From NCBI GenBank assembly GCA_002839285.1, contig PGXT01000001.1:6573-70572 (forward strand): DNA of 64,000 nucleotides. The letters run 5' to 3'. The position numbers and the translations under genes are program-made. The notes beneath the pieces are model-generated. The model saw nothing but the letters and a program-made list of their open reading frames with translations. It searched no databases and was not told where the DNA came from. Shown here piece after piece: positions 1 to 64,000 of the stretch. Position 1 is the first letter of the stretch, and every line of letters starts with the position of its first letter. The DNA is from Spirochaetae bacterium HGW-Spirochaetae-5 (GTDB lineage: Bacteria > Spirochaetota > UBA4802 > UBA5550).

Positions 1-750
1 CGTAATTTTCTGAAAGAACCGGAAGGTATTTTTATTAATAATAATGATATCACTCTTAAACTTACAGCAGAAAAATTAAGTATAGCTGGAAAATCAAACC
101 TGAACAACCTGGTGATGGACATTTCACTTCTTAAGGGGATTTTAAAAACCGGAAATTTTAAACTGGAAGGATATGATGGAATTTACAGTTTTAATCTTTA
201 CTCTTCTCTCCGCCAGGAATATCCTTATTTCAAATTCACTTCTGAAGCAAAAAATATTGACCTTGACCGGATATCCTACGAATCCGGACTGACATTCTCA
301 TTTGGCGGGAGGCTCTCCCTGGATGCCGGTTTTGAAACAAGCGCATACAGAATAGGGCAGGTTGTGGAAAACGGCAAAGCAGGTTTAAACATTTCGGTAC
401 AAAATGGTTATTTGAATAATACACCTGTTCAAAATAAACTCCACACCCTGCTGAGCAATATTAATCAGAAAGATGTATTCAATAAGCGCCTTGAATTTTC
501 AAGTTATTCAATCGGGATTATGCAGTCAGGTACTAACTTTTATATAAAAAATTTCAGTTTAGATTCAGCAGACATGAGCTTCAGTTCATTTGGCAGCTTT
601 ACAGAAGAAAATGGACTGAAAATCCCTATCAATCTGAATGTAAACAAAGAGAAAATAACTGAAAGGGTGCCTCTGGAAATTTACGGTAATCTAGAGACAC
701 CCTGCGTAAAAGTTAAGTCTAAAAATGAAACTGAATCTGTCTGTTTTTAA
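1..750 (+). CDS. hypothetical protein, probably 5-prime partial (track ORF 112..750; frame stays open back to position 1)
   Basis: No stop codon in this frame between position 1 and the GTG at 112. Ser/Asn/Phe-rich, beta-strand-like composition with no recognisable catalytic motif. Confidence 0.45.
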   Translation, partial: RNFLKEPEGIFINNNDITLKLTAEKLSIAGKSNLNNLVMDISLLKGILKTGNFKLEGYDGIYSFNLYSSLRQEYPYFKFTSEAKNIDLDRISYESGLTFSFGGRLSLDAGFETSAYRIGQVVENGKAGLNISVQNGYLNNTPVQNKLHTLLSNINQKDVFNKRLEFSSYSIGIMQSGTNFYIKNFSLDSADMSFSSFGSFTEENGLKIPINLNVNKEKITERVPLEIYGNLETPCVKVKSKNETESVCF

Positions 751-2906
751 TCTTTAATTGCCACCAGTTCATATATTTTAACAGGGTGAGCTTTACCTTT
801 TACACGGATCAAATCCAGCTCTCTGGCAATAATATCATCTTTTACATATTGATATGTAAACTCACTAATAATTATACCTATTTTATAAAACTTTGTTGTA
901 CCCTCAAGTCTCGAACCGAGATTAACATTGTCCCCCATGAGTGTATAGTCCATCCTTGCGGCGGAACCCATGTTACCTACAATCATATCCCCGGTATTAA
1001 TTCCTATACCGATTTCAAGAATAGGCTTATTCTCGCTCTCCCACTTTTTATTCATAACTTTTAATGCTTCCATCATTTCAATAGAAGCCTTACATGCATT
1101 CAGAGCATGATCCTCCATTTCTATGGGAGCTCCCCAGAAAGCCATTACTGCATCACCGATATATTTATCAAGAGTACCAAAGTACTTAATAATAATATCA
1201 GTCATAGACTGAAGATATATATTCAGATGTTCAACCAGTTCTTCTGGAGTAAGTCTTTCTGATATTGAAGTAAAGCCTCTTATATCGGAGAATAATACAG
1301 TAAGAATTTTCTTATCTCCCCCAAGCTTGATCTTACTCGGATCCTTAAGGAGTTCGTCAACAACAGATTTGGAAACGAATTTTGAAAAAGTCTGCCTTAT
1401 ATGCTTTTTCTCCTGCTGCTCATTTACAACCCTGTATGTAACAATCATTGAATAAGTAAGTGCAGTCTGAATCAATGGTGTTGCCAGAGCTGTTATAATG
1501 CTGAAATAGTCAAAAAGCAGATATGAAAAGACTGAATAAAGAATTATAAAAAGCACTGTAACTACAAGAGATGAACCGATTGACATTCGCGGGACAAATA
1601 ATCCGATAAGAAGAGCAATTATAAGCATAATCGCAATATTCTGAATATCTGAAAGTTTATAAAGAAAATCCTGATTAAGAATTGTATTTAAAGCATTGGC
1701 GTGGTGTTCAATACCAAAGGTCGCTCCATATGGTGATTTCTTCTCATCAGTTGCAACCCCTGTTACCGCATATGCAGCAACGAGAAGTATTTTATCCTTC
1801 AGTGAATTATTTCCCTCCATGGTACCTTCATTTGCGAAAAGATAGTATGGATAATGCTGAAAACTTCCGGATCCTCCAATAAAATTAACATCCATAAATC
1901 CGTAATCATCAATTGGAATAATTATTTCTCTCTTATCATTAGGTTTAGCCATCTTCTCTTTTGGAAGATTTTTAAGTTTAATATATTTACCTATTTTTAT
2001 TTCTACATTTTCAACGCCTATACCGTAGTAGTGCATAACTATCGCTAAATCAATATTAGGATAATATATTCCATTATACTTTATTATAAGAGGGATAGTA
2101 CGGTTAATTCTATCACGTCCGGGAAATACATTTGCAAAACCGATACCTCTTGATGCTCTTATAAGATCGGGAGTAGGGGGAGTAACATCGGCAACAAGCT
2201 GCTCTGTCCGATCCTTCGGATCAACCGGAAATGTAACTTTATTAAGAAGAGCCAGTCTCTCCTCATGATCATTATATGCAACATCAACTTCATCAGCTTC
2301 AAAAGGATAATCTAAAAATGCCGCATCAGACTCTTTTATCGCTTTTGCAAGTTCCGCCTCTCCGGGTTTATGATCGAGAAACATTATATCATAGAGAATA
2401 GCCAGAGGTTTACCTGTGGCTATAAAACGTGTGAGTCTGGCATGAATTTCCCAAGGGAAAGGCCATTGAATCCCCTGATCTGAAAACTCCCGGATTGTAC
2501 TCTCGTCAATACCGATAATTACAATATCTTTCCTTGCGCGGGGATTTATACGATTCATCTTTACCCCTTCTTCGAGCTTTACCGTCTTCTGAGAGGGATC
2601 TCTTACAAAAAATCTGAAGTCTATTGAACCCCATTCAAGTCCGGTAAGAAGGGTAGTCTGGGTAAACATGACAACCATAACAATAAAGACGGATATAGTT
2701 ATAAAAGGGCCTATATATTTTTCTGATAATTTTAAAAGCAGAAAAATAAAGAGAAGTCCAACCGGTCCGGTGAGCAGGCATATGATAAAGAAAAGCCTGA
2801 CACTTTTATCATATTTAACAGCAAGATATTTTCCGGCAAAACCGGATCCGATTAAGACAGATAATAGTAACAATACTTTAAAAATTGATAATAATATTTC
2901 ATTCAT
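747..2906 (-). CDS. membrane sensor adenylate/guanylate cyclase (CHASE2-like N-terminal sensor, multi-TM, C-terminal class III cyclase domain)
   Basis: C-terminal class III nucleotidyl cyclase motifs FSDIRGFTSISE, GDAVMAFWGAP, GIGINTGDMIVGNMGS and GDNVNLGSRLE. N-terminal TM helix, a large extracytoplasmic region, then several TM helices before the catalytic domain. Confidence 0.85.
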   Translation of the reverse strand: MNEILLSIFKVLLLLSVLIGSGFAGKYLAVKYDKSVRLFFIICLLTGPVGLLFIFLLLKLSEKYIGPFITISVFIVMVVMFTQTTLLTGLEWGSIDFRFFVRDPSQKTVKLEEGVKMNRINPRARKDIVIIGIDESTIREFSDQGIQWPFPWEIHARLTRFIATGKPLAILYDIMFLDHKPGEAELAKAIKESDAAFLDYPFEADEVDVAYNDHEERLALLNKVTFPVDPKDRTEQLVADVTPPTPDLIRASRGIGFANVFPGRDRINRTIPLIIKYNGIYYPNIDLAIVMHYYGIGVENVEIKIGKYIKLKNLPKEKMAKPNDKREIIIPIDDYGFMDVNFIGGSGSFQHYPYYLFANEGTMEGNNSLKDKILLVAAYAVTGVATDEKKSPYGATFGIEHHANALNTILNQDFLYKLSDIQNIAIMLIIALLIGLFVPRMSIGSSLVVTVLFIILYSVFSYLLFDYFSIITALATPLIQTALTYSMIVTYRVVNEQQEKKHIRQTFSKFVSKSVVDELLKDPSKIKLGGDKKILTVLFSDIRGFTSISERLTPEELVEHLNIYLQSMTDIIIKYFGTLDKYIGDAVMAFWGAPIEMEDHALNACKASIEMMEALKVMNKKWESENKPILEIGIGINTGDMIVGNMGSAARMDYTLMGDNVNLGSRLEGTTKFYKIGIIISEFTYQYVKDDIIARELDLIRVKGKAHPVKIYELVAIKD

Positions 2907-2994
2907 GATATTATCCAGTGGCTCATATTTTTTAAAATTTAAGTATGATAAACATTATTAGTCAAGATTTTTTTATACAGTTAGAGTTGAGATA

Positions 2995-3050
2995 GAAAGG
3001 TAGCGGTTTATTTTCGGGGGCACAACGCTACGCATACGCACCCCCGAAAA
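2995..3050. repeat. family-1 palindromic repeat, partial copy (leader GGTAGCGGTTTATTTT plus CGGGGG..GCATACGCACCCCCG hairpin)
   Basis: Shares the GGTAGCGGTTTATTTT leader with the copy at 58171 and the ACGCATACGCACCCC module with 56861. Lies in the divergent intergenic region between the cyclase gene and argS. Confidence 0.6.
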
Positions 3051-3182
3051 AAATTGCTGCCAGATAAAAATAGATGTAAAAAATTGATGATAAATATGAT
3101 TGACAAATGACCTGTTTTTTTCGGAAATTCAGTAATTATTCCTGAATATTATTATTAGTGTAAAAAAGAAAAATTACATATC

Positions 3183-3210
3183 CCCGCCGCCTTCGGCGGC
3201 GGGGATAATA
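3183..3210 (+). promoter_or_regulatory. perfect 10-bp GC stem with TTCG tetraloop (CCCCGCCGCC-TTCG-GCGGCGGGG), then a T-rich tract 35 nt upstream of the argS start: possible attenuator or terminator-like leader element
   Basis: Inverted repeat read directly from the sequence. A related half-site GCGGCGGGGTATAATA recurs at 6268 upstream of the TPR gene. Confidence 0.35.
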
Positions 3211-3246
3211 GATCCTTTTTACTTTATAAAAGTTAAGGAATAAATA

Positions 3247-4977
3247 GTGATTCAGATTACCAATAGATTATTGTCTAATTATTACAATTTAATGCACGAG
3301 GCAAAAGTGAACATAAAAGATAAAATTCATGATATAATATCAGTTTCTCTTCAAAGAGCTATTTCCGAGGGGAAACTTCCCGAAGCGGATTATCCTGTTA
3401 TAAAAGTTGAATATCCAAGAGAATCGAAATTCGGAGACTACTCAACACCCATTGCCCTGGAATCGGCAAAACTTATAAAAAGATCACCCATGGAAATCGG
3501 CGAAATACTGAAGAGTTATATTTCGGAAAACAGCGGACTGATCAGCGAAGTAGACCTGGCTAAACCTGGATTTATAAATATATTCACCTCTCTCGAGTAT
3601 CTTAAAAACAACATGCTTGAAATTGTAAAGATAAGAGAAAAATACGGCAGACAGCAGAAAGACAATCCTGTTAAATACAATATTGAGTTTGTTTCAGCAA
3701 ATCCCACAGGACCGATGAATGTTGTTTCGGCCCGGGCTGCAGCTCTTGGCGACACCATCGCAAATCTGATAGAAGCGAATGGAGATATTGCGGAGAGAGA
3801 ATTCTATATAAATGATTTCGGTAATCAGGTAAACCTTCTGGGAAGATCTGTATATGCCAGAATAAAAGAGCTGAAAGGTGAACAATCCGATTTCCCTGAA
3901 GATGGTTACCACGGTGAATATATTAAAGATATAGCCCAGTGGATAATAAAAAATCATTCTGAAGAGTTGAATAAGCTGGAAAACGATGATGTTAAATCTG
4001 CTTATGCAGCTGATAAAGCAATTGAATACAATGTCTCGGGACAGAAAAAGGATCTTGAAGATTTTAAAGTAATTTTCAAAACATGGTTCAGAGAGAGCAC
4101 TCTTCATAATAGAGGAGAGGTTGTAAAAGCTCTTGAAACTCTGGAGAAAAATAATCACATATATATAGAAGACGGTAAAAAAGTTTTCAGATCAACGGTA
4201 TTCGGTGATGATAAAGACCGTGTTGTAGTCCGTGATGACGGAAGACCGACTTATCTCATGGCTGACATAGCATATCACTTTGACAAACTCGAAAGGGGAT
4301 ACGATCAGCTCATTGACATCTGGGGTCCCGATCATCATGGCTATATCTCAAGACTGTCCGGCGCAGTTCAGGCCCTCTGCAGTAAAGAGAATATTTTCCG
4401 TGTACTTATATCTCAGCAGGTTAATCTCATTATGGAGGGTGAAACTGTTAAGATGTCTAAACGCCTTGGAAACTTTTCGACCATGAGAGAACTTATTGAT
4501 GAAGTCGGTGTAGATGTTTCCAGATTCTTTTTTATCATGAGATCAATGGACAGTCATCTGGATTTTGATCTTGCACTTGCAAAAAAGAACAGCTCGGAGA
4601 ATCCTGTTTTCTATCTGCAGTACGCCCATGCAAGAATATGCTCAATCTTTAAAGAAGCTGAAAAACGTGGAATAAAAATTAAACCGGAAATTTCCACTCT
4701 TGAAAATCTGAATAATAATGAAGCGATTGTATTATTAAAACTTCTGGCAAAATTTCCCGAAGAGATATCCGATGCGGCAATGACATATGAACCTCATAAA
4801 ATTTCTACTTTTCTTCTCAGACTTGCTCAATCATATCACAGGTTTTATGCCGAGCAGAGGGTTCTCTCCGATGATGAATCAAAGACCCAGACTAATCTTG
4901 CTCTTTGTGATGCAGTGCGGATAACAATTAAAAACGGACTGCAGATTCTCGGAGTAACAGCACCGGAGAGCATGTAA
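3247..4977 (+). CDS. argS: arginyl-tRNA synthetase
   Basis: 576 aa with a GTG start after an AGGAA ribosome-binding site. Class I aaRS signature region ANPTGPMNVVSAR and the KMSKS-type motif VKMSKRLGN. Overall length and organisation typical of ArgRS. Confidence 0.9.
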   Translation: MIQITNRLLSNYYNLMHEAKVNIKDKIHDIISVSLQRAISEGKLPEADYPVIKVEYPRESKFGDYSTPIALESAKLIKRSPMEIGEILKSYISENSGLISEVDLAKPGFINIFTSLEYLKNNMLEIVKIREKYGRQQKDNPVKYNIEFVSANPTGPMNVVSARAAALGDTIANLIEANGDIAEREFYINDFGNQVNLLGRSVYARIKELKGEQSDFPEDGYHGEYIKDIAQWIIKNHSEELNKLENDDVKSAYAADKAIEYNVSGQKKDLEDFKVIFKTWFRESTLHNRGEVVKALETLEKNNHIYIEDGKKVFRSTVFGDDKDRVVVRDDGRPTYLMADIAYHFDKLERGYDQLIDIWGPDHHGYISRLSGAVQALCSKENIFRVLISQQVNLIMEGETVKMSKRLGNFSTMRELIDEVGVDVSRFFFIMRSMDSHLDFDLALAKKNSSENPVFYLQYAHARICSIFKEAEKRGIKIKPEISTLENLNNNEAIVLLKLLAKFPEEISDAAMTYEPHKISTFLLRLAQSYHRFYAEQRVLSDDESKTQTNLALCDAVRITIKNGLQILGVTAPESM

Positions 4978-4981
4978 GACA

Positions 4982-6211
4982 ATGCCCGATGTAATAATTA
5001 TTTCAACAGGTGAGGAGCTGCTTCAGGGGACTACAATAAATACAAACAGCTCCTTCATAAGCAGTCTTCTCTTCGGAACTAATTTTAATGTTTTAAAACA
5101 TATAGTGATCGGAGATAAACTTGAATCAATAATATCCTGCATTAAAGAATCTGCAGAAGAAGCGGAGATAATAATTACAACGGGAGGGCTTGGACCGACC
5201 GATGATGACAATACCGTAGCGGCAGTCTGCAGTGTCTTCCGGAAGAATGTTTTAATCGATGAAGAATCAGACCGGAAAACTATCAGGTTCTTTCAGTCAA
5301 TGAATTTATCCCCCAGCAGACTTGACAGCCGGATGTCTGCTGTCCCCGAGGGAGCATATGTAATTCAGAACCGGTCCGGCTTGGCTCCCGGTTTTATAAT
5401 TAAAAATGAAACTTCGACGGTAATCTCAATTCCGGGTGTCCCGGCTGAAGCTGAAAACATGATGCTCTCCGATGTAATCCCTTATCTGAAAAAAGAATTT
5501 CTGTTTTCTGAAAACATGAAACTCACATACAGAATGTCCGGGATCAGAGAATCAGATATAAATACAATGTTAAACGATATTAACCTTCCTGTTTTTTTAA
5601 ATACAGGTATTACTTCAAAATCCGGTGTTTGCGACCTTGTTATAACAGGAATAAACGATGAGATAATTTCAAAAAACGAAATTGATATGTTAATCAATAA
5701 TAAATTCAAAAAATATCTGCTGGGATACAACGCATCATCTCCGGAAGAGGAACTTGTATCACTATTGAAAGAAAAAAACATGACAATTTCTACTGCAGAA
5801 TCATGCACAGGCGGGCTCATCGCAAAAAAGATAACCGATATTCCCGGTTCATCTGCTGTTTTCAAAGGATCTATTATTGCATACAGCAATGAAATCAAAG
5901 AAAATTTTCTTGATGTTTCGCCGTCAACTCTTAGACAATATGGTGCAGTGAGCGAAAATACAGCTGCTGAAATGGCATCGGGAATACAAAAAAAATTTGT
6001 CACAGATATATCTGTTTCAACAACGGGTATAGCCGGTCCGGATGGAGGGAGCGATATAAAACCTGTAGGAACAGTATGCTTCGGTTTCAGAATCAACGAT
6101 TATCAGCATACTTTTACAAGGATTATAAAGGGGAACAGAGATAGAGTGCGGACATTTTCAAGTCTGTACACAATTAATTTTTTAAGGGATTATTTAAAAA
6201 ATTTAGACTGA
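4982..6211 (+). CDS. cinA: competence/damage-inducible protein CinA (MoCF-biosynthesis domain plus PncC-like C-terminal domain)
   Basis: ITTGGLGPTDDD motif of the MoaB/MogA/CinA fold. 409 aa, two-domain architecture. Start is 4 nt after the argS stop. Confidence 0.8.
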   Translation: MPDVIIISTGEELLQGTTINTNSSFISSLLFGTNFNVLKHIVIGDKLESIISCIKESAEEAEIIITTGGLGPTDDDNTVAAVCSVFRKNVLIDEESDRKTIRFFQSMNLSPSRLDSRMSAVPEGAYVIQNRSGLAPGFIIKNETSTVISIPGVPAEAENMMLSDVIPYLKKEFLFSENMKLTYRMSGIRESDINTMLNDINLPVFLNTGITSKSGVCDLVITGINDEIISKNEIDMLINNKFKKYLLGYNASSPEEELVSLLKEKNMTISTAESCTGGLIAKKITDIPGSSAVFKGSIIAYSNEIKENFLDVSPSTLRQYGAVSENTAAEMASGIQKKFVTDISVSTTGIAGPDGGSDIKPVGTVCFGFRINDYQHTFTRIIKGNRDRVRTFSSLYTINFLRDYLKNLD

Positions 6212-6371
6212 TAATCAGTATAAACGATTATATTACATTAAAATTAAAGATTCTATATAACTCCGGCTTTAGCGGCGGGGTATAATATTTCTATTATTTT
6301 AAAAAAAATATGTTCAGGAATAACTCTGAAAATTATGATAGATTCAGTCATTAAAATAAACGGTATTATCA

Positions 6372-9227
6372 ATGAAATATAAAAAACTTATTATAAATAT
6401 AACAAGTCTGTTATTAATTCTCCTTGCTATTAATTCTGCAACAGCAGATTCACGGAATATATTCAATCAGGGGATTGAGGCTTTTAAAGCCGGTAATTAT
6501 GCCTCGGCAGAATTGCTTTTCCGGAAAACTGAAGAGAACAATGATGAATACAGGGACAGAGCCTGGTTTTTTCTTTCACGTACAATTTTCCAGCAGGGGA
6601 AATATAAATCAGCAATTTTTGAATTCAACTCTTTCCTCACAAAATGCAGAACTGAATCACTCCGGGTTGAATCCAGATTCTGGATTGGAGAATCATATTT
6701 TAATTTAAATGAAAATTTAAAAGCCATAGAAGAGTATAACAGATTCCTGGAAAAGGCCGATGATATAAATCTTATAATTACCGCCCATGACAGAATCGCC
6801 TCAATATATTACAAACAACAGCGATACGAGGAATCAATAATAGAATGGGAGAAAGCAGTTAAAAAGAGTTCAGATAAAGAACTTAATGCTGATTTAATAC
6901 TTAAAATTGGACGCGGACTTTTCAAAAACGAAAAATATGAAAATGCTCTTGAAAGACTTAATCCTCTTCTAAGTTCAAGAATTGATTCAAAGAAAAAAGC
7001 GGAAATCAGATTGATAATCGGAAGAATATATCAGCTTCAAAACGACCATAAAAAAGCTTTATTGACCCTGAATGCAATACCTGCAGAATTTGCTGAAATT
7101 TACCCATTCCACGATATGTACTATTTAAGAGCGATGTCTTATCTTGCGACTGATAAAATAAATCCGGCAAAGTCTGACTTTGAACTCTTTTATATAATAG
7201 GGAAAAAATCAGATCATTATTATGACGGGATGTATGAATATGGACGGATATTACTGAATACATCCAAACCGGAAAGCGGTATAGAAATACTTGAAAAAGT
7301 ATGGGAGAGTCAGGAGAAAATCGATCTCTCTGTAAAAAGCGCTCTGTTGATGGCGGAATTCTATATTGAAAAAGATCCTCTGAAAGCAATTAGATATCTC
7401 GAAAAATTCAGCTCTTATGAAGATGAAGAACTAAAAAAAAGCATTATTATAACAATCAGTAAAGCATATATTAAAAACATGAACTATGATAAAGCCGAGA
7501 GTTTACTGAAATTTTATCTGGAAAAATATCCATACGACCAGAACATTGATGAAGTAAAATTTCTTCAGGCAAGAATTCTGCTGGAGATAGGTGATTCAGA
7601 TAGTGCAACTGTAATTTTCAATGATCTGAAAAGAAATAATCCTTTTTCAAAATTTTTAAATGATTCAGATTACTATCTTGCACTTATAAATTATAAAAAG
7701 GGGAGACCCGTTGAAGCGGCCGCACTTTTAAAGAAGTATGTTTTATTGAAAGAAATCAATTACAGCTTTGAAGCACATAAACTTTTAACAGAGATATATA
7801 TTGAGTCTGAAGACTTAAAAAATGCAGAGAGAGAGATTAATCGGCTTCTTCAGTCTTTTCCAAATTATTCAGGTGTAGACAGACTTGTTTACACATTCGC
7901 GCAGACTCTTAATGAAAAGAAAATCGCTTCATTTCAAAAGTATTTCAACATTCTCCAGAGCAGATATCCCGAATCCGATTTTTCAATGCTTGTAAATATT
8001 ATAATGGGGAATAATAATTTTGAAAATAAAAATTACAGTAGGGCGATTGTTTATTATGAAAGATTTCTCAACAGCAATATATCAGAGTCCAGAGGTCTGG
8101 CTTATTACAACCTGCTCAAATCATATTTCCATCTGAAAGAATATAATAAAGTAATCAGTATAATCCGTAATGTAAAAATTCCTCCTCTTGATGAAAATCA
8201 GTGGCGTGAAATCCCTTTTATACATGCAAGATCTCTTTACCTTACTTTAAAATTTGATGAGGTTTATAACATTTTAAGATGGGAGGATATCAAAACTTTT
8301 GAGGATGATGATGCAAAAATGCTTATAGACTGCACAATTAAAATAGGGGACCTGGAGACTGCTGCGGTATTTATTGATAAACTTAAAGAGCGCGGATCTT
8401 TATACAGCAGCCAGCTTTTTCTGCTTGGTAATTATTATCAGGAAAAAAATAATTCAGTAAAAGCAGAGGAGATATATAATACTATTCTGCTCTCTAATTC
8501 CTCAGAAAAACTCAAAGAGAGTGCAAGAATAGAACTTGCTATTATAAAGATGAACAGCAATGACTACAGTCTTTCGATAAACTATCTTAACCAGATAGAG
8601 TTAAATGAAAACACACCGGAAAGAGATTCCCTGATTATAATAAATCATTTCTACATGGGTAAGGAAAAAATTGCTGCTGATATAACTGAATCAAGATTAA
8701 AGTTTATATTAAAAACCAGATTCACAGAAAAAGTTCTTCTTTTAAATCTGGAATATCATTATAAGAATCAACAGGTAATTACTTTTAACAAATATTCAGC
8801 GCTGTTAAGATCTTATAAAAATACCGATAATTATGTAAATTTTTTAACCGGAAAATTATTATACGAAACAGGGGATTATAGAAAATCGTTTAATATTTTT
8901 TATAAACTGTCACTAAAAGAGAATGATTACATTATTGAAACAAATTATTATCTTGGCAGATTAAGCCTGTTTTTTAATAAAAATAGGAACAGCGCTGTTA
9001 AATATTTTTTGAAAGTAATTGAATCTGCTGCAAATAATGATCTTATGTCGAAGAGTAAAATTGAACTGGCTATAATCTATTATGAAATGAACAACACAGA
9101 ATATGCTTCAAATTACCTGAATCAGATTATAAAGGATAATCAATTTGGCAAATACCGCATGGAGGCTGAAAACCTCCTGGAATATTATAACTTACAAAAA
9201 ACCTTAGATAAAGGAGACAACCTATGA
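6372..9227 (+). CDS. large secreted tetratricopeptide-repeat (TPR) protein
   Basis: N-terminal signal peptide (LLILLAINSATA). 951 aa of degenerate 34-residue helical repeats with recurring W/Y-LG-Y-A-P motifs. Confidence 0.7.
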   Translation: MKYKKLIINITSLLLILLAINSATADSRNIFNQGIEAFKAGNYASAELLFRKTEENNDEYRDRAWFFLSRTIFQQGKYKSAIFEFNSFLTKCRTESLRVESRFWIGESYFNLNENLKAIEEYNRFLEKADDINLIITAHDRIASIYYKQQRYEESIIEWEKAVKKSSDKELNADLILKIGRGLFKNEKYENALERLNPLLSSRIDSKKKAEIRLIIGRIYQLQNDHKKALLTLNAIPAEFAEIYPFHDMYYLRAMSYLATDKINPAKSDFELFYIIGKKSDHYYDGMYEYGRILLNTSKPESGIEILEKVWESQEKIDLSVKSALLMAEFYIEKDPLKAIRYLEKFSSYEDEELKKSIIITISKAYIKNMNYDKAESLLKFYLEKYPYDQNIDEVKFLQARILLEIGDSDSATVIFNDLKRNNPFSKFLNDSDYYLALINYKKGRPVEAAALLKKYVLLKEINYSFEAHKLLTEIYIESEDLKNAEREINRLLQSFPNYSGVDRLVYTFAQTLNEKKIASFQKYFNILQSRYPESDFSMLVNIIMGNNNFENKNYSRAIVYYERFLNSNISESRGLAYYNLLKSYFHLKEYNKVISIIRNVKIPPLDENQWREIPFIHARSLYLTLKFDEVYNILRWEDIKTFEDDDAKMLIDCTIKIGDLETAAVFIDKLKERGSLYSSQLFLLGNYYQEKNNSVKAEEIYNTILLSNSSEKLKESARIELAIIKMNSNDYSLSINYLNQIELNENTPERDSLIIINHFYMGKEKIAADITESRLKFILKTRFTEKVLLLNLEYHYKNQQVITFNKYSALLRSYKNTDNYVNFLTGKLLYETGDYRKSFNIFYKLSLKENDYIIETNYYLGRLSLFFNKNRNSAVKYFLKVIESAANNDLMSKSKIELAIIYYEMNNTEYASNYLNQIIKDNQFGKYRMEAENLLEYYNLQKTLDKGDNL

Positions 9228-9646
9228 GTAATCCGGATAGAGGGATGAACGTACCAGATGATTTAAAATATAGGGAGAATCATCAGTGGATAAAGATGAT
9301 TGATGACATAACCGGAATTTGCGGCATAACAGATTTTGCACAGGACAGTCTAGGCGATATAACATTTGTTGAATTTATCAATAATATAATAGGAAGCGAA
9401 AATCCCGAAGACGAAAAAATAGCAATAATAGAATCACCAAAAGATTCATTTGATGTTTACAGCATGGTATCAGGTAAAATATTAGAGATAAACAGATTAC
9501 TTGAAGATTCGCCGGAACTTCTTAATAGCGACCCTTATGGAGACGGGTGGATATTTAAAATAGAAATCGAAGACGCTATGGTTCTTGAGGATCTCCTGGA
9601 ACCTGATGAATATCTGGAAACAATTCTGCCGGATGATTTTATATAA
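9224..9646 (+). CDS. gcvH: glycine cleavage system H-protein-like lipoyl carrier
   Basis: Candidate lipoyl-lysine motif ESPKDSFDVYS and the C-terminal SDPYGDGWIFKIE motif typical of GcvH. Start overlaps the TPR gene stop (ATGA). No gcvT or gcvP adjacent. Confidence 0.7.
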   Translation: MSNPDRGMNVPDDLKYRENHQWIKMIDDITGICGITDFAQDSLGDITFVEFINNIIGSENPEDEKIAIIESPKDSFDVYSMVSGKILEINRLLEDSPELLNSDPYGDGWIFKIEIEDAMVLEDLLEPDEYLETILPDDFI

Positions 9647-9793
9647 ATCCGGTAATTAATATAACTTCCGATAAGATATATTATGTCTCTTTAGCTTTTT
9701 TCTTATGATTTACTCTGCTATTATAGCAGAATAAAGCAAGCATTTTTTTATTTTTCCCAACTCTTTTTCCACACCGCTTTTGTAACTTTTCCT

Positions 9794-9822
9794 TGACATT
9801 AAACACCATTACCCGGTATATT
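9794..9822 (+). promoter_or_regulatory. sigma70-like promoter candidate: TTGACA, 17-nt spacer, TATATT
   Basis: Hexamers read from the sequence about 180 nt upstream of the 10000..10752 ORF. The host may use a different consensus, so confidence is low. Confidence 0.2.
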
Positions 9823-9930
9823 AATTTTACTTTGCCAGAAAATCCCTAATCCCCCGACTCTAAAAAAAAGAATAAAAAACCGGATTCAAACAACACACCG
9901 GAGCAACCACCAGAAGAGGAAAAACTCCGC

Positions 9931-9942
9931 TTAAAACGGGAT
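9931..9942. repeat. 12-bp direct repeat TTAAAACGGGAT, left copy (candidate att junction of the integrated element)
   Basis: Identical 12-mer at 20457..20468, which is 85 bp upstream of the Rep gene start. The two copies bracket the co-directional gene block. Confidence 0.35.
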
Positions 9943-9999
9943 TATGTTTTTCAGGAGGATAAATTTAATTTCCCAAGTACAGAACTTGAAAACAGAATT

Positions 10000-10752
10000 A
10001 TGAAAATAGTTCATGATAACCGGGGACATTTAATCCTATTTAAAAAAGCCATCTTCTGGACAGAGGCCTGTAAAGAGGAATCTAATTACTATGACTGGAA
10101 ATCCTCCCTCCGCGCTCATAATAACATTAATGGCAAATACGATATACATCTTAATCTTAATTTAAATAAAGATGTCCCGGACATTTCAGAACTACCGGCC
10201 GGAAAGTACCGGATTGTTATATCCTTTTATAACCCCTCTAAAAGGACTAAAAACAGGCTTTACGGCTGTGTAGATACTCAGAGTATAGACTTTGTTGTCG
10301 GAAGCCCTCTAGAGCTTAAAAACGGGGGGGAGAGGGGAACGAGCAACCACTTTAACCCCTCCCCGATCTCCCAGCTTAACCAGCTGGAAGAGATCGGGAA
10401 CGTGGTCAACAAAGTCGGGGAGATTTTAAACAAGTCTCTCGATATCCACAAAAACACTATCATGTTTCAAAACGAAATAGAGAAAACAGCTTTTGAAAAA
10501 GGATACCAGGAGCGATTAAAACAGGAAGAGTCCGAGCGAACTATCAAGACTTTAACTGAACGATTGGACGCACTAGAGAGAGGGAAAGAATTAACCACCG
10601 GCGGGAATAACTCACTTGTTGAGACTCTTCTTAAAGCGGGGAAATCAATGGGGATTCTCCCGGACATAGATATTAATAACATCACGCCGGAGCAGATTGT
10701 TTCTATCCTTTCCAAATTTCAGGCGCCAGCTACACCGCCCGCGGGGGAATAA
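10000..10752 (+). CDS. hypothetical protein (250 aa) with a coiled-coil C-terminal half; the only plus-strand gene inside the putative element
   Basis: ORF with a C-terminal heptad-like region (QERLKQEESERTIKTLTERLDALERGKE). No recognisable motif. Confidence 0.4.
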   Translation: MKIVHDNRGHLILFKKAIFWTEACKEESNYYDWKSSLRAHNNINGKYDIHLNLNLNKDVPDISELPAGKYRIVISFYNPSKRTKNRLYGCVDTQSIDFVVGSPLELKNGGERGTSNHFNPSPISQLNQLEEIGNVVNKVGEILNKSLDIHKNTIMFQNEIEKTAFEKGYQERLKQEESERTIKTLTERLDALERGKELTTGGNNSLVETLLKAGKSMGILPDIDINNITPEQIVSILSKFQAPATPPAGE

Positions 10753-11078
10753 TTATGCATGTTAATTGGTTAATCAATTTTTTAAATTATAGAGTCCAAA
10801 GAGACTGCACTTATTTTAATAAAGCTGGTGTATTCTTCAGAGATAAAAATGATAAGATAATAAAAATTTCGTCTATTGAATCAAATGAAAATAATGATAT
10901 TATTTTGACGGAGGATTAAGAGTGGAAAACAAAGAAATCAATATTTTAATCCAAAATTTAAGAAAAGTTTTAACCGAACAGGAATTAAAAATAGATGATA
11001 CAACAACAGATCTATCTTTCAATTACAAAGTTTTTATACAAAAAACTCTTCAATCTCTTCAATATATAAGATAAATTT

Positions 11079-11112
11079 TACCGCATAACGCCAGATACGG
11101 CGTTATGCGGTA
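11079..11112. repeat. perfect palindrome TACCGCATAACGCC-AGATAC-GGCGTTATGCGGTA (14-bp arms, 6-nt centre)
   Basis: Read directly from the sequence. Lies just beyond the late-operon terminator near the left end of the element. Contains CATAA/TTATG half-sites. Confidence 0.5.
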
Positions 11113-11132
11113 AAAAACACCTTCAAAAAAAC

Positions 11133-11166
11133 GAAAAAAAAGCCCCGGTCATTAATACCGGGGCTT
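11133..11166 (-). terminator. rho-independent terminator for the minus-strand late operon (AGCCCCGGT-loop-ACCGGGGCT plus T8 on the minus strand)
   Basis: GC hairpin preceded on the plus strand by an A-run (a T-run on the minus strand), immediately downstream of the last late gene (11234). Confidence 0.6.
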
Positions 11167-11233
11167 TGAAAAATCAATTCATCAAGAATTGATTTTTTTG
11201 CTTTCCGGAGGCTTCGCGTGGATCTATTTTCCG

Positions 11234-11656
11234 TCACCCGCCGACACTTTTAAAGACTTTATAAATAAATAGTAAAACGATTATTATTATGATTAAAACC
11301 CCGATATTAAATATTTTATCAAGGGAGCTTTCTTTCTCAGGCTCTGCACGGCTTTTAATAGTCAATAACGACTTGTTAACCGCGTCCAGTGCTGCACTCT
11401 TCTTAAATTTTACATCGTCACTGTCACCGGGAACGACACTTAAAACACCGCTTTTAATGACCTGTTTTAAGTCCTTTATGACTTCTTTATCCGGGGAAAA
11501 ATCCTTCTGGATAGTACCGCACCCGATTGATAAAAAAATACAGATCAATATAACCACATAAGCCACACCGAGAAAAGCCCCGATAAGAGCTTTAATGTTT
11601 CTCTTTATAAATGACAACACTCTTCCCCCCTGAATTTTTAAGCAGCATAAAGGCAA
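11234..11656 (-). CDS. u-spanin-like lysis protein (N-terminal signal peptide with lipobox, C-terminal TM anchor)
   Basis: Signal-like hydrophobic segment ending in the lipobox-like SIGC, a soluble middle, and a C-terminal TM helix IGVLIIIIIVLLFIY. Last gene of the lysis cassette. The true start may lie inside the track ORF, since it overlaps the upstream gene by 64 nt. Confidence 0.4.
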   Translation of the reverse strand: MPLCCLKIQGGRVLSFIKRNIKALIGAFLGVAYVVILICIFLSIGCGTIQKDFSPDKEVIKDLKQVIKSGVLSVVPGDSDDVKFKKSAALDAVNKSLLTIKSRAEPEKESSLDKIFNIGVLIIIIIVLLFIYKVFKSVGG

Positions 11657-12299
11657 GCAACGCCCCGCCGATTAAATATATTTTATCAATACCCGGCTTT
11701 ATAATTTCGTTGTAAAACTCTTTAGCCTCTGCATTCAATTTCTGTCCGGCTTTTTTCGAAGCTATAAACGGATTATTAAGAGATATATATAAAGATGCCA
11801 TTAAAGCAGGCTTTTTAAATACTTCATACCAGATCAAAATATTATTTACAATCGGAGCAACGGGGATAATTGCAATTTCATAATCAGCAGCATCAATTGA
11901 CTTTTCAGGTAAAAAAATTCCCCCGTGTTTTTTTAAGACCTCGATACCTTCCAGCCCCTCTTCTCTTAAATCAAAATGAATATGTCTGTTAAAGCTGGAT
12001 AGATAAACAGTATTAGCATAAGCCCTCAACTCATTAAAAAGCCATACATTCATGTACAGAGGATAGACCGTGATATCAATAGCTTTCCCGCCTGAGTGAT
12101 TCGCGTTCCTTTTTGTCCGGTCTTGTGAGGTTACGATAATATCAGTGACATTCTCGTAAAAATATGATTTTTTTTTTGCATCATTGAATATGTCGGCCAG
12201 TAAGGTATATAAACCATGACCGGCATCATTTAAGCGAGACCCGTTTTTAAAATTCGGAGTCTGGAAGATGAAAAAATCTTTATCATACTTTATTGACAT
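11592..12299 (-). CDS. peptidase M15 (VanY / L-alanoyl-D-glutamate peptidase-like) endolysin candidate with C-terminal TM segment
   Basis: Zinc-ligand motifs HSGGKAIDI (H-x6-D) and HIHFD (H-x-H) characteristic of M15 peptidases. C-terminal hydrophobic helix IYLIGGALLAFMLL. Confidence 0.65.
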   Translation of the reverse strand: MSIKYDKDFFIFQTPNFKNGSRLNDAGHGLYTLLADIFNDAKKKSYFYENVTDIIVTSQDRTKRNANHSGGKAIDITVYPLYMNVWLFNELRAYANTVYLSSFNRHIHFDLREEGLEGIEVLKKHGGIFLPEKSIDAADYEIAIIPVAPIVNNILIWYEVFKKPALMASLYISLNNPFIASKKAGQKLNAEAKEFYNEIIKPGIDKIYLIGGALLAFMLLKNSGGKSVVIYKEKH

Positions 12300-12756
12300 T
12301 TTCTATTAACCACTTCGCCGGGTCTGTGTGTTTGTTGTTTATCATAACTTCAAAGTGTAAATGCTCCCCCATGGAAAAGCCATAATTTCCAATAGTGCCG
12401 ACCTTCCCCCCTTCAAGTATTATGTCGCCTACGGAGAGACCTTTTAACGGGGCTATATGCTTAAATACGAAAGTTACATCAGGATTATCGGAGCTGTGAG
12501 CGATAACATACGGAGTCCAGGCACGCCCCAGAGGGACAGTATTATCAATTTCAAACTTACCCCTGACAAGCTTAAATCTGCAAGGGTATTCACTGTCAAC
12601 GTCAAGGATTCTATCGACTGTCATATCGCACGGAGCAATAGCCGTTTTATTTTTACCTGTGAAATCAATTCCATAATGAAAAACAGGTTTTCTCCCCGGC
12701 AGTGTTCGCATCCCGTACGGGGAAGTTATTTTTTTGTTGTCAACCGGATATCTCAT
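12283..12756 (-). CDS. peptidase M23 (LytM-type) peptidoglycan endopeptidase
   Basis: M23 motifs HYGIDF (H-x3-D) and GEHLHFEV (H-x-H). 157 aa, single domain. Confidence 0.8.
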   Translation of the reverse strand: MRYPVDNKKITSPYGMRTLPGRKPVFHYGIDFTGKNKTAIAPCDMTVDRILDVDSEYPCRFKLVRGKFEIDNTVPLGRAWTPYVIAHSSDNPDVTFVFKHIAPLKGLSVGDIILEGGKVGTIGNYGFSMGEHLHFEVMINNKHTDPAKWLIENVNKV

Positions 12757-13010
12757 ATCTCATCAACCTTTATTTCTTCGGCTTCCAGTGCTGCCAGTTC
12801 ATCAAGTTTATATTGTATTGCCTGAGCGCATAGATCAGGGATAGATTTTAAAACTCTGAATCTCTCAATATTTTGAGGTGAATATATATCCGATTCACGG
12901 AGAACCAGAAAGTCACCATTTGCAAGCTGTAAGACAAAACAGGTTATATCCGTTTTATCTTCGGTTAATTCAATATCAATTATTGTTGTATCGTAAAATA
13001 GAATATTCAT
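12753..13010 (-). CDS. hypothetical protein (85 aa)
   Basis: ORF packed tightly between neighbouring genes with 4-nt overlaps on both sides. No recognisable motif. Confidence 0.35.
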   Translation of the reverse strand: MNILFYDTTIIDIELTEDKTDITCFVLQLANGDFLVLRESDIYSPQNIERFRVLKSIPDLCAQAIQYKLDELAALEAEEIKVDEI

Positions 13011-13976
13011 TTAAACCACCCTTTGGAAAATAAAAGAAAAGGGGGCTACACTTGAATTTCTTCCTCTACAATACCATGTCCCAGAAAGAGCCACCCCATT
13101 ATCATACTGAAAATTATATTCATATATATTATCTGTTGAATACTTTACTATAAAACTTTGATTTCTTGCTACATCGCCATTCATCATGTTAGCAATATCT
13201 CTAGCTGAAATAATAGAGCCGATAGGGAAATTTATATTAGAATTGACTGAACCAGTATAAACTTTATTTTCTTTTAAAAACCCTGCTGCAACTGCTGACG
13301 CATCTTTTAAAAAGCCCTCAGTTTCTGCAGATGCTTCTTTCAGAAAGCCGAGAGCAATTAAAGCAGCTTCATCTAAACCGGCAGAGGATTTAAAAAAAAA
13401 ACCGGATAGATTGAAGTTGAATATATATTGCAGTTTGCAGAAATCCTTTGCATTCATCAAATTTACAGTACCGGAAGCAGTGACAAGAAAATAAATTGAA
13501 ACATCACTGGAGACAATCCCCTTTGCTGTCTTGATTGCTGCAAGGTCAAGAGCAATAGACTTTTTTGCGTAATCCTGAGAGAGGTTTAAATTCTCCCCCT
13601 CTGCCGTGTCCTGATAGAATGATTCTGAGAGTTTGAAAAGTCCCGCGCTTATAAAGTCAGCTTCTGCGAGATTCTCATCACATGAAGTAAAAGCATTAAA
13701 AACAGTGTCCGCACCTATCCAAGCAGAGATTTTAATATCTCCCTTAAATCTGCTTATAACCTGATTAATGTAATCAGATTCAACCACCGTCAAGAAATTG
13801 TTTAATGATACTTCAAGCCCTGTTAGTTCAGTGACTTTCAATCTGCAAGCCATAACCTTTTTCGGGATATTCGCAAAATTATTTTTGCCGGATAGATTAA
13901 AGTCTAAACCCTGCATATTAAAATTAAATCCCGTTAATGTCTTAAAGTTCTGAAAGTCCTGAATTATAACAGCCAC
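13011..13976 (-). CDS. hypothetical structural protein candidate (321 aa; spike or major capsid candidate)
   Basis: Largest late-operon protein. Beta-rich N- and C-terminal regions and an internal triple repeat GFLKEASA / GFLKDASA / GFLKENK. No enzymatic motif. Confidence 0.4.
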   Translation of the reverse strand: MAVIIQDFQNFKTLTGFNFNMQGLDFNLSGKNNFANIPKKVMACRLKVTELTGLEVSLNNFLTVVESDYINQVISRFKGDIKISAWIGADTVFNAFTSCDENLAEADFISAGLFKLSESFYQDTAEGENLNLSQDYAKKSIALDLAAIKTAKGIVSSDVSIYFLVTASGTVNLMNAKDFCKLQYIFNFNLSGFFFKSSAGLDEAALIALGFLKEASAETEGFLKDASAVAAGFLKENKVYTGSVNSNINFPIGSIISARDIANMMNGDVARNQSFIVKYSTDNIYEYNFQYDNGVALSGTWYCRGRNSSVAPFSFIFQRVV

Positions 13977-14002
13977 TTGACCCGCCCCAAATTTTTATTT
14001 AT

Positions 14003-14344
14003 TTATACAAGCAGCTCAAAAACCAGAACCGCTACAATATCCGAGCTGTGCGAATTATTAAATTCATAATTATACTTTGCGCCCGGCTCCCCGAGTTTTA
14101 CCTTTTCGGGGAAAAGGTCTGTTAAAAGCTCAACCCCGATATTATCAAAAACCTTTTCACTTGTTGTACTGTTAAGCATTGTCATGTTTAATTTTCCCCT
14201 TAAACTTGACAGATCTGTGAGACAAACAACCTCACCTATTACGGGGTTTTTTCCCCTGATAAGCTGGTCAAGATCAAAAGTTCCAGCCAAGCCGGTTGAA
14301 CCGGCTGGAACGGTAATTGAAACTTGTGAATATTTCTTACCCAT
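14003..14344 (-). CDS. hypothetical protein (113 aa)
   Basis: ORF in the late operon. No recognisable motif. Confidence 0.35.
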   Translation of the reverse strand: MGKKYSQVSITVPAGSTGLAGTFDLDQLIRGKNPVIGEVVCLTDLSSLRGKLNMTMLNSTTSEKVFDNIGVELLTDLFPEKVKLGEPGAKYNYEFNNSHSSDIVAVLVFELLV

Positions 14345-14368
14345 AATTTAAACCCTATATCCCTTAAA

Positions 14369-14917
14369 TTATGCTATCTGCTGGGGCTTGTAAAGAATCC
14401 CTTTCATTACAACAACCAGCTCCGCATTTGCTTCAAGGATTGGAAGATTCACATTGAAATCAAAGTTTTCATCTTCTATCCATTCTCCGCCATCTATAAA
14501 AAGAGGCTGGAACGCTCTTACCGGCTGGGGCTGTGATGTACTTGTCGCCACCGTTACCGCTGAGTCAAAAAACTCTGCAAGGGAACCGCCCGCGATCTCT
14601 CTATCTGCAATAGATAGCTGAAAGTTACCGAGAGTGAGCTTCGAAAGGATTGCCGGGGTAACTGCTGCACCTGTTGAAAGCTTGTAAATAAATCCGACTT
14701 TCTGAACGTTGAAAATCTGATCTACCGGGAAGCGGGGACCCTGATTTTTCCAGTTTGTTTTACTACCTTTTGAGCCGAATTTCCCATCCATTTCAAGAAA
14801 CGCTTTTGCATCTACAACGGGGGTTGACGCATTACCGTCAATGGTATAATAAAAGGATTTTCCTATCCCGTCCATCAACTTTGAATCACCTTTTTTATTT
14901 GTTACTTTTCTTAACAT
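14369..14917 (-). CDS. hypothetical protein (182 aa), beta-rich; candidate jelly-roll capsid protein
   Basis: ORF in the late operon with alternating hydrophobic beta-strand-like composition. Fold is not verifiable from sequence alone. Confidence 0.35.
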   Translation of the reverse strand: MLRKVTNKKGDSKLMDGIGKSFYYTIDGNASTPVVDAKAFLEMDGKFGSKGSKTNWKNQGPRFPVDQIFNVQKVGFIYKLSTGAAVTPAILSKLTLGNFQLSIADREIAGGSLAEFFDSAVTVATSTSQPQPVRAFQPLFIDGGEWIEDENFDFNVNLPILEANAELVVVMKGILYKPQQIA

Positions 14918-14957
14918 TTGAATAACTCCGAATTTTTTATTTTAAAGTTTTAAGGTA

Positions 14958-15428
14958 TTAAAACCTTGTTACATCAGTTTCAACCGCTGCACGGTTTACA
15001 CCATTTCCCGCCGGGGGAATATATGAAGCCTGCTTTGTCTGTCCGTTTGGCATCTTAACCGGAACAGATACACCGCTTACCGCATTCATAGAACCGGAAC
15101 CGCCGAGCGCGTTAATGTATGTAATCAGAGTCGCTTTTTTCTTCGGGTCAGTCTCTTTCCCTGCAATCTCTGTTAATATGTCGCGAATCATCGCCACACC
15201 ACCGACCGCCATACCACCGACCGCCAGAAACTCCGCGACCTTCTTATCTTTTACAAGAAGACTTGCCAGAACCGCCGGAGCTACCATTGTCAAAAGGTTT
15301 GACAGATATTTATTGCTGATTCTTCCAGCAAGTAAAAACTGGACAATAACCGGAGCAAATGCGCCGACTGCCTTGTCTTTATCTGCAAAATTTTTAACGC
15401 TACCCATTAAATCTAATTTTTTAGCCAT
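14958..15428 (-). CDS. membrane-associated protein (156 aa; Ala/Gly/Val-rich hydrophobic segments)
   Basis: Three hydrophobic stretches (AFAPVIVQFLLAG, LLTMVAPAVLASLLV, FLAVGGMAVGGVAMI). ORF in the late operon. Confidence 0.4.
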   Translation of the reverse strand: MAKKLDLMGSVKNFADKDKAVGAFAPVIVQFLLAGRISNKYLSNLLTMVAPAVLASLLVKDKKVAEFLAVGGMAVGGVAMIRDILTEIAGKETDPKKKATLITYINALGGSGSMNAVSGVSVPVKMPNGQTKQASYIPPAGNGVNRAAVETDVTRF

Positions 15429-15431
15429 CGT

Positions 15432-16076
15432 TTATTTCCTCTTCTTTTTATTGCTTAATAACAAAACCCCGGCAGTTAAACCGCCGATAATTAACAGCGG
15501 ATTCATACCGGAGTTTTTCTTATTATCGTTTTCAATTTCAATTTCAATTTCATCATTGTATATTGTTTCTTTCTCTTCAGGCGGTAAAACCGGAGTAATA
15601 GGCTGCACCTGATAAATATTTGCCTCTGCGCTCTGTGTTGTTTTATAATTATAAATTATACCGATAAGACTATCAGTTCTAAATTTATATATTGCCTGTA
15701 AAATCTGAAGAACTCCATTTCTACTGAAAGCCGTTTCGCCCTGGTCTGTCTTTGTCTTCATAATCTCAGTTATGAAACTTTCTGAATTTTCCGGGGTTAC
15801 TGAATACCCTCTTAAGATTGATTCTTTCAGGTATGATAATATTATATGCTGCGCGTACCACCATGATACAACCGTGACGCCGTTTCTCTTAAGTAAATAC
15901 TGAACATGGCTTGTAAGCGCGAACAGAACCGCCATTGACGCCGTTTTTGTTTTTCCGTCTGACAGTCCGAAAGTAAGAACTTTACTAACTGCAAGTTTCG
16001 AATTAAAATCCGGGTCATTATTTGAAAACCAGTTTCTGAGACTGGTAATATCTATATATTTTCTATCAATTGTCAT
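15432..16076 (-). CDS. C-terminally membrane-anchored protein with a degenerate P-loop-like motif (214 aa)
   Basis: GLSDGKTKT resembles Walker A but is one residue short. C-terminal TM helix LLIIGGLTAGVLLL followed by KKKRK. Size is in the range of the small packaging ATPases of membrane-containing phages, but ATPase activity is not supported by motif alone. Confidence 0.4.
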   Translation of the reverse strand: MTIDRKYIDITSLRNWFSNNDPDFNSKLAVSKVLTFGLSDGKTKTASMAVLFALTSHVQYLLKRNGVTVVSWWYAQHIILSYLKESILRGYSVTPENSESFITEIMKTKTDQGETAFSRNGVLQILQAIYKFRTDSLIGIIYNYKTTQSAEANIYQVQPITPVLPPEEKETIYNDEIEIEIENDNKKNSGMNPLLIIGGLTAGVLLLSNKKKRK

Positions 16077-16080
16077 AATC

Positions 16081-16602
16081 TTAATACCATCCCAGAAACG
16101 CGAAATACTGATTAATCATTGCCTTAATATCATCAACAACCGCCATTCCCTGCTCTGGGATATCCCCGGCGTATAACTCATAATAAGCCTTTGCCGTTTC
16201 TATTACTGCCATAGTGGAAATATAAACATTCTTTCCGCTTGAATACATATCCCCAACAAGAGGCGCATCTTCTGCCAGCTTATCCAGTGCCGACAATAAA
16301 GGAGCGGAAGCATCGACAAAGGCTTTTATTCCTGTGTCTGCGTAAACGTCAGATACTGTCTCTTTTATGTCGCTGTATTGTTCCTGTACGCTCTGCGCTG
16401 CATCGACTGTCAACTCTACGGCGTTTTGAACCATGTCCATAATCTCTGACTGATAAGCAGCGGACGCCACATCCTGAACAGTTTCAACTGCATTCTGTGC
16501 AACATCAACAGCACTCTGGACGGCGCCAGTAACAGCAGAAACAGCATTTGTAATAATTCGCGGGGGACTCCAACCCCAGCCGACAACATCACTTTGTTTC
16601 AT
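16081..16602 (-). CDS. hypothetical Ala/Val/Gln-rich protein (173 aa)
   Basis: Repetitive S/AVxxAVQxAV segments. No TM or enzymatic motif. Confidence 0.35.
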   Translation of the reverse strand: MKQSDVVGWGWSPPRIITNAVSAVTGAVQSAVDVAQNAVETVQDVASAAYQSEIMDMVQNAVELTVDAAQSVQEQYSDIKETVSDVYADTGIKAFVDASAPLLSALDKLAEDAPLVGDMYSSGKNVYISTMAVIETAKAYYELYAGDIPEQGMAVVDDIKAMINQYFAFLGWY

Positions 16603-16604
16603 CT

Positions 16605-16799
16605 TTAACAGTGACCTTTTTCCCTATGTGATAAAGTCGAGGAAGCTTTAATGCAAATTTCAAACTCAAAGAGATTTGAGAAAAAAACTTTACAGTGACG
16701 GAAAAAGTCAGCAGTATGTATCTTATGACAATTTCTTTTATTGTCTCTGTTTTGTTTTCGCTCATCCTTAACCCCTTTTAAATTTTGCAATTTCTTCAT
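16605..16799 (-). CDS. small hypothetical ORF (64 aa), doubtful
   Basis: Fills a 165-nt gap between neighbouring genes. Basic, no motif. Confidence 0.15.
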   Translation of the reverse strand: MKKLQNLKGVKDERKQNRDNKRNCHKIHTADFFRHCKVFFSNLFEFEICIKASSTLSHREKGHC

Positions 16800-17169
16800 C
16801 AGGAAACCTTTCCCCCAGCTTTAAAAAATCATAACTATTATCATAGTCTATGAATTTTGAACCGTCCCACACTCTACAAAAAACATGATAACGGTTTACA
16901 TCTGTTCTTAAGTACACCACTTCAAAATCAATTTCATTCTGCATTAAGTAGATCATTGTGACTTTTGTTTTTTCGCCACAATCCCCACCATATCTGATTA
17001 TGTCGCTTGGGTCTCTGGAAACATCTTCGAAAACCTGCTCTTTAAATATGACTCCCTGCGACATAAAATTAAAAAAGTCTGTTAAGCTCTTTTCGATCAA
17101 AAAGGCGGGGAGCTTTTGAAAACCCGCAAAGAAAAACAGCTGATCTGTATAATGCTGAAAACTGAACAT
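16768..17169 (-). CDS. transglutaminase-like/papain-fold cysteine peptidase candidate (133 aa)
   Basis: GDCGEKT followed downstream by YHVF and D residues, compatible with a Cys-His-Asp transglutaminase-like core. Weak, motif-level only. Confidence 0.3.
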   Translation of the reverse strand: MFSFQHYTDQLFFFAGFQKLPAFLIEKSLTDFFNFMSQGVIFKEQVFEDVSRDPSDIIRYGGDCGEKTKVTMIYLMQNEIDFEVVYLRTDVNRYHVFCRVWDGSKFIDYDNSYDFLKLGERFPDEEIAKFKRG

Positions 17170-17175
17170 AGACTT

Positions 17176-17337
17176 TATCTGTACTTTTTAATCATTGTTT
17201 CTTTTTTCTTTTTGTCCGAATCAATTTCATTACAGCGTTTATTCCAGTCTTTTAAACGCTCTTCAAACTTTTTCCATGATTCAAGGCTTGCGCTTGCCTT
17301 TGGTTTTTTTGGTCTTTTAGGTTTTTTAATAGCCATT
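17176..17337 (-). CDS. small highly basic protein (53 aa; MAIKKPKRPKKPK...), candidate DNA-binding or genome-condensing protein
   Basis: ORF translated by hand from the minus strand; absent from the track because it is shorter than 60 aa. About 35 percent Lys/Arg. Confidence 0.3.
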
Positions 17338-17563
17338 ACTTACCCGCCTTTTTTATAATCATAATCAAAGGAATTGAGAGAATGACAAGTTTAACCGGAA
17401 CAAAACCGAATATCTTATATTCGTAAAGTGCTTTAACTGCGTCCGGTAAAACTCCCTGCTCTTTAAATTCCTTAACTAATTCTTTTTCGTCTAAAAACAA
17501 ACTCATTCTTTGACCTGTTGTATTTTTGATACATGTATCAATTATACAACAATTTGTCAACAA
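17336..17563 (-). CDS. small membrane protein (C-terminal TM; probable start at the internal Met giving about 56 aa)
   Basis: C-terminal helix LVILSIPLIMII. First gene after the internal terminator. Confidence 0.3.
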   Translation of the reverse strand: MLTNCCIIDTCIKNTTGQRMSLFLDEKELVKEFKEQGVLPDAVKALYEYKIFGFVPVKLVILSIPLIMIIKKAGK

Positions 17564-17598
17564 AAAAACCGCCTTTTTAGGGGCGGTTTTAAAAAAAG
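17561..17598 (-). terminator. rho-independent (bidirectional-looking) terminator separating the early and late transcription units of the element
   Basis: AAAACCGCC-loop-GGCGGTTTT hairpin flanked by an A-run and a T-run, immediately downstream of the lipoprotein gene. Confidence 0.6.
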
Positions 17599-17633
17599 TT
17601 GTATTTTATTAAATTATAAAATAATTAGTTAAT

Positions 17634-17957
17634 TTACTTCTTTTCGAGTGTGTAAGTTTTTTCCGCTGGATAATCCATCCACCAGAGGTAGGAAAAAATA
17701 TGAATTATATTAAATTCACTCTTTTGTAAATTGGTCTGAAAGTCTTTATACTCATCTTTCTGAAGTTTGACCTCTGTTGACATCCACAAAGGCTTACTGT
17801 CAGTGTGAGCATATGGAGTCACGCCTTTAAGCTCCCCATCAATAAAAATTTTAGCTTCGCCGGGGACACTCTGAATTTTTACAGTGCTTGAACAACCGAC
17901 CGCAAAGATTAAAAGACTTAATACAACCGCGAACATCTTAAATTTTTTCATGTGCAT
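17634..17957 (-). CDS. lipoprotein (107 aa)
   Basis: Signal peptide with lipobox AVGC (MKKFKMFAVVLSLLIFAVGCSS). Confidence 0.5.
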   Translation of the reverse strand: MHMKKFKMFAVVLSLLIFAVGCSSTVKIQSVPGEAKIFIDGELKGVTPYAHTDSKPLWMSTEVKLQKDEYKDFQTNLQKSEFNIIHIFSYLWWMDYPAEKTYTLEKK

Positions 17958-18005
17958 AACCTCTCTTTTATTTGATATAAAAATTAATTTATATGCTCTT
18001 TTTTG

Positions 18006-18215
18006 TCAATGTAAAATCTTTTTCTGCTTCTTAATATAGGCATAAGCTTTTAAGGCTATCCGGCCTATGACTTCAATATTTTTTTTCCGTTCCTGCTGCT
18101 TCCATTTTTTTATATTGTTAAGGTCACGACCTAGAATAAAACCAAACACAGCAGACACCATACAGACCAATAAAAATAATAAATTAAACATCACTCCCCG
18201 CCTGCATGAAATCAA
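18006..18215 (-). CDS. small single-TM protein with basic C-terminus (holin-like or virion membrane protein candidate)
   Basis: TM helix FNLLFLLVCMVSAVFGFILG followed by a Lys-rich tail. Confidence 0.3.
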   Translation of the reverse strand: MISCRRGVMFNLLFLLVCMVSAVFGFILGRDLNNIKKWKQQERKKNIEVIGRIALKAYAYIKKQKKILH

Positions 18216-18402
18216 ACTCCATGCTCTTAATGTCTTTAGAGTCTATATTACTTTTAATTTTCTTAAGTAATACCCGGCTTAATTTATGCAGTGCTTCAGC
18301 TTCTTTTTTTATTGCTTCAGCTGCTCCCGGATTCATTTTTAAAAGTCCAAAGGACTCCATCATATTTTTCTGAGTGCTTAAAAAATCGTTTTTAACTGAC
18401 AT
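18184..18402 (-). CDS. hypothetical protein (72 aa)
   Basis: ORF in the early unit. No motif. Confidence 0.3.
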   Translation of the reverse strand: MSVKNDFLSTQKNMMESFGLLKMNPGAAEAIKKEAEALHKLSRVLLKKIKSNIDSKDIKSMEFDFMQAGSDV

Positions 18403-18403
18403 A

Positions 18404-19018
18404 TTAGTTCCCCCATTGTTCTGCCATTGCTTTAGATATACCAGGCGGGAAGAGACTTCTTTCTTTCCCTTTCCCTTTCCCTAATTTACCGAATTTAGAA
18501 TATTTACTTAATCCCGATTTTGTTTTTTTAGAATTATAAAATAGATATTCCGGTATAACTTCTGAAGAGGGAAATAACCCCCCCTCCGGAAACCAGTTTA
18601 AAAACGGTAAATTTTTAAGCCATAAACAAGTCTTCTTTGAATAATTATCTCCGAAAAAATAAGGCTGTATAATTTGATCAGGTTTTTTAAATTTTGTACT
18701 CAGAACACCGACCGGATTTTCAATTGCAATTTTAGGGATATTACAATCCCATAATTTTTTTACAAAAGAAATAGCTTCTTTTTGCTGTTCTATTTTGTTT
18801 TTAAAATGTGCTGCCCCTGAAACTGCTAAATGAGTACACGGAGGAAACGCGATCATCATATCCCATTTATCATTTATTATATCCATGACATCGCCCTGGT
18901 AATGTAAACCAGGCTTTTCTGTTGGTAATAAATCACATGATAAAACATAATGACCAAGTTTTTTAAATTCATCTCTGACGGCTCCGGAATATTCACATGC
19001 AACCAGTATCCGCATCAA
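18404..19018 (-). CDS. miniature DNA (cytosine-5)-methyltransferase-like protein (204 aa) with a divergent motif I and almost no target-recognition domain
   Basis: Collinear C5-MTase motifs: motif I variant ILVACEYSGAVRDEF in place of LFxGxGG; motif IV FPPCTHLAVSGA (PC catalytic dipeptide); motif VI IAIENPVGVL (ENV); motif VIII-like YSKKTCLWL; C-terminal QWGN (motif X-like, compare QFGNSV). Confidence 0.5.
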   Translation of the reverse strand: MMRILVACEYSGAVRDEFKKLGHYVLSCDLLPTEKPGLHYQGDVMDIINDKWDMMIAFPPCTHLAVSGAAHFKNKIEQQKEAISFVKKLWDCNIPKIAIENPVGVLSTKFKKPDQIIQPYFFGDNYSKKTCLWLKNLPFLNWFPEGGLFPSSEVIPEYLFYNSKKTKSGLSKYSKFGKLGKGKGKERSLFPPGISKAMAEQWGN

Positions 19019-19290
19019 GCCCCCCTCTGAACGTCAATGTCTTTTGTCAGTGTGTTATATATTTCTCTAATCTCCGCGGGCGTCTTTACAGCTTTATTTT
19101 CAACGTGTAAAGCACTGTCATTTTTTAACATTCCTTCCCCTTCAACGTCTATAAAATCTATACCGTCAAATTTTGAGACAGTAAACTGAAAAGGAATTTC
19201 ATCAATCCGCTTTTTCTCTACGCCTTTTTTTATTAAATATACTTGTATCGCTATTTCAAATTCTTTAACAGTCCCTATAAAACAGATCAT
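19015..19290 (-). CDS. hypothetical protein (91 aa)
   Basis: ORF between the Rep and MTase-like genes with 4-nt overlaps at both ends. Confidence 0.35.
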   Translation of the reverse strand: MICFIGTVKEFEIAIQVYLIKKGVEKKRIDEIPFQFTVSKFDGIDFIDVEGEGMLKNDSALHVENKAVKTPAEIREIYNTLTKDIDVQRGA

Positions 19291-20372
19291 TATTTTTTAT
19301 CCTCCGGTTTTTTATATAATTCGACGTCTTGAATATCCGCGCCGTTGTATTGGTTTCCCCTGAAAAGTTGATTTTTAACGCCGTCCGACAGTACCCGGAA
19401 GCTCTTGACGACATCAGAGTCGTCAAGCTCCGGGAATCGGAAGGTTTTAACAGCTTCATAGCTCCAGAAATGTGTTAGTTCCCGTTTATGTTTAAGCAAG
19501 TGTGCTTCTTCTATAACAAGGGAGAAGAAGCACCGATCTCGACAATCCCCGCAAAATCCATCGTAACCGCTCGGACAGTCGACAGGGCTTGTTTGCACTT
19601 CCCCGACAACCCCCCGAGTCCTTCCACTGGAATATCCTCTGGATGCTCTAAACGCTTTTTTGTTGTGTTTGATAAGTGAATATAAACCGATTATTTTTTT
19701 AAGTTCTTCATCGGTAAGAGCTGCTCCGGCCTTCGCTTTTTGATAAATTGCCTTAACCCCGTTGAAACCTTTGGCCACATATTTAAAAATGTAATAGCTT
19801 GCCCGTGTACTGTAGCAAGCCTCTACACTGGTTATATGTTTCCATTTGCTGTTAATACGGTCTTTTAATTCAGGGTCTGCAATCTCTGCGAATGGCTTTG
19901 TCTTTTTTGTGTATTTGTTATATCTTCTACGCATAACAAATTTAACGGGGTTTTTGAGAGTGATTAAAATGTGAGCATGTGCAACGCCTTTTTTCGTTGC
20001 TTCAAGCGTAACAATATAATCGGTCATCTCGATATAACTGTCACGCCTGAGAGCATCAAAAAAATATTTTGAATCTTTCCCGAATTGCTCCCAGCTCTCA
20101 AAAGTGTCGGGATAAGTCAAGACAACATGAATTAAATTTGACATTGAGTTCTCAGTGTCAATATTTGTTTTAGCTTCAAGCATCTTTTCAATCTTCCAGA
20201 CTCGACCAGATACCCGGCTATCATGTGCAACATTACCCCGGCGCGGAGCAAGCCCGACAAATTCATTATTAAATTCTATGTAAAACTCCTTTTTGTAATG
20301 GAGATCAAAGAAATTAATGACTTCATAATCGAGATAATTTGTTGCTTTTTTTGCTTGACTTCTATCGCTCAA
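19290..20372 (-). CDS. rolling-circle replication initiator, HUH endonuclease superfamily I (phiX174 gpA / Microviridae VP4 / PM2 P12-like), with C-terminal Cys cluster
   Basis: Motif 1 VVLTYPDT, motif 2 HAHILITL (HUH), motif 3 YYIFKYVAKG (two catalytic Tyr spaced as in phiX174 YVAKYVNK). C-terminal CPSGYDGFCGDCRDRC resembles a zinc ribbon. Confidence 0.8.
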   Translation of the reverse strand: MSDRSQAKKATNYLDYEVINFFDLHYKKEFYIEFNNEFVGLAPRRGNVAHDSRVSGRVWKIEKMLEAKTNIDTENSMSNLIHVVLTYPDTFESWEQFGKDSKYFFDALRRDSYIEMTDYIVTLEATKKGVAHAHILITLKNPVKFVMRRRYNKYTKKTKPFAEIADPELKDRINSKWKHITSVEACYSTRASYYIFKYVAKGFNGVKAIYQKAKAGAALTDEELKKIIGLYSLIKHNKKAFRASRGYSSGRTRGVVGEVQTSPVDCPSGYDGFCGDCRDRCFFSLVIEEAHLLKHKRELTHFWSYEAVKTFRFPELDDSDVVKSFRVLSDGVKNQLFRGNQYNGADIQDVELYKKPEDKK

Positions 20373-20456
20373 TTCGGTAGTTTCCTTTTAATTGAATACA
20401 ACAAACCCGCCCCAAATAACGGGTTTTGTTTTCGGTAATTATTAAGAAATGACATT

Positions 20457-20468
20457 TTAAAACGGGAT
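20457..20468. repeat. 12-bp direct repeat TTAAAACGGGAT, right copy
   Basis: Identical to 9931..9942. Sits 85 bp upstream of the Rep start codon. Confidence 0.35.
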
Positions 20469-20485
20469 ATTCTCCCGCTTTTTTT

Positions 20486-20689
20486 TTATTTTGGTAATTT
20501 ACTTACGATGTCAGTCCATTTGATTTTACATTCTTCTCTCGTACCGGAGATAAAAACCTGCTGAACTATCCCCTCTAGTTGAATTGTAAAAAATGAACCA
20601 GTGTTGTCTTTTTTGTCTGTGATTGCAGACATAAAAATGATTTTAGCGGGATTGAAAACCCCATTTTCAGTGACTATAAGATTTGACAT
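20486..20689 (-). CDS. hypothetical small protein (67 aa)
   Basis: ORF between the element and ispF. No motif. Confidence 0.25.
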   Translation of the reverse strand: MSNLIVTENGVFNPAKIIFMSAITDKKDNTGSFFTIQLEGIVQQVFISGTREECKIKWTDIVSKLPK

Positions 20690-20845
20690 TTGAGACCTCT
20701 TTTTATTTTTTTTATTTTAACCTCTCGGAAGAGTGGTTAATCTTTTTTATTTTGCCGGGAGAGTTTTACTACCTCCCCCGGCAAGTTTGCCCTTTTCCCA
20801 CTGTACACGCCCCCCAGCCTGCACAGTGATAAAGGGGCAAGCCCT

Positions 20846-21019
20846 TTATTTTATTTCCTGAAGGTAATTATGAATGCTACGGATTTTTGCGTCACAGTTT
20901 AAATAAATTTCATCATTTCCAGGATTAAGAGTTGAGCAGGCTTTCAGCTCATCAATTACGACCTGTAATGATTTTTCTATTTTTTCGATCTGCTTGATAA
21001 CGTCGGAGGTGTTTGACAT
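20846..21019 (-). CDS. small protein (57 aa, MSNTSDVIKQIEKIEKSLQVVIDELKACSTLNPGNDEIYLNCDAKIRSIHNYLQEIK) downstream of ispF
   Basis: Hand-translated ORF; under 60 aa so missing from the track. Good AGGAG Shine-Dalgarno 6 nt upstream of the ATG. Confidence 0.35.
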   Translation of the reverse strand: MSNTSDVIKQIEKIEKSLQVVIDELKACSTLNPGNDEIYLNCDAKIRSIHNYLQEIK

Positions 21020-21107
21020 GGTAAACTCCTTTTAATATTAAAATTAATTTGCTTAATATTTAATAGAAAAAAGCTATTAGAATAAGATATATTATGTCTC
21101 CGCTGTA

Positions 21108-21614
21108 TTAGTTAAGACACAGAGCAGGATCAAAATAAAGAAGTGAAACAGTGTAGACAGCTATCCCCTCACCACGGCCGGTGAATCCGAGTTTTTCAGT
21201 AGTTTTACCTTTAATACCGATAGCAGCCGGTAAGAGTAAGCCATCCATTGCATCAGATATACTCTTTTTCATTTCAGTTATGTACGGGGAGATTTTAGGA
21301 TTATCACATATTACAACTGAATCGGTATTTATAACAGAAAAACCGTTGTTTATAAGTTTTTTATGAACCTCTTTTAAAAGCATCAGACTGCTGATATCTT
21401 TATATGCAGGATCGGTGTCGGGAAATAATTGTCCGATATCACCGATATTGGCAGGACTTAAAAAAGAATCTATAATTGAATGAACTAGAACATCCGCATC
21501 GGAGTGCCCCTGGAGACCCAGATGATGATCGATTTTTACTCCACCCAGAATAAGATCACGTCCATGAACCAGTGCATGAACATCAAATCCGTTTCCTATC
21601 CTGTAGTTTATCAT
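21108..21614 (-). CDS. ispF: 2-C-methyl-D-erythritol 2,4-cyclodiphosphate synthase
   Basis: Conserved GNGFDVHAL and HSDADVLVHS motifs. 168 aa. Confidence 0.9.
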   Translation of the reverse strand: MINYRIGNGFDVHALVHGRDLILGGVKIDHHLGLQGHSDADVLVHSIIDSFLSPANIGDIGQLFPDTDPAYKDISSLMLLKEVHKKLINNGFSVINTDSVVICDNPKISPYITEMKKSISDAMDGLLLPAAIGIKGKTTEKLGFTGRGEGIAVYTVSLLYFDPALCLN

Positions 21615-21620
21615 AGAGAA

Positions 21621-21932
21621 TTAGAGATTAAACACATCAGAAAGAGAGCTTAACTTTAATACGTTGAGAACTTTAGAACTTACTTTCTCAATAATAAGTT
21701 CCTTTTCTTTTTTCTTTTGAAGCTTTAAAAGACTTATGAGAACTCCAACACCCGAAGAGTCAATATAATCAACTTCTGAAAGATCAATTTCAATATCTTT
21801 ATCGGTATTCTGACCAATCTCAAAAAGTTTCTGTTTAAAAGTTTTTATAGACATCATTTCAATGTCTCCGTGAACTTTCAAAAAAACAGAGTTATCACGT
21901 TCCTGAACATCTATTTCCATAATTTCATCCAA
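21621..21932 (-). CDS. STAS-domain anti-sigma-factor antagonist
   Basis: 103 aa with DYIDSSGVGVLISL, the SpoIIAA-type phosphorylatable serine region. Confidence 0.65.
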   Translation of the reverse strand: MDEIMEIDVQERDNSVFLKVHGDIEMMSIKTFKQKLFEIGQNTDKDIEIDLSEVDYIDSSGVGVLISLLKLQKKKEKELIIEKVSSKVLNVLKLSSLSDVFNL

Positions 21933-22030
21933 TTAATACGATATCTGATTTATAGTAACAATAATAAGCAATAAGTCAAATTAATTTTTAATCCGTTTTA
22001 TTAAAAATCAATGGCAGCAGTTTATTTTCA

Positions 22031-22055
22031 GGCGTATGCGGAGCATAAGCCCCCC
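22031..22055. repeat. family-1 palindromic repeat, short copy (GCGTATGC-GGA-GCATAAGC plus C-run)
   Basis: Matches hairpin module C of the family at 47726, 58262 and 63243. Confidence 0.5.
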
Positions 22056-22077
22056 ATAAAATAATTTGCTACCAAAA

Positions 22078-23307
22078 TCAATGAGAAAAATCTATATCTA
22101 TCAAAATCATTCTGGGATAAACTTTACCAAGATATTCGTTGTTTTCAAGTTTAAAAATCATATCCAGATTTTTTTTTGTTTTATAGAATATACTCATTTT
22201 TTCGAACATATTCCATCCTATCGCCTGAATATTTCCGTTTAACTGATACTTGCCATGAGCTCCTGAGCTTCCGAAAGTATTAAAACTCTCAATTTTAACA
22301 TTTTTTACAGCGAAAACAGGTTCTTCATTACTTTTCCCGAAAGGTTCAAGTATAAATATACTCTTTATAAAATTTGAGCTGATATCATTTATTTCGATAA
22401 CAGAGTCCACATGAATTGTCATTTCAGGAATAAAATCATCTGAAATGGCGTTATTTATTACGGAGGCTATCTGGTTAATTCTGCCAATTTCAGCGGTAAA
22501 ACCGAATGCCTGGGCATGTCCCCCTACTCTTTCAAACAAATGAGAAGCGCCGGCAGTATACTTGAAAAAATCGAAATTCCCGGAACTCCTGGCCGAACCT
22601 TTCACTATTCCGTTTTTGTCAGAACCGGTAGCAATTATAACCGGTTTTTTTATATCATCGGCAATACGGTTTGCAATCAACCCGGCTAGACCATCAATAA
22701 TCTCTTCATGCATATAGAAAAAAATATTATCATTAATTATCGCCCTGGAATAATCCTCACTGATCTTTTCAATGATATCATTAACCATTTTTTTTCTATC
22801 TTCATTTATCTTCTGTATTGAATTAACTATCTCAGCGGTCCTGTCTGCACTATCTTCAAGGAAAAAATCAACAGTCATACCGGATTCACCCATACGGCCC
22901 GGAGCATTTAAAAGCGGAGCGATGTTCCAGCTGATATATTTAGAAGTCGCCTTATTTTTCCCTGTTAATGATAAAATCCCCCTGTGGCCCCTGCCGTTAT
23001 TTATCATGGAAAGGCCATACTTTACCAGCTGTCTGTTCTCGCCATGAAGGGGCATAATATCTGCAATGGTACCGATGGTAACAAGTACAACATACTCCTG
23101 AAGTACTGCCATGATTTTCGATGAACTTCTGAGCTGAAGTTCTATAAATAATTTTAAATAAAGTTTAAACTCACTTTTAGAATTATACGCATTTATTCTG
23201 AATTCCCTAGAAAGAATATCCAGCATGGTTTTGTTATTTTCAAAATTTTTATCAGAAACAGATTCCGCAATTTTTTTAAAATCTGTTATAACTATTCCAT
23301 TATGCAT
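22078..23307 (-). CDS. recJ: single-stranded-DNA exonuclease RecJ, C-terminal portion (DHHA1 domain), in a different frame from the N-terminal portion
   Basis: GGHAQAFGF (the GGGH motif of DHHA1). This frame stays open upstream as far as 23382, overlapping the end of the N-terminal ORF. Confidence 0.65.
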   Translation of the reverse strand: MHNGIVITDFKKIAESVSDKNFENNKTMLDILSREFRINAYNSKSEFKLYLKLFIELQLRSSSKIMAVLQEYVVLVTIGTIADIMPLHGENRQLVKYGLSMINNGRGHRGILSLTGKNKATSKYISWNIAPLLNAPGRMGESGMTVDFFLEDSADRTAEIVNSIQKINEDRKKMVNDIIEKISEDYSRAIINDNIFFYMHEEIIDGLAGLIANRIADDIKKPVIIATGSDKNGIVKGSARSSGNFDFFKYTAGASHLFERVGGHAQAFGFTAEIGRINQIASVINNAISDDFIPEMTIHVDSVIEINDISSNFIKSIFILEPFGKSNEEPVFAVKNVKIESFNTFGSSGAHGKYQLNGNIQAIGWNMFEKMSIFYKTKKNLDMIFKLENNEYLGKVYPRMILIDIDFSH

Positions 23308-23366
23308 AGATTTAATTATTGACGCAAGGGTAAGACTCTCGCTGTTAAGCAGAACAATATAATCAG

Positions 23367-24047
23367 CTAAGATAAACCTTCTTTATAAACCAGTATAAAA
23401 TACCGGTTAAAACCGGAAGTGTAACTATATAAAAAAGCCTGCACAAATTTAAAAGCAACCCCGACCCCTGCAAGTTCTTTAAAGGGATAGAGACATTTAT
23501 GCTGCTTAGGATTTATAATTATTGCATCGGGTAGAATTGTATCAGGTTCATGATGATCTGTTACTATAAAATCGATCCCGTTTTCTCTGCCGTAATTTAT
23601 CTCTTCAGTATCCCGGATTCCTGAATCCACTGTTATAACAAGGGTTATTTTTTCCTTTATAAACTCATCTATTATGTCACATGTAAGGCCGTAACTCTCT
23701 TTTGCTTTAGGATAACGGATAAGGGGAATACATCCCGCCTTACAAAGAACACTGTGTATTAATGTTAAAGATGTTATACCATCGAGATCGGAATCTCCGA
23801 AGACTGCTACTTTTTCTGCAGTCAGAATTGCTGTTTTTAATCTGCCGATACCTTCATAAATACCATGTAATAAAAACGGGCTGTGGAGACTATTAAGTTC
23901 AGGGAAAATAAAATCCAGTATCTCCTCTTCCTGAGTCATCCCTCTGGATTGAAGAATCGAAATAATAATTTTATCAATACCCGTACTGGCAGATATGGAA
24001 GCAATCTTATGCAGATCCGGATCCGGTATAATCCATTCAGGTTTCAT
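23367..24047 (-). CDS. recJ: RecJ N-terminal portion (DHH phosphoesterase domain), ending at a frameshift-type junction
   Basis: DHH motifs AVFGDSDLDGITS, ITVDSGI and IVTDHHEP. The ORF terminates about 60 nt before the next ORF starts, and the two frames overlap. Confidence 0.65.
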   Translation of the reverse strand: MKPEWIIPDPDLHKIASISASTGIDKIIISILQSRGMTQEEEILDFIFPELNSLHSPFLLHGIYEGIGRLKTAILTAEKVAVFGDSDLDGITSLTLIHSVLCKAGCIPLIRYPKAKESYGLTCDIIDEFIKEKITLVITVDSGIRDTEEINYGRENGIDFIVTDHHEPDTILPDAIIINPKQHKCLYPFKELAGVGVAFKFVQAFLYSYTSGFNRYFILVYKEGLS

Positions 24048-24733
24048 TATCTGCTTCTATCCTGAACCTTTTCAGATGCTTTTTTTGCAAGAAACACGGC
24101 TTTATCATTTGAACTTTTAACTATATGTTCTACTTTGAATTTCTGAATTTTCATTATAAGAGATGAAGCCTCTTTGATAAATTTTAAAATATCGGAATCT
24201 TTTGTTTTAAACTCAGAAACAAGCTGCCTTACTATAGCTTCAGAATCAGTTCTTATTTTAAGTTCACTTACCTGAAAGTATAATGCAAGTTTAAGTGCTC
24301 TTAGAAATGAAATATGCTCTGCTGATGGACCTGTTCTTTTACCTATATAATCTGATACTTTGCCGACCTGGCGGTCCTCCTGATCGAAAATAATAATACC
24401 TATTCCGGCATGTCCGGGATTACCATTTGAAACAGCTCCAACATTCATGGTGAGAGGTGTATTAACCGGTATAGCAGCAAGCTCGGCACCATTTAAAATC
24501 TCTTTAATATAGATCTGATCTGGACTTGAGCTATTAGCGCTATTTTCAGTACTCTTTTTTTTAATGATTACTTTACGTTTCGAAAATGTCTTCTCATGTT
24601 TGGATAGGAGCACGCGTGCTTCTTCAATAAGTACTGCAACATCTGCAGCATCACAGTCGGCAAGCTCAGCTATTTTTTCAATATTCTTTCCTTCAGCGAT
24701 AAGCTGTAATACACGGTCAATGCTTAAAAGCAT
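24047..24733 (-). CDS. RNase H-like domain protein with N-terminal HTH
   Basis: SNGNPGHAGIGIII matches the (R)GNPGPAGxG start of RVT_3-type RNase H-like domains. The N-terminal 40 aa look like a helix-turn-helix. Confidence 0.55.
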   Translation of the reverse strand: MLLSIDRVLQLIAEGKNIEKIAELADCDAADVAVLIEEARVLLSKHEKTFSKRKVIIKKKSTENSANSSSPDQIYIKEILNGAELAAIPVNTPLTMNVGAVSNGNPGHAGIGIIIFDQEDRQVGKVSDYIGKRTGPSAEHISFLRALKLALYFQVSELKIRTDSEAIVRQLVSEFKTKDSDILKFIKEASSLIMKIQKFKVEHIVKSSNDKAVFLAKKASEKVQDRSR

Positions 24734-24758
24734 GTTATTTTACTCTCCAGTTTATGAT

Positions 24759-25454
24759 TCAGTAGATAAAGCGTCCGCAGTTCGTGCAGGTTTCAATACT
24801 TCTCCCGGTTGAAGCGGATAATGTTATGGATGACGGAATCTGAAAATTACATCGGCTGCAGATCTCTCCGTTTAGATGTGCTATTGCAACTCCATCTTTA
24901 GAACTAATCAGTTTTGAAAACCTTGATCTGATCTGCGGATCAAGCGAAATAAGAAGTTCATTAAATTTATTTTTAAAACTTTCAGATTCTTTCTGGTTAT
25001 CGGTAATTTTTTTGTTGAGTGCCTCAATGTCTGTCTTTGTCTGTATCTCTGATTCGGATAATTGAGTCTTCAATTCAACCAATTTATCCTCTGAAGTCTC
25101 AAGCTTTTCAAGAAGATCTAAAACAACTCCTTCAAGTTTTTCTTTACTTTCATTTAAAACTATCAGTTCATTATTCTGAGCTTCAATTTCTCTTTCAGAT
25201 TTTAACTGATTCTTTCTCTCTTCAACTTTTTTTATTTTACTGTCGATCTCATCGAGGTCAAGTTCGTTCTTCTTCAAATTCATTTTTAAAGCTTTTATTT
25301 CAGACTCTAGTGTTGAAACTTTTAAAGAAATTTCTTTTAATCGGGTATCCCATGTTTTTATAGATTTCCTGCACCTCTCGGTTTCTGAATCGCACTTTAG
25401 TACGTTATCCCAGAAATGCTGAAGTTCTACCATTATACTTATTTCATTTTTCAT
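24759..25454 (-). CDS. zinc-ribbon and coiled-coil protein (COG1579-like)
   Basis: Long coiled coil followed by a C-terminal CSRCNFQIPSS...CTNCGRFIY zinc ribbon. This family is typically adjacent to NIF3. Confidence 0.6.
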   Translation of the reverse strand: MKNEISIMVELQHFWDNVLKCDSETERCRKSIKTWDTRLKEISLKVSTLESEIKALKMNLKKNELDLDEIDSKIKKVEERKNQLKSEREIEAQNNELIVLNESKEKLEGVVLDLLEKLETSEDKLVELKTQLSESEIQTKTDIEALNKKITDNQKESESFKNKFNELLISLDPQIRSRFSKLISSKDGVAIAHLNGEICSRCNFQIPSSITLSASTGRSIETCTNCGRFIY

Positions 25455-25455
25455 T

Positions 25456-26250
25456 TTATTTATATACTTTAAATGGATTTTTCTCTACATCTGATATTAC
25501 AATAGGAACCTTTTCATCATATAAAACATCGCCTGCAGATTCAGCAAGCAACTTTTTAAAAATATATTCTGTCCCGTAATGTCCGGCATCAATAACAGCC
25601 GCACCGCTGTCTATTGCATATTTAACATGATGATAACCCACATCACCTGTTATAATACAATCGGGATTATGAATTCCGATTATTTTTTCAATAGATCCGC
25701 CGCCGGACCCATTTATTAGTGCAATAGACCGGATTAAGCGATCTTCGTCTCCGGAATAAATAAGATAATCAAGATTAAGCCTTTCCCTGGTAGAAGAGAG
25801 AACTTCACTAAACCGTTTATTATTTTCAAGTACCACGAATGAACCGAAACCGGTTGCAATATTATCAACATCTTCAGCTTTAATCAATGGGATGCAATCT
25901 TCATAGCCAAGATGATTTGAAAGTGCTTTATACATAATTCTATCAAAATTAGTATGCATAGAATATAACGAGATCTTTGTAGAAATCATTTCGATTACTA
26001 TTTCAGATCTGGACTCAGATGAAATAATTTTTTTCACTGGTCTGAAAATTAGAGGATGATGACTGATAATTAAATTACATTTTTTTTTCACAGCGTCTTT
26101 GACGGTATTTATATCCGCATCTAAGCAGATATAAATACCGCTTAAAATCTCATCATCAAATAATATCTGCACGCCGGTATTATCATAAGTTTCCTGAATA
26201 TACTCAGGAAACTTATGATTTAGTCTTTTTATTATTTCATTAATTTTCAT
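25456..26250 (-). CDS. NIF3-family dinuclear metal-centre protein (YqfO/YbgI-like)
   Basis: IISHHPLIFRP motif and 264 aa length typical of NIF3. Confidence 0.7.
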   Translation of the reverse strand: MKINEIIKRLNHKFPEYIQETYDNTGVQILFDDEILSGIYICLDADINTVKDAVKKKCNLIISHHPLIFRPVKKIISSESRSEIVIEMISTKISLYSMHTNFDRIMYKALSNHLGYEDCIPLIKAEDVDNIATGFGSFVVLENNKRFSEVLSSTRERLNLDYLIYSGDEDRLIRSIALINGSGGGSIEKIIGIHNPDCIITGDVGYHHVKYAIDSGAAVIDAGHYGTEYIFKKLLAESAGDVLYDEKVPIVISDVEKNPFKVYK

Positions 26251-26261
26251 TTTCTACTCTT

Positions 26262-27308
26262 TCAGATTATCAGCATTGCATCGCCGTATGAAAAGAAACG
26301 GTACTCATTCCTGACGGCCTCTTCATATGCCTGCATAATAAGTTCATACCCTGCAAATGCGGCAACAAGCATAAGCAGGGTCGATTCAGGGGTGTGCAAA
26401 TTTGTAAATAAAACGTCTACTGATTCCACTTTACGCGGAGGATATATAAATATGTCTGTATTTCCTTCTCCAGGAATATTAAATCCGTTTTTATAAGTAC
26501 TTTCAAGAACCCGTAACGAAGTTGTTCCTACAGCAACAATCCTTCTCCCCTGCGATCTTGCAGAATTGATTTTTTCCGCTGAAACATTATCAAGTATAAA
26601 TTTCTCTGAATGCATTTTATGTTTAGAAAGATCATCATCGCGGACCGGACTGAAAGTCCCCCATGATACATGAAGTGTTGTGAATACAAATTCAATTCCC
26701 TTCTCTTTTAATGCGGTAAGCATATCTCCGGTAAAATGCAGTCCCGCTGTAGGAGCGGCGACTGCTCCGCTATGTTCGGCATAAATAGTCTGATAACGAT
26801 CAAGGTCGAACTCGTCACTTTCACGTTTTATGTATGGAGGGAGAGGTACTTCCCCTATTTCAAGCAGTCTCTCTTCTGTAAGTTCTACATTGGTCTCAAC
26901 TTCTACATATTCCCCGGAACGGCCTGAAACTTTAAAAATCACACCTCTGTCTTTTAATGGAGAAAACTCATCATTGATCTTAAGACGCTTTGTCCGGTTT
27001 GATATTAAATACCACCTGGAAGCATCAAGTTTTTCTGTTAAAACTATCTCTAAAGCTCCGCCGGATTTTTTAATGCAGTAAATCCGGGCATTTAAAACTT
27101 TTGTATTATTGAAAACAAGAAGGTCATCTGCGTTTAGAAAATCGGTCAGTGATTTAAAGCCGGTATGAGTAAACTCCTTTTTCTTTCTATTGAGAACAAA
27201 AAGATTTGACTCATCTCTTTTTTCGACAGGTTTTTGCGCTATTAACCCTTCAGGGAGATTATAATAAAAATCTTTAAGTGTATATTCTTTCTTTAACTCT
27301 TTCATCAA
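26262..27308 (-). CDS. queA: S-adenosylmethionine:tRNA ribosyltransferase-isomerase
   Basis: EVPLPPYIKRE and TTLHVSWGTFSPV motifs. 348 aa. Confidence 0.9.
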   Translation of the reverse strand: MMKELKKEYTLKDFYYNLPEGLIAQKPVEKRDESNLFVLNRKKKEFTHTGFKSLTDFLNADDLLVFNNTKVLNARIYCIKKSGGALEIVLTEKLDASRWYLISNRTKRLKINDEFSPLKDRGVIFKVSGRSGEYVEVETNVELTEERLLEIGEVPLPPYIKRESDEFDLDRYQTIYAEHSGAVAAPTAGLHFTGDMLTALKEKGIEFVFTTLHVSWGTFSPVRDDDLSKHKMHSEKFILDNVSAEKINSARSQGRRIVAVGTTSLRVLESTYKNGFNIPGEGNTDIFIYPPRKVESVDVLFTNLHTPESTLLMLVAAFAGYELIMQAYEEAVRNEYRFFSYGDAMLII

Positions 27309-28486
27309 TTAACAAGATGAATTGAACCTTTTTTCTGTGCAAGAGAATTATTACTTATTTTCTGAAATTTTATGTTCTTATAATAATATTTTAAAATTTC
27401 ATCATACTTTATCCCTTTCTCACTTCTCCCTTTTGCACCCCATTGACACATCCCTACTCCGTGCCCCCATCCTCTGCCGTTGATCACGAGTTTTTTATCA
27501 ATCTTTTTAGCTGTAAAATAAGTACTTTTTAATTTCTGAGGAGGGAATAATAACCTATACTGATTCCCGGTAAGATTTATTGTACCGTTATTATGTACTA
27601 TTTCAACAGAAATCACTCTGTCATTATCCTTTTTAAAGGATATTTTACGAATACTATCGACTCTCTTGTATTTCGCGGAGAGAGCTTTAGCAATTTCATC
27701 CATTGTCAGTTCTGTGGTCCAGGTATAGTGAGGAGAATTTTCGCTATACCTGCACTCCACGCTCTCCAGATAAGGGAGATCAGCGCCTGACCAGACATCT
27801 TTGTCATCAGAAGTCTTACCGCCGCTTGTAGAGTGGAAATAAGCAATAATCGGCTCATAATTATATGTCATTATTGTTCCGGAGGTTTTTGTCACAGCTT
27901 CTATTGAAGAGGGTGTTTCAGAGGCGATCCCTTTATACACCTGAAAATTTGTAGTCGAATCAACATCATACACATTTTTACTACTATTTTTGATTATATG
28001 ATAATATGAATAAGTCCTCGCAGCAACAGCCTGAGCTTTCAGCGCTTCGATATTCCATGAGGCAGGCATCTCCGATGGTACTACGCTATACAGGTATTCC
28101 TCTATGCTCAGAATGTTTACTATATAAATCTTACCCAGTATATTATGCAGTTCAATTTTCCCCCTATAACCGGTATTATTAACATACAGAATATTTTTAT
28201 CAGACTCAATCAGATATATACTGCTGATTTTCTCCGGATAAAAATTTAAACCTGCACTTTTGGATTCATGAACTATGCGTGAGTTTTTTTTATCAATGAC
28301 TCTTAAGCCTGAATCAGACCTGATTTTAAAAGAATCGTTCTCGACCTTCACAAGTACCTTGACATAAGCAGCACCTGCCGGAATGTTCATACTCTTACTT
28401 CTTAAATATTTTTCAGAAGGGGTACATGAAAAAAAAATTGAGCCGGATAAAATAATCAATAATACAATTTTAAAAATTTTATACAT
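27305..28486 (-). CDS. SpoIID/LytB-domain protein
   Basis: GRGWGHGVGMCQWGAKG signature of the SpoIID/LytB family. N-terminal signal anchor. Confidence 0.75.
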   Translation of the reverse strand: MYKIFKIVLLIILSGSIFFSCTPSEKYLRSKSMNIPAGAAYVKVLVKVENDSFKIRSDSGLRVIDKKNSRIVHESKSAGLNFYPEKISSIYLIESDKNILYVNNTGYRGKIELHNILGKIYIVNILSIEEYLYSVVPSEMPASWNIEALKAQAVAARTYSYYHIIKNSSKNVYDVDSTTNFQVYKGIASETPSSIEAVTKTSGTIMTYNYEPIIAYFHSTSGGKTSDDKDVWSGADLPYLESVECRYSENSPHYTWTTELTMDEIAKALSAKYKRVDSIRKISFKKDNDRVISVEIVHNNGTINLTGNQYRLLFPPQKLKSTYFTAKKIDKKLVINGRGWGHGVGMCQWGAKGRSEKGIKYDEILKYYYKNIKFQKISNNSLAQKKGSIHLVN

Positions 28487-28498
28487 ATAAAACCCGGT

Positions 28499-29395
28499 CT
28501 ATCCTTTAGGATGAAAATTTTTGTGAATTTTCTGAAGCTGTTTTTTAGCCATATGAGTATATATCTGAGTTGTTGAGATATCCATGTGGCCAAGCAGTTC
28601 CTGGACAGAACGGAGATCAGCTCCATTTTCTATCAGGTGCGTTGCAAATGAGTGCCTTAAAGTATGAGGCGTAATATTCTTTTTAATTTCAGTTCTTGTA
28701 ACATAATTTTTCAACAGACGCCAGACAGACTTTCTATTCAACTGAGACCCTTTTTTACTTACAAATAAAAACTCCGAATCTCTGCTGCCGATTATTGCCG
28801 GCCTTGATTCCTTTTTATATTTCAACAAAAGTCTAGCTGCTTCTTTACCTATCGGCACCATTCTCTGCTTATTACCTTTACCAATTACAGTTACGAATAG
28901 ATTATCAAAATCAACATCTCCGGAATTTAGATCTATTGCTTCTGAAATTCTCAAACCGCTGGAATATAATAACTCAAAAATGGTTTTATCACGAAGCTCA
29001 TAACTGTCCTCTTCTGATATCGAATTAAACAGCTTATTTAATTCATTAACAGTAAGAAAATCCGGCAAAGTTTTTTCTACATGAGGAGTTTCGATTTTCT
29101 CTGTGGGATTTTTAATATTAGTATCAACATTATCTGAAACAAAATTATAAAACTGTCTTATTGCAGCAAGAGATCTTGCCAGAGTTCTTGTTGAGTTTTT
29201 TTTATCATTTTTTTCATACTTTAAAAACTGCTGAATATCCTCATGTGTGGCATCAAGGATATCCTTACTTTTATTTGATAGAAATTCACTGAATTTTTTT
29301 AAATCATAGGTGTATGAATAAATGGAATTCTGGGACAACCCCTTTTCAACCTGAAGAAACTTTTTAAATCTTTTAATTGCCACTACTTCTTTCAC
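28499..29395 (-). CDS. tyrosine site-specific recombinase XerC/XerD-like
   Basis: C-terminal catalytic region LRHSFATHLIENGADLRSVQELLGHMDISTTQIYTHM (R..H-x-x-R..Y). 298 aa. Confidence 0.8.
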   Translation of the reverse strand: MKEVVAIKRFKKFLQVEKGLSQNSIYSYTYDLKKFSEFLSNKSKDILDATHEDIQQFLKYEKNDKKNSTRTLARSLAAIRQFYNFVSDNVDTNIKNPTEKIETPHVEKTLPDFLTVNELNKLFNSISEEDSYELRDKTIFELLYSSGLRISEAIDLNSGDVDFDNLFVTVIGKGNKQRMVPIGKEAARLLLKYKKESRPAIIGSRDSEFLFVSKKGSQLNRKSVWRLLKNYVTRTEIKKNITPHTLRHSFATHLIENGADLRSVQELLGHMDISTTQIYTHMAKKQLQKIHKNFHPKG

Positions 29396-29678
29396 CGGAA
29401 TACTCCTGGATTAAAATTTACACCCGCAGGACCTGTAATTTTATCTGTTTATATACTAATTCTTTAATAATTACATTTAAATTATCGGTAGAGCTGAATT
29501 ATGTCTTAATAGAGTTGTTACATTTTATTCTAAAAAGACATAATTTTTTTATTAAAAATCAAATAGCTCCATCTTTTTAGAGATTGGCCGCTTCAGGAGG
29601 AGTAAAAATAAGATTTATCACTTATCAGGGGATTTATTATAAACACTTAATAAATTATTTGAAAGAAGATTACGATGA

Positions 29679-30404
29679 TTACTTTTTCTTTTTTCCAGCT
29701 TTAATTTTTTTTACAGGTGAATCGTCAATAATTTCACCGTCTTTAAACAGTACTTTTCTATCTGTGTACTCTGCAACATCCGGCTCATGAGTAACCATAA
29801 TAATTGAGATGCCTGTTTCTTTGTTTAGTCTTGTAAAGAGCTTCATAATTTCTTCGGTATTCTTTGAATCAAGATTACCTGTAGGCTCATCTGCGAGAAT
29901 AATTGAAGGATCATTAATTAAAGCGCGGGCAATTGCTACGCGCTGCTGCTCTCCTCCTGAGAGTTTATTGGGATGATGATCATATCTGCCGGACAATCCA
30001 ACCATATCGAGCAGCTCCTTAGCACGCCTATTAAGCTCCTTAGAAGATACTCCCCCCTTATAAAAAAGCGGAAGTTCAACATTTTCCATTGCCGAGGTTC
30101 TTGAAAGGAGATTAAAACCCTGAAAAACAAAACCGATTTTACGATTTCTTATCTCTGCCTTCTGATCATTATTAAGCGTAGAGCCGTCAATCCCATCGAG
30201 TAGATAAGTACCGGTGGTTGGTGTATCAAGAAATCCCAGAATATTCATAAAAGTGGATTTACCCGACCCTGATGAACCCATAATAGAAACGAATTCACCT
30301 TCTGCAAAATTAAAGGTTACCCCTTTAATAGCGCTGACACTAACCTCCTCACTGAGATTATATATTTTAACAAGATCCTTTATCTCTATAATTCTTTTTT
30401 TCAT
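29679..30404 (-). CDS. ABC transporter ATP-binding protein (MacB/LolD-type ATPase, no fused permease)
   Basis: Walker [13 protein letters not shown] signature [15 protein letters not shown], Walker [12 protein letters not shown]. 241 aa. Confidence 0.85.
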
Positions 30405-30426
30405 AACTCAAACACTGAATTTATTT

Positions 30427-31518
30427 TTACTGCTTCTTTTCTTTAACCCGGACCAGAATTTCATCATTTTCATCCAGTCCTCCGGTTATTTCGGTATACA
30501 TATCCCCCTGAAGCCCTGTTTTTACCTCAACGGCCTTGTAGGATTTCCCCTCGATTATTCCGGTTTTTTTCCAGATTATTTTTTTTGTATTATCAGAATC
30601 CATATCCGCTTCAGGAGAGACTATTAAAGCCTGATTCAAAACCATCAATACCCCCTTCTTTTCACTCACGACAACTGTAGCTGTTGCTGTCATCCCGGGT
30701 CTTAAAAGAAGTTCCGGATTGTCACATGTAACAATGGATTGATAAGTGACAAGTCCTCCTGATTTAACCGGATTGATCCTAACCTGATTTATAGTACCTT
30801 CAAATCTTTTATCAGGAAATGCACTTACAGTAAAAACAACCTGCTGGCCGTTTTTAATATAACCAATATCTGATTCGTCAATGCTTATAGTAAGAATCAT
30901 TTTATTAAGAGTTGGTGCAATTAGAAATAATGGAGAATTTGTACTTACCGGCAAATTCTCCTTTGCATAAACAGTTACAACGGTACCGCTAATGGGAGAA
31001 TAAACTTTTGAATATTCACGCTCTTTCACTAAAAGATCATAATCCATTTTAGCCTGTTTATATAAAAGCAGAACTGAATTATATTCTATTTCAGAATTTT
31101 CCATAGCACGTTTGGAAATAAGATTATCTTTATATAGATTTTTTTTACCTTGAAGATCCTGCTCAGCAGATTTAATTTTAAATTTCGCATTTTCAAGTGA
31201 ACCCTGTGCTCTGACAATTCTCTGCTCAATATTTAATGAATCAACTCTTAAAAGGATATCGCCTTTTGAAATTTTACTATTAAAATCAACATAAATTTTT
31301 TCTACTATTCCATTGGCTTTACTCAAAATGGTCAACGGATCAAGAATATCAAGCTCACCGGTTACTGAAATTGTCTTTTTAACCTCACCCCTGGAAACCT
31401 TTTCGAAAACAAGTTCCCCTCCTCCGCTCTTACCGCATCCTCTTATTGAAAAAATAATAATGAGAATAACGATGGCTATTGAAGCTGATATTATAGTTTT
31501 TATTCCTGGTTTTTGCAT
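30427..31518 (-). CDS. HlyD/MacA-family periplasmic efflux adaptor
   Basis: N-terminal TM, coiled-coil hairpin and beta-barrel/lipoyl-like segments typical of membrane fusion proteins. Confidence 0.75.
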   Translation of the reverse strand: MQKPGIKTIISASIAIVILIIIFSIRGCGKSGGGELVFEKVSRGEVKKTISVTGELDILDPLTILSKANGIVEKIYVDFNSKISKGDILLRVDSLNIEQRIVRAQGSLENAKFKIKSAEQDLQGKKNLYKDNLISKRAMENSEIEYNSVLLLYKQAKMDYDLLVKEREYSKVYSPISGTVVTVYAKENLPVSTNSPLFLIAPTLNKMILTISIDESDIGYIKNGQQVVFTVSAFPDKRFEGTINQVRINPVKSGGLVTYQSIVTCDNPELLLRPGMTATATVVVSEKKGVLMVLNQALIVSPEADMDSDNTKKIIWKKTGIIEGKSYKAVEVKTGLQGDMYTEITGGLDENDEILVRVKEKKQ

Positions 31519-32870
31519 ATAGAACTCTCTCCAATACCGATGATACTTGTTAATTTAGCCAGAGTCAATAAATAACTATATTTTGATTCGAGAAAACCGA
31601 TGTCGGCCTTAATCACGCTTAATTCAGCATCCTGAAGCTCAAGCAGCGTACCACCGCCATTCTCATAACTTCTCTGTGCAAGAAGCAGATGCCTCTGGGC
31701 ATTCTTTGTAATCAGATTAGATATCTCCATCTGTTTCTTTATCTCTTCAAGACTCTTAAAACTATCGCGTATCTGGTTCTTTGTTTCAATTAATAACTCT
31801 TTCTCTTTATACGATATTTTATTATAATCACTGACCACCGAATCAACCCTGGCCGATATACGTCCCCCGGAATAAACCGGTAAAGTGGCTCTAATTGCTC
31901 CGTTAAACGCGGGGCTCCATTTCTCAAAATTGAAATTATCTGACATCTGCCCCACCCCGTAGAGTTTTTCACTCTGATAACCGAGACCTAAAAGCATGTC
32001 AACCCTGGGGTAATGAGAAGCATTCTCTTCAAAAATTTTCAACCTTGCAGCCCGCTTCTCCAGAGTAACAATTCTTATCAGCGGGCTGTAAACCTCTGCC
32101 ATCTTATACAGATCATCCAGCTGACAATTAAGTTCCGGTATTGCTTCTACATCCCCGGGATTTATCGATAAAGTCTCAACCTCTTCAAGCCCCATGGACC
32201 GGAATAAGCTGAGCTTGGTTTTTCTTTCATTATTTTTTGCTTTTTCAAGCTGAAGCTGAGAATCAGCCATGTCAACTTCAGCTTTACTGACATCGAGTAT
32301 AGGGCGGGCCCCCTGCTCAAAAAGCTGTTTAGCAAGATCAGACTTCTTTTTAAATTTCTTATGCATCTCCTCTTTGATCCCGAGAGTGTTTCTGGAAAGG
32401 AGGTAACTATAATAAGCATTTTTAACTTCAAAAACAATAGTGTTTCTTGTTTTCTGATTTTTTAATTTTGATATATCAATACCTGTTTTGGCATTTTCCT
32501 CGATATAATCTTTTTTAGCGTCGTAAAGATTATATACAACGGTAAGTCCAGCAAAAAGACCTATATTGGTATCCTGACCGGGTATCTGGAAATTTGTATT
32601 GGCAGTAGTGTCTGTTTTTGCATACTCTACAGTTTTTATTTCGCCATCAATAATAACACTTTTCATAGATTTAGCTATTTTATAATCAGCTACGCTCTTT
32701 TTATTATCTTCAATCGACAAGAATAAATCGGGATGATTCTGAAGAGCAATATTTATACACTCATCGAGATTGACAATGCGCTCTGCAGGAAAAGCATTAA
32801 TTGCGATAAAAATTAACAGAAGTAAAAATATTTGTTTCATGAATTTTTTAAATTCCCTTTGTAGTGACAA
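31500..32870 (-). CDS. TolC-like outer-membrane efflux channel
   Basis: Signal peptide, two-repeat coiled-coil architecture, 456 aa, encoded upstream of the adaptor and ATPase genes. Confidence 0.7.
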   Translation of the reverse strand: MSLQREFKKFMKQIFLLLLIFIAINAFPAERIVNLDECINIALQNHPDLFLSIEDNKKSVADYKIAKSMKSVIIDGEIKTVEYAKTDTTANTNFQIPGQDTNIGLFAGLTVVYNLYDAKKDYIEENAKTGIDISKLKNQKTRNTIVFEVKNAYYSYLLSRNTLGIKEEMHKKFKKKSDLAKQLFEQGARPILDVSKAEVDMADSQLQLEKAKNNERKTKLSLFRSMGLEEVETLSINPGDVEAIPELNCQLDDLYKMAEVYSPLIRIVTLEKRAARLKIFEENASHYPRVDMLLGLGYQSEKLYGVGQMSDNFNFEKWSPAFNGAIRATLPVYSGGRISARVDSVVSDYNKISYKEKELLIETKNQIRDSFKSLEEIKKQMEISNLITKNAQRHLLLAQRSYENGGGTLLELQDAELSVIKADIGFLESKYSYLLTLAKLTSIIGIGESSICKNQE

Positions 32871-33137
32871 AGATTATTTTTTTTAAATAATCAATGTTAT
32901 AATTTAATATATACTGTATATGTCAAGACAATAAATGCTGATTCCAGCTCACCCGCCCCTCAATTCACACTACGACAAATCTACTAAATACATCGTTATT
33001 TTTCAAGCGGTGTTCGTCCAGCAGAGTTTGTTTTTATTTTTTTAACTCAATTAATGCATAAAAATAAAAAAAATAAATATTATTAAAAAAAACATTGACA
33101 GTCCCCGCATATAAAATTATCTGTTACCTCGTTGTCT

Positions 33138-33210
33138 GCTAGCGTAGCTCAATCGGTAGAGCAGCTGATTTGTAATCAGCTTGTTGGGGGTTCAATTCCT
33201 CTCGCTAGCT
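33138..33210 (+). tRNA. tRNA-Thr (anticodon TGT)
   Basis: Cloverleaf folded by hand: 7-bp acceptor GCTAGCG/CGCTAGC, D-arm GCTC/GAGC, anticodon stem GCTGA/TCAGC with loop TTTGTAA, 5-nt variable loop, T-arm with TTCAATT loop. No encoded CCA. Confidence 0.8.
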
Positions 33211-33216
33211 AAAAAT

Positions 33217-33298
33217 GGTAAGGTTCCCGAGCGGCCAAAGGGAACAGACTGTAAATCTGTCGGCGTAGCCTTCGAAGGTTCGAATCCTTCCCTTACCA
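33217..33298 (+). tRNA. tRNA-Tyr (anticodon GTA) with long variable arm
   Basis: Acceptor GGTAAGG/CCTTACC, anticodon stem ACAGA/TCTGT with loop CTGTAAA, long variable arm, T-arm GAAGGTTCGAATCCTTC. Confidence 0.8.
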
Positions 33299-33306
33299 AC
33301 GCCGGA

Positions 33307-33337
33307 AAAGCTCCTGATTATTCAGGAGCTTTTTTTA
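33307..33337 (+). terminator. rho-independent terminator after the tRNA pair
   Basis: AGCTCCTGA-TTAT-TCAGGAGCT hairpin followed by T7. Confidence 0.7.
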
Positions 33338-33418
33338 TGCCTTCAGGTTATACTTCTCTGAAATTTAATATTGACATATTGGCAGATAAAGTTTTTATTT
33401 AAATCATGAAGAGATTTT

Positions 33419-34144
33419 ATGTTAACAGAAAATGAACTGATCCGTTATAAAAGACAGCTTGAAGTATCAGGCTGGGATAAATCGACGCAGGAAAAACTTA
33501 AAAGCGCCTCGGTCTTTGTCGCCGGAGCCGGCGGTCTAGGGAGCCCTGTGTTATATTATCTGGCTGCTGCAGGAGTGGGGCATATAAAAATCTGTGATAG
33601 AGATAAAATTGATCTCTCCAATCTCAACAGGCAGATTCTATACAACACAGTAGATACAGACAACTGGAAAGCCGAAACTGCCTCAGCAAAAGTTTCGCAG
33701 CTGAACGATGAAATAAAAATTACATATTTCAACTCCGAAGCCGGATGGCCCCTTCTTGATGAAATAAAAGAATGCGGCATTATTGTTGACTGCCTCGATA
33801 ACTTTGAATCGAGACATATATTAAACCGTATTTCTCTTCAAACAGGCATTCCAATGATTCATGCAGGCGTGTCGGAGTATTACGGACAGATGACATTCCT
33901 GCAGCCGGGAGAAACCCCCTGTCTGGCATGCTTCATACCTGAAGATATTAAAAAAGAGACAAAAGGCATAGTCGGTGCAATGGCCGGGATTGTCGGTTCA
34001 ATGCAGGCTATTGAAGTAATAAAATTTTTAACAGACACTGGTGACATTCTTAAAAACCGGCTCCTGCATATTGACGGAAAATTAATGAATATAACAACTC
34101 TAACTATAAAAAGAAATCCCGACTGCAAAGTCTGTTCAAAATAA
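33419..34144 (+). CDS. ThiF/MoeB-family E1-like adenylyltransferase with C-terminal Cys pairs
   Basis: Nucleotide-binding motif VFVAGAGGLGSPVLYYLAAAGVG and CLAC...CKVC zinc-binding pairs. Confidence 0.75.
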   Translation: MLTENELIRYKRQLEVSGWDKSTQEKLKSASVFVAGAGGLGSPVLYYLAAAGVGHIKICDRDKIDLSNLNRQILYNTVDTDNWKAETASAKVSQLNDEIKITYFNSEAGWPLLDEIKECGIIVDCLDNFESRHILNRISLQTGIPMIHAGVSEYYGQMTFLQPGETPCLACFIPEDIKKETKGIVGAMAGIVGSMQAIEVIKFLTDTGDILKNRLLHIDGKLMNITTLTIKRNPDCKVCSK

Positions 34145-34156
34145 AAGAGGTACTAT

Positions 34157-34465
34157 ATGTTCAAAAAATCAAGAATAATCATGGCAATTACAGTTATACT
34201 TCTGATCTTTGCCGCCTATTTCTATTTTAAATATTATTTTACAGAAGAACAGAAAAACATCACTCAGCGTAAACTGGATACAATTACCGGACAGGATCTG
34301 GCTGTCACCATATTCGGTGTTGATGGAAGGATTATTAAAAGATGGACCGGCGTAAAAAAAATTACAACATTCAAAGACGAACGTAATTACACTTTTTTCT
34401 ACACAAAAGACGGCAAATATGTCCAAATCCCGAACTCAGTCTGGTATTTAGCAGAAGAGGAGTAA
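34157..34465 (+). CDS. small membrane-anchored hypothetical protein (102 aa)
   Basis: N-terminal TM helix. Translationally close to recG. Confidence 0.4.
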   Translation: MFKKSRIIMAITVILLIFAAYFYFKYYFTEEQKNITQRKLDTITGQDLAVTIFGVDGRIIKRWTGVKKITTFKDERNYTFFYTKDGKYVQIPNSVWYLAEEE

Positions 34466-34469
34466 TCCC

Positions 34470-36554
34470 GTGAATATTCCCGTTACTTCGATACACGGGA
34501 TTGGACCTGTAAAAGCGGAAATCCTTAAAACTGAAGCCGGTATTGAAACTGTCGAAGATCTGCTTTATTATATACCCCGGAAATATCTTGATAGATCGTT
34601 GATTAAACCGATGGTGGACTGCTTCTCCAATGAAGAAGTCACCGTCGGAGGAAAAATCATTTCAGTTAATCTCATACGGCGCAGACAGATATTACTTCAG
34701 GTTGATGTTTCTGATGGAACGGATATTGTTTCTGCTGTATTCTTTGGAGCTGCAGGTTTTCTGCAGAAGCTTTTCAACGAAGGGGATTTTATTCTCCTAT
34801 CGGGCAGGATAAACATCCTCAGAGGTAAGCAGATTGTGCATCCCGATTTTGACTTCATTGATGAAAGCTCTGATATTAAATCTGTTAATACGGGGAGAAT
34901 AATCCCGCTTTACAGATCAACAAATTCACTTAAAAAAAACGGATTTGATTCACGCGGTTTCAGAAGATTAGTGAAATCAGTTCTGGAACATTACATTTCC
35001 CGAATAGAAGAGACCATCCCTGAATCCATACTGAATAAATACGGACTCATACGGATAAGTGATGCTTTAAAAGGGATACATTTCCCCGATACTATTGAGC
35101 ATGCCGAGCAGTCCAGAATGCGTCTCGCATTCAATGAGATTTACTTTTTCCAATACTACATACTCCTGCTGAAGAAAATTAATAATGCAGTTTTACCATA
35201 CAGCCGGACTATATCAGCCAAAGCTGCAGAAAAATTCATAAAAACATTAAAATTCAGCCTCACAAATGATCAGCTACGTGCCGTTGACGAGATATCAGCA
35301 GATTTAAACTCCCCTTACCCCATGAACAGATTACTCCAGGGGGATGTCGGTTCCGGGAAAACCGTTGTAGCTCTTGCCGGAGCCGTTATAACCATAAGCA
35401 GAGGCCGGCAGGCGGCACTGATGGTACCCACAGAGATACTCGCGCAGCAGCACTATGAGACATCCCTGAAGATACTTCCGGAAAATATCAGAACCATTCT
35501 CATCACAGGAAGCATGACTCAGAAAGAGAGAAAAACTGCCTACGAAATGATCTCAAGCGGTAATGCAGATCTCGTCATCGGTACCCATGCTTTAATTCAG
35601 TCAGCCGTAAATTTTAAACAACTAGGCTACATAATCATTGACGAACAGCACCGGTTCGGCGTAGAGCAGCGCGGAAAACTCCGGACAAAGGGGGAGACTC
35701 CCGATCTGCTTGTTATGACAGCAACACCAATCCCGAGATCATTATCGATGACTCTTTACGGTGATCTTGATGTGTCATATATCCGCGAAAAACCGGCAGA
35801 CAGGCTGCCGGTAAAGACTCTTGCTTTTCCGGTATCAAGGCTTGGCGGTGTTTACAACTCCATGCGTAATTACCTGAAACAGGGCCGTCAGATATTCTAT
35901 GTTTTGCCGATTATTGAAGAGTCGGAAAAGATTGATCTTAAATCCGCAGTGGAGACATACAATCATCTGAAAGATACAGTATTTACAGATATGTCCGTAG
36001 CACTTCTGCATGGTAAAATCCCTCAGAATGAAAAAGATGATATAATGCTCCGGTTTAGAAAGGGTGAAATAAATATTCTTGTGTCCACAACAGTTATTGA
36101 AGTGGGAATAGATATACCAAACGCAAATGTAATGGTTATTGAGCATTCCGAGCGATTCGGTCTTGCTCAGCTTCACCAGCTGAGAGGTCGCGTCGGCCGC
36201 GGAGAGCATCAGTCATTCTGTATACTTATCCATCCTGAAAAAATTTCGGGAGATGCTGAGGAGAGAATAAAAATTCTTACTGAATCTGATGACGGTTTTA
36301 TTATTTCAGAGAAAGATCTTCAGCTTCGGGGGAGCGGACAGCTCATCGGAACACGGCAGCACGGTTTCACAGATTTTGAATTTGCCGATCTGGGAACCGA
36401 TATTGATATTATAATCAATGCAAGAAGAGAAGCGGAAATCGCCATTTCGGAACTTCAGGATATGGAAGAAGAGCTGAATAACATAAGACATAACAGATTC
36501 AACAAACAGCTAAAGGGATTACGGCATAAAAGAATCCTGTCGCTTCTGTCATGA
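34470..36554 (+). CDS. recG: ATP-dependent DNA helicase RecG
   Basis: Walker A GDVGSGKT, DEQHRFGV (DEQH box), N-terminal wedge/OB region, 694 aa. Confidence 0.9.
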   Translation: MNIPVTSIHGIGPVKAEILKTEAGIETVEDLLYYIPRKYLDRSLIKPMVDCFSNEEVTVGGKIISVNLIRRRQILLQVDVSDGTDIVSAVFFGAAGFLQKLFNEGDFILLSGRINILRGKQIVHPDFDFIDESSDIKSVNTGRIIPLYRSTNSLKKNGFDSRGFRRLVKSVLEHYISRIEETIPESILNKYGLIRISDALKGIHFPDTIEHAEQSRMRLAFNEIYFFQYYILLLKKINNAVLPYSRTISAKAAEKFIKTLKFSLTNDQLRAVDEISADLNSPYPMNRLLQGDVGSGKTVVALAGAVITISRGRQAALMVPTEILAQQHYETSLKILPENIRTILITGSMTQKERKTAYEMISSGNADLVIGTHALIQSAVNFKQLGYIIIDEQHRFGVEQRGKLRTKGETPDLLVMTATPIPRSLSMTLYGDLDVSYIREKPADRLPVKTLAFPVSRLGGVYNSMRNYLKQGRQIFYVLPIIEESEKIDLKSAVETYNHLKDTVFTDMSVALLHGKIPQNEKDDIMLRFRKGEINILVSTTVIEVGIDIPNANVMVIEHSERFGLAQLHQLRGRVGRGEHQSFCILIHPEKISGDAEERIKILTESDDGFIISEKDLQLRGSGQLIGTRQHGFTDFEFADLGTDIDIIINARREAEIAISELQDMEEELNNIRHNRFNKQLKGLRHKRILSLLS

Positions 36555-36637
36555 CATCCGGATATATGAAGATACAGAAAACTTTTTTAAACATAAAAAC
36601 ATTGAAGCACTACATCAATTTACGAAATGTTTAGAGC

Positions 36638-36679
36638 CTGTCATTTCGAACCCCTGTCAATTTTTCGGGTGAGAAATCT
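36638..36679. repeat. family-2 repeat, half copy (TGTCATTTCGAACCC ... TGAGAAATCT)
   Basis: The 15-mer TGTCATTTCGAACCC recurs as its reverse complement at 60371. The GAGAAATCT module also recurs at 60322. Confidence 0.5.
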
Positions 36680-36751
36680 TATTGAACTTTATTGAAGCTG
36701 ATAAACGCTCTATTACCCCCGCTGCCCTGGGCAACGGGGGCTTATAAAGAT

Positions 36752-38650
36752 TTATGCTTCTATATCTGTTTTATAATCATCACCGGTAGTGCTATTAACT
36801 GCAGTTTTCCCGTTTGACATAGGTGGAAGCTCCTCTCCTGCCATTATCTTGACAATATCAGCAGCATCAAGAGTCTCTCTTTCGATCAGGCTCTTAGCCA
36901 TTGTTTCGAATTTCTCTCTCCCTTCGATAAGCTTTTTTCTTGCTTCATCGAGACAGAATTTTATAATTCTATCTACCTCTTCATCTATTATCTGGGCTGT
37001 AGACTCGCTGAAATCACGGTGCTGAGATATCTCCCTTCCGAGGAAAATCTGCTCCTGTTTAGCACCGAATGACATTGGACCTACTTTTTCACTCATACCC
37101 CACTCTGTTACCATTTTACGGGCAATATCAGAGGCCCTTGCAATGTCATTGCTTGAACCGGTTGTTACCTCACCGAATTTAAGCTCTTCAGCGAGATGTC
37201 CTCCGAAGAGTATCTGGATCTGATTGAGCCAGTGATTTTTAGAATGTATATGCTTCTCTTCAGATGGAAGCTGCATGGTCAAGCCGAGAGCACGGCCCCT
37301 GGGAATAATTGTTACTTTATGAATAGGATCGGAACCGGTCATAAGCCCCAGTATTGCATGACCTGATTCATGATAAGCAATTATTACTTTCTCCGAATCG
37401 CTTATGAGCATAGATCGTCTTTCAGGCCCCATGAGGACTTTATCCTTGGCCTCTTCCATCTCCTGCATCCCTACTCTCTTCTTGTTCTTTCTTGCCGCAA
37501 GCAGAGCCCCTTCGTTCACCAGATTGGCAAGGTCGGCACCGGTAAACCCCGGTGTGCCCCGGGCAATGACTTTAAGATCCACTTCACGTGAAAGAGGTAT
37601 CTTCTTTGTATGAACAGCAAGAATCTTTTCTCTACCTCTGATATCAGGTATATCAACAACAACCTGTCTGTCGAAACGTCCGGGACGAAGGAGAGCCGGA
37701 TCGAGTACATCGGGTCTGTTAGTTGCTGCTATAATAATAACACCTTCATTAGCTTCAAATCCATCCATCTCGACAAGGAGCTGATTAAGCGTCTGCTCTC
37801 TTTCATCATGTCCGCCGCCGAGTCCAGCACCTCTGAGACGTCCAACAGCATCAATTTCATCTATAAAAATTATACATGGCGCACTCTTCTTACCCTGCTC
37901 AAAAAGATCTCTCACACGTGATGCACCAACTCCGACAAACATCTCGACGAAGTCGGAACCGCTTATTGAGAAAAATGGAACACCCGCTTCACCGGCAATG
38001 GCTCTTGCAAGAAGAGTCTTACCTGTTCCCGGAGGCCCCACAAGAAGAACACCCGTGGGTATCCTTGCTCCGATTGCTATAAATTTTTTAGGCTCTTTAA
38101 GGAAATCAACAATCTCTTTAAGTTCCTCTTTAGCTTCATCAGCACCGGCTACATCCCCGAAGTTAACTTTATTCTTCATATCGGGATTCAGTTTTGCTTT
38201 GCTCTTTCCGAAAGCAAGAGCTTTATTACCGGCACCCTGAATCTGTCTGAACATTAAAAACCATATTAAAGCAAAGAAAATGAGCCATGGCAGAAAACTT
38301 AAAATACTCTTCAGAATAATTTTATCATCTTCATCTGAACCTTCAACTGCCACTTTACTGTCAAGAAGTGTTTTCATAAGTGCAGGATCGTCGAATGGAA
38401 TCTGAGTTGTAAAATCATATCCGTCATCATTTCTGCTTACAGCTTTAGTTTCAGAACTCTTATATTTCCCTGAGATTTTCTTCCCATTATCAACTCTTAC
38501 TTTTGAAATTTCGCTGTTTTTCACTTTTTCAAGAAAAACGCTATAATCTAGAGTAACTTTTTCATTACCGGTTTCGTTCATCTTGAAAATTGCCATAATG
38601 ATTAGACCTATCAGCAGAAAAAAAGCTATCTGTTTTGTTACCTTGTTCAT
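36752..38650 (-). CDS. ftsH: ATP-dependent zinc metalloprotease FtsH
   Basis: AAA Walker A GPPGTGKT, second region of homology, HESGHAI zinc motif, N-terminal two-TM anchor. Confidence 0.95.
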
Positions 38651-38806
38651 TCTCTACTCCTGAAATGTATGTATAGATGCTTCACATTCTCAATATAATG
38701 ATTAAGAATACCGGATAAACCGGGCGGGATCATAAACGGCAGCAGCCTTATACTCCCGGAAAACAACGGACTGGAACATTACGTTATTTTTAAAACTTAA
38801 CTACAA

Positions 38807-40222
38807 TCAATAATCACTGAAAAAAAATGCAAGTATTCTTTTTGTGTCATCCTTTATGTGGAAGTTACAGGCAATTCTGTTATTATTTGAATTCACTAAG
38901 CCGGGAAGGTACGCAGCTACGTGATTATCTGCAACGATAAGCGGTATACTATTTTTAACTCTGATGTCAAGTTTCTTTTCAATCATAATTTCTTTAATTT
39001 TCTTTGAACCGGTTTCAATTATAATGCGATCACCGGCACGGCGGTTTCTGATCTCCAGATGCTCAACATCCTGTTCCGGCTGTAAAAATATGACATCATT
39101 CCGCTCTTTATTCTGATTGTAAAATTCATTATCGACAATACTTACTTTTAATTCTTTTTTCAGTTCGGGAATTCTGATAAGATTCCCATCTTCAATCGAA
39201 AGGGGATATCCCCAGTTCACATTGAAATCCTCACTTTTCGTCATTTCACCTATAATTATAATCTTTTTATTATTAACTGAACTTTTTCTGATTACCAGAT
39301 TACCCTTTTCGTAGAGAATCATATTTGCGGAATTTATCAGATACCTTCTGTAAATCTCACCAAAGATAGATATATTAACCTTAATCCCATATTCTTCAGA
39401 AAGGATCTTCGATATAAAAAACTTTATCTGGGCAAAGTCTTCATGAAAACCTTCTAAACTGATTATAATATCAGAACCGGCTTTATTTACAGCATCAGGA
39501 TATAATTTACCTGATAATCCCATGATAAGAGACTGATTTTCAATTGCATGTTTTGCAAGATTAACCAGATTCTCTTCAGCCGGAGGAAACCGTTCTGCAA
39601 TTGACGGGAGAATTACGTTGCGGAGATAATTCCTAAGATAAGTATTATCTTCATTGGAAAGATCCTCTCTCCATTGAAGATTATGATTCTCCAGATAGGA
39701 GTAGATTTCATTCTTTTGCGCGAAAAGGACAGGACGGATAATATTATCTGTTACGGGAAGAATCCCCCTTACTCCTGATATGCCGGTACCGGAGAGTATT
39801 CTCATCAGCACGGTTTCTGCATTATCGTTGAGATTATGGGCTGTTGCAATTTTATTATAATTCTCACTTTCTGATATCTGCCGGAGAAGAGAGTATCTTT
39901 TATCGCGTGCCTGTTCTTCAAAGGAGATACCGCTGATTTTATTCTTATTAAAATCAAACCGTTCGATATAGCAGGGAATAGAAAACTCTTCACTTTTGTT
40001 TTTTATAAAAAATTCATCTTTATCGGTTTCAATACCGCGGGTTAAATGATTAAGATGAAATATACCTGTTGAGAACGTGATCTCCTGCTGGAGTTTTTTC
40101 ATCAAATGGAGCATAAACATGGAATCTTTTCCGGCAGAGAGTGACAGGAGAATTTTATCACCGGAAGTAATCAAGTCATTAGCGATAACAAAATCCCTGA
40201 ACCGGCTGTAAATGTCATCCAT
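38807..40222 (-). CDS. tilS: tRNA(Ile)-lysidine synthetase
   Basis: PP-loop LSLSAGKDSMFMLHL. 471 aa. Immediately upstream of ftsH as in many bacteria. Confidence 0.85.
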   Translation of the reverse strand: MDDIYSRFRDFVIANDLITSGDKILLSLSAGKDSMFMLHLMKKLQQEITFSTGIFHLNHLTRGIETDKDEFFIKNKSEEFSIPCYIERFDFNKNKISGISFEEQARDKRYSLLRQISESENYNKIATAHNLNDNAETVLMRILSGTGISGVRGILPVTDNIIRPVLFAQKNEIYSYLENHNLQWREDLSNEDNTYLRNYLRNVILPSIAERFPPAEENLVNLAKHAIENQSLIMGLSGKLYPDAVNKAGSDIIISLEGFHEDFAQIKFFISKILSEEYGIKVNISIFGEIYRRYLINSANMILYEKGNLVIRKSSVNNKKIIIIGEMTKSEDFNVNWGYPLSIEDGNLIRIPELKKELKVSIVDNEFYNQNKERNDVIFLQPEQDVEHLEIRNRRAGDRIIIETGSKKIKEIMIEKKLDIRVKNSIPLIVADNHVAAYLPGLVNSNNNRIACNFHIKDDTKRILAFFFSDY

Positions 40223-40242
40223 AATTAAGGAATACTGTAAGA

Positions 40243-40701
40243 TTAAATTTTAATTTTATTGAATATTTTTTCTTCAAGAGAATTCATCCTCTTTTCATCT
40301 TCCGGGGATTTTTCATGGTCGTAACCGAGGAGATGAAGAGCTCCATGAATAATAAGCCGCTTTATCTCTTCAGCAATGGTCACTTCATATTCAAGAGCCT
40401 GCTTTGATGCAGTTTCAAGAGAAATATATATATCACCAAGCTCTTCCATGGGGTTATCTATTATGGGGAACGGGTCATCGCGGTATGCGAAACTTATTAC
40501 ATCTGTGGGTTTATCCTTCCCGCGGTATTCCGAATTTATTGAAGTTATATATTCATCATCAGTTAATATTAGATTTACCGATACATTGTCTGTCTCTGTT
40601 TCGATCAAAGTCATTTCTGCTATTGAATAAAACAATTCCTCTTTAAGATCTCTATACGGCAGAGTTATATTTCCTTCAGTAAAAATTTCAATTGAACGCA
40701 T
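40243..40701 (-). CDS. ybeY: rRNA maturation endoribonuclease YbeY
   Basis: HGALHLLGYDH zinc-binding motif. 152 aa. Confidence 0.9.
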   Translation of the reverse strand: MRSIEIFTEGNITLPYRDLKEELFYSIAEMTLIETETDNVSVNLILTDDEYITSINSEYRGKDKPTDVISFAYRDDPFPIIDNPMEELGDIYISLETASKQALEYEVTIAEEIKRLIIHGALHLLGYDHEKSPEDEKRMNSLEEKIFNKIKI

Positions 40702-40724
40702 AATTAAATTCCGCTAAACCCATA

Positions 40725-43025
40725 TTATTGAATATCTCTCATTTCACGGGCTTCCTTTTCAAGATCTTTAATCCGTTCACTGTCAGGATACTCTATTCTT
40801 GTATGAAATATTCCGAAGAGCATCCGCAGGAATACGTTCTGCACCACTTTCAGTTCGACCATAGAGAGACCGGAATCATCCAGGTCTCCATCGTTAAGTT
40901 TGTTATATATTATTTTACGGACCATCCCTTCAAGTTTCTCCTTTGAAGGATCCTTCAGTGATCTCGATGCAGCTTCAATCGAATCAGCAAGCATTACAAT
41001 TGCGGACTCTTTACTTTGAGGCTGAGGACCGGGATACTGAAAATCATTACGGTTAACCGGTTCCGATGTATTTCCGCTTGCATTTTCAAGAGCCTGATGA
41101 TAAAAGAAAGTCATCGTTGATGTACCGTGATGCTCACGGATAAAGTCTATAACAGCCTCGGGGAGACCATGCTTTTTGGCCATTGTCACCCCCTTGTTTA
41201 CATGTGATATTATAAGCTTCGAATATTCAGTGGGGGACATCCTCTTTGCTCTGATATCTGTAATCCCGTTTTCAATATATATGCCGGGATCGTTAATTTT
41301 CCCTATATCATGATAAAACGCCCCAACCCTTGCAAGCATATAATTCGCGTTGATCTCCTTACATGCAGCTTCGGCCAGAGTTGAAACAACAAGCGAATGG
41401 TTATAAGTTCCAGGCGCATTAAGAAGCATCTTCTTGAATATATTCGCATTTAAATCCGACAATTCAAGGAGTTTGAATTTTGTTGTAATGTCAAAAAAAT
41501 GTTCGTAAATGGGGAAAATCCCAAGAGCAAGAATAGAATTAAGAATACCGCTGGCAATTGCAAGTTCTGAATTTGTTAATGCTATTTTCCATGGAGTATT
41601 TTCAATCAGCGCAATAGACGTGATGATAACTGCGTTTATCACTCCGAGTATGAGCCCCCCTTTGAAAAAGTCCGAACGTTTATCCACATGAAGATTAATA
41701 AATGTCCCCATTACCGCAGAACTGAAGGCAAGATAAACACTCTGGGTATCGATCCCCACGATCATCAGGGCGAAAAAAACAATATAAAGACCGACAAAAA
41801 GAGACAGATATATATTGTAAAGTATTGAAATCATCATTGTAATAAATGGAATCGGCATAAGAAGAATATATGAAACTTTCGATGCTCTGGCCATTTCAAA
41901 GTTTTCAATGAAAAATGCATATATCATAAAAAACATAATCAGAGAACAGATTACAATTATCCCCTTCCTGTCGGGGAAATAATACAGCTCATATGTGAAA
42001 GTAAAAAAGCTGAGAAGAGCTACAAAAATAACCTGAAGAAGTATCAGTCCCATGATAAAATTTATATGAGAAGTTTTAGCATATTTATTTATTATAGCGA
42101 TTTTCTGAATTACCTCATTGGTAACCGTATCCCCTTCCCGGATTATTGTCTGCCCCTTTTTCAGAAGTCCCGTAACCGGTTTTATCTCTTTAAGCTTTTC
42201 GTCAATCCGTCTTAAAGTCTCTTCTGAGTTGAATGCGAGATTCGGTTTAAGATAATTTTTTATTACTGCTGAAACGGCCAGAAGAGTCTCCTGAGGTAAA
42301 AATGGCGCCACCGAATAGCATACATTATAAAGACGCTGCTTGACATTTTCAACAGTCTGCAGATCATCAAGAACTGCCGGGACCTCTTCGTCGGCATCGG
42401 GTGAATCACCGCTTCGGATTGTTACTGACTTAATGTTAAGTTTAAGCGGATTATCGTATTCAAGATCGAGTACACCTAATCCCTTATAATCATATATATA
42501 TATTAATATTTTAATTACTGAACTTTTAAGCTGTCTGGGATTATCATAAAGAAGGAGACTTAAAAGAATCTCATCACTGTAATATTGAGAACGCGGCAAC
42601 CGGCTTTTAAGCATTTCAAGCTGAGCATCAAGGTCGACTATACCGGCTGGTATACTCTCTTCTATTGTTTTTATAAGAGCTGACAAGAGGATGTCGGCAG
42701 ATTTAATATTATCTTCAAGAACGGATGTATCTTTATCAAATACAAGTTTTTCACCCTGCAGGGCTATTGCTTTCTGAGATTCAGTCTCAATATCCTTTAC
42801 AAAGTGAATATCACGGGGCACCCGGATATCTGAATCAGCAATATCACCTACATTATATGAATATGTTTTATCCGTTACCTTATAGGCAAGTATGCCTGTG
42901 GAGACCAATATCAGCAGAAAGACAAAAACATAGTATAAACGTATTTTTTTATCTTTAAATATTCTGTAAAAATTCTGGAACTCCTTAATTTCGACCGGGC
43001 AGAATATCCGCCTCAGCAGAATCAT
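40725..43025 (-). CDS. 7TM-receptor with intracellular HD hydrolase domain (7TMR-HD family)
   Basis: Large extracytoplasmic N-terminal region, 7 TM helices, C-terminal HD motif FYHDIGK. Sits between phoH and ybeY as in the conserved ybeZ-ybeY neighbourhood. Confidence 0.8.
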   Translation of the reverse strand: MILLRRIFCPVEIKEFQNFYRIFKDKKIRLYYVFVFLLILVSTGILAYKVTDKTYSYNVGDIADSDIRVPRDIHFVKDIETESQKAIALQGEKLVFDKDTSVLEDNIKSADILLSALIKTIEESIPAGIVDLDAQLEMLKSRLPRSQYYSDEILLSLLLYDNPRQLKSSVIKILIYIYDYKGLGVLDLEYDNPLKLNIKSVTIRSGDSPDADEEVPAVLDDLQTVENVKQRLYNVCYSVAPFLPQETLLAVSAVIKNYLKPNLAFNSEETLRRIDEKLKEIKPVTGLLKKGQTIIREGDTVTNEVIQKIAIINKYAKTSHINFIMGLILLQVIFVALLSFFTFTYELYYFPDRKGIIVICSLIMFFMIYAFFIENFEMARASKVSYILLMPIPFITMMISILYNIYLSLFVGLYIVFFALMIVGIDTQSVYLAFSSAVMGTFINLHVDKRSDFFKGGLILGVINAVIITSIALIENTPWKIALTNSELAIASGILNSILALGIFPIYEHFFDITTKFKLLELSDLNANIFKKMLLNAPGTYNHSLVVSTLAEAACKEINANYMLARVGAFYHDIGKINDPGIYIENGITDIRAKRMSPTEYSKLIISHVNKGVTMAKKHGLPEAVIDFIREHHGTSTMTFFYHQALENASGNTSEPVNRNDFQYPGPQPQSKESAIVMLADSIEAASRSLKDPSKEKLEGMVRKIIYNKLNDGDLDDSGLSMVELKVVQNVFLRMLFGIFHTRIEYPDSERIKDLEKEAREMRDIQ

Positions 43026-43143
43026 TCAGACAAACCTGATGAGAGCATTTAAACTGTCCTGGAGCAGTATCAAGTGACTCTCCGCCCACAAGACCATATA
43101 ATAGATTGAGTAATTGAAAAATGCATTTTAATAGCAAATACAA

Positions 43144-44103
43144 CTAATTATAACCGGCTTTCTCGTACGCTTCAACAATTTTTTCAACAATTGGATGTCT
43201 TGAAATATCTTCCCGTGAAAAATTTATAAATTCAATTCCATTAATATTCCTGAGTATCTTCTGACTCTGAATAAGACCTGAAAACTGAGGTTTTGCAAGG
43301 TCAATCTGCGTAACATCACCGGATATTACAAATTTTGAATTACTGCCGAGTCTTGTCAAAAACATTTTCATCTGAGACATTGTTGTATTCTGAGCTTCAT
43401 CAAGAATAATATAGGCATTATTCAATGTCCGTCCTCTCATATATGCCAGAGGAGCTATCTCGATGAAACCCTTTTCAATAAGTGATGTAACCCTCTCGGC
43501 ACCAAGAAGATCAAAAAGAGCATCATATAACGGCCTTAAATAGGGATTTATCTTCTGAATAAGATCCCCCGGGAGAAATCCCAGGTTTTCTCCGGCTTCA
43601 ACAGCAGGTCTTGTCAGAACTATCCTCTCGACCTTACCTTTAAGAAAGTAATGAATTGCCATTACCACCGCAAGATATGTTTTCCCGGTACCTGCAGGCC
43701 CTATTCCGAATGTTACCGGTGAATTATGAATGGCATTCAGATATGAAGCCTGATTTACCGTTCTGGGAACAATGGTTTTTCCTGTATCGGGTATGAATAT
43801 TTTAAGCCTGTTTATTTCGTCAAGTCTGAATTTATGGCCGGAATTTATCGTAGTGGTAATATAGCGTATTTCGAAGTCATCAAGTTCCTGATTAACATCC
43901 TTCTTATCAAGATACTCTGTAAAAGCCTGGAGCACCTCAAGACCCTTGACAGCATCAATTTCAGACTGAATAATTACGGTGTTTCCTCTGGGGATCATTG
44001 TAATCCCCAGAATTTTCTCCACCTGTCTGAGATTTTTATCTTTAAAACCGCAGACCCTCCTGTATAAAGAGGAATCTTCAACTTCGAAAACTTCTTTGAA
44101 CAT
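43144..44103 (-). CDS. phoH: PhoH-like ATPase
   Basis: Walker A GPAGTGKTYLAV. 319 aa. Confidence 0.9.
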   Translation of the reverse strand: MFKEVFEVEDSSLYRRVCGFKDKNLRQVEKILGITMIPRGNTVIIQSEIDAVKGLEVLQAFTEYLDKKDVNQELDDFEIRYITTTINSGHKFRLDEINRLKIFIPDTGKTIVPRTVNQASYLNAIHNSPVTFGIGPAGTGKTYLAVVMAIHYFLKGKVERIVLTRPAVEAGENLGFLPGDLIQKINPYLRPLYDALFDLLGAERVTSLIEKGFIEIAPLAYMRGRTLNNAYIILDEAQNTTMSQMKMFLTRLGSNSKFVISGDVTQIDLAKPQFSGLIQSQKILRNINGIEFINFSREDISRHPIVEKIVEAYEKAGYN

Positions 44104-45878
44104 TATTTTTTTACTATCCTGAGTGAAAGCTCGTTCAGCTGATCATCCGACACATGAGAGGGAGCTTCACTCATCATACACTGGCCCTTCTGTGTTTTAG
44201 GGAATGCTATAACTTCTCTGATCGAATTCTTTTTAAGCAGTAGCATCATAACCCTGTCAAGACCCAGCGCCAATCCCCCGTGAGGCGGAGCACCAAACTG
44301 AAGCGCGTCGAGAAGAAATGAAAATTTAACTCTCGCTTCCTCTTCAGACATGCCGAGTATGCTGAATAATTTGGACTGTACCGCAGAATCATGTATCCTG
44401 ATTGAACCGCCCCCGATTTCAGATCCGTTTAGAACTATATCGTAAGCCTGCGCTTTAATTTTACCGGCATTTTCAGGGGTAATATTATTTAGCAGATCCA
44501 TATGTTCAGGCAGAGGAGCGGTAAAAGGATGATGAACCGCATAATATCTCTTATCCTCTTCGTGATATTCAATAAGAGGAAAATTTTTAACCCAGAGGAA
44601 GTTAAGTTTACTATCGTCAATCATATCAAGATCTCTTGCGATTTTCAGTCTCATATTCGCAAGAGTTGTATTTACTATCTGAGCCTTATCTACAGAGAAG
44701 AATATTACAGCAGGTTCTTTAAGTTCAAACCTCTCCACTAGTTTACTCTTCTCGTCATCAGTAATGAACTTGGATATTCCGCCTTCGAAATTTCCGTTAC
44801 TGTATTTAAACATGGGGAAACCTTTGGCTCCGAACTTCTTAACATATTCCGAGTAGTCATCTGTCATTTTCCGTGAGAGTTTCCCGCCATCCTCAACTGC
44901 AATACCTTTAATTACACCTTTCGATGAAAGCGCAGAAGAGAATACATTGAAAGTGGAAGAAGCAAATATATCGGAGCAATCTCTGATTTCAAAACCAACC
45001 CTGGTATCCGGTGCATCTGTTCCGTACTTGCTCATTGCCTCATCATAGTCGATCACAGGGAACTTATATGAAACATCTTTTCCTGTTACCTCTTTTACAG
45101 CCTGTTTGAGAAGGTCTTCAATTATCTCCATGATCATGTCAGGAGTAATAAATGAGAGTTCCATATCTATCTGGGTAAACTCCGGCTGACGGTCATTCCG
45201 GAGATCTTCGTCACGGAAACATTTTACTATCTGAAAATAACGGTCGTATCCGGAAATCATAAGTATCTGTTTAAAAAGCTGAGGCGACTGAGGGAGTGCG
45301 TAAAACTCCCCCTTATTAATTCTGCTTGGTACAAGAAAGTCTCTCGCACCTTCAGGTGTTGACTTATTTAACATAGGAGTCTCTATCTCAATAAAACGTC
45401 TGTCGCTGAGAAATTTCCTGGTGAACTGCATCATCTGATGGCGTTTGATCATCGATTCTTTCATATCTTCACGGCGAAGATCGAGGAATCTGTATTTCAG
45501 CCTTACTTCTTCGTTTACAGTATCCCTTATATCTAGAGAGAATGGAGGGACAAGGGATTTGTTTAAAATTAAAATACTGTCGGCAACAATTTCAATCTGC
45601 CCGGTGGGAACATTGGGATTGATCGTCTCTTTTGATCTCTCACGGACTTTACCCTTTATCTGCACTACCCATTCACTTCTTACGCTGTCTGCTATTTCAG
45701 CATTTTCCTTAGATACTGATGAATCGAATACCGCCTGAATAATACCTGTTACATCACGTATTTCAAGAAATATTATCCCGCCCAGGTCCCTCTTTCTGTC
45801 AACCCAGCCTGATATAGAAACGTCACTGCCGGTGTCATTAAGTTTTAACTCACCGCAGTATGATCTGTCATTAAACAT
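44103..45878 (-). CDS. aspS: aspartyl-tRNA synthetase
   Basis: Class II motifs FRDEDLR, GGGSIRIH and GLDR. N-terminal OB anticodon-binding domain. 591 aa. Confidence 0.95.
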   Translation of the reverse strand: MFNDRSYCGELKLNDTGSDVSISGWVDRKRDLGGIIFLEIRDVTGIIQAVFDSSVSKENAEIADSVRSEWVVQIKGKVRERSKETINPNVPTGQIEIVADSILILNKSLVPPFSLDIRDTVNEEVRLKYRFLDLRREDMKESMIKRHQMMQFTRKFLSDRRFIEIETPMLNKSTPEGARDFLVPSRINKGEFYALPQSPQLFKQILMISGYDRYFQIVKCFRDEDLRNDRQPEFTQIDMELSFITPDMIMEIIEDLLKQAVKEVTGKDVSYKFPVIDYDEAMSKYGTDAPDTRVGFEIRDCSDIFASSTFNVFSSALSSKGVIKGIAVEDGGKLSRKMTDDYSEYVKKFGAKGFPMFKYSNGNFEGGISKFITDDEKSKLVERFELKEPAVIFFSVDKAQIVNTTLANMRLKIARDLDMIDDSKLNFLWVKNFPLIEYHEEDKRYYAVHHPFTAPLPEHMDLLNNITPENAGKIKAQAYDIVLNGSEIGGGSIRIHDSAVQSKLFSILGMSEEEARVKFSFLLDALQFGAPPHGGLALGLDRVMMLLLKKNSIREVIAFPKTQKGQCMMSEAPSHVSDDQLNELSLRIVKK

Positions 45879-46077
45879 GGCTCTCCTCTAAAAAACAAAT
45901 ATATAATTATAACATTTTTGCGCAAATCCTGCTTACGCCTGAATAGACAATGCGGTTTTTTGACCCTTTACCATCTATTATTTGTGCAGCTGAAACTATG
46001 CACGGGAATTATTAATAATTTTTTCACGACGGTATTTGTCAAGTCTAAAAATCAGAAGTGTATAAATCTGAGTAATA

Positions 46078-47136
46078 TCAGAATTTTTCCGGAGCTTTAT
46101 ATCTCCCCCAGAATTTTAAATGGGTTAATGAAGTTAAAGTCATAATTCTTTCTATTGCGCGAAACCGAATTAAATAATGAATAATCCGGTATGTCATGAA
46201 ATAAAACGGAAGAACAATAACTGAGAAAATCATAAATTTAATAAATGCATTATTCATCCAGGACAAGTACGAAAATGTACCGGAATTTGTCACCAGATAG
46301 GCTATAGATGCTGATATTATAATTGAGAAAAGATAAAAAAAAGCGAATAGAAATCCGTGAGGAGTTTCAATAGCCTTTTCAGGACAGACGTTCATACAGT
46401 GCATACAGCTTTCACATTTCGATGTCCAGAACATTCTCCTGTCAACAACAGTAATGGCCCTGACCGGACACTCCCTTACGCAGCGCATGCATTTTGTGCA
46501 GTCTCTTGAAGCAAAATATGACTTAGATAAAAATAATCTGCCAAGCAGGAGATATCCTATGGCAACAGGTGATATCATCGTATCCTGTAAAACATCATAC
46601 ATCGCACGGTAAACCTTCCTGCCGGTAAGTATTCTTTCTGCAAATCGTGTTACCCTTATCTTCTGCTTACTATAAATAAACTCTGTACCGGCAGGCCCGA
46701 TTGCAGGGTGAAGTGATATCCAGTTTGACGGCAGATCAACAGGAAACAGACCGGCAATTCTGTACCCTTTAAAAAGCAGTATTACTGCGGATATATAATG
46801 AAGAACGCCGCTTAAGCCTGGAAGAACAATTTTAAACAACCTGACCCCGGCGCGGGTGTTAAGAACAAAAGCATCAGCTCCATCGGTCGAAGGGAATCTT
46901 CTTATGAATTTTCGAGTGATTTCAGGGAAATGAAATCCATGAGTCGGGGAACAGAATCCGACCATTGTACCGGCAGAAGGAGAAATCAGATCCCCGGATT
47001 GTATTTTAGAGATATCAATCATCTCTGCCTTAATCCCCAGTCTCTCCGCTGTTTCGCAGATCCAGAACGCGCAATGTTTCGCGTTTCCTGTTCCTGAAAA
47101 ATAATAAACAATAAGCTGATTATATTTTTTATTCAT
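46078..47136 (-). CDS. flavodoxin-like/4Fe-4S ferredoxin-domain membrane protein
   Basis: Two CxxCxxCxxxCP clusters (CTKCMRCVRECP, CESCMHCMNVCP), a flavodoxin-like N-terminus (VYYFSGTGN) and C-terminal TM helices. Confidence 0.6.
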   Translation of the reverse strand: MNKKYNQLIVYYFSGTGNAKHCAFWICETAERLGIKAEMIDISKIQSGDLISPSAGTMVGFCSPTHGFHFPEITRKFIRRFPSTDGADAFVLNTRAGVRLFKIVLPGLSGVLHYISAVILLFKGYRIAGLFPVDLPSNWISLHPAIGPAGTEFIYSKQKIRVTRFAERILTGRKVYRAMYDVLQDTMISPVAIGYLLLGRLFLSKSYFASRDCTKCMRCVRECPVRAITVVDRRMFWTSKCESCMHCMNVCPEKAIETPHGFLFAFFYLFSIIISASIAYLVTNSGTFSYLSWMNNAFIKFMIFSVIVLPFYFMTYRIIHYLIRFRAIERIMTLTSLTHLKFWGRYKAPEKF

Positions 47137-47188
47137 TACATCGCTTCCTGCATATCAGACTTTCAGGCCCAAAGGCAGACGAAGCCTG

Positions 47189-47605
47189 TTATTTGATGAT
47201 AGGCTTTGTCTCTTTACCGGCATCTGCAAATCTACGGTTCATATCTTCACCAAGAGCTATAAGTCCGCTGAGAGGTCTTATTAATACTTCAAAATTTTCA
47301 ATCTGACCATCATCATTAAATTCAATCAGATCTACCCCTTTCACCGATTTTCCGTTTACCACAGCACTGAACTCAAGAGCCCAGTTTTTTCCGTCAAGAA
47401 ACTCTCTATGATATTTAAATTCTGTTAAAACTTCAATTACATTACTTAACACAAACATTGCTTCATCTTTTGTTGATTTTGGTTTAAAAACAACAGGGGA
47501 ATATAGAGTTATTTTGTCAGAGATTAATTCATTAAGAGTTTTAAGATCCTTTTCAAAGACTACCTTATGCCACCGCTCCAGAAGTTCTTTATTCTTTTTA
47601 TCCAT
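47189..47605 (-). CDS. NTF2/SnoaL-like fold protein (start moved to the internal Met; the track extension to 47719 overlaps a repeat element)
   Basis: MDKKNKELLERWHKVVFEKDL... is compatible with an NTF2-like small protein. The upstream 38 codons of the track ORF lie within the family-1 repeat. Confidence 0.4.
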   Translation of the reverse strand: MDKKNKELLERWHKVVFEKDLKTLNELISDKITLYSPVVFKPKSTKDEAMFVLSNVIEVLTEFKYHREFLDGKNWALEFSAVVNGKSVKGVDLIEFNDDGQIENFEVLIRPLSGLIALGEDMNRRFADAGKETKPIIK

Positions 47606-47653
47606 ACTATCCTCCGATATAATTCTATTTTCTGGCAGCAATTTATTTCTGAA

Positions 47654-47744
47654 GGCACAGCGCTCCGCGCTGTGCCTTAAATGGGTGATTACGGGGGCGT
47701 AGCCCCCGTAATCACCCATAACCAGCTTATGCGAAGCATAAGCA
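47654..47744. repeat. family-1 modular palindromic repeat, full copy (hairpins A, B, C)
   Basis: A: GGCACAGCGC-TCC-GCGCTGTGCC. B: ATGGGTGATTACGGGGG-CGTAG-CCCCCGTAATCACCCAT (17-bp arms). C: GCTTATGC-GAA-GCATAAGC. Confidence 0.75.
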
Positions 47745-47836
47745 CTCCTGAAAATAATTCGCTACTATACTTCCTTCAGATAAATGGATATATTTTTCCT
47801 GTCAATAAATATTATTTTTGTATATTCTAAAGAAAA

Positions 47837-49831
47837 TCAGAGATGATTAAATCCCGGCATTGCCAGGTTACCCTGACGTGTAAAAGTTAGTATAACATCA
47901 TTTGTAATACGGCTTGCAAATCCAGCCTCACATACGTAGAAATAGAAGAGCCACTTTCTCTGAAACTCAACATCATATCCCATCTCGATCAGGCTGTCTT
48001 TAGCTTCAATAAATCTGATACGCCACTCCCGAAGAGTACGGGCATAATGCGGGCCGATATTTATAAGATTTTCGATATGAAATTTTGAATTCTTCTCCAT
48101 TGCAACGCTAAGTGCCGTAACAGAAGGGAGAACTCCTCCGGGGAAAATATATTTCTGTATCCAGTCAACACGTCTTAGATAATCTTTAAAATGATGATCC
48201 GCCGTTGTAATTACCTGGATCACAGCTACACCAGCCGGTTTAAGAAGTTTCTCAAGAGATGCGAAAAAATGTTTAAAGTTTTCATGTCCCACAGCCTCGA
48301 GCATCTCAATTGAAATTATCTTATCAAATTCTCCCTCTACATGCCTGTAATCTTTAAGCAGTACTGTAATCTTTTTATCAAGCTTTTCCTTTTTTATAAG
48401 TGAAGTTACGTAATCATGCTGCTTCTGCGATAGAGTTATTGTTGTAACTCTGCAGCCGGTTCTCTTCACAGCCTCTACTGCAAATCCACCCCAGCCGGAA
48501 CCGATTTCCAGCACATGATCCTTCGGTCCGATACCGGCCTGTTTTATTATAGTATGAACTTTATTCAGTTGTGATTTTGTCAGTGTATCACTCTTTTTGT
48601 TATATATTCCGCATGAATAGAGAAGCGTCTTATCAAGAAATGTCTGGAAAAAATCGTTTCCCAGATCATAGTGTGCACTGATATTTTTCTTACTGCCGGG
48701 AATTGTATTTCTCTTTCTTTTATGCAGTACCCTGTTAAGGAAGAGACCCAGATTATTCGCCACGACATGATTCTCGTTCTCCATCTCAAGCTGCTCGATA
48801 AAAAAACGGATCAGTCCCACGGGATCAGGTGAATCCCAATCTCTATCCATAAAGGACTCGCCAAGACCTATATCTCCGCTGATCATTACTCTGGAGAAGA
48901 ATCTGTAAGTAGTAAGCACAATCTCCGCCCTGTTCTTTGAGTCTTTATTGCCGAAATATTCCACAGTACTATCAGGGTATACCAGCTTAAGATATCCATC
49001 TTTAATATTTCTGAATTCGGAGAGCACCGCACTCTTTGCAATCTTCTGAAACCATGTCGGAGGGAGTGTACCGATTGTCATGGGACTGGAGGGATTAGGC
49101 TTTGGAACATATGTAAGCTTTCTGAAAAAGAAGAGTTTAAAAGCCTCCTTATATATCCTTGGAACTGTTTTAAGAACTGTTAAAGGATATTTACCAACAG
49201 TTTTCATTAATGATTTTTGTGTCAATGGCTGAGCATCTCCGGTCAGACGTGCCAGCATAATCTTTTCATTATCTCTTACAAGAGTAATACGTATCTCAAT
49301 GTTGTCTGTTGATTTTGAAAACTGAAAAATGTACCCCCCTTCGAGAGTGTTGAATGGAGAGACATGAAACTCTTTCTTCTGTTCAAACTCAATGAATTTT
49401 GAATCACCTGACTTCACCGGTTTACTGAGAATATACAGATGCTTTTCACCAAAAGTGTTGTTTACCTCGGCAGCTATCACAGCAATTGAATTGTCTTTCC
49501 GGTAACAGTAGTAAAAACTTACCGGATTAAAAACATAATTGATATATCTTGCAGAGGTAACCAGTTCAATTCTTGCAATGCTCTCTTTTATCCCCGACTT
49601 CTTAAGAAATCCGCGGATTTTTTCGTTTATGCTCCCTTCACCTCGAAGATAATCCCTGTCTCGAAGCGAGGCGAGATTAAATCTGTTATGACTGAAAAAT
49701 CTGATATCTCGATGAATCGCATCTAGTTCATCGAGATCGAATGCGTAAAAATAAACAGGATACTTAAGTGTATGAACCGTGGGGCTGCTCCTGTGATGCA
49801 TCACCTCGCCGGTATAGATTCGGGTATTCAT
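47837..49831 (-). CDS. fusion protein: N-terminal DUF1365 domain plus C-terminal cyclopropane-fatty-acyl-phospholipid-synthase-family SAM-dependent methyltransferase
   Basis: N-terminus YTGEVMHHRSSPTVHTLKYPVYFYAFDLDELD, the DUF1365 hallmark. C-terminal SAM motif VLEIGSGWGGFA and the CFA-synthase fold. 664 aa. Confidence 0.8.
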   Translation of the reverse strand: MNTRIYTGEVMHHRSSPTVHTLKYPVYFYAFDLDELDAIHRDIRFFSHNRFNLASLRDRDYLRGEGSINEKIRGFLKKSGIKESIARIELVTSARYINYVFNPVSFYYCYRKDNSIAVIAAEVNNTFGEKHLYILSKPVKSGDSKFIEFEQKKEFHVSPFNTLEGGYIFQFSKSTDNIEIRITLVRDNEKIMLARLTGDAQPLTQKSLMKTVGKYPLTVLKTVPRIYKEAFKLFFFRKLTYVPKPNPSSPMTIGTLPPTWFQKIAKSAVLSEFRNIKDGYLKLVYPDSTVEYFGNKDSKNRAEIVLTTYRFFSRVMISGDIGLGESFMDRDWDSPDPVGLIRFFIEQLEMENENHVVANNLGLFLNRVLHKRKRNTIPGSKKNISAHYDLGNDFFQTFLDKTLLYSCGIYNKKSDTLTKSQLNKVHTIIKQAGIGPKDHVLEIGSGWGGFAVEAVKRTGCRVTTITLSQKQHDYVTSLIKKEKLDKKITVLLKDYRHVEGEFDKIISIEMLEAVGHENFKHFFASLEKLLKPAGVAVIQVITTADHHFKDYLRRVDWIQKYIFPGGVLPSVTALSVAMEKNSKFHIENLINIGPHYARTLREWRIRFIEAKDSLIEMGYDVEFQRKWLFYFYVCEAGFASRITNDVILTFTRQGNLAMPGFNHL

Positions 49832-51099
49832 AGATTAACTCCAAATTTCTCAGCAACCTGAAGAGCAGAACGCGCCGCATCTTCATGGAAACCGTATCCG
49901 AAATAACTGCCGCAGAAATACGTTCTATTGACTCCGTTCAGCGATGGCAGCTCACTCTGTGTTTTCATAGAATCAAAGGAGTAAGTAGGATGATGATACA
50001 CCATCTCAGTGATTATTGATTCTTTCTTTATTCTCTTCCCGGTATTCAGCGTGACAAAATAATTATTTTTTGTTTTCAATCTCTGAAGCCTGTTCATATC
50101 ATAAGTAAGCGAGAGGACTGAACCGCTTCCGGTTGTCTGTTCGCGTATAAAATTCCATGAACCTTTAGCATGTCTGAGCGTCGGCATTACAGACGGGTCG
50201 GTATGTAGTATTGTATAATTTTTCTGATAAAACCATGGAGAGAGTAATCTCTTCTCGTCGGGAGAAGGATCTTTAAGCATAGCAAGCGCTTCATCGGCAT
50301 GAGCGGCTATTATAACATAATCAAAGTCGCGGAAGTTCCCGTCAGAAGATTTTATTGTAACACCGGTTTTTTTTCTTACAACTTCCACTATTGGTGTATT
50401 GACAATAACATCTGTTCCAAGAGTTTTTCTTATTGTCTTTACATAGGCGAAACTCCCGCCGATTACGGTTTTCCACTGAGGCTGCCCTGCAACACCAAGG
50501 AGTCCGTGATTATTCAGAAATCTGAGAAATGACTCAGCAGGGAAATCCATCATACCTTCATCGGGTGTTGACCAGATTGCAGCCCCCATGGGGATAATAT
50601 GGTGGGTAATGAAGAATCCCGAAAATTTATTATCCTTCAAATATTGCCCAAGAGTCCTTGTTCCGACACTTTTATGTTCCAGATCTATTTTTGTAATCTT
50701 ATAAAACCGCAGAATCTCTTTTATCATGCTGCGAAATTCTGAATTTAAAATATTGGATCTCTGTGCAAAGAGTCCGTTAAGACCTCTGCTGGAATACTGC
50801 AGACCTGTGTTTTCACAGAAATAACCGAATGACATACTTGTATCTCTAAGACCGGTATTCAGCTCTTTAAAAAGTTTTGTAAGAACAGGATAATTCCTGT
50901 GATTCATAACAATAAAACCTGTATCAACAGGGGTCCCCGCATCGGGTCCATCCTTTATAAGAATAGTATTGGTATGTCCTCCGGGATAATCATTTTTTTC
51001 GAATACTGTGACGTTATGTTTTTTATTCAGCAGATAAGCCGCCGTTAACCCGGCTACTCCGGAACCGACAACTGCTATTGAATATTTTTTATCTTCCAT
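49828..51099 (-). CDS. FAD-dependent oxidoreductase, amine-oxidase-like (candidate fatty-acyl desaturase of Ufa-type pathways)
   Basis: Rossmann motif VAVVGSGVAGLTAAYLL. 423 aa. Stop overlaps the DUF1365-CFAS gene start. Confidence 0.75.
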   Translation of the reverse strand: MEDKKYSIAVVGSGVAGLTAAYLLNKKHNVTVFEKNDYPGGHTNTILIKDGPDAGTPVDTGFIVMNHRNYPVLTKLFKELNTGLRDTSMSFGYFCENTGLQYSSRGLNGLFAQRSNILNSEFRSMIKEILRFYKITKIDLEHKSVGTRTLGQYLKDNKFSGFFITHHIIPMGAAIWSTPDEGMMDFPAESFLRFLNNHGLLGVAGQPQWKTVIGGSFAYVKTIRKTLGTDVIVNTPIVEVVRKKTGVTIKSSDGNFRDFDYVIIAAHADEALAMLKDPSPDEKRLLSPWFYQKNYTILHTDPSVMPTLRHAKGSWNFIREQTTGSGSVLSLTYDMNRLQRLKTKNNYFVTLNTGKRIKKESIITEMVYHHPTYSFDSMKTQSELPSLNGVNRTYFCGSYFGYGFHEDAARSALQVAEKFGVNL

Positions 51100-51122
51100 A
51101 GATATTACTCCGGATTTTTATA

Positions 51123-51551
51123 TTAAAAAAACTTTGTTAAAAAATAGACATAAATACCAGCAAAAAAGCCCTGAGCTGTCCCCCATGCCATATCAATTAA
51201 AGTTATATAGAGAGTGTAGCCTTTAATAAAAGAGAGATTAGTCATGTCGTATGTAGCATAAAGTACAAAACCTGAAATAGCCCCAACTGTCATTGAAGTA
51301 ATCAATGTATTATTAAGCTGAAGAGCCATTGATATAAAAAAAACAAGACCAACCGCAATAATAACCTGAACCGTAATACCCGCCTTGAGATTAAATACAA
51401 TTTTACCATCCTTTATCTCTGCAAGATAGCCCAGGCTGTTAAAATATATTTTATTCGCAACTACTGCAAGCCACAGCAGATCCAGAATAATAAATATAGC
51501 CGCAGAAACTAATGAAATCTTTATAAATGCTGCCGAAAAAAAATAGTTCAT
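51123..51551 (-). CDS. DUF2177-like small membrane protein
   Basis: Four TM helices in 142 aa. Usual companion of this gene cluster. Confidence 0.45.
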   Translation of the reverse strand: MNYFFSAAFIKISLVSAAIFIILDLLWLAVVANKIYFNSLGYLAEIKDGKIVFNLKAGITVQVIIAVGLVFFISMALQLNNTLITSMTVGAISGFVLYATYDMTNLSFIKGYTLYITLIDMAWGTAQGFFAGIYVYFLTKFF

Positions 51552-51851
51552 AACCGACTCCCTGATTTTTAATTATAATATTAATTGAATTAATAACTGT
51601 AGACAACTTCACGTCTTTTCCTGCATAGGTTTGAAAAAAATACTTATATTATAAATAAGCTTTTTAAGATTTAAATCAAACACTTCATTAATTAAATTAT
51701 ACATAATATAATAGAAAACAACTAAAATTTTACAAATATAGAGTGTTTTAAAAAAATATTAAATTCTAAAATATCACATTACAAAGATTGACCTCTTTTA
51801 AGAGAATAGTTATATTGAGTTATAATTTTTCTTTTATTTAAAGAGGGTAAT

Positions 51852-52427
51852 ATGAAAAATCAGATAAATATAAATATTACGAAGTTAATTTTAACAGCCA
51901 TTTTATCTTTATCCGGCAGCGGTCTCTATTCTGCACAGATTGGCGGTGTTCATTTTCAGGATGTATACCCATCAACTTCAGGCAACTTAAACATCAGAGG
52001 ATATTCGATACTGAATTATATGATGGTTATAAAAGCCTATGCCGGGGCTTTGTATCTCAAACCATCAGTCAGTTCCGATCAGGCACTATCAGCTGCTCCA
52101 AGAATTCTTGAACTTTATTATTTTCATAAAATCTCCGCCGATGATTTCAGAGAATCGACAATAGAGATGATCAAAAAGAATACCGATTCAGCAGGATTCG
52201 GAAGAATTGAAAACCAGTTAAACGCCTTCAATGCATTTTACAGAGATGTAGTTCCAGGTGACAGGTACAGAGCGGATTATACTCCTGAAAACGGAACAAC
52301 TCTCTATCTGAACGGCAGGGCTCTGGGGACAATAAAGAGTGATGAATTCTCAAAAGCATTCTTTTCAATATGGATTGGTAAAAACCCCATAGATAAAAAA
52401 TTCCGCGACAGACTCCTTGGGAGATAA
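51852..52427 (+). CDS. chalcone-isomerase-like domain protein, secreted
   Basis: Signal peptide plus YRADYTPENGTTLYLNGRALGTIKSDEFSKAFFSIWIGKNPID, consistent with Chalcone_3-type proteins. Confidence 0.5.
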   Translation: MKNQININITKLILTAILSLSGSGLYSAQIGGVHFQDVYPSTSGNLNIRGYSILNYMMVIKAYAGALYLKPSVSSDQALSAAPRILELYYFHKISADDFRESTIEMIKKNTDSAGFGRIENQLNAFNAFYRDVVPGDRYRADYTPENGTTLYLNGRALGTIKSDEFSKAFFSIWIGKNPIDKKFRDRLLGR

Positions 52428-52429
52428 AA

Positions 52430-53794
52430 ATGAAGGAAATTATTATTGATGCAAAACTCCCTCTTCTTACCAAATTATCTTACGCTCTCCCGGCATTTTC
52501 GCTGGCTGTAATCGGGATACCGGTCTATGTATATATGCCGAAATTCTACACCGATGTTATAGGACTTAACATCGCTTATGTCGGAGGAGTTCTTCTTGCC
52601 GCGAGAATATTCGATGCGGTTACAGACCCGGCTATCGGACTTTTATCAGACAGAACAGTGAGCCGCTTCGGCAGGAGAAGACCATGGATTGCAATCGGTT
52701 CATTTTTTACGGCAGCAGCGGTTATCTTACTTTTCAATCCTTCTGTAACCGGTAATATAAATCTGAACTACCATTTTGCCGTGAGTGTTTTCATGCTCTT
52801 TCTCTTCTGGACTATTGTAGTTGTTCCCTATGAATCACTGGGGCCTGAACTTACATTCAACTATAACGATAGAAATTCATTATTCAGTTTCAGAGACGGA
52901 TTTTTAATAGCCGGTACACTTGCTGCTGCGGCATCCCCGGCTATAGTCAAAGGGATTACGGGAGCAGCTTCATCACCGGAGGATGAACGGTATGTTTTTT
53001 TTATTCTCTCAGTAATTTATGCTCCACTGATAATAATATCATGCCTTTGGTGTATTACTGTTTTAAAAGAAAAGAATATATCAGAAAAGAGAGAACATCT
53101 CAGCATAATAAAAGGATTAAGCTATACTTTTAAAAACAGACCATTTCTTATACTCCTTGCAGCCTATACTATCAGCGCTATCGGGAACAATCTCCCGGCA
53201 ACTCTGATTCTTTTTTATGTTCAGTATGTGCTGCATTCCCCTCTGGCCGATCTGTTTCTTCTATTATATTTTATAACCGGTATTTTATTTCTCCCGCTAT
53301 GGATTAAAGCAGCAGAACGTTTCGGTAAAAAAAATGCCTGGCTTTCGGCCATGGCAATAAACACAGGTGCTTTCACGGGAGTATTCCTTCTTGGTGCTGG
53401 AGATACTGTAATGTACGGGATTCTTGTATTTCTCTCCGGAACAGGTTTCGGTGCAACACTGGCGCTCCCTTCGTCGATGCAGGCTGACATCATCGATTAC
53501 GACGAGCTTATGACCGGCGAAAGACGCGAGGGACAGTATGTGGGGATATGGTCATTTGCAAAAAAGGCTGCCGCCGCATTCGGTGTGGGGATCGGCTTAA
53601 CAATACTCGGATTATCGGGATATGAACCGAATATTCAGCAAAGCGAGAGTGTAACATTTACCCTGCGCGTGCTTTACGCTCTGGTTCCATGCCTGTGTAA
53701 TGCCGCCGGATTTATGATAGCGCTTTACTATCCCATTACGGGGGCAGAATTTGAAAAGATCCGCAAATCTATTCAGGAGAAAAAAGGAGTTTAG
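52430..53794 (+). CDS. MFS transporter, GPH (glycoside-pentoside-hexuronide/MelB-like) family
   Basis: 12 TM helices and the GPH motif DPAIGLLSDRTVSRFGRRRPW. Confidence 0.7.
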   Translation: MKEIIIDAKLPLLTKLSYALPAFSLAVIGIPVYVYMPKFYTDVIGLNIAYVGGVLLAARIFDAVTDPAIGLLSDRTVSRFGRRRPWIAIGSFFTAAAVILLFNPSVTGNINLNYHFAVSVFMLFLFWTIVVVPYESLGPELTFNYNDRNSLFSFRDGFLIAGTLAAAASPAIVKGITGAASSPEDERYVFFILSVIYAPLIIISCLWCITVLKEKNISEKREHLSIIKGLSYTFKNRPFLILLAAYTISAIGNNLPATLILFYVQYVLHSPLADLFLLLYFITGILFLPLWIKAAERFGKKNAWLSAMAINTGAFTGVFLLGAGDTVMYGILVFLSGTGFGATLALPSSMQADIIDYDELMTGERREGQYVGIWSFAKKAAAAFGVGIGLTILGLSGYEPNIQQSESVTFTLRVLYALVPCLCNAAGFMIALYYPITGAEFEKIRKSIQEKKGV

Positions 53795-53796
53795 AA

Positions 53797-54588
53797 ATGG
53801 AACATACATTTGAAATAATGTTATTCAATTTTGCCGCTGTAGCAGCAATGATGTTCTGCGGCTGGATTTACAGTCTTGTTAAAAATAATGTAACTATTGC
53901 CGACAGTCTCTGGGGACTCGGTTTTGTTCTTACTGCATGGATTACATTTTTCCAGAGTAACGGTTTTCCTGAACGAAAAATGCTGATTACAACTCTTGTC
54001 ACCCTATGGGGATTAAGACTGTTTATACATATTACAAAACGTAACAGAGGGAAAGGCGAAGACCCGCGATACACAGAGTGGAGAAAAGAGTATGGAGACA
54101 GATTCAAGTATGTCAGTTTATTTAAAGTATTTCTGGTACAGGCTCTTTTTCTCTGGATTATATCCCTCTCTCTTCAGATAGGAGAAATATCTGAATCACC
54201 GGATTATCTTACAATTTTCGATTTCATCGGGCTTGCTATATGGATTGCAGGATTTTTAATCGAATCGTTTGCAGATTACCAGCTTTCATCCTTTCTGAAA
54301 AGACCGGAGAACAGAGGAAAGGTAATGAACAGTAAACTCTGGAGATACAGCAGGCATCCCAATTACTTCGGAGAATCGGCAATGTGGTGGGGAATTTTTA
54401 TTATAGCGCTTTCAGTACCTTATGGGTACATAACAATTATCAGTCCCATAGTAATTACATATACACTTCTTCGAATAACAGGAGTTACGCTGATGGAGAA
54501 AACTATCTTCGGAAACAATCCTGAATACAGAGAGTATGTCGCTACGACCAGTTCATTTATTCCATGGTTCAAAAAGAAAATGGTATGA
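53797..54588 (+). CDS. DUF1295 / ICMT-like membrane methyltransferase or steroid-reductase-fold protein
   Basis: SRHPNYFGE motif. 263 aa with several TM helices. Confidence 0.65.
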   Translation: MEHTFEIMLFNFAAVAAMMFCGWIYSLVKNNVTIADSLWGLGFVLTAWITFFQSNGFPERKMLITTLVTLWGLRLFIHITKRNRGKGEDPRYTEWRKEYGDRFKYVSLFKVFLVQALFLWIISLSLQIGEISESPDYLTIFDFIGLAIWIAGFLIESFADYQLSSFLKRPENRGKVMNSKLWRYSRHPNYFGESAMWWGIFIIALSVPYGYITIISPIVITYTLLRITGVTLMEKTIFGNNPEYREYVATTSSFIPWFKKKMV

Positions 54589-54632
54589 TCCCGCTGCCAA
54601 CGATATAATATGCGGGGATATTGATTACAAAG

Positions 54633-56570
54633 TTATTCGTACATGCTGTCGATCTCTTTCGCGAATCTTTCGATGATCTCCTTCTTCTTGACTTTCTGAG
54701 AAGGTGTAAGAAGTCCGTTCATCTCTGTAAATCTCTCTGTAAGGATTGTGTACTGCTTTATCTTTTCGTAACTTTCAAGTTCGCAATTGGCAGCATCAAT
54801 TTCATCATTAATCAGCTCTTGAAGCTGATAATTGGCGATAAAATCCTCCCCGACTTTTATGCATGTACGGAATCCGCCATAATCATCCCATTGAAGCATA
54901 TCTTTTTTATACTTAACACCCTCCTTATCAAAAAGATCGATAAAATAATTATAATTCGGTACAATCAGCGCTGATATATACCGCCTGTCATCACCGACAA
55001 TGAGAATCTGATCGATATAACTGCTGGTAGTAAAAAGATCGACAATTTTAAATGGAGAGATATTCTTACCTGAGTCCGTACAGATAATCGATTTTTTACG
55101 ATCTGATATTTTATAGTAGCCATGTTCGTCAACGGTAACCATATCACCTGTCCTGAACCAGCCATCTTCTGTAAAGAGCTCATCTGTCCACTCAGGCTGA
55201 TTAAGATACTCTTTGAAGACCCCGGCTCCGGTTATCTCAAGCTCCCCTTCATCAGATACTCTGCTCTGGCTTCCGCAGGCATTTATACCAATATAACCCG
55301 GCTTCAATGCTGTTATGGGATTAACAATACAAGCGTTAAAACTTTCAGTAAGTCCATACCCCTCAACAATAGGAACACCGATGGCATAAAAATACTTAAG
55401 AAGATCCGCAGAAATTGCCGCAGTTGACGAAAGTGAAAATCTGAATCTGGTGCCGAAAATTGAACGTATCTTAAGAAGAATTTTATCCGCGAGTTTAAAT
55501 TTCAGACGCAGGACCGGACCAAGCTTTGATACAACATCGAAATCTTTGTGCATATTATAGCAGCCCTTTGCATCTTTTCTATATTCAAGAACTTCGTAAC
55601 CTACATTCAGTGCCCATGTTAAAATCCTTTTTTTGAAAGCATGCTGATTCATAACATACTGCAGCTGGAGATACATCTTTTCGTATAGTCTCGGAACACA
55701 GTTAATCCATGTGGGGTTATACTTTCTCAAATCATTAATGAGAGTCCCGACTTTATCGGCATAGGCAATTGTCGAAGAATGATAGATTGCGGCAAGCTGA
55801 CATGAACCTCTGTCAAAGATATGAGCAAGGGGGAGAAAGCATAGAGTTACATCATTTTCATCAAGAGCCATTCCGTATCTTTCAAGAAATTCATCAGCCC
55901 CCGCCATTCTCGAGCTGCAGTTGAAATGTGTAAGGATAACACCCTTTCCCGGTCCTGTTGTTCCTGAAGTATAAATTATAGTATACCAGTCATCCAGTGT
56001 AATAGATTCTTTTCTATTCAGAAAATCGAAATAGTGTTCCTCCTTCCATGAGTTGCCCTTATCAATCAGCTCCTGCATCCCTATGATACGGCTGTCGCTG
56101 CTTTTATAATTAATATCTAAAATAACAACCTTTTCAAGCTTGGGGATGTCGTTAAATGAAGCCATGGTTTTATCAAGCAGCTCTTCATTCCCGACAAAGA
56201 TAAAACGGGACTCTGAATCATTCATTATATAAACGACTTCTTTCGTATTAAGCGTGGGGAAGATAGTTACACTTACACCGCCCGTACAGGCCAGTGCCAT
56301 ATCAGCATGTGTCCAGTATGGAGAACTTTCCGACATGATTGCTACACGGTCACCTTTATTAAGACCAATAGCCATTAATCCGCAGCATATAGATTCTACA
56401 CGGTCCCTCATTTCAGACCATGTAAAGCGCCCTTTATTATCATTTGAATAGAGTTTCGCATTAAATATCTGAGCATTCCGGGCCGGAAACCTGCTGCATG
56501 AATTGTAGAAATGCCATGAAACCGGTTTTAAATCCTCTTTTTCCCAGCGCCACTGTTCAATTCGGGTCAT
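54633..56570 (-). CDS. long-chain-fatty-acid--CoA ligase (AMP-binding enzyme)
   Basis: AMP-binding motif YTSGTTGPGKGV and a downstream GYGLTE motif. 645 aa. Confidence 0.85.
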   Translation of the reverse strand: MTRIEQWRWEKEDLKPVSWHFYNSCSRFPARNAQIFNAKLYSNDNKGRFTWSEMRDRVESICCGLMAIGLNKGDRVAIMSESSPYWTHADMALACTGGVSVTIFPTLNTKEVVYIMNDSESRFIFVGNEELLDKTMASFNDIPKLEKVVILDINYKSSDSRIIGMQELIDKGNSWKEEHYFDFLNRKESITLDDWYTIIYTSGTTGPGKGVILTHFNCSSRMAGADEFLERYGMALDENDVTLCFLPLAHIFDRGSCQLAAIYHSSTIAYADKVGTLINDLRKYNPTWINCVPRLYEKMYLQLQYVMNQHAFKKRILTWALNVGYEVLEYRKDAKGCYNMHKDFDVVSKLGPVLRLKFKLADKILLKIRSIFGTRFRFSLSSTAAISADLLKYFYAIGVPIVEGYGLTESFNACIVNPITALKPGYIGINACGSQSRVSDEGELEITGAGVFKEYLNQPEWTDELFTEDGWFRTGDMVTVDEHGYYKISDRKKSIICTDSGKNISPFKIVDLFTTSSYIDQILIVGDDRRYISALIVPNYNYFIDLFDKEGVKYKKDMLQWDDYGGFRTCIKVGEDFIANYQLQELINDEIDAANCELESYEKIKQYTILTERFTEMNGLLTPSQKVKKKEIIERFAKEIDSMYE

Positions 56571-56860
56571 GTTATTTCTCCATTTGTAATTAGGCTATTA
56601 TTTAAGAACAATGTTCTACAATTCAATAAAAATAAGCTTTTGAACATAAAAAATTACACCTGGTATTTCAAAATCCGGGTATTAACCCTGTTAAGCATAC
56701 TTTACGGTATTATTACTACGGTTTTAAATAAGTAACAGTAGCTGCTGTAATATTTAGAGCCTTTTTTTCATAAGAACAAAAAAATTGTTTGATATTTATA
56801 AAAAAGTATTAAAAATGAAATAACCAGAAAACAGTTAATGAATTATCTCCGCGGATATCG

Positions 56861-56883
56861 AGCATCGCATACGCACCCCTGGA
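56861..56883. repeat. family-1 repeat fragment (CGCATACGCACCCC)
   Basis: Same 14-mer as at 3031. Confidence 0.4.
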
Positions 56884-56914
56884 AATAGTTCGCTACGGAA
56901 AACAGGAAACCAAT

Positions 56915-57763
56915 ATGATAATAAAAACGCTGGATGACAAAAAATTATCTCTGGAGAATGACGGAAAACTGGAACTTTTTTTCATAGGAACCGGGAGCGC
57001 ATTTACCAAGAGACAATATCAGACAAATCTTCTTATTGTTAAGGGTAAAGATCATCTTCTCATTGACTGCGGAACAAAGTGTCCTCAGGCTGTATCGGAA
57101 TTGGGAATACCGGTTACTCAGATAAAGAATTTTCTCATAACCCACTCTCACGCCGATCATATCGGGGGGCTTGAAGAGATATCCCTTCTCGGCAGATATG
57201 TAACCAAGAGAAAACCTGTAATGGTTATAAATGAAACTTATCAGCATATCCTCTGGGACATGTCGCTCCGGGGGGGGTGTGAATATAACGAGGAGGAAGC
57301 GGGAGACATGCTTACCTTCAAGGATTTCTGGGATGTAATCAGGCCTCAATGGCTGCCCGATTACAACAGGGAGACCTTCGGACTGAAAGTCGGAAATATA
57401 GATATCAAAATAATGCGGACTAAACATATCCCCGATTCGTCATTTGACTGGCAGAGTTCATTCTGGAGCTGCGGTGTAATTATAGATGACAGGGTATTTT
57501 TTACAAGTGATACCAGGTTTGACCACGATCTCATTGAGTTTTATGAAAACAAATTTAATTTCGAAACTATTTTTCACGACTGCCAGTTTTTCACCGGAGG
57601 AGTTCATGCGTCACTGGACGAGATAAATTCATTGTCTCCAGAGATAAAAGCCAAGACATACCTTACTCATTATGGAGACAACTGGGAAGAATTTGATGAA
57701 ACTGTAAATAAATACGGATTCGCAGGACGGGCAATACAGCAGCAATACTACATTTTTGAATAG
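56915..57763 (+). CDS. MBL-fold metallo-hydrolase
   Basis: HSHADHIGG motif. 282 aa. Confidence 0.7.
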   Translation: MIIKTLDDKKLSLENDGKLELFFIGTGSAFTKRQYQTNLLIVKGKDHLLIDCGTKCPQAVSELGIPVTQIKNFLITHSHADHIGGLEEISLLGRYVTKRKPVMVINETYQHILWDMSLRGGCEYNEEEAGDMLTFKDFWDVIRPQWLPDYNRETFGLKVGNIDIKIMRTKHIPDSSFDWQSSFWSCGVIIDDRVFFTSDTRFDHDLIEFYENKFNFETIFHDCQFFTGGVHASLDEINSLSPEIKAKTYLTHYGDNWEEFDETVNKYGFAGRAIQQQYYIFE

Positions 57764-57830
57764 AACTGATTATATAGTTTACGAAACGGGGTAAAACCAT
57801 ACCCCGTTTCAGGATTGTTTCATTTTAAAA

Positions 57831-58031
57831 TTATATTACTTGAACAGCAGTTGCACGTTGACCTTTATCGGAATCTTCAATTTGAAAATCCACCTTATCT
57901 CCTTCTCTGAGACTTTTAAATCCATCACCTGCAACACCTGTATAATGGACAAAAATATCCCCTCCATCATCCTTTGAAATGAAACCAAAACCTTTCTTCT
58001 CGTTAAACCATTTTACTACACCACTTGGCAT
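57831..58031 (-). CDS. cspA: cold-shock protein
   Basis: [18 protein letters not shown]1-type motif. 66 aa. Confidence 0.9.
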
Positions 58032-58170
58032 ACAAAACTCCTTAAAAAAAAATTTCTTATAAAATCTTTTATCCGGTAATTTTCAGCCGGATAAAAATTA
58101 TGAGCCTGCTCATTCTACATAATTAAGTTTAATTTGTCAAAAATATTTTGAAATTTATATCCGGTATTCA

Positions 58171-58292
58171 GAGGTAGCGGTTTATTTTTGGGTCACAGCG
58201 CTTCGCGCTGCGCCTGAAATGGGGGTTAACGGGGGCGTTGCCCCCATTAACCCCCATTTCAGCGTATGCAAGGCATACGCACACTTACCCCG
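58171..58292. repeat. family-1 modular palindromic repeat, full copy with leader (leader-A-B-C)
   Basis: Leader GAGGTAGCGGTTTATTTTTGGG. A: CACAGCGC-TTC-GCGCTG. B: TGAAATGGGGGTTAACGGGGGC-GTT-GCCCCCATTAACCCCCATTTCA. C: GCGTATGC-AAG-GCATACGC. Confidence 0.75.
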
Positions 58293-58312
58293 AAAGAACA
58301 TACAATAATTGA

Positions 58313-59062
58313 TCAATTCCTGCTCTTTTCAGGAAGCAGAAGAACCTGACCTGGATAAAGTAATGTCGGATTCGATATTTTATCTTTATTAAGTTTATAA
58401 ATATCTTCCCATTTTTTATAATCCCCGTATAAAGCTTCACTGATAAGAACCAGGGTATCCTTTTCTTTTACAAGATATTCATTTTCTGCAAGAGGTTTAA
58501 CCTGAACCGGTTCTGTTTTATCTTCCGTGGAAGTTATATCGGTTTTATCTTTTTCAGATTCTAAAATCTGATCCTGAACAGGTGGAGCAGGTTCCTCTTT
58601 TTTCTCAGATACAACGTTATCTGCTACATTTCCCTTATAAAAATATTTAAAAAAAGCAAATAGAGCAAAAATTGCCAGGAGAATAAGAACAAGTATAAGG
58701 AATATTTTATTGCCGCTTTTTTCCGGAGCAGCTTTGGCCTCAGGTACATATACAGCTTCAGCAACCTGAACTGTTTTGACAGATTTACTCTCTTTTTCCA
58801 TTTCAGGTTCGATTAAATCCGCCATACTCTTTTCAATATGCTTTAAAGCGGTTTCAGTGAGAGTATAATTTTCAAGTATGTAATTCAATGTCCTTTTTTC
58901 TATGTCAGTTACTTTACCTCCATCGCTTATCGCTTTAATAATGTTTCTGGAATCTGCAAGAGAAATTCTCCCGTCACCCTTCCCTTTTACACTCTTTCCG
59001 GCGATGTCAAGCATAGCCTTATCATAATTTTTGCCATTTATCTTCTTATAATATGAGCTCAC
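58313..59062 (-). CDS. LysM-domain membrane protein
   Basis: C-terminal LysM (YLVKEKDTLVLISEALYGDYKKWEDIYKLN...PGQVLLLP), a central TM helix, and an N-terminal unknown domain. Confidence 0.6.
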   Translation of the reverse strand: MSSYYKKINGKNYDKAMLDIAGKSVKGKGDGRISLADSRNIIKAISDGGKVTDIEKRTLNYILENYTLTETALKHIEKSMADLIEPEMEKESKSVKTVQVAEAVYVPEAKAAPEKSGNKIFLILVLILLAIFALFAFFKYFYKGNVADNVVSEKKEEPAPPVQDQILESEKDKTDITSTEDKTEPVQVKPLAENEYLVKEKDTLVLISEALYGDYKKWEDIYKLNKDKISNPTLLYPGQVLLLPEKSRN

Positions 59063-59204
59063 GTCGTTACCTCCGGTTATTATATAAAACTGTTTATATA
59101 ATATAATTACTGAATAAAGAGCAAAAAAAAGATATTACTTTTTTATTTTTTTTTGTATTTATCACATAACTGATCATTTTTTGGTGGCAATAATGATATT
59201 CATA

Positions 59205-59420
59205 CCACATATGCCCCAGCACCAGGAGTTCCTGACCTGTACCCACATCTTTCTGTGTAGCCCCCTATATCCCCCGGAGGGAGACTTAAAAAACATTTGT
59301 TTTGAAAAAATTACGTTAAAATAAATGAATTTTACGATATTGTTTGGAAGTCCCCCTCCGGGGGATTTAGGAGGCTGTTGTGATGTGGGTACAAGTCAAA
59401 GAGGGTGCGGGGGCTTGCTC
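59205..59420. repeat. nested long-range inverted-repeat structure. Outer arms CTGTACCCACATC / GATGTGGGTACAAG; inner arms CCCCCGGAGGGAGACTT / AAGTCCCCCTCCGGGGG; a 60-nt AT-rich centre lies between the inner arms
   Basis: Arms read directly from the sequence (59237-59249 with 59382-59395; 59271-59287 with 59348-59364). Intergenic, between two minus-strand genes. Confidence 0.55.
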
Positions 59421-59441
59421 GATAAAGAATAAACAGGCGAG

Positions 59442-60236
59442 CTACAATTTATTTAATTCTTTTTTATAGTTATTTATAACTGAATTAATCTGTTCGATTA
59501 CTTTATTACTATTAGTGGATGCTTCTTCAAAAAATCTGTTCATCTCTGCTTCGATTTCGTTATTCTGTTTCTCCTCTTCAGGAGTAACAACATCTCCAGA
59601 CTTTCGATCTTCCATTTCGGCAATCTTTTTTTCATTCGTATCTTCAATCTGACCGTCTAGTGTATCAATGTAGTACCGTATCAGATCTCTCCGTTCTTCA
59701 AGAAGTTTTATCTTTATTTGATAATACTCTTTTTTTTCGGCTGATGTAGTTTTACCGTTTTTCAGGCCGCTGCAGTAAGCAATGAGCTTTTCAAGTTCCT
59801 TTTTGTGAGATGATGCATCCTTTTCTATCATTTTCGGAGATATCCATATATCTCCGGGAAGGTTTTCTTCATTACATACATTTTCAGATAAAGCATTTAT
59901 CTCAATTACAGTTTTATCCTTTTCGGGATCTTTTTCAATAATTGTATTTTCATCGGAATTACCATTACCAGATTTGAGCAGTGAAAATATCCTGCCTAAA
60001 TAACCGGTATCATCACCGGCAGAACCAGCTGTTGAATCGGCAGTGCTTTCTCCCAAATATAGACCCGCTTTCTTTTTAGTACAGTCTACACAATCGGGAT
60101 CTGTGCTCTCTGTTTCAACGGAATTCTCTCCAGAGAGAAATACAAAAAGAAGAGAAAGAGTTATGAGAAATAACCCTATGGGGATAAATCCGGATTTCAT
60201 TTTACTGAAAAATTTCATTTCGTAGCCCCATCTCAA
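59442..60236 (-). CDS. hypothetical secreted or lipoprotein-like coiled-coil protein
   Basis: Signal peptide, probably starting at MKFFSK..., followed by a Glu/Lys-rich coiled coil. Confidence 0.4.
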   Translation of the reverse strand: MRWGYEMKFFSKMKSGFIPIGLFLITLSLLFVFLSGENSVETESTDPDCVDCTKKKAGLYLGESTADSTAGSAGDDTGYLGRIFSLLKSGNGNSDENTIIEKDPEKDKTVIEINALSENVCNEENLPGDIWISPKMIEKDASSHKKELEKLIAYCSGLKNGKTTSAEKKEYYQIKIKLLEERRDLIRYYIDTLDGQIEDTNEKKIAEMEDRKSGDVVTPEEEKQNNEIEAEMNRFFEEASTNSNKVIEQINSVINNYKKELNKL

Positions 60237-60294
60237 TAAATCTCCTTATGATCACTTTTAAAGTAAGCATTTAACTAACGAAATAGTATATACT

Positions 60295-60388
60295 CTGTCA
60301 TTTCGAAGAAGCGATAGCGACTGAGAAATCTAAGATTTCTCACAGGAGTTTATCCTGAGCCTGCCGAAGGGTTCGAAATGACAAAATC
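60295..60388. repeat. family-2 repeat, complete palindromic unit with terminal inverted repeats (TGTCATTTCGAA ... TTCGAAATGACA) and internal GAGAAATC-TAA-GATTTCTC hairpin
   Basis: Read directly. Shares its 15-mer with 36642. Confidence 0.55.
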
Positions 60389-60544
60389 TAATTCAATCGT
60401 TAACCGATATAAAAATTATATTTAAAAATATTTACTATCTTAAAATATAAAACTTAATAAATCAGAAACTCTTTTAAAAACACAAAGGAACAGGTATTAA
60501 GTCATCTTAAAACCTGTTCCTTCTGAATGTAAAATATTATTTTA

Positions 60545-61048
60545 TTACGGTCTGATATAATCTCTTGTTTTAGTATAAACGCTATATGTCCATGTACTTA
60601 AAATATGCCCTACACATCCTGTGCTCATTGCATACCCGTAATTAGCGCTTGACTGAGGAATAACAACTTCATCACACCATGACCACAGGGACAATCCGGG
60701 ACAGTAGCCCAGAAGCTGATTAACAATAGCTGAACCGGGACGAAGATCTTTTGCAGCCTGAGTAAAAGTATCTCCAAATGCAACATAAGTACCCTTGTGA
60801 GGAGTGGCAATATAAACAACCTGATTAACTTTAGCTGCACCGCCGAGATACTTCATATAGTATCTTGCAACAAGTCCGCCCATGGAATGACAGATTAGAT
60901 CCACCTTTGTTTTGCCTGTAGCTTTAAGGGCAGCATCAACTTTACCTTTTAATATATTCGCGCCATTGACAACGCCGGGTATTGTATTATATGTATAATA
61001 GTATAGATAATTCGAAGGATAACCATCAGACTTAAACCATGATATCAT
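60545..61048 (-). pseudogene. class-2 (Bacillus LipA-like) lipase / alpha-beta hydrolase, N-terminally truncated
   Basis: GxSxG nucleophile motif CHSMGG and downstream LipA-like organisation. The in-frame upstream sequence hits a stop 10 codons before the Met, with no signal peptide and no oxyanion-hole HG region. Confidence 0.5.
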
Positions 61049-61186
61049 TGAGGAAAAGTTAACAATTCCCCTTATTTATGATTTCTAAAACCGTCCAGAC
61101 GGTCTTTATCTATAAATAAGCACACATCTTAAAATATGTCTTCTCAATAGCATACATCTTGATTTGATATAAGATTATCAGGGGTT

Positions 61187-63019
61187 TTAATTATTAACTA
61201 TCTTATATTTTGTTCTATAGTTAACAGGCGTATCATCTATGGTTTTCTTAAAAACTCTGTAAAAAGTCGGCAGGCTCTCAAAACCTACGGCAAAGGCTAT
61301 ATCCACAATAGAATCATCTGTATTTAAAAGTAGTTCGCAGGCTTTTTTCAGACGGATATCATTTATGTAATCGGCAATATTCCTGTCCGTAAGCTTTTTG
61401 AACATTCTTCCCAGATAATCACTGTTCATGTTAGTCATTTTTGCCAGACTCTCACGGGATATCTCCTCATGATAGTTCTCTTCTATATACTTTATTGTAT
61501 CTTCAAGTTTTTTTCTGGCAAAATACGATACCACCTTATCCTGAACCTCTTTTTCAAGGGAATCAACAACGCCCTGAAGAGCCTCCATAGATTTTTCAAG
61601 TTCTGCTGTCTTCTCCTCAACCATACTGTTAAGATTATCCTTAAGTCTGTTAAGGTCACTGTACATAATTGAATTTGCAAGTGAGATTGCTGCTGAAGAT
61701 TTTACGTTTTTAATAAATAGTATTTCATCAGGAGTAAGAGGTTTTCTCTCTTTTGTTTCCGGGAGCATAAGAAGCGCTATGAGATTATTGTGCTGAGTGA
61801 GAGGTATTATATATTTAGAATTATAATTTCTGAATATCTCCAGCAGCTCCTCTCCCTCCTTTCCGCAGCTTTGATTATACTCAATAGAATCACGGTCAAT
61901 CAGCACCTTTGAACGGATAAGCATATTTTTGATATCTGGGGATAAATGAAACTGCCTGGTATCGAAACCGGGGGGATTACCGCCGCCGGTTTCACATAAA
62001 ATAAGTTCAGCAGTTTCAAATGATATTCCCTTTTTTATAACATCTGTAAACTGTTTTACAAGTTCATCTAAAGTTTTAAGTGAGTAAATACTCTCAATAA
62101 AATCCGACTCTATCTTCATAAGTTCAAGTTTTCTTTTATTAAAAAATTTATCAATGTGCTGGTGCACTATGCGGAAAAAATGATAGTTAACAAAGAACCA
62201 CAAAATCCCGGAAATCAGCAGTACAGCAAAATTATCTCTTTCGATATAGGGATAGAGCAGATATAAAACTATTATATTCGGTACAGTAAGTATCGCAGAG
62301 AGAAGCCCCCATATTGTAGCAATCTGAAATATACCCCGGAAATCTAGAAGACGGTGGCGAAGAACCCCATAAGCTAAAAATGAAAGCGGTATAAAACTGA
62401 AATTTCCCGGAGGATATAGATCGATCCCCACAATTGCCGGATAATTCATGATAGATAAAATTCCGGAGATAAGAAAGGACGCGATGATATATTTAAGCTT
62501 AAGCCTTTTCATCTGATTCGTTTCAACTCTGATTTTTCGTATAAAAAATATTATCAGATAAACCAGGACTGAAGCGGCATATACTCCAAAGGCAAGAAAA
62601 GCAGCCCCCCCCTGCCCCATGTATCCCCAGCTATATTTATTCAATGCCGGTATGTAATAAGACGTAGGTGTAAAGAGTGAAATGATAAAACTTATTACAA
62701 AAGAGATTTTAACCAGACGGATATTCCCGATATCGATTGCGCGGGAAAAATAGAGCAGACTGATAGCCGGTGTGTACACATAGAAGAAGTGTACAATTCT
62801 TTCAATCTTTAAAATCAGATCCTCGTTACCTCTGAATAACTGATGACAGATAAACACAGGACTGAGAAGAGACCACCATACACACAGAATTATAAAAATA
62901 ACATTCTCGGATTTAAATCTGCTTTTAAAAAGAATAATATAAATTATAACAAAGCTCACCAGAAGTGAAAGCAGCGGCGGTAAAATATTAATTGAAAAAT
63001 TTGATGTAATTAACTTCAC
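61187..63019 (-). CDS. AraC-family transcriptional regulator with N-terminal 7TM sensor domain
   Basis: Seven N-terminal TM helices, a central coiled-coil/GAF-like region, and a C-terminal AraC HTH (IAFAVGFESLPTFYRVFKK). Confidence 0.7.
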   Translation of the reverse strand: MKLITSNFSINILPPLLSLLVSFVIIYIILFKSRFKSENVIFIILCVWWSLLSPVFICHQLFRGNEDLILKIERIVHFFYVYTPAISLLYFSRAIDIGNIRLVKISFVISFIISLFTPTSYYIPALNKYSWGYMGQGGAAFLAFGVYAASVLVYLIIFFIRKIRVETNQMKRLKLKYIIASFLISGILSIMNYPAIVGIDLYPPGNFSFIPLSFLAYGVLRHRLLDFRGIFQIATIWGLLSAILTVPNIIVLYLLYPYIERDNFAVLLISGILWFFVNYHFFRIVHQHIDKFFNKRKLELMKIESDFIESIYSLKTLDELVKQFTDVIKKGISFETAELILCETGGGNPPGFDTRQFHLSPDIKNMLIRSKVLIDRDSIEYNQSCGKEGEELLEIFRNYNSKYIIPLTQHNNLIALLMLPETKERKPLTPDEILFIKNVKSSAAISLANSIMYSDLNRLKDNLNSMVEEKTAELEKSMEALQGVVDSLEKEVQDKVVSYFARKKLEDTIKYIEENYHEEISRESLAKMTNMNSDYLGRMFKKLTDRNIADYINDIRLKKACELLLNTDDSIVDIAFAVGFESLPTFYRVFKKTIDDTPVNYRTKYKIVNN

Positions 63020-63210
63020 TATTTTAATCCATATTCTTTTTTAATTTGATCTAGACGACATTATTCATTACACATAATCACTTTAACTCAAATTGAAAGC
63101 ATACATAGCTTTACACGATCAAAGTAAAACTTACACATTCAATGCAAGTCAACAAAAATTAAAGTTAACAATATCAAATACGTGTAACTGTTCAAAAAAT
63201 AATTTGCTGC

Positions 63211-63340
63211 CCGTCATGAGGTAGCAAGTTGTTTTAGGGAGTGCGTATGCTCCGCATACGCCTTGAGTGGGGGATTACGTGGGCGCTGCCCGTAATCCCC
63301 CACTCAAGGCCCACGCTTAGCGCTGTGCCACCGTCATGAA
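63211..63340. repeat. family-1 modular repeat, full copy in leader-C-B-A order, flanked by 9-bp direct repeat CCGTCATGA
   Basis: Leader GAGGTAGCAAGTTGTTTTAGGGA. C: GCGTATGC-TCC-GCATACGC. B: CTTGAGTGGGGGATTACGTGGGC-GCTG-CCCGTAATCCCCCACTCAAG. A-like: CACGC-TTA-GCGCTGTGCC. Direct repeats at 63212-63220 and 63331-63339. Confidence 0.7.
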
Positions 63341-63544
63341 GACATCAAAAAAAATTTATTTGTTGCTTTTTAACATTTAGTGTTTTAATGATATTTCAGC
63401 TATTTATTCGTTAACATTTTCTATCTTTGATATTGCTTCTATACCCCCGCCGGATACTACGGGGGTATTATTATAAAGTTTTAAACCGGAAATTCAGATT
63501 AAAATACGGAATCTGATTTATAAAAACTTCGACTGGAGAGATTA

Positions 63545-64000
63545 ATGAAAAAAAATACCCGTTTATACAGTAACACTCTGGAAAAATGGAGCGAATATTT
63601 CGGCAGCTGGTTTAATGATGAAGAGAATTTCCGCGGTGCACGTATGGAGAGCGAGCTTTATCCATATTCCGCACTTTTTGAGCCGATAAAAATAAATTCA
63701 CTTACTGTAAAAAACAGAATAATAATGGCACCTCTGGGGAACATCAATATGGCTGATGAAACCGGACGGCCGTCAGCAAAAATGCTGGCCTACTTTACCG
63801 AAAGAGCCAAAGGGGGAACCGGCCTGATAACATCAGGAATTGTACCGGTAAGCCACAACATCGATCCGACTGTTACAGAAATCGGGAACTTTAGAACAAA
63901 CTATACTGGGTGGCGGGACCTTGCAGAATCACTCCACTCATTCGGTACCGCTTTTTTTATTCAGCTCTCACCAGGCATGGGAAGAGTTGGATCACCTGAA
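63545..64000 (+). CDS. Old-Yellow-Enzyme-family NADH:flavin oxidoreductase, 3-prime partial
   Basis: NRIIMAPLGN motif of OYE and 2,4-dienoyl-CoA reductase-like enzymes. The ORF runs off the window end. Confidence 0.7.
   Translation, partial: MKKNTRLYSNTLEKWSEYFGSWFNDEENFRGARMESELYPYSALFEPIKINSLTVKNRIIMAPLGNINMADETGRPSAKMLAYFTERAKGGTGLITSGIVPVSHNIDPTVTEIGNFRTNYTGWRDLAESLHSFGTAFFIQLSPGMGRVGSPE

Follow-up and report, generated by a model that had tools for sequence, protein, structure and literature searches.

A rolling-circle initiator gene in an 11.4-kb virus-like element at the dif site of a spirochaete genome

The rep gene and its product

The window analysed here, which is the whole stretch of 64,000 nucleotides taken from the MAG of the spirochaete HGW-Spirochaetae-5, carries on its minus strand the gene rep (19290-20372), with a TTG start and a product of 360 aa predicted to be an HUH rolling-circle replication initiator. 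Read from the translation, VVLTYPDT, HAHILITL and YYIFKYVAK are all present, which confirms the coordinates and the LTYP, HUH and YxxKY motifs reported in the first-pass annotation. They follow one another as motif I (VLTYP, residues 84-88), motif II (HAHIL, 132-136) and motif III (YYIFKYVAK, 193-201), and all three are invariant in Rep and its four closest homologues. Across 25 Rep homologues, H132, H134, K197 and K201 never vary, while conservation of T86 and Y194 is 90% or more. Motif III reads Y194-IFK-Y198-VAK, a Y-x3-Y spacing of the superfamily I (two-tyrosine) type, with both tyrosines invariant in the close clade and only one motif III tyrosine in several distant homologues.

Rep matches Pfam PF23343 (REP_ORF2-G2P) with E = 1.4e-07 and 32.1 bits (gathering cut-off 27.8) over residues 83-202 and profile positions 4-98 of 99. 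The same profile is matched by 25 of the 25 Rep family members tested, a few of which also match Phage_GPA or Rep_1. Together with the match to phrog_3419 ("rolling circle DNA replication initiation", E = 3.2e-05), these scores place the similarity beyond chance. Since the best profile is PF23343, a phage and plasmid Rep family that takes its name from SpV4 ORF2 and inovirus G2P, and not one of IS91/ISCR transposases or relaxases, the earlier reading of the protein as a phage-type HUH rolling-circle Rep is borne out. By hhalign, the HUH core aligns with SpV4 ORF2 (86%), PM2 P12 (85%) and Pf3 gII (70%), with motifs I-III in register; phiX174 A reaches only 37% and the FLiP Rep 0.1%, and no FLiP ORF was matched by the Rep profiles. 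Of the comparisons named in the first-pass annotation, those with microviruses (through SpV4 ORF2) and with PM2 P12 are supported, that with phiX174 A is weaker, and the FLiP Rep is unrelated.

In SpV4 ORF2 and Pf3 gII, which belong to PF23343, motifs I, II (HUH) and III occur in the same order as in Rep, and the alignment is limited to a catalytic core of ~120 residues. Unlike these relatives, the window's Rep clade possesses an N-terminal KRGN region of its own and a 115-residue C-terminal region with a four-Cys cluster. The similarity to PM2 P12 and phiX174 gpA is very distant (14-20 bits by HMM), and Rep lacks a C-terminal extension comparable to that of the 646-aa PM2 P12. Rep_1, the family of the pC194/pUB110 plasmids, is matched by three Rep family members but not by the window's Rep, whose gene, unlike those plasmids, sits in a virus-like gene set.

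In the AF2 model, the core of Rep (residues 55-245) has block pLDDT values of ~60-93, mostly above 75. HUH domains lead its PDB matches (the Reps of WDV, PCV2 and TYLCV, Helraiser, RepB and SIRV1 ORF119), each individually insignificant (all E at least 9e-3, low TM), and the C-terminal third of the model is unreliable. Searching PDB sequences with the Rep profile brought up nothing beyond a marginal match, to Helraiser (E = 0.72), and a k-mer-indexed protein search with the 25-sequence profile added one protein. Judged by its motifs and profile matches, Rep belongs to the HUH rolling-circle initiators and has a motif III of the Y-x3-Y form; its nicking activity is predicted.

The C-terminal cluster C-x7-C-x2-C-x3-C (residues 266-281), which the first-pass annotation took for a possible zinc ribbon, comprises Cys266, Cys274, Cys277 and Cys281, which are invariant in the four closest homologues and missing from more distant ones. 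It lies within residues 246-307, where the AlphaFold pLDDT falls below 50, and none of the family matches from the profile searches covers it. The codon of the fourth Cys forms the base of a DNA hairpin within rep, described below; the hairpin dictates this codon and the following FFSLVIEEAH.

Boundaries, integration site and relatives of the element

The first-pass description of the gene as encoded in a chromosome is misleading, as rep belongs to a mobile element of 11.4 kb that is integrated at dif (9671-21100, minus strand; 11,411 bp from repeat to repeat). Its boundaries are the two exact copies of a 19-bp direct repeat (9671-9689 and 21082-21100; two matches against 0.09 expected by chance), and it sits between the convergent genes gcvH (9224-9646, plus strand) and ispF (21108-21614, minus strand). 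Comparison of attL, attR, attP and empty sites placed the junctions to the base. In the rep-proximal attL core (21082-21100, minus strand), GAGACATAATATATCTTAT, the XerD-side arm of the host and the central region are joined to a degenerate phage arm, TTATTCTAATA. At the other end, attR (9664-9691, minus strand) is a regenerated full dif, AAGAGACATAA-TATATC-TTATCGGAAGT, with the reverse complement ACTTCCGATAA-GATATA-TTATGTCTCTT. The attP type reads TATACAGACTA/GATATA/TTATGTCTCAT and the dif type ACTTCCGATAA-GATATA-TTATGTCTCAT; degeneration in attP affects the XerC side and leaves the XerD-side arm and the central region intact. TLCphi differs in which attP arm degenerates. On the phage side the flanks of attR are conserved from element to element, on the host side from host to host.

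The 23-nt dif core occurs once in each of 58 species genomes, which are almost exclusively Spirochaetota; some 20 of them have it immediately between ispF and gcvH, uninterrupted by any insertion. Complete chromosomes with the 23-mer include OW818666.1, CAVSFD010000002.1 and CAXXHB010000003.1. One such ispF-dif-gcvH site, in L047, is empty, and its flanking genes share 90% amino-acid identity with those of the window. An ancestral chromosomal gene is ruled out because relatives carry these empty sites. Furthermore, GC skew flips sign and genes converge at the site. The 28-nt site, taken with the Spirochaetota consensus XerD arm, agrees at 24 of 28 positions with the dif predicted for Leptospira interrogans chromosome I (PMC3025954 supplement), and it is by homology to this computational prediction that the XerC and XerD arms were told apart. 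The junctions in turn give independent comparative support for the dif of Spirochaetota and Leptospirales.

None of 20 scanned ORFs of the element matches an integrase or recombinase profile in Pfam or PHROGs. The host xerD (28499-29395, minus strand), identified by the NCBIfam XerD equivalog TIGR02225 (359.7 bits; cut-off 329.6), lies outside the element at a distance of 7 kb. Because an integrase is absent and the host XerD is nearby, the element is classed as an IMEX, with host XerD as its presumed recombinase partner, and its integration would depend on Xer. The IMEX class has been described for filamentous phages (PMC5357621; PMC12715192). Like the element, CTXphi, VGJphi, TLCphi and Xanthomonas Cf/XacF1 combine an RCR Rep with the lack of an integrase and with integration at dif, where one junction regenerates dif; the element differs from them in having neither a Zot-type assembly ATPase nor inovirus coat genes.

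Syntenic elements were found at L001, L003, L004, L005/L006 and L084, and a collinear block of ~10 genes is kept across six loci whose hosts have very different GC contents. The locus represents a complete element of small size that has seven or more related copies, of which one is circular. The circular copy is L004, a contig of 12,567 bp with one att site and no host genes, which is a circle of 12,440 bp because its ends overlap by 127 nt. The coverage of this contig is low, and a tandem prophage array could also yield it.

Beyond these relatives, tblastn of Rep and of the 182-aa and 321-aa proteins (see below) against 50,697 phage genomes (INPHARED) gave no matches, and neither did a search for the Rep locus in GTDB species genomes and IMG/VR. 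The 182-aa protein has no match in IMG/VR and one distant metagenome contig as a match (L007). In our literature searches such elements were not described in spirochaetes, and PF23343 was not mentioned. The element is a previously undescribed tailless virus-like element.

Structured DNA and gene content

Two hairpins come into question as the replication origin. The first-pass annotation had proposed the one upstream of rep (20402-20428, minus strand), in which AAACCCG and CGGGTTT enclose 10 nt, followed by a T-rich tract. This inverted repeat does exist, 30 nt before rep, with a stem that covaries across the window, L001 and L003. Its role as the origin nonetheless has only a slim chance of being correct. 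A counterpart is limited to these three closest elements, both L004 and L005 lacking one, its loop varies in sequence, and as ssDNA it folds only weakly (z = -2.5; 4 of 200 shuffles fold equally well). With its T-rich tract, it is more likely terminator- or attenuator-like than an origin.

The second hairpin, a candidate plus-strand origin, lies within rep (19502-19533, minus strand), where 19523-19533 pairs with 19502-19512 in a perfect 11-bp stem around the conserved 10-nt loop CCCTTGTTAT (19513-19522). Synonymous-codon identity is 93-98% at the hairpin against 46.5% gene-wide. In six homologues in which the hairpin is kept, 100% of cells are paired, with double compensatory changes in 7 of the 11 pairs. 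On four of five measures none of 500 shuffles reaches the observed value (further pair types: 8 of 500), and DNA folding gives z = -4.8 to -5.8. The loop resembles the phiX174 sequence CAACTTG/ATATT and the CTTG/AT nick site of phiX174 and pC194 (slashes mark cleavage), as well as the annotated cleavage-site region in PM2 gene XII, AAGCTTG/C. The window's clade differs from phiX174 and PM2 in that its motif occupies the loop of a covarying 11-bp hairpin, and this motif is CTTGTT, not CTTGAT. In distant homologues, the aligned dipeptide LD is always encoded by CTT-GAT. The nick-site-like hexamer CTTGAT lies within rep in every distant homologue examined, and in P0012 it is retained in another reading frame. 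The position of the nick, drawn from the likeness to phiX174 and pC194 only, would be after CTTG, between 19517 and 19516.

Being far better conserved than the upstream hairpin and carrying the CTTG motif, the intragenic hairpin appears to be the better origin candidate. An origin inside rep is also found for PM2 P12, phiX174 gpA and P2 gpA; a search of IMG/VR with the hairpin pattern returned no matches. Because the candidate origin is embedded in rep, DNA function and not protein function would account for part of the residue conservation in such Reps, namely for SLVI in the window's protein and LD in its relatives.

Further structured DNA lies upstream. A terminator-like hairpin (20458-20478, minus strand; GCGGGA-GAAT-ATCCCG, then TTTT), with equivalents in L001, L003, L004 and L005, follows a conserved 67-aa gene immediately upstream of rep (20486-20689, minus strand). 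By tblastn, homologues of the 67-aa gene occupy the same position in L001 (67% identity) and L003 (48%); none was detected in L004 or L005, where small genes of similar size take its place, and the gene has no Pfam or PHROG match. Beyond it lies a structured intergenic region (20717-20840, minus strand), in which helix P1 (TTGCCC/GGGCAA) encloses hairpin P2 with a G-rich loop and two more hairpins follow. Over its 36 pairs, 90.6% are paired in five elements, against 47-56% in slid controls; compensatory changes occur in 19 pairs, which none of 500 shuffles reaches, and the distant element L084 shows the same architecture. The structure is assigned to the coding-sense strand because the G-U/G-T pairs are invariant. 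An Rfam scan of the element, this region included, gave only sub-threshold chance hits, and the region may be a minus-strand origin, a packaging signal or an RNA element. The first small gene of the element (57 aa; 20846-21019, minus strand) is not conserved in sequence among relatives.

Downstream of rep, a DNA methyltransferase gene (18404-19018, minus strand; phrog_757, 8.3e-64) is cargo that occurs only in this copy and is absent from all related elements compared. It is followed by a core block (14958-17336, minus strand) kept across L001, L003, L004, L005 and L084, which encodes five proteins of 156 aa (membrane), 214 aa (with a TM segment at the C-terminus), 173 aa (helical), 133 aa and 53 aa (highly basic), none of them assigned to a Pfam or PHROG family. 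The next gene (14369-14917, minus strand) encodes a 182-aa protein with a predicted single jelly roll (AF2 pLDDT 74.5, pTM 0.72), a candidate major capsid protein. It has ten homologues, is present in all six related loci and, among the family's structural genes, is conserved most widely. The best PDB matches of the model are the SPV1 capsid, the PCV2/BFDV Cap, satellite-virus coats and the FLiP penton (TM 0.3-0.4), and its BFVD matches are mostly uncharacterised viral proteins together with several CRESS-virus capsid proteins. Jelly-roll matches are low overall (TM 0.3-0.56), and the fold also occurs in non-capsid proteins.

The adjoining gene (14003-14344, minus strand), conserved in related loci, encodes a 113-aa protein that is possibly a second capsid or penton protein. 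The 321-aa protein (13011-13976, minus strand) is a spike or receptor-binding candidate, with weak matches of its C-terminus to tail-protein PHROGs and a Pfam Collar domain in its homologues in L001 and L005. An endolysin-like M23 peptidase (12283-12756, minus strand) matches PF01551 (1.2e-10) and the endolysin family phrog_3578 (4.3e-32). The 235-aa protein encoded at 11592-12299 (minus strand), conserved in L001, L004 and L005, has a C-terminal hydrophobic segment. It may be a LAS-type peptidase, a reading made by eye from its H-x6-D and H-x-H motifs because no profile matches it. Nearly all element genes lie on one strand; the exception is a module at the rep-distal end (10000-11074, plus strand), comprising a 250-aa ORF and two small ORFs, which is a candidate for lysogeny or regulation. 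The 250-aa ORF is kept in L001, L004 and L005 and has no family match in Pfam or PHROGs. No Walker A motif or P-loop ATPase was found in any frame of the element.

A proposed cycle and its alternatives

We consider it probable that Rep initiates the replication of a temperate, tailless, virus-like element of 11.4 kb residing at dif of this MAG, with the following cycle. The circular ds form would carry an attP composed of a perfect dif XerD-side arm, the central region and a degenerate XerC-side arm. Recombination of attP with dif by host XerC/XerD would leave a crippled hybrid attL by ispF and a full dif (attR) by gcvH. Through its HUH metal site and Tyr194/Tyr198, Rep would nick the coding-sense strand in the loop of the intragenic hairpin, probably after CTTG, in the excised or the integrated copy, and thereby prime rolling-circle synthesis. 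The multi-hairpin intergenic region upstream probably serves the ss intermediate, as an origin for the complementary strand, as a packaging signal or as both. An icosahedral particle with a membrane is the plausible product of the downstream module, which supplies the basic 53-aa protein, the membrane proteins, the 182-aa jelly roll, the 113-aa protein, the spike and an M23 peptidase that may act in lysis or entry. A virion with this capsid architecture is what we infer, and the DNA packaged in it may be ssDNA.

The element might also be a corticovirus-like dsDNA phage, in which Rep amplifies a ds circle and dsDNA is packaged, as in PM2. PM2 P12 is among the best-aligning known Reps, the annotated PM2 cleavage site likewise falls inside its rep gene, the genome sizes are alike (11.4 kb and 10.1 kb), and the copy in the window carries a DNA methyltransferase. 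We nonetheless give this account a modest chance, as homologues of the PM2 double-jelly-roll P2 and of the P9 ATPase are missing, along with any Walker A motif, the strand-specific conserved hairpins with their invariant G-T pairs suggest a functional ss form, and one strand holds nearly all genes. A plasmid-like or satellite IMEX at dif, replicating by rolling circle with no virion of its own, would turn the "structural" genes into surface or envelope proteins or remnants. Its chance is small in our estimation, with points on either side. Neither Pfam nor PHROGs picked out a family of capsids, portals or packaging enzymes, a P-loop ATPase motif is lacking, the jelly-roll matches of the 182-aa protein are weak, the element proteins searched have no matches in IMG/VR or INPHARED, and distant Rep homologues are carried by small plasmids that can be mobilised, such as L078, a circle of 3.1 kb with Mob_Pre. 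On the other hand, the block shared collinearly by six loci despite the very different GC of their hosts holds the genes for the jelly roll, for the spike with its Collar domain and for the endolysin-like M23 peptidase, and to our knowledge FLiP-type ssDNA phages likewise have no recognisable packaging ATPase.

That Rep is a Y2 HUH transposase of the IS91/ISCR/Helitron type has a negligible chance. Helitron_like_N scores E = 0.013 and 16.1 bits against a cut-off of 28.9, and the Helraiser nuclease domain, the marginal sequence match mentioned above, ranks 10th by structure. The above-threshold match of Rep is PF23343, the element lacks both a helicase domain and Walker A, and the 11-12-kb unit is also found as a circle. 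We reject this identity because Helitron_like_N stays below its cut-off and because the element ends in dif-type repeats, one of which belongs to a regenerated full dif.

A prophage of four established families is likewise rejected, because their defining genes are absent. Microviridae would require an F-type capsid, for which there is no match and no ORF of capsid size (430-550 aa), and their genomes are 4-7 kb against 11.4 kb here. For Corticoviridae, neither a P2-type double jelly-roll MCP nor a match to the P9 FtsK/HerA-type ATPase was found, and for Inoviridae/Plectroviridae there is no match to Zot; Walker A is absent in both comparisons. Finnlakeviridae are rejected on the FLiP Rep result and on the lack of tblastn matches of the 182-aa and 321-aa proteins among the 50,697 phage genomes, the FLiP penton being only a weak fold match to the 182-aa protein.

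In lifestyle, the virus-like element favoured here would resemble PhiCjT23, FLiP and the Vibrio dif-type DJR prophages, which are tailless and temperate, measure 7-12 kb, lack an integrase, have dif-like flanks and use XerC/D (PMC9719478; PMC12715192). No protein similarity to PhiCjT23 or FLiP is detectable, and the PhiCjT23 Rep is of the Rep_trans type (PMC9719478). The capsid candidate of the element is a 182-aa single jelly roll in place of a double jelly roll of ~310 aa, and its host phylum is Spirochaetota. PhiCjT23 and FLiP have an RCR Rep, an ssDNA genome and an inner membrane, and are not known to have a packaging ATPase.

With more doubt than confidence, we further propose that these elements are prophages of a novel Spirochaetota phage family, temperate and icosahedral with a membrane in the virion, with a circular ssDNA genome, a capsid of the 182-aa single-jelly-roll protein (in place of a double jelly roll) perhaps together with the 113-aa protein, no packaging ATPase, an origin within rep and Xer-dependent lysogeny. 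Tailless and ssDNA temperate phages are badly under-sampled, and our literature search found none for Spirochaetota. If the proposal is true, the lineage falls outside Microviridae, Finnlakeviridae, Corticoviridae and Inoviridae, and it would bear on the kinship of single- and double-jelly-roll, ssDNA and dsDNA tailless phages.

Integration at dif

The rep gene does lie in a chromosome, as the first-pass annotation had stated, but it belongs to an element that is very probably integrated at dif. Between gcvH (plus strand) and ispF (minus strand), the region from 9.7 to 21.1 kb holds about 25 small genes, most of them unannotatable and almost all in minus-strand orientation, and an exact 19-bp direct repeat, GAGACATAATATATCTTAT, stands at 9671-9689 and 21082-21100 (two copies against 0.09 expected by chance). 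Collinear elements bearing the same repeat were found on related contigs: L001, integrated between the same ispF and gcvH; L005 and L006, where trkA and a hemerythrin gene flank the insertion; L003, a partial element; and L004, a 12,567-bp contig that lacks host genes and has one att copy, and whose terminal overlap of 127 nt makes it a 12,440-bp circle.

Each of 58 species-representative genomes, nearly all from Spirochaetota or Leptospirales, has exactly one copy of the 23-mer GACATAATATATCTTATCGGAAG, and in about 20 of these genomes the copy stands immediately between convergent ispF and gcvH, without any insertion. The relative L047 represents the empty site, since its ispF, 23-mer and gcvH are uninterrupted and the flanking genes are 90-91% identical to those of the window. 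The block conserved at the site reads cTAATGAGACATAA-TATATC-TTATCGGAAGTT, and its flanks are not conserved. In reverse complement, ACTTCCGATAA-GATATA-TTATGTCTCAT, the block agrees with the predicted dif of Leptospira interrogans chromosome I, ACTTCCGATAA-TACATA-TTATGTCCCTT (PMC3025954 supplement), at 24 of 28 positions, with an identical XerC arm. At this site GC skew switches sign and genes converge, and host xerD (28499-29395, minus strand; TIGR02225 equivalog) is only 7.4 kb away, an arrangement also present in L001.

The gcvH-side junction, attR (9664-9691), is a full dif whose outer flank, AAAGCTAAAGAGACATAA, is kept between elements and is therefore phage-derived; at the ispF-side junction, attL (21082-21100), host DNA is joined to variable phage sequence. 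The junctions are those expected of a dif x attP recombination in which the XerD-side arm and central region of attP are perfect and its XerC-side arm is degenerate. The element's scanned ORFs matched no integrase or recombinase profile of Pfam or PHROGs. Because its junctions are of the dif-recombination type and it has no such profile of its own, the element is classed among the mobile, integrating elements that exploit Xer (IMEX), and we infer that it uses Xer.

Several further observations touch the site and its surroundings. Host recJ (22078-24047, minus strand) appears split into two ORFs of 409 and 226 aa with a 59-nt gap between them, and a frameshift, decay to a pseudogene or a fault in the assembly could account for this; the syntenic recJ of L001 is a single ORF for a 687-aa RecJ. 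A more distant related element is integrated at about 5440-12876 of L084 (GCA_053578275.1, a 1.33-Mb contig), adjoining AATGAGACATAATATATG/GACCCGGAAGC and not near ispF, with identities of 35% for Rep, 31% for the 182-aa protein and 35% for the 214-aa protein. Single copies of the 23-nt dif core also turn up in MAGs labelled as Nitrospinota, Thermodesulfobacteriota and Bryobacteraceae and in one genome of Ureibacillus (L013, L045, L048, L062); these cases may stem from mis-binning, from convergence or from a dif type that the groups share. The 16-mer TGAGACATAATATATC, made up of the XerD arm and central region, is present in seven IMG/VR viral contigs of 5.8-100 kb (L071-L077), which encode none of the element's proteins and may be further elements associated with dif, or prophage calls taking in the host dif.

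The Rep protein and its lineage

The rep ORF (19290..20372, minus strand) opens with TTG and encodes 360 aa, entered at NCBI as a hypothetical protein of 'Spirochaetae bacterium HGW-Spirochaetae-5', in which the LTYP, HUH and YxxKY motifs (VVLTYPDT, HAHILITL, YYIFKYVAK) are all present in the order claimed. It is almost certainly an HUH rolling-circle initiator of the PF23343 family: it scores 32.1 bits against Pfam PF23343 (REP_ORF2-G2P; gathering threshold 27.8; E = 1.4e-07), and phrog_3419, 'rolling circle DNA replication initiation', also matches it. An exhaustive search of 5.8 billion proteins yielded four close homologues besides Rep itself (47-74% identity), and in their alignment with Rep the three motifs and C266, C274, C277 and C281 are invariant. 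The clade is rare: of 1.84 billion cluster representatives, all scanned with the five-sequence HMMER profile, just 78 matched at E < 1e-3, and 9 of these at E < 1e-10. A wider alignment retains an N-terminal K-R-G-N, motif I, Trp94, E..G..H.H and Y..K...K; the second tyrosine, Y198, is invariant within the close clade and absent from several distant members. Built on a six-sequence alignment, the AlphaFold model has a mean pLDDT of 59.9 and is confident for residues ~55-245 only, with pLDDT below 50 at residues 246-307; its best PDB matches are nearly all HUH nuclease domains, each weak (E >= 9e-3).

Kinship with IS91/ISCR transposases or conjugative relaxases would have told against this assignment. 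All 25 of the best family members matched PF23343, a few additionally matching Phage_GPA, Rep_1 or Gemini_AL1, and none of the 25 matched a relaxase or IS91 family in the profile scan. A transposase reading was rejected, its signals being all sub-threshold (Helitron_like_N, 16 bits; Helraiser, E = 0.72). With PF23343 above threshold and known phage Reps aligning, the assignment to the two-tyrosine HUH superfamily holds. When the family profile was compared with the ORFs of phiX174, PM2, SpV4, Pf3 and FLiP, HMMER singled out exactly the Reps of Pf3, PM2, phiX174 and SpV4, at 11-20 bits, and no FLiP ORF. Probabilities from hhalign were 86% for SpV4 ORF2, 85% for PM2 P12 and 70% for Pf3 gII, but 37% for phiX174 A and 0.1% for FLiP Rep, so that kinship is borne out for SpV4, PM2 and Pf3, less clearly for phiX174 A, and not for FLiP. 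Motifs I-III are in register with PM2 P12, the alignment inspected residue by residue.

Distant relatives of Rep are also found on small Mob-carrying circular plasmids, which makes the lineage one common to plasmids and viruses, as HUH Reps usually are. P0012, a homologue of 25% identity, is encoded on a ~3.1-kb circular replicon with a Mob_Pre relaxase (L078 and L079; L078 is a 3,214-bp contig with a terminal overlap of 127 nt), which is a small mobilisable RCR plasmid.

Candidate origin and conserved structures

The inverted repeat proposed as the origin is present at 20402-20428, but its folding beats shuffles only modestly (z = -2.5), a T-rich tract follows it, and it has no counterpart in L004 or L005. 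The origin of phiX174 lies inside the rep gene and the annotated PM2 cleavage site lies inside gene XII (sequence records). The P2 origin likewise lies within rep. The codons of rep were analysed on account of these three cases. In a codon alignment of five rep genes, synonymous-codon identity is 46.5% over the whole gene versus 93-98% across the codons for CRDRCFFSLVIEEAHL.

These considerations make it likely that the plus-strand origin would lie inside rep, at the hairpin 19533-19502 (minus strand), GTGCTTCTTCT-CCCTTGTTAT-AGAAGAAGCAC. The stem has diverged in sequence with pairing kept, the encoded amino acids being altered along with it: its 5' and 3' arms are GTGCTTCATGT and ACATGAAGCAC in L003, GTGCTACTTTG and CAAAGTAGCAC in L004, GTGCCTGAATT and AATTCAGGCAC in L005, and GTGCTTTAAGT and ACTTAAAGCAC in L082. 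All 66 pair cells of the six homologues are Watson-Crick, with double changes in 7 of 11 pairs; slid controls pair at 30-50%. On four of five measures the observed value was reached by 0/500 shuffles, and on the fifth, further pair types, by 8/500; the z-score for folding as DNA is -4.8 to -5.8. The loop is constant, C(C/T)CTTGTTA(T/C), resembling CAACTTG/ATATTAAT of phiX174 and a PM2 region with CTTGTTAT, 20 nt before the annotated AAGCTTG/C cleavage; the nick would probably fall after CTTG on the coding strand. The fourth Cys and FFSLVIEEAH are at least partly dictated by DNA; given this, and the pLDDT below 50 at residues 246-307, the zinc ribbon suggested for the four-Cys cluster stays a candidate reading.

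Distant rep genes at loci L081, L083, L084, L085 and L078 were examined for CTTGAT. The conserved 'LD' past motif III is CTT-GAT in 4/4 of the genes examined (P0008, P0009, P0010, P0014), all lacking the Cys cluster, and P0012 keeps the hexamer in a different frame (gcC TTG ATt = A-L-I), its single occurrence in L078 lying inside rep. The constant codons and the out-of-frame copy argue for constraint at the nucleotide level; at its simplest, CTTGAT may be a nick site of the pC194/phiX type that sits within rep throughout the family. In mode of action, including this candidate embedded origin, Rep is likened to the initiators of phiX174, P2 and PM2.

A multi-hairpin intergenic region (20717-20840, minus strand) lies ~150 nt upstream of a conserved 67-aa gene. 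Across five elements its 36 pairs reach 90.6% pairing versus 47-56% in slid controls, compensatory changes occur in 19 of them (reached by 0/500 shuffles), and the distant element of L084 shows the same architecture. Two pairs are G-U/G-T in all five sequences, which places the structure on the coding-sense, CTTG-bearing strand. Rfam gave no match. Read most economically, the region would serve an ssDNA form as complementary-strand origin or packaging signal; a structured RNA leader would be a less economical reading.

Gene content and nature of the element

Besides Rep, the family core comprises a very basic protein of 53 aa, three proteins of 133, 214 and 156 aa among which hydrophobic segments recur, and a pair of 182 and 113 aa. 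The extremely lysine/arginine-rich 53-aa protein (17175-17336, minus strand) is kept in the five relatives covering the region, has no family match in Pfam and PHROG scans, and recalls the DNA-condensing J protein of microviruses. The element also encodes an M23 peptidase (PF01551; phrog_3578 endolysin), a PEGA-domain lipoprotein and a 321-aa protein with weak tail-fibre-like matches and a Collar domain in homologues. A DNA methyltransferase (phrog_757, E = 8.3e-64) occurs in this copy only; together with two small ORFs (18006-19018, minus strand) it is absent from L001, L003, L004, L005 and L084, and the three look like cargo.

The 182-aa protein is the most widely conserved, occurring in 6/6 related loci, among them L007, a high-GC contig from activated sludge. 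AlphaFold, given 11 sequences, models it as a beta-sandwich with one helix (pLDDT 74.5, pTM 0.72). The best PDB matches of the model are single-jelly-roll capsid proteins, namely SPV1 (E = 5e-4), the Cap proteins of PCV2 and BFDV, the coat proteins of STMV and SPMV, and the FLiP penton; in BFVD most matches are viral proteins of uncharacterised function, with several capsids of CRESS viruses besides. TM-scores reach just 0.3-0.56. A search of every frame of the element found no Walker A motif, and hence no packaging ATPase, Zot-like protein or helicase. Rep, the 182-aa and the 321-aa proteins had no tblastn match in 50,697 phage genomes, and neither Rep nor the 182-aa protein matched IMG/VR. 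A virion-forming phage with a jelly-roll capsid is the somewhat favoured reading, and the odds that its genome is ssDNA appear even.

Held against the defining genes of Microviridae, Inoviridae, Corticoviridae and Finnlakeviridae, the element falls in none of them. In lifestyle it fits the IMEX phages that lack an integrase, a class already known. Its closest analogues are PhiCjT23, a temperate phage of Flavobacterium that contains lipid, has an ssDNA genome and forms prophages with dif on their flanks (PMC9719478), and, in Vibrio, the 'dif-type DJR phages' (PMC12715192). The original finding is thus real and its family assignment essentially right, but the object of interest exceeds the gene: it is an undescribed dif-integrating and probably viral element of Spirochaetota, with a candidate intragenic origin hairpin and a conserved intergenic structure. 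Since HUH rolling-circle replication, IMEX lysogeny and tailless jelly-roll phages are all known, it is not categorically new; it offers a well-delimited case, open to testing, of a possibly new family of phages.
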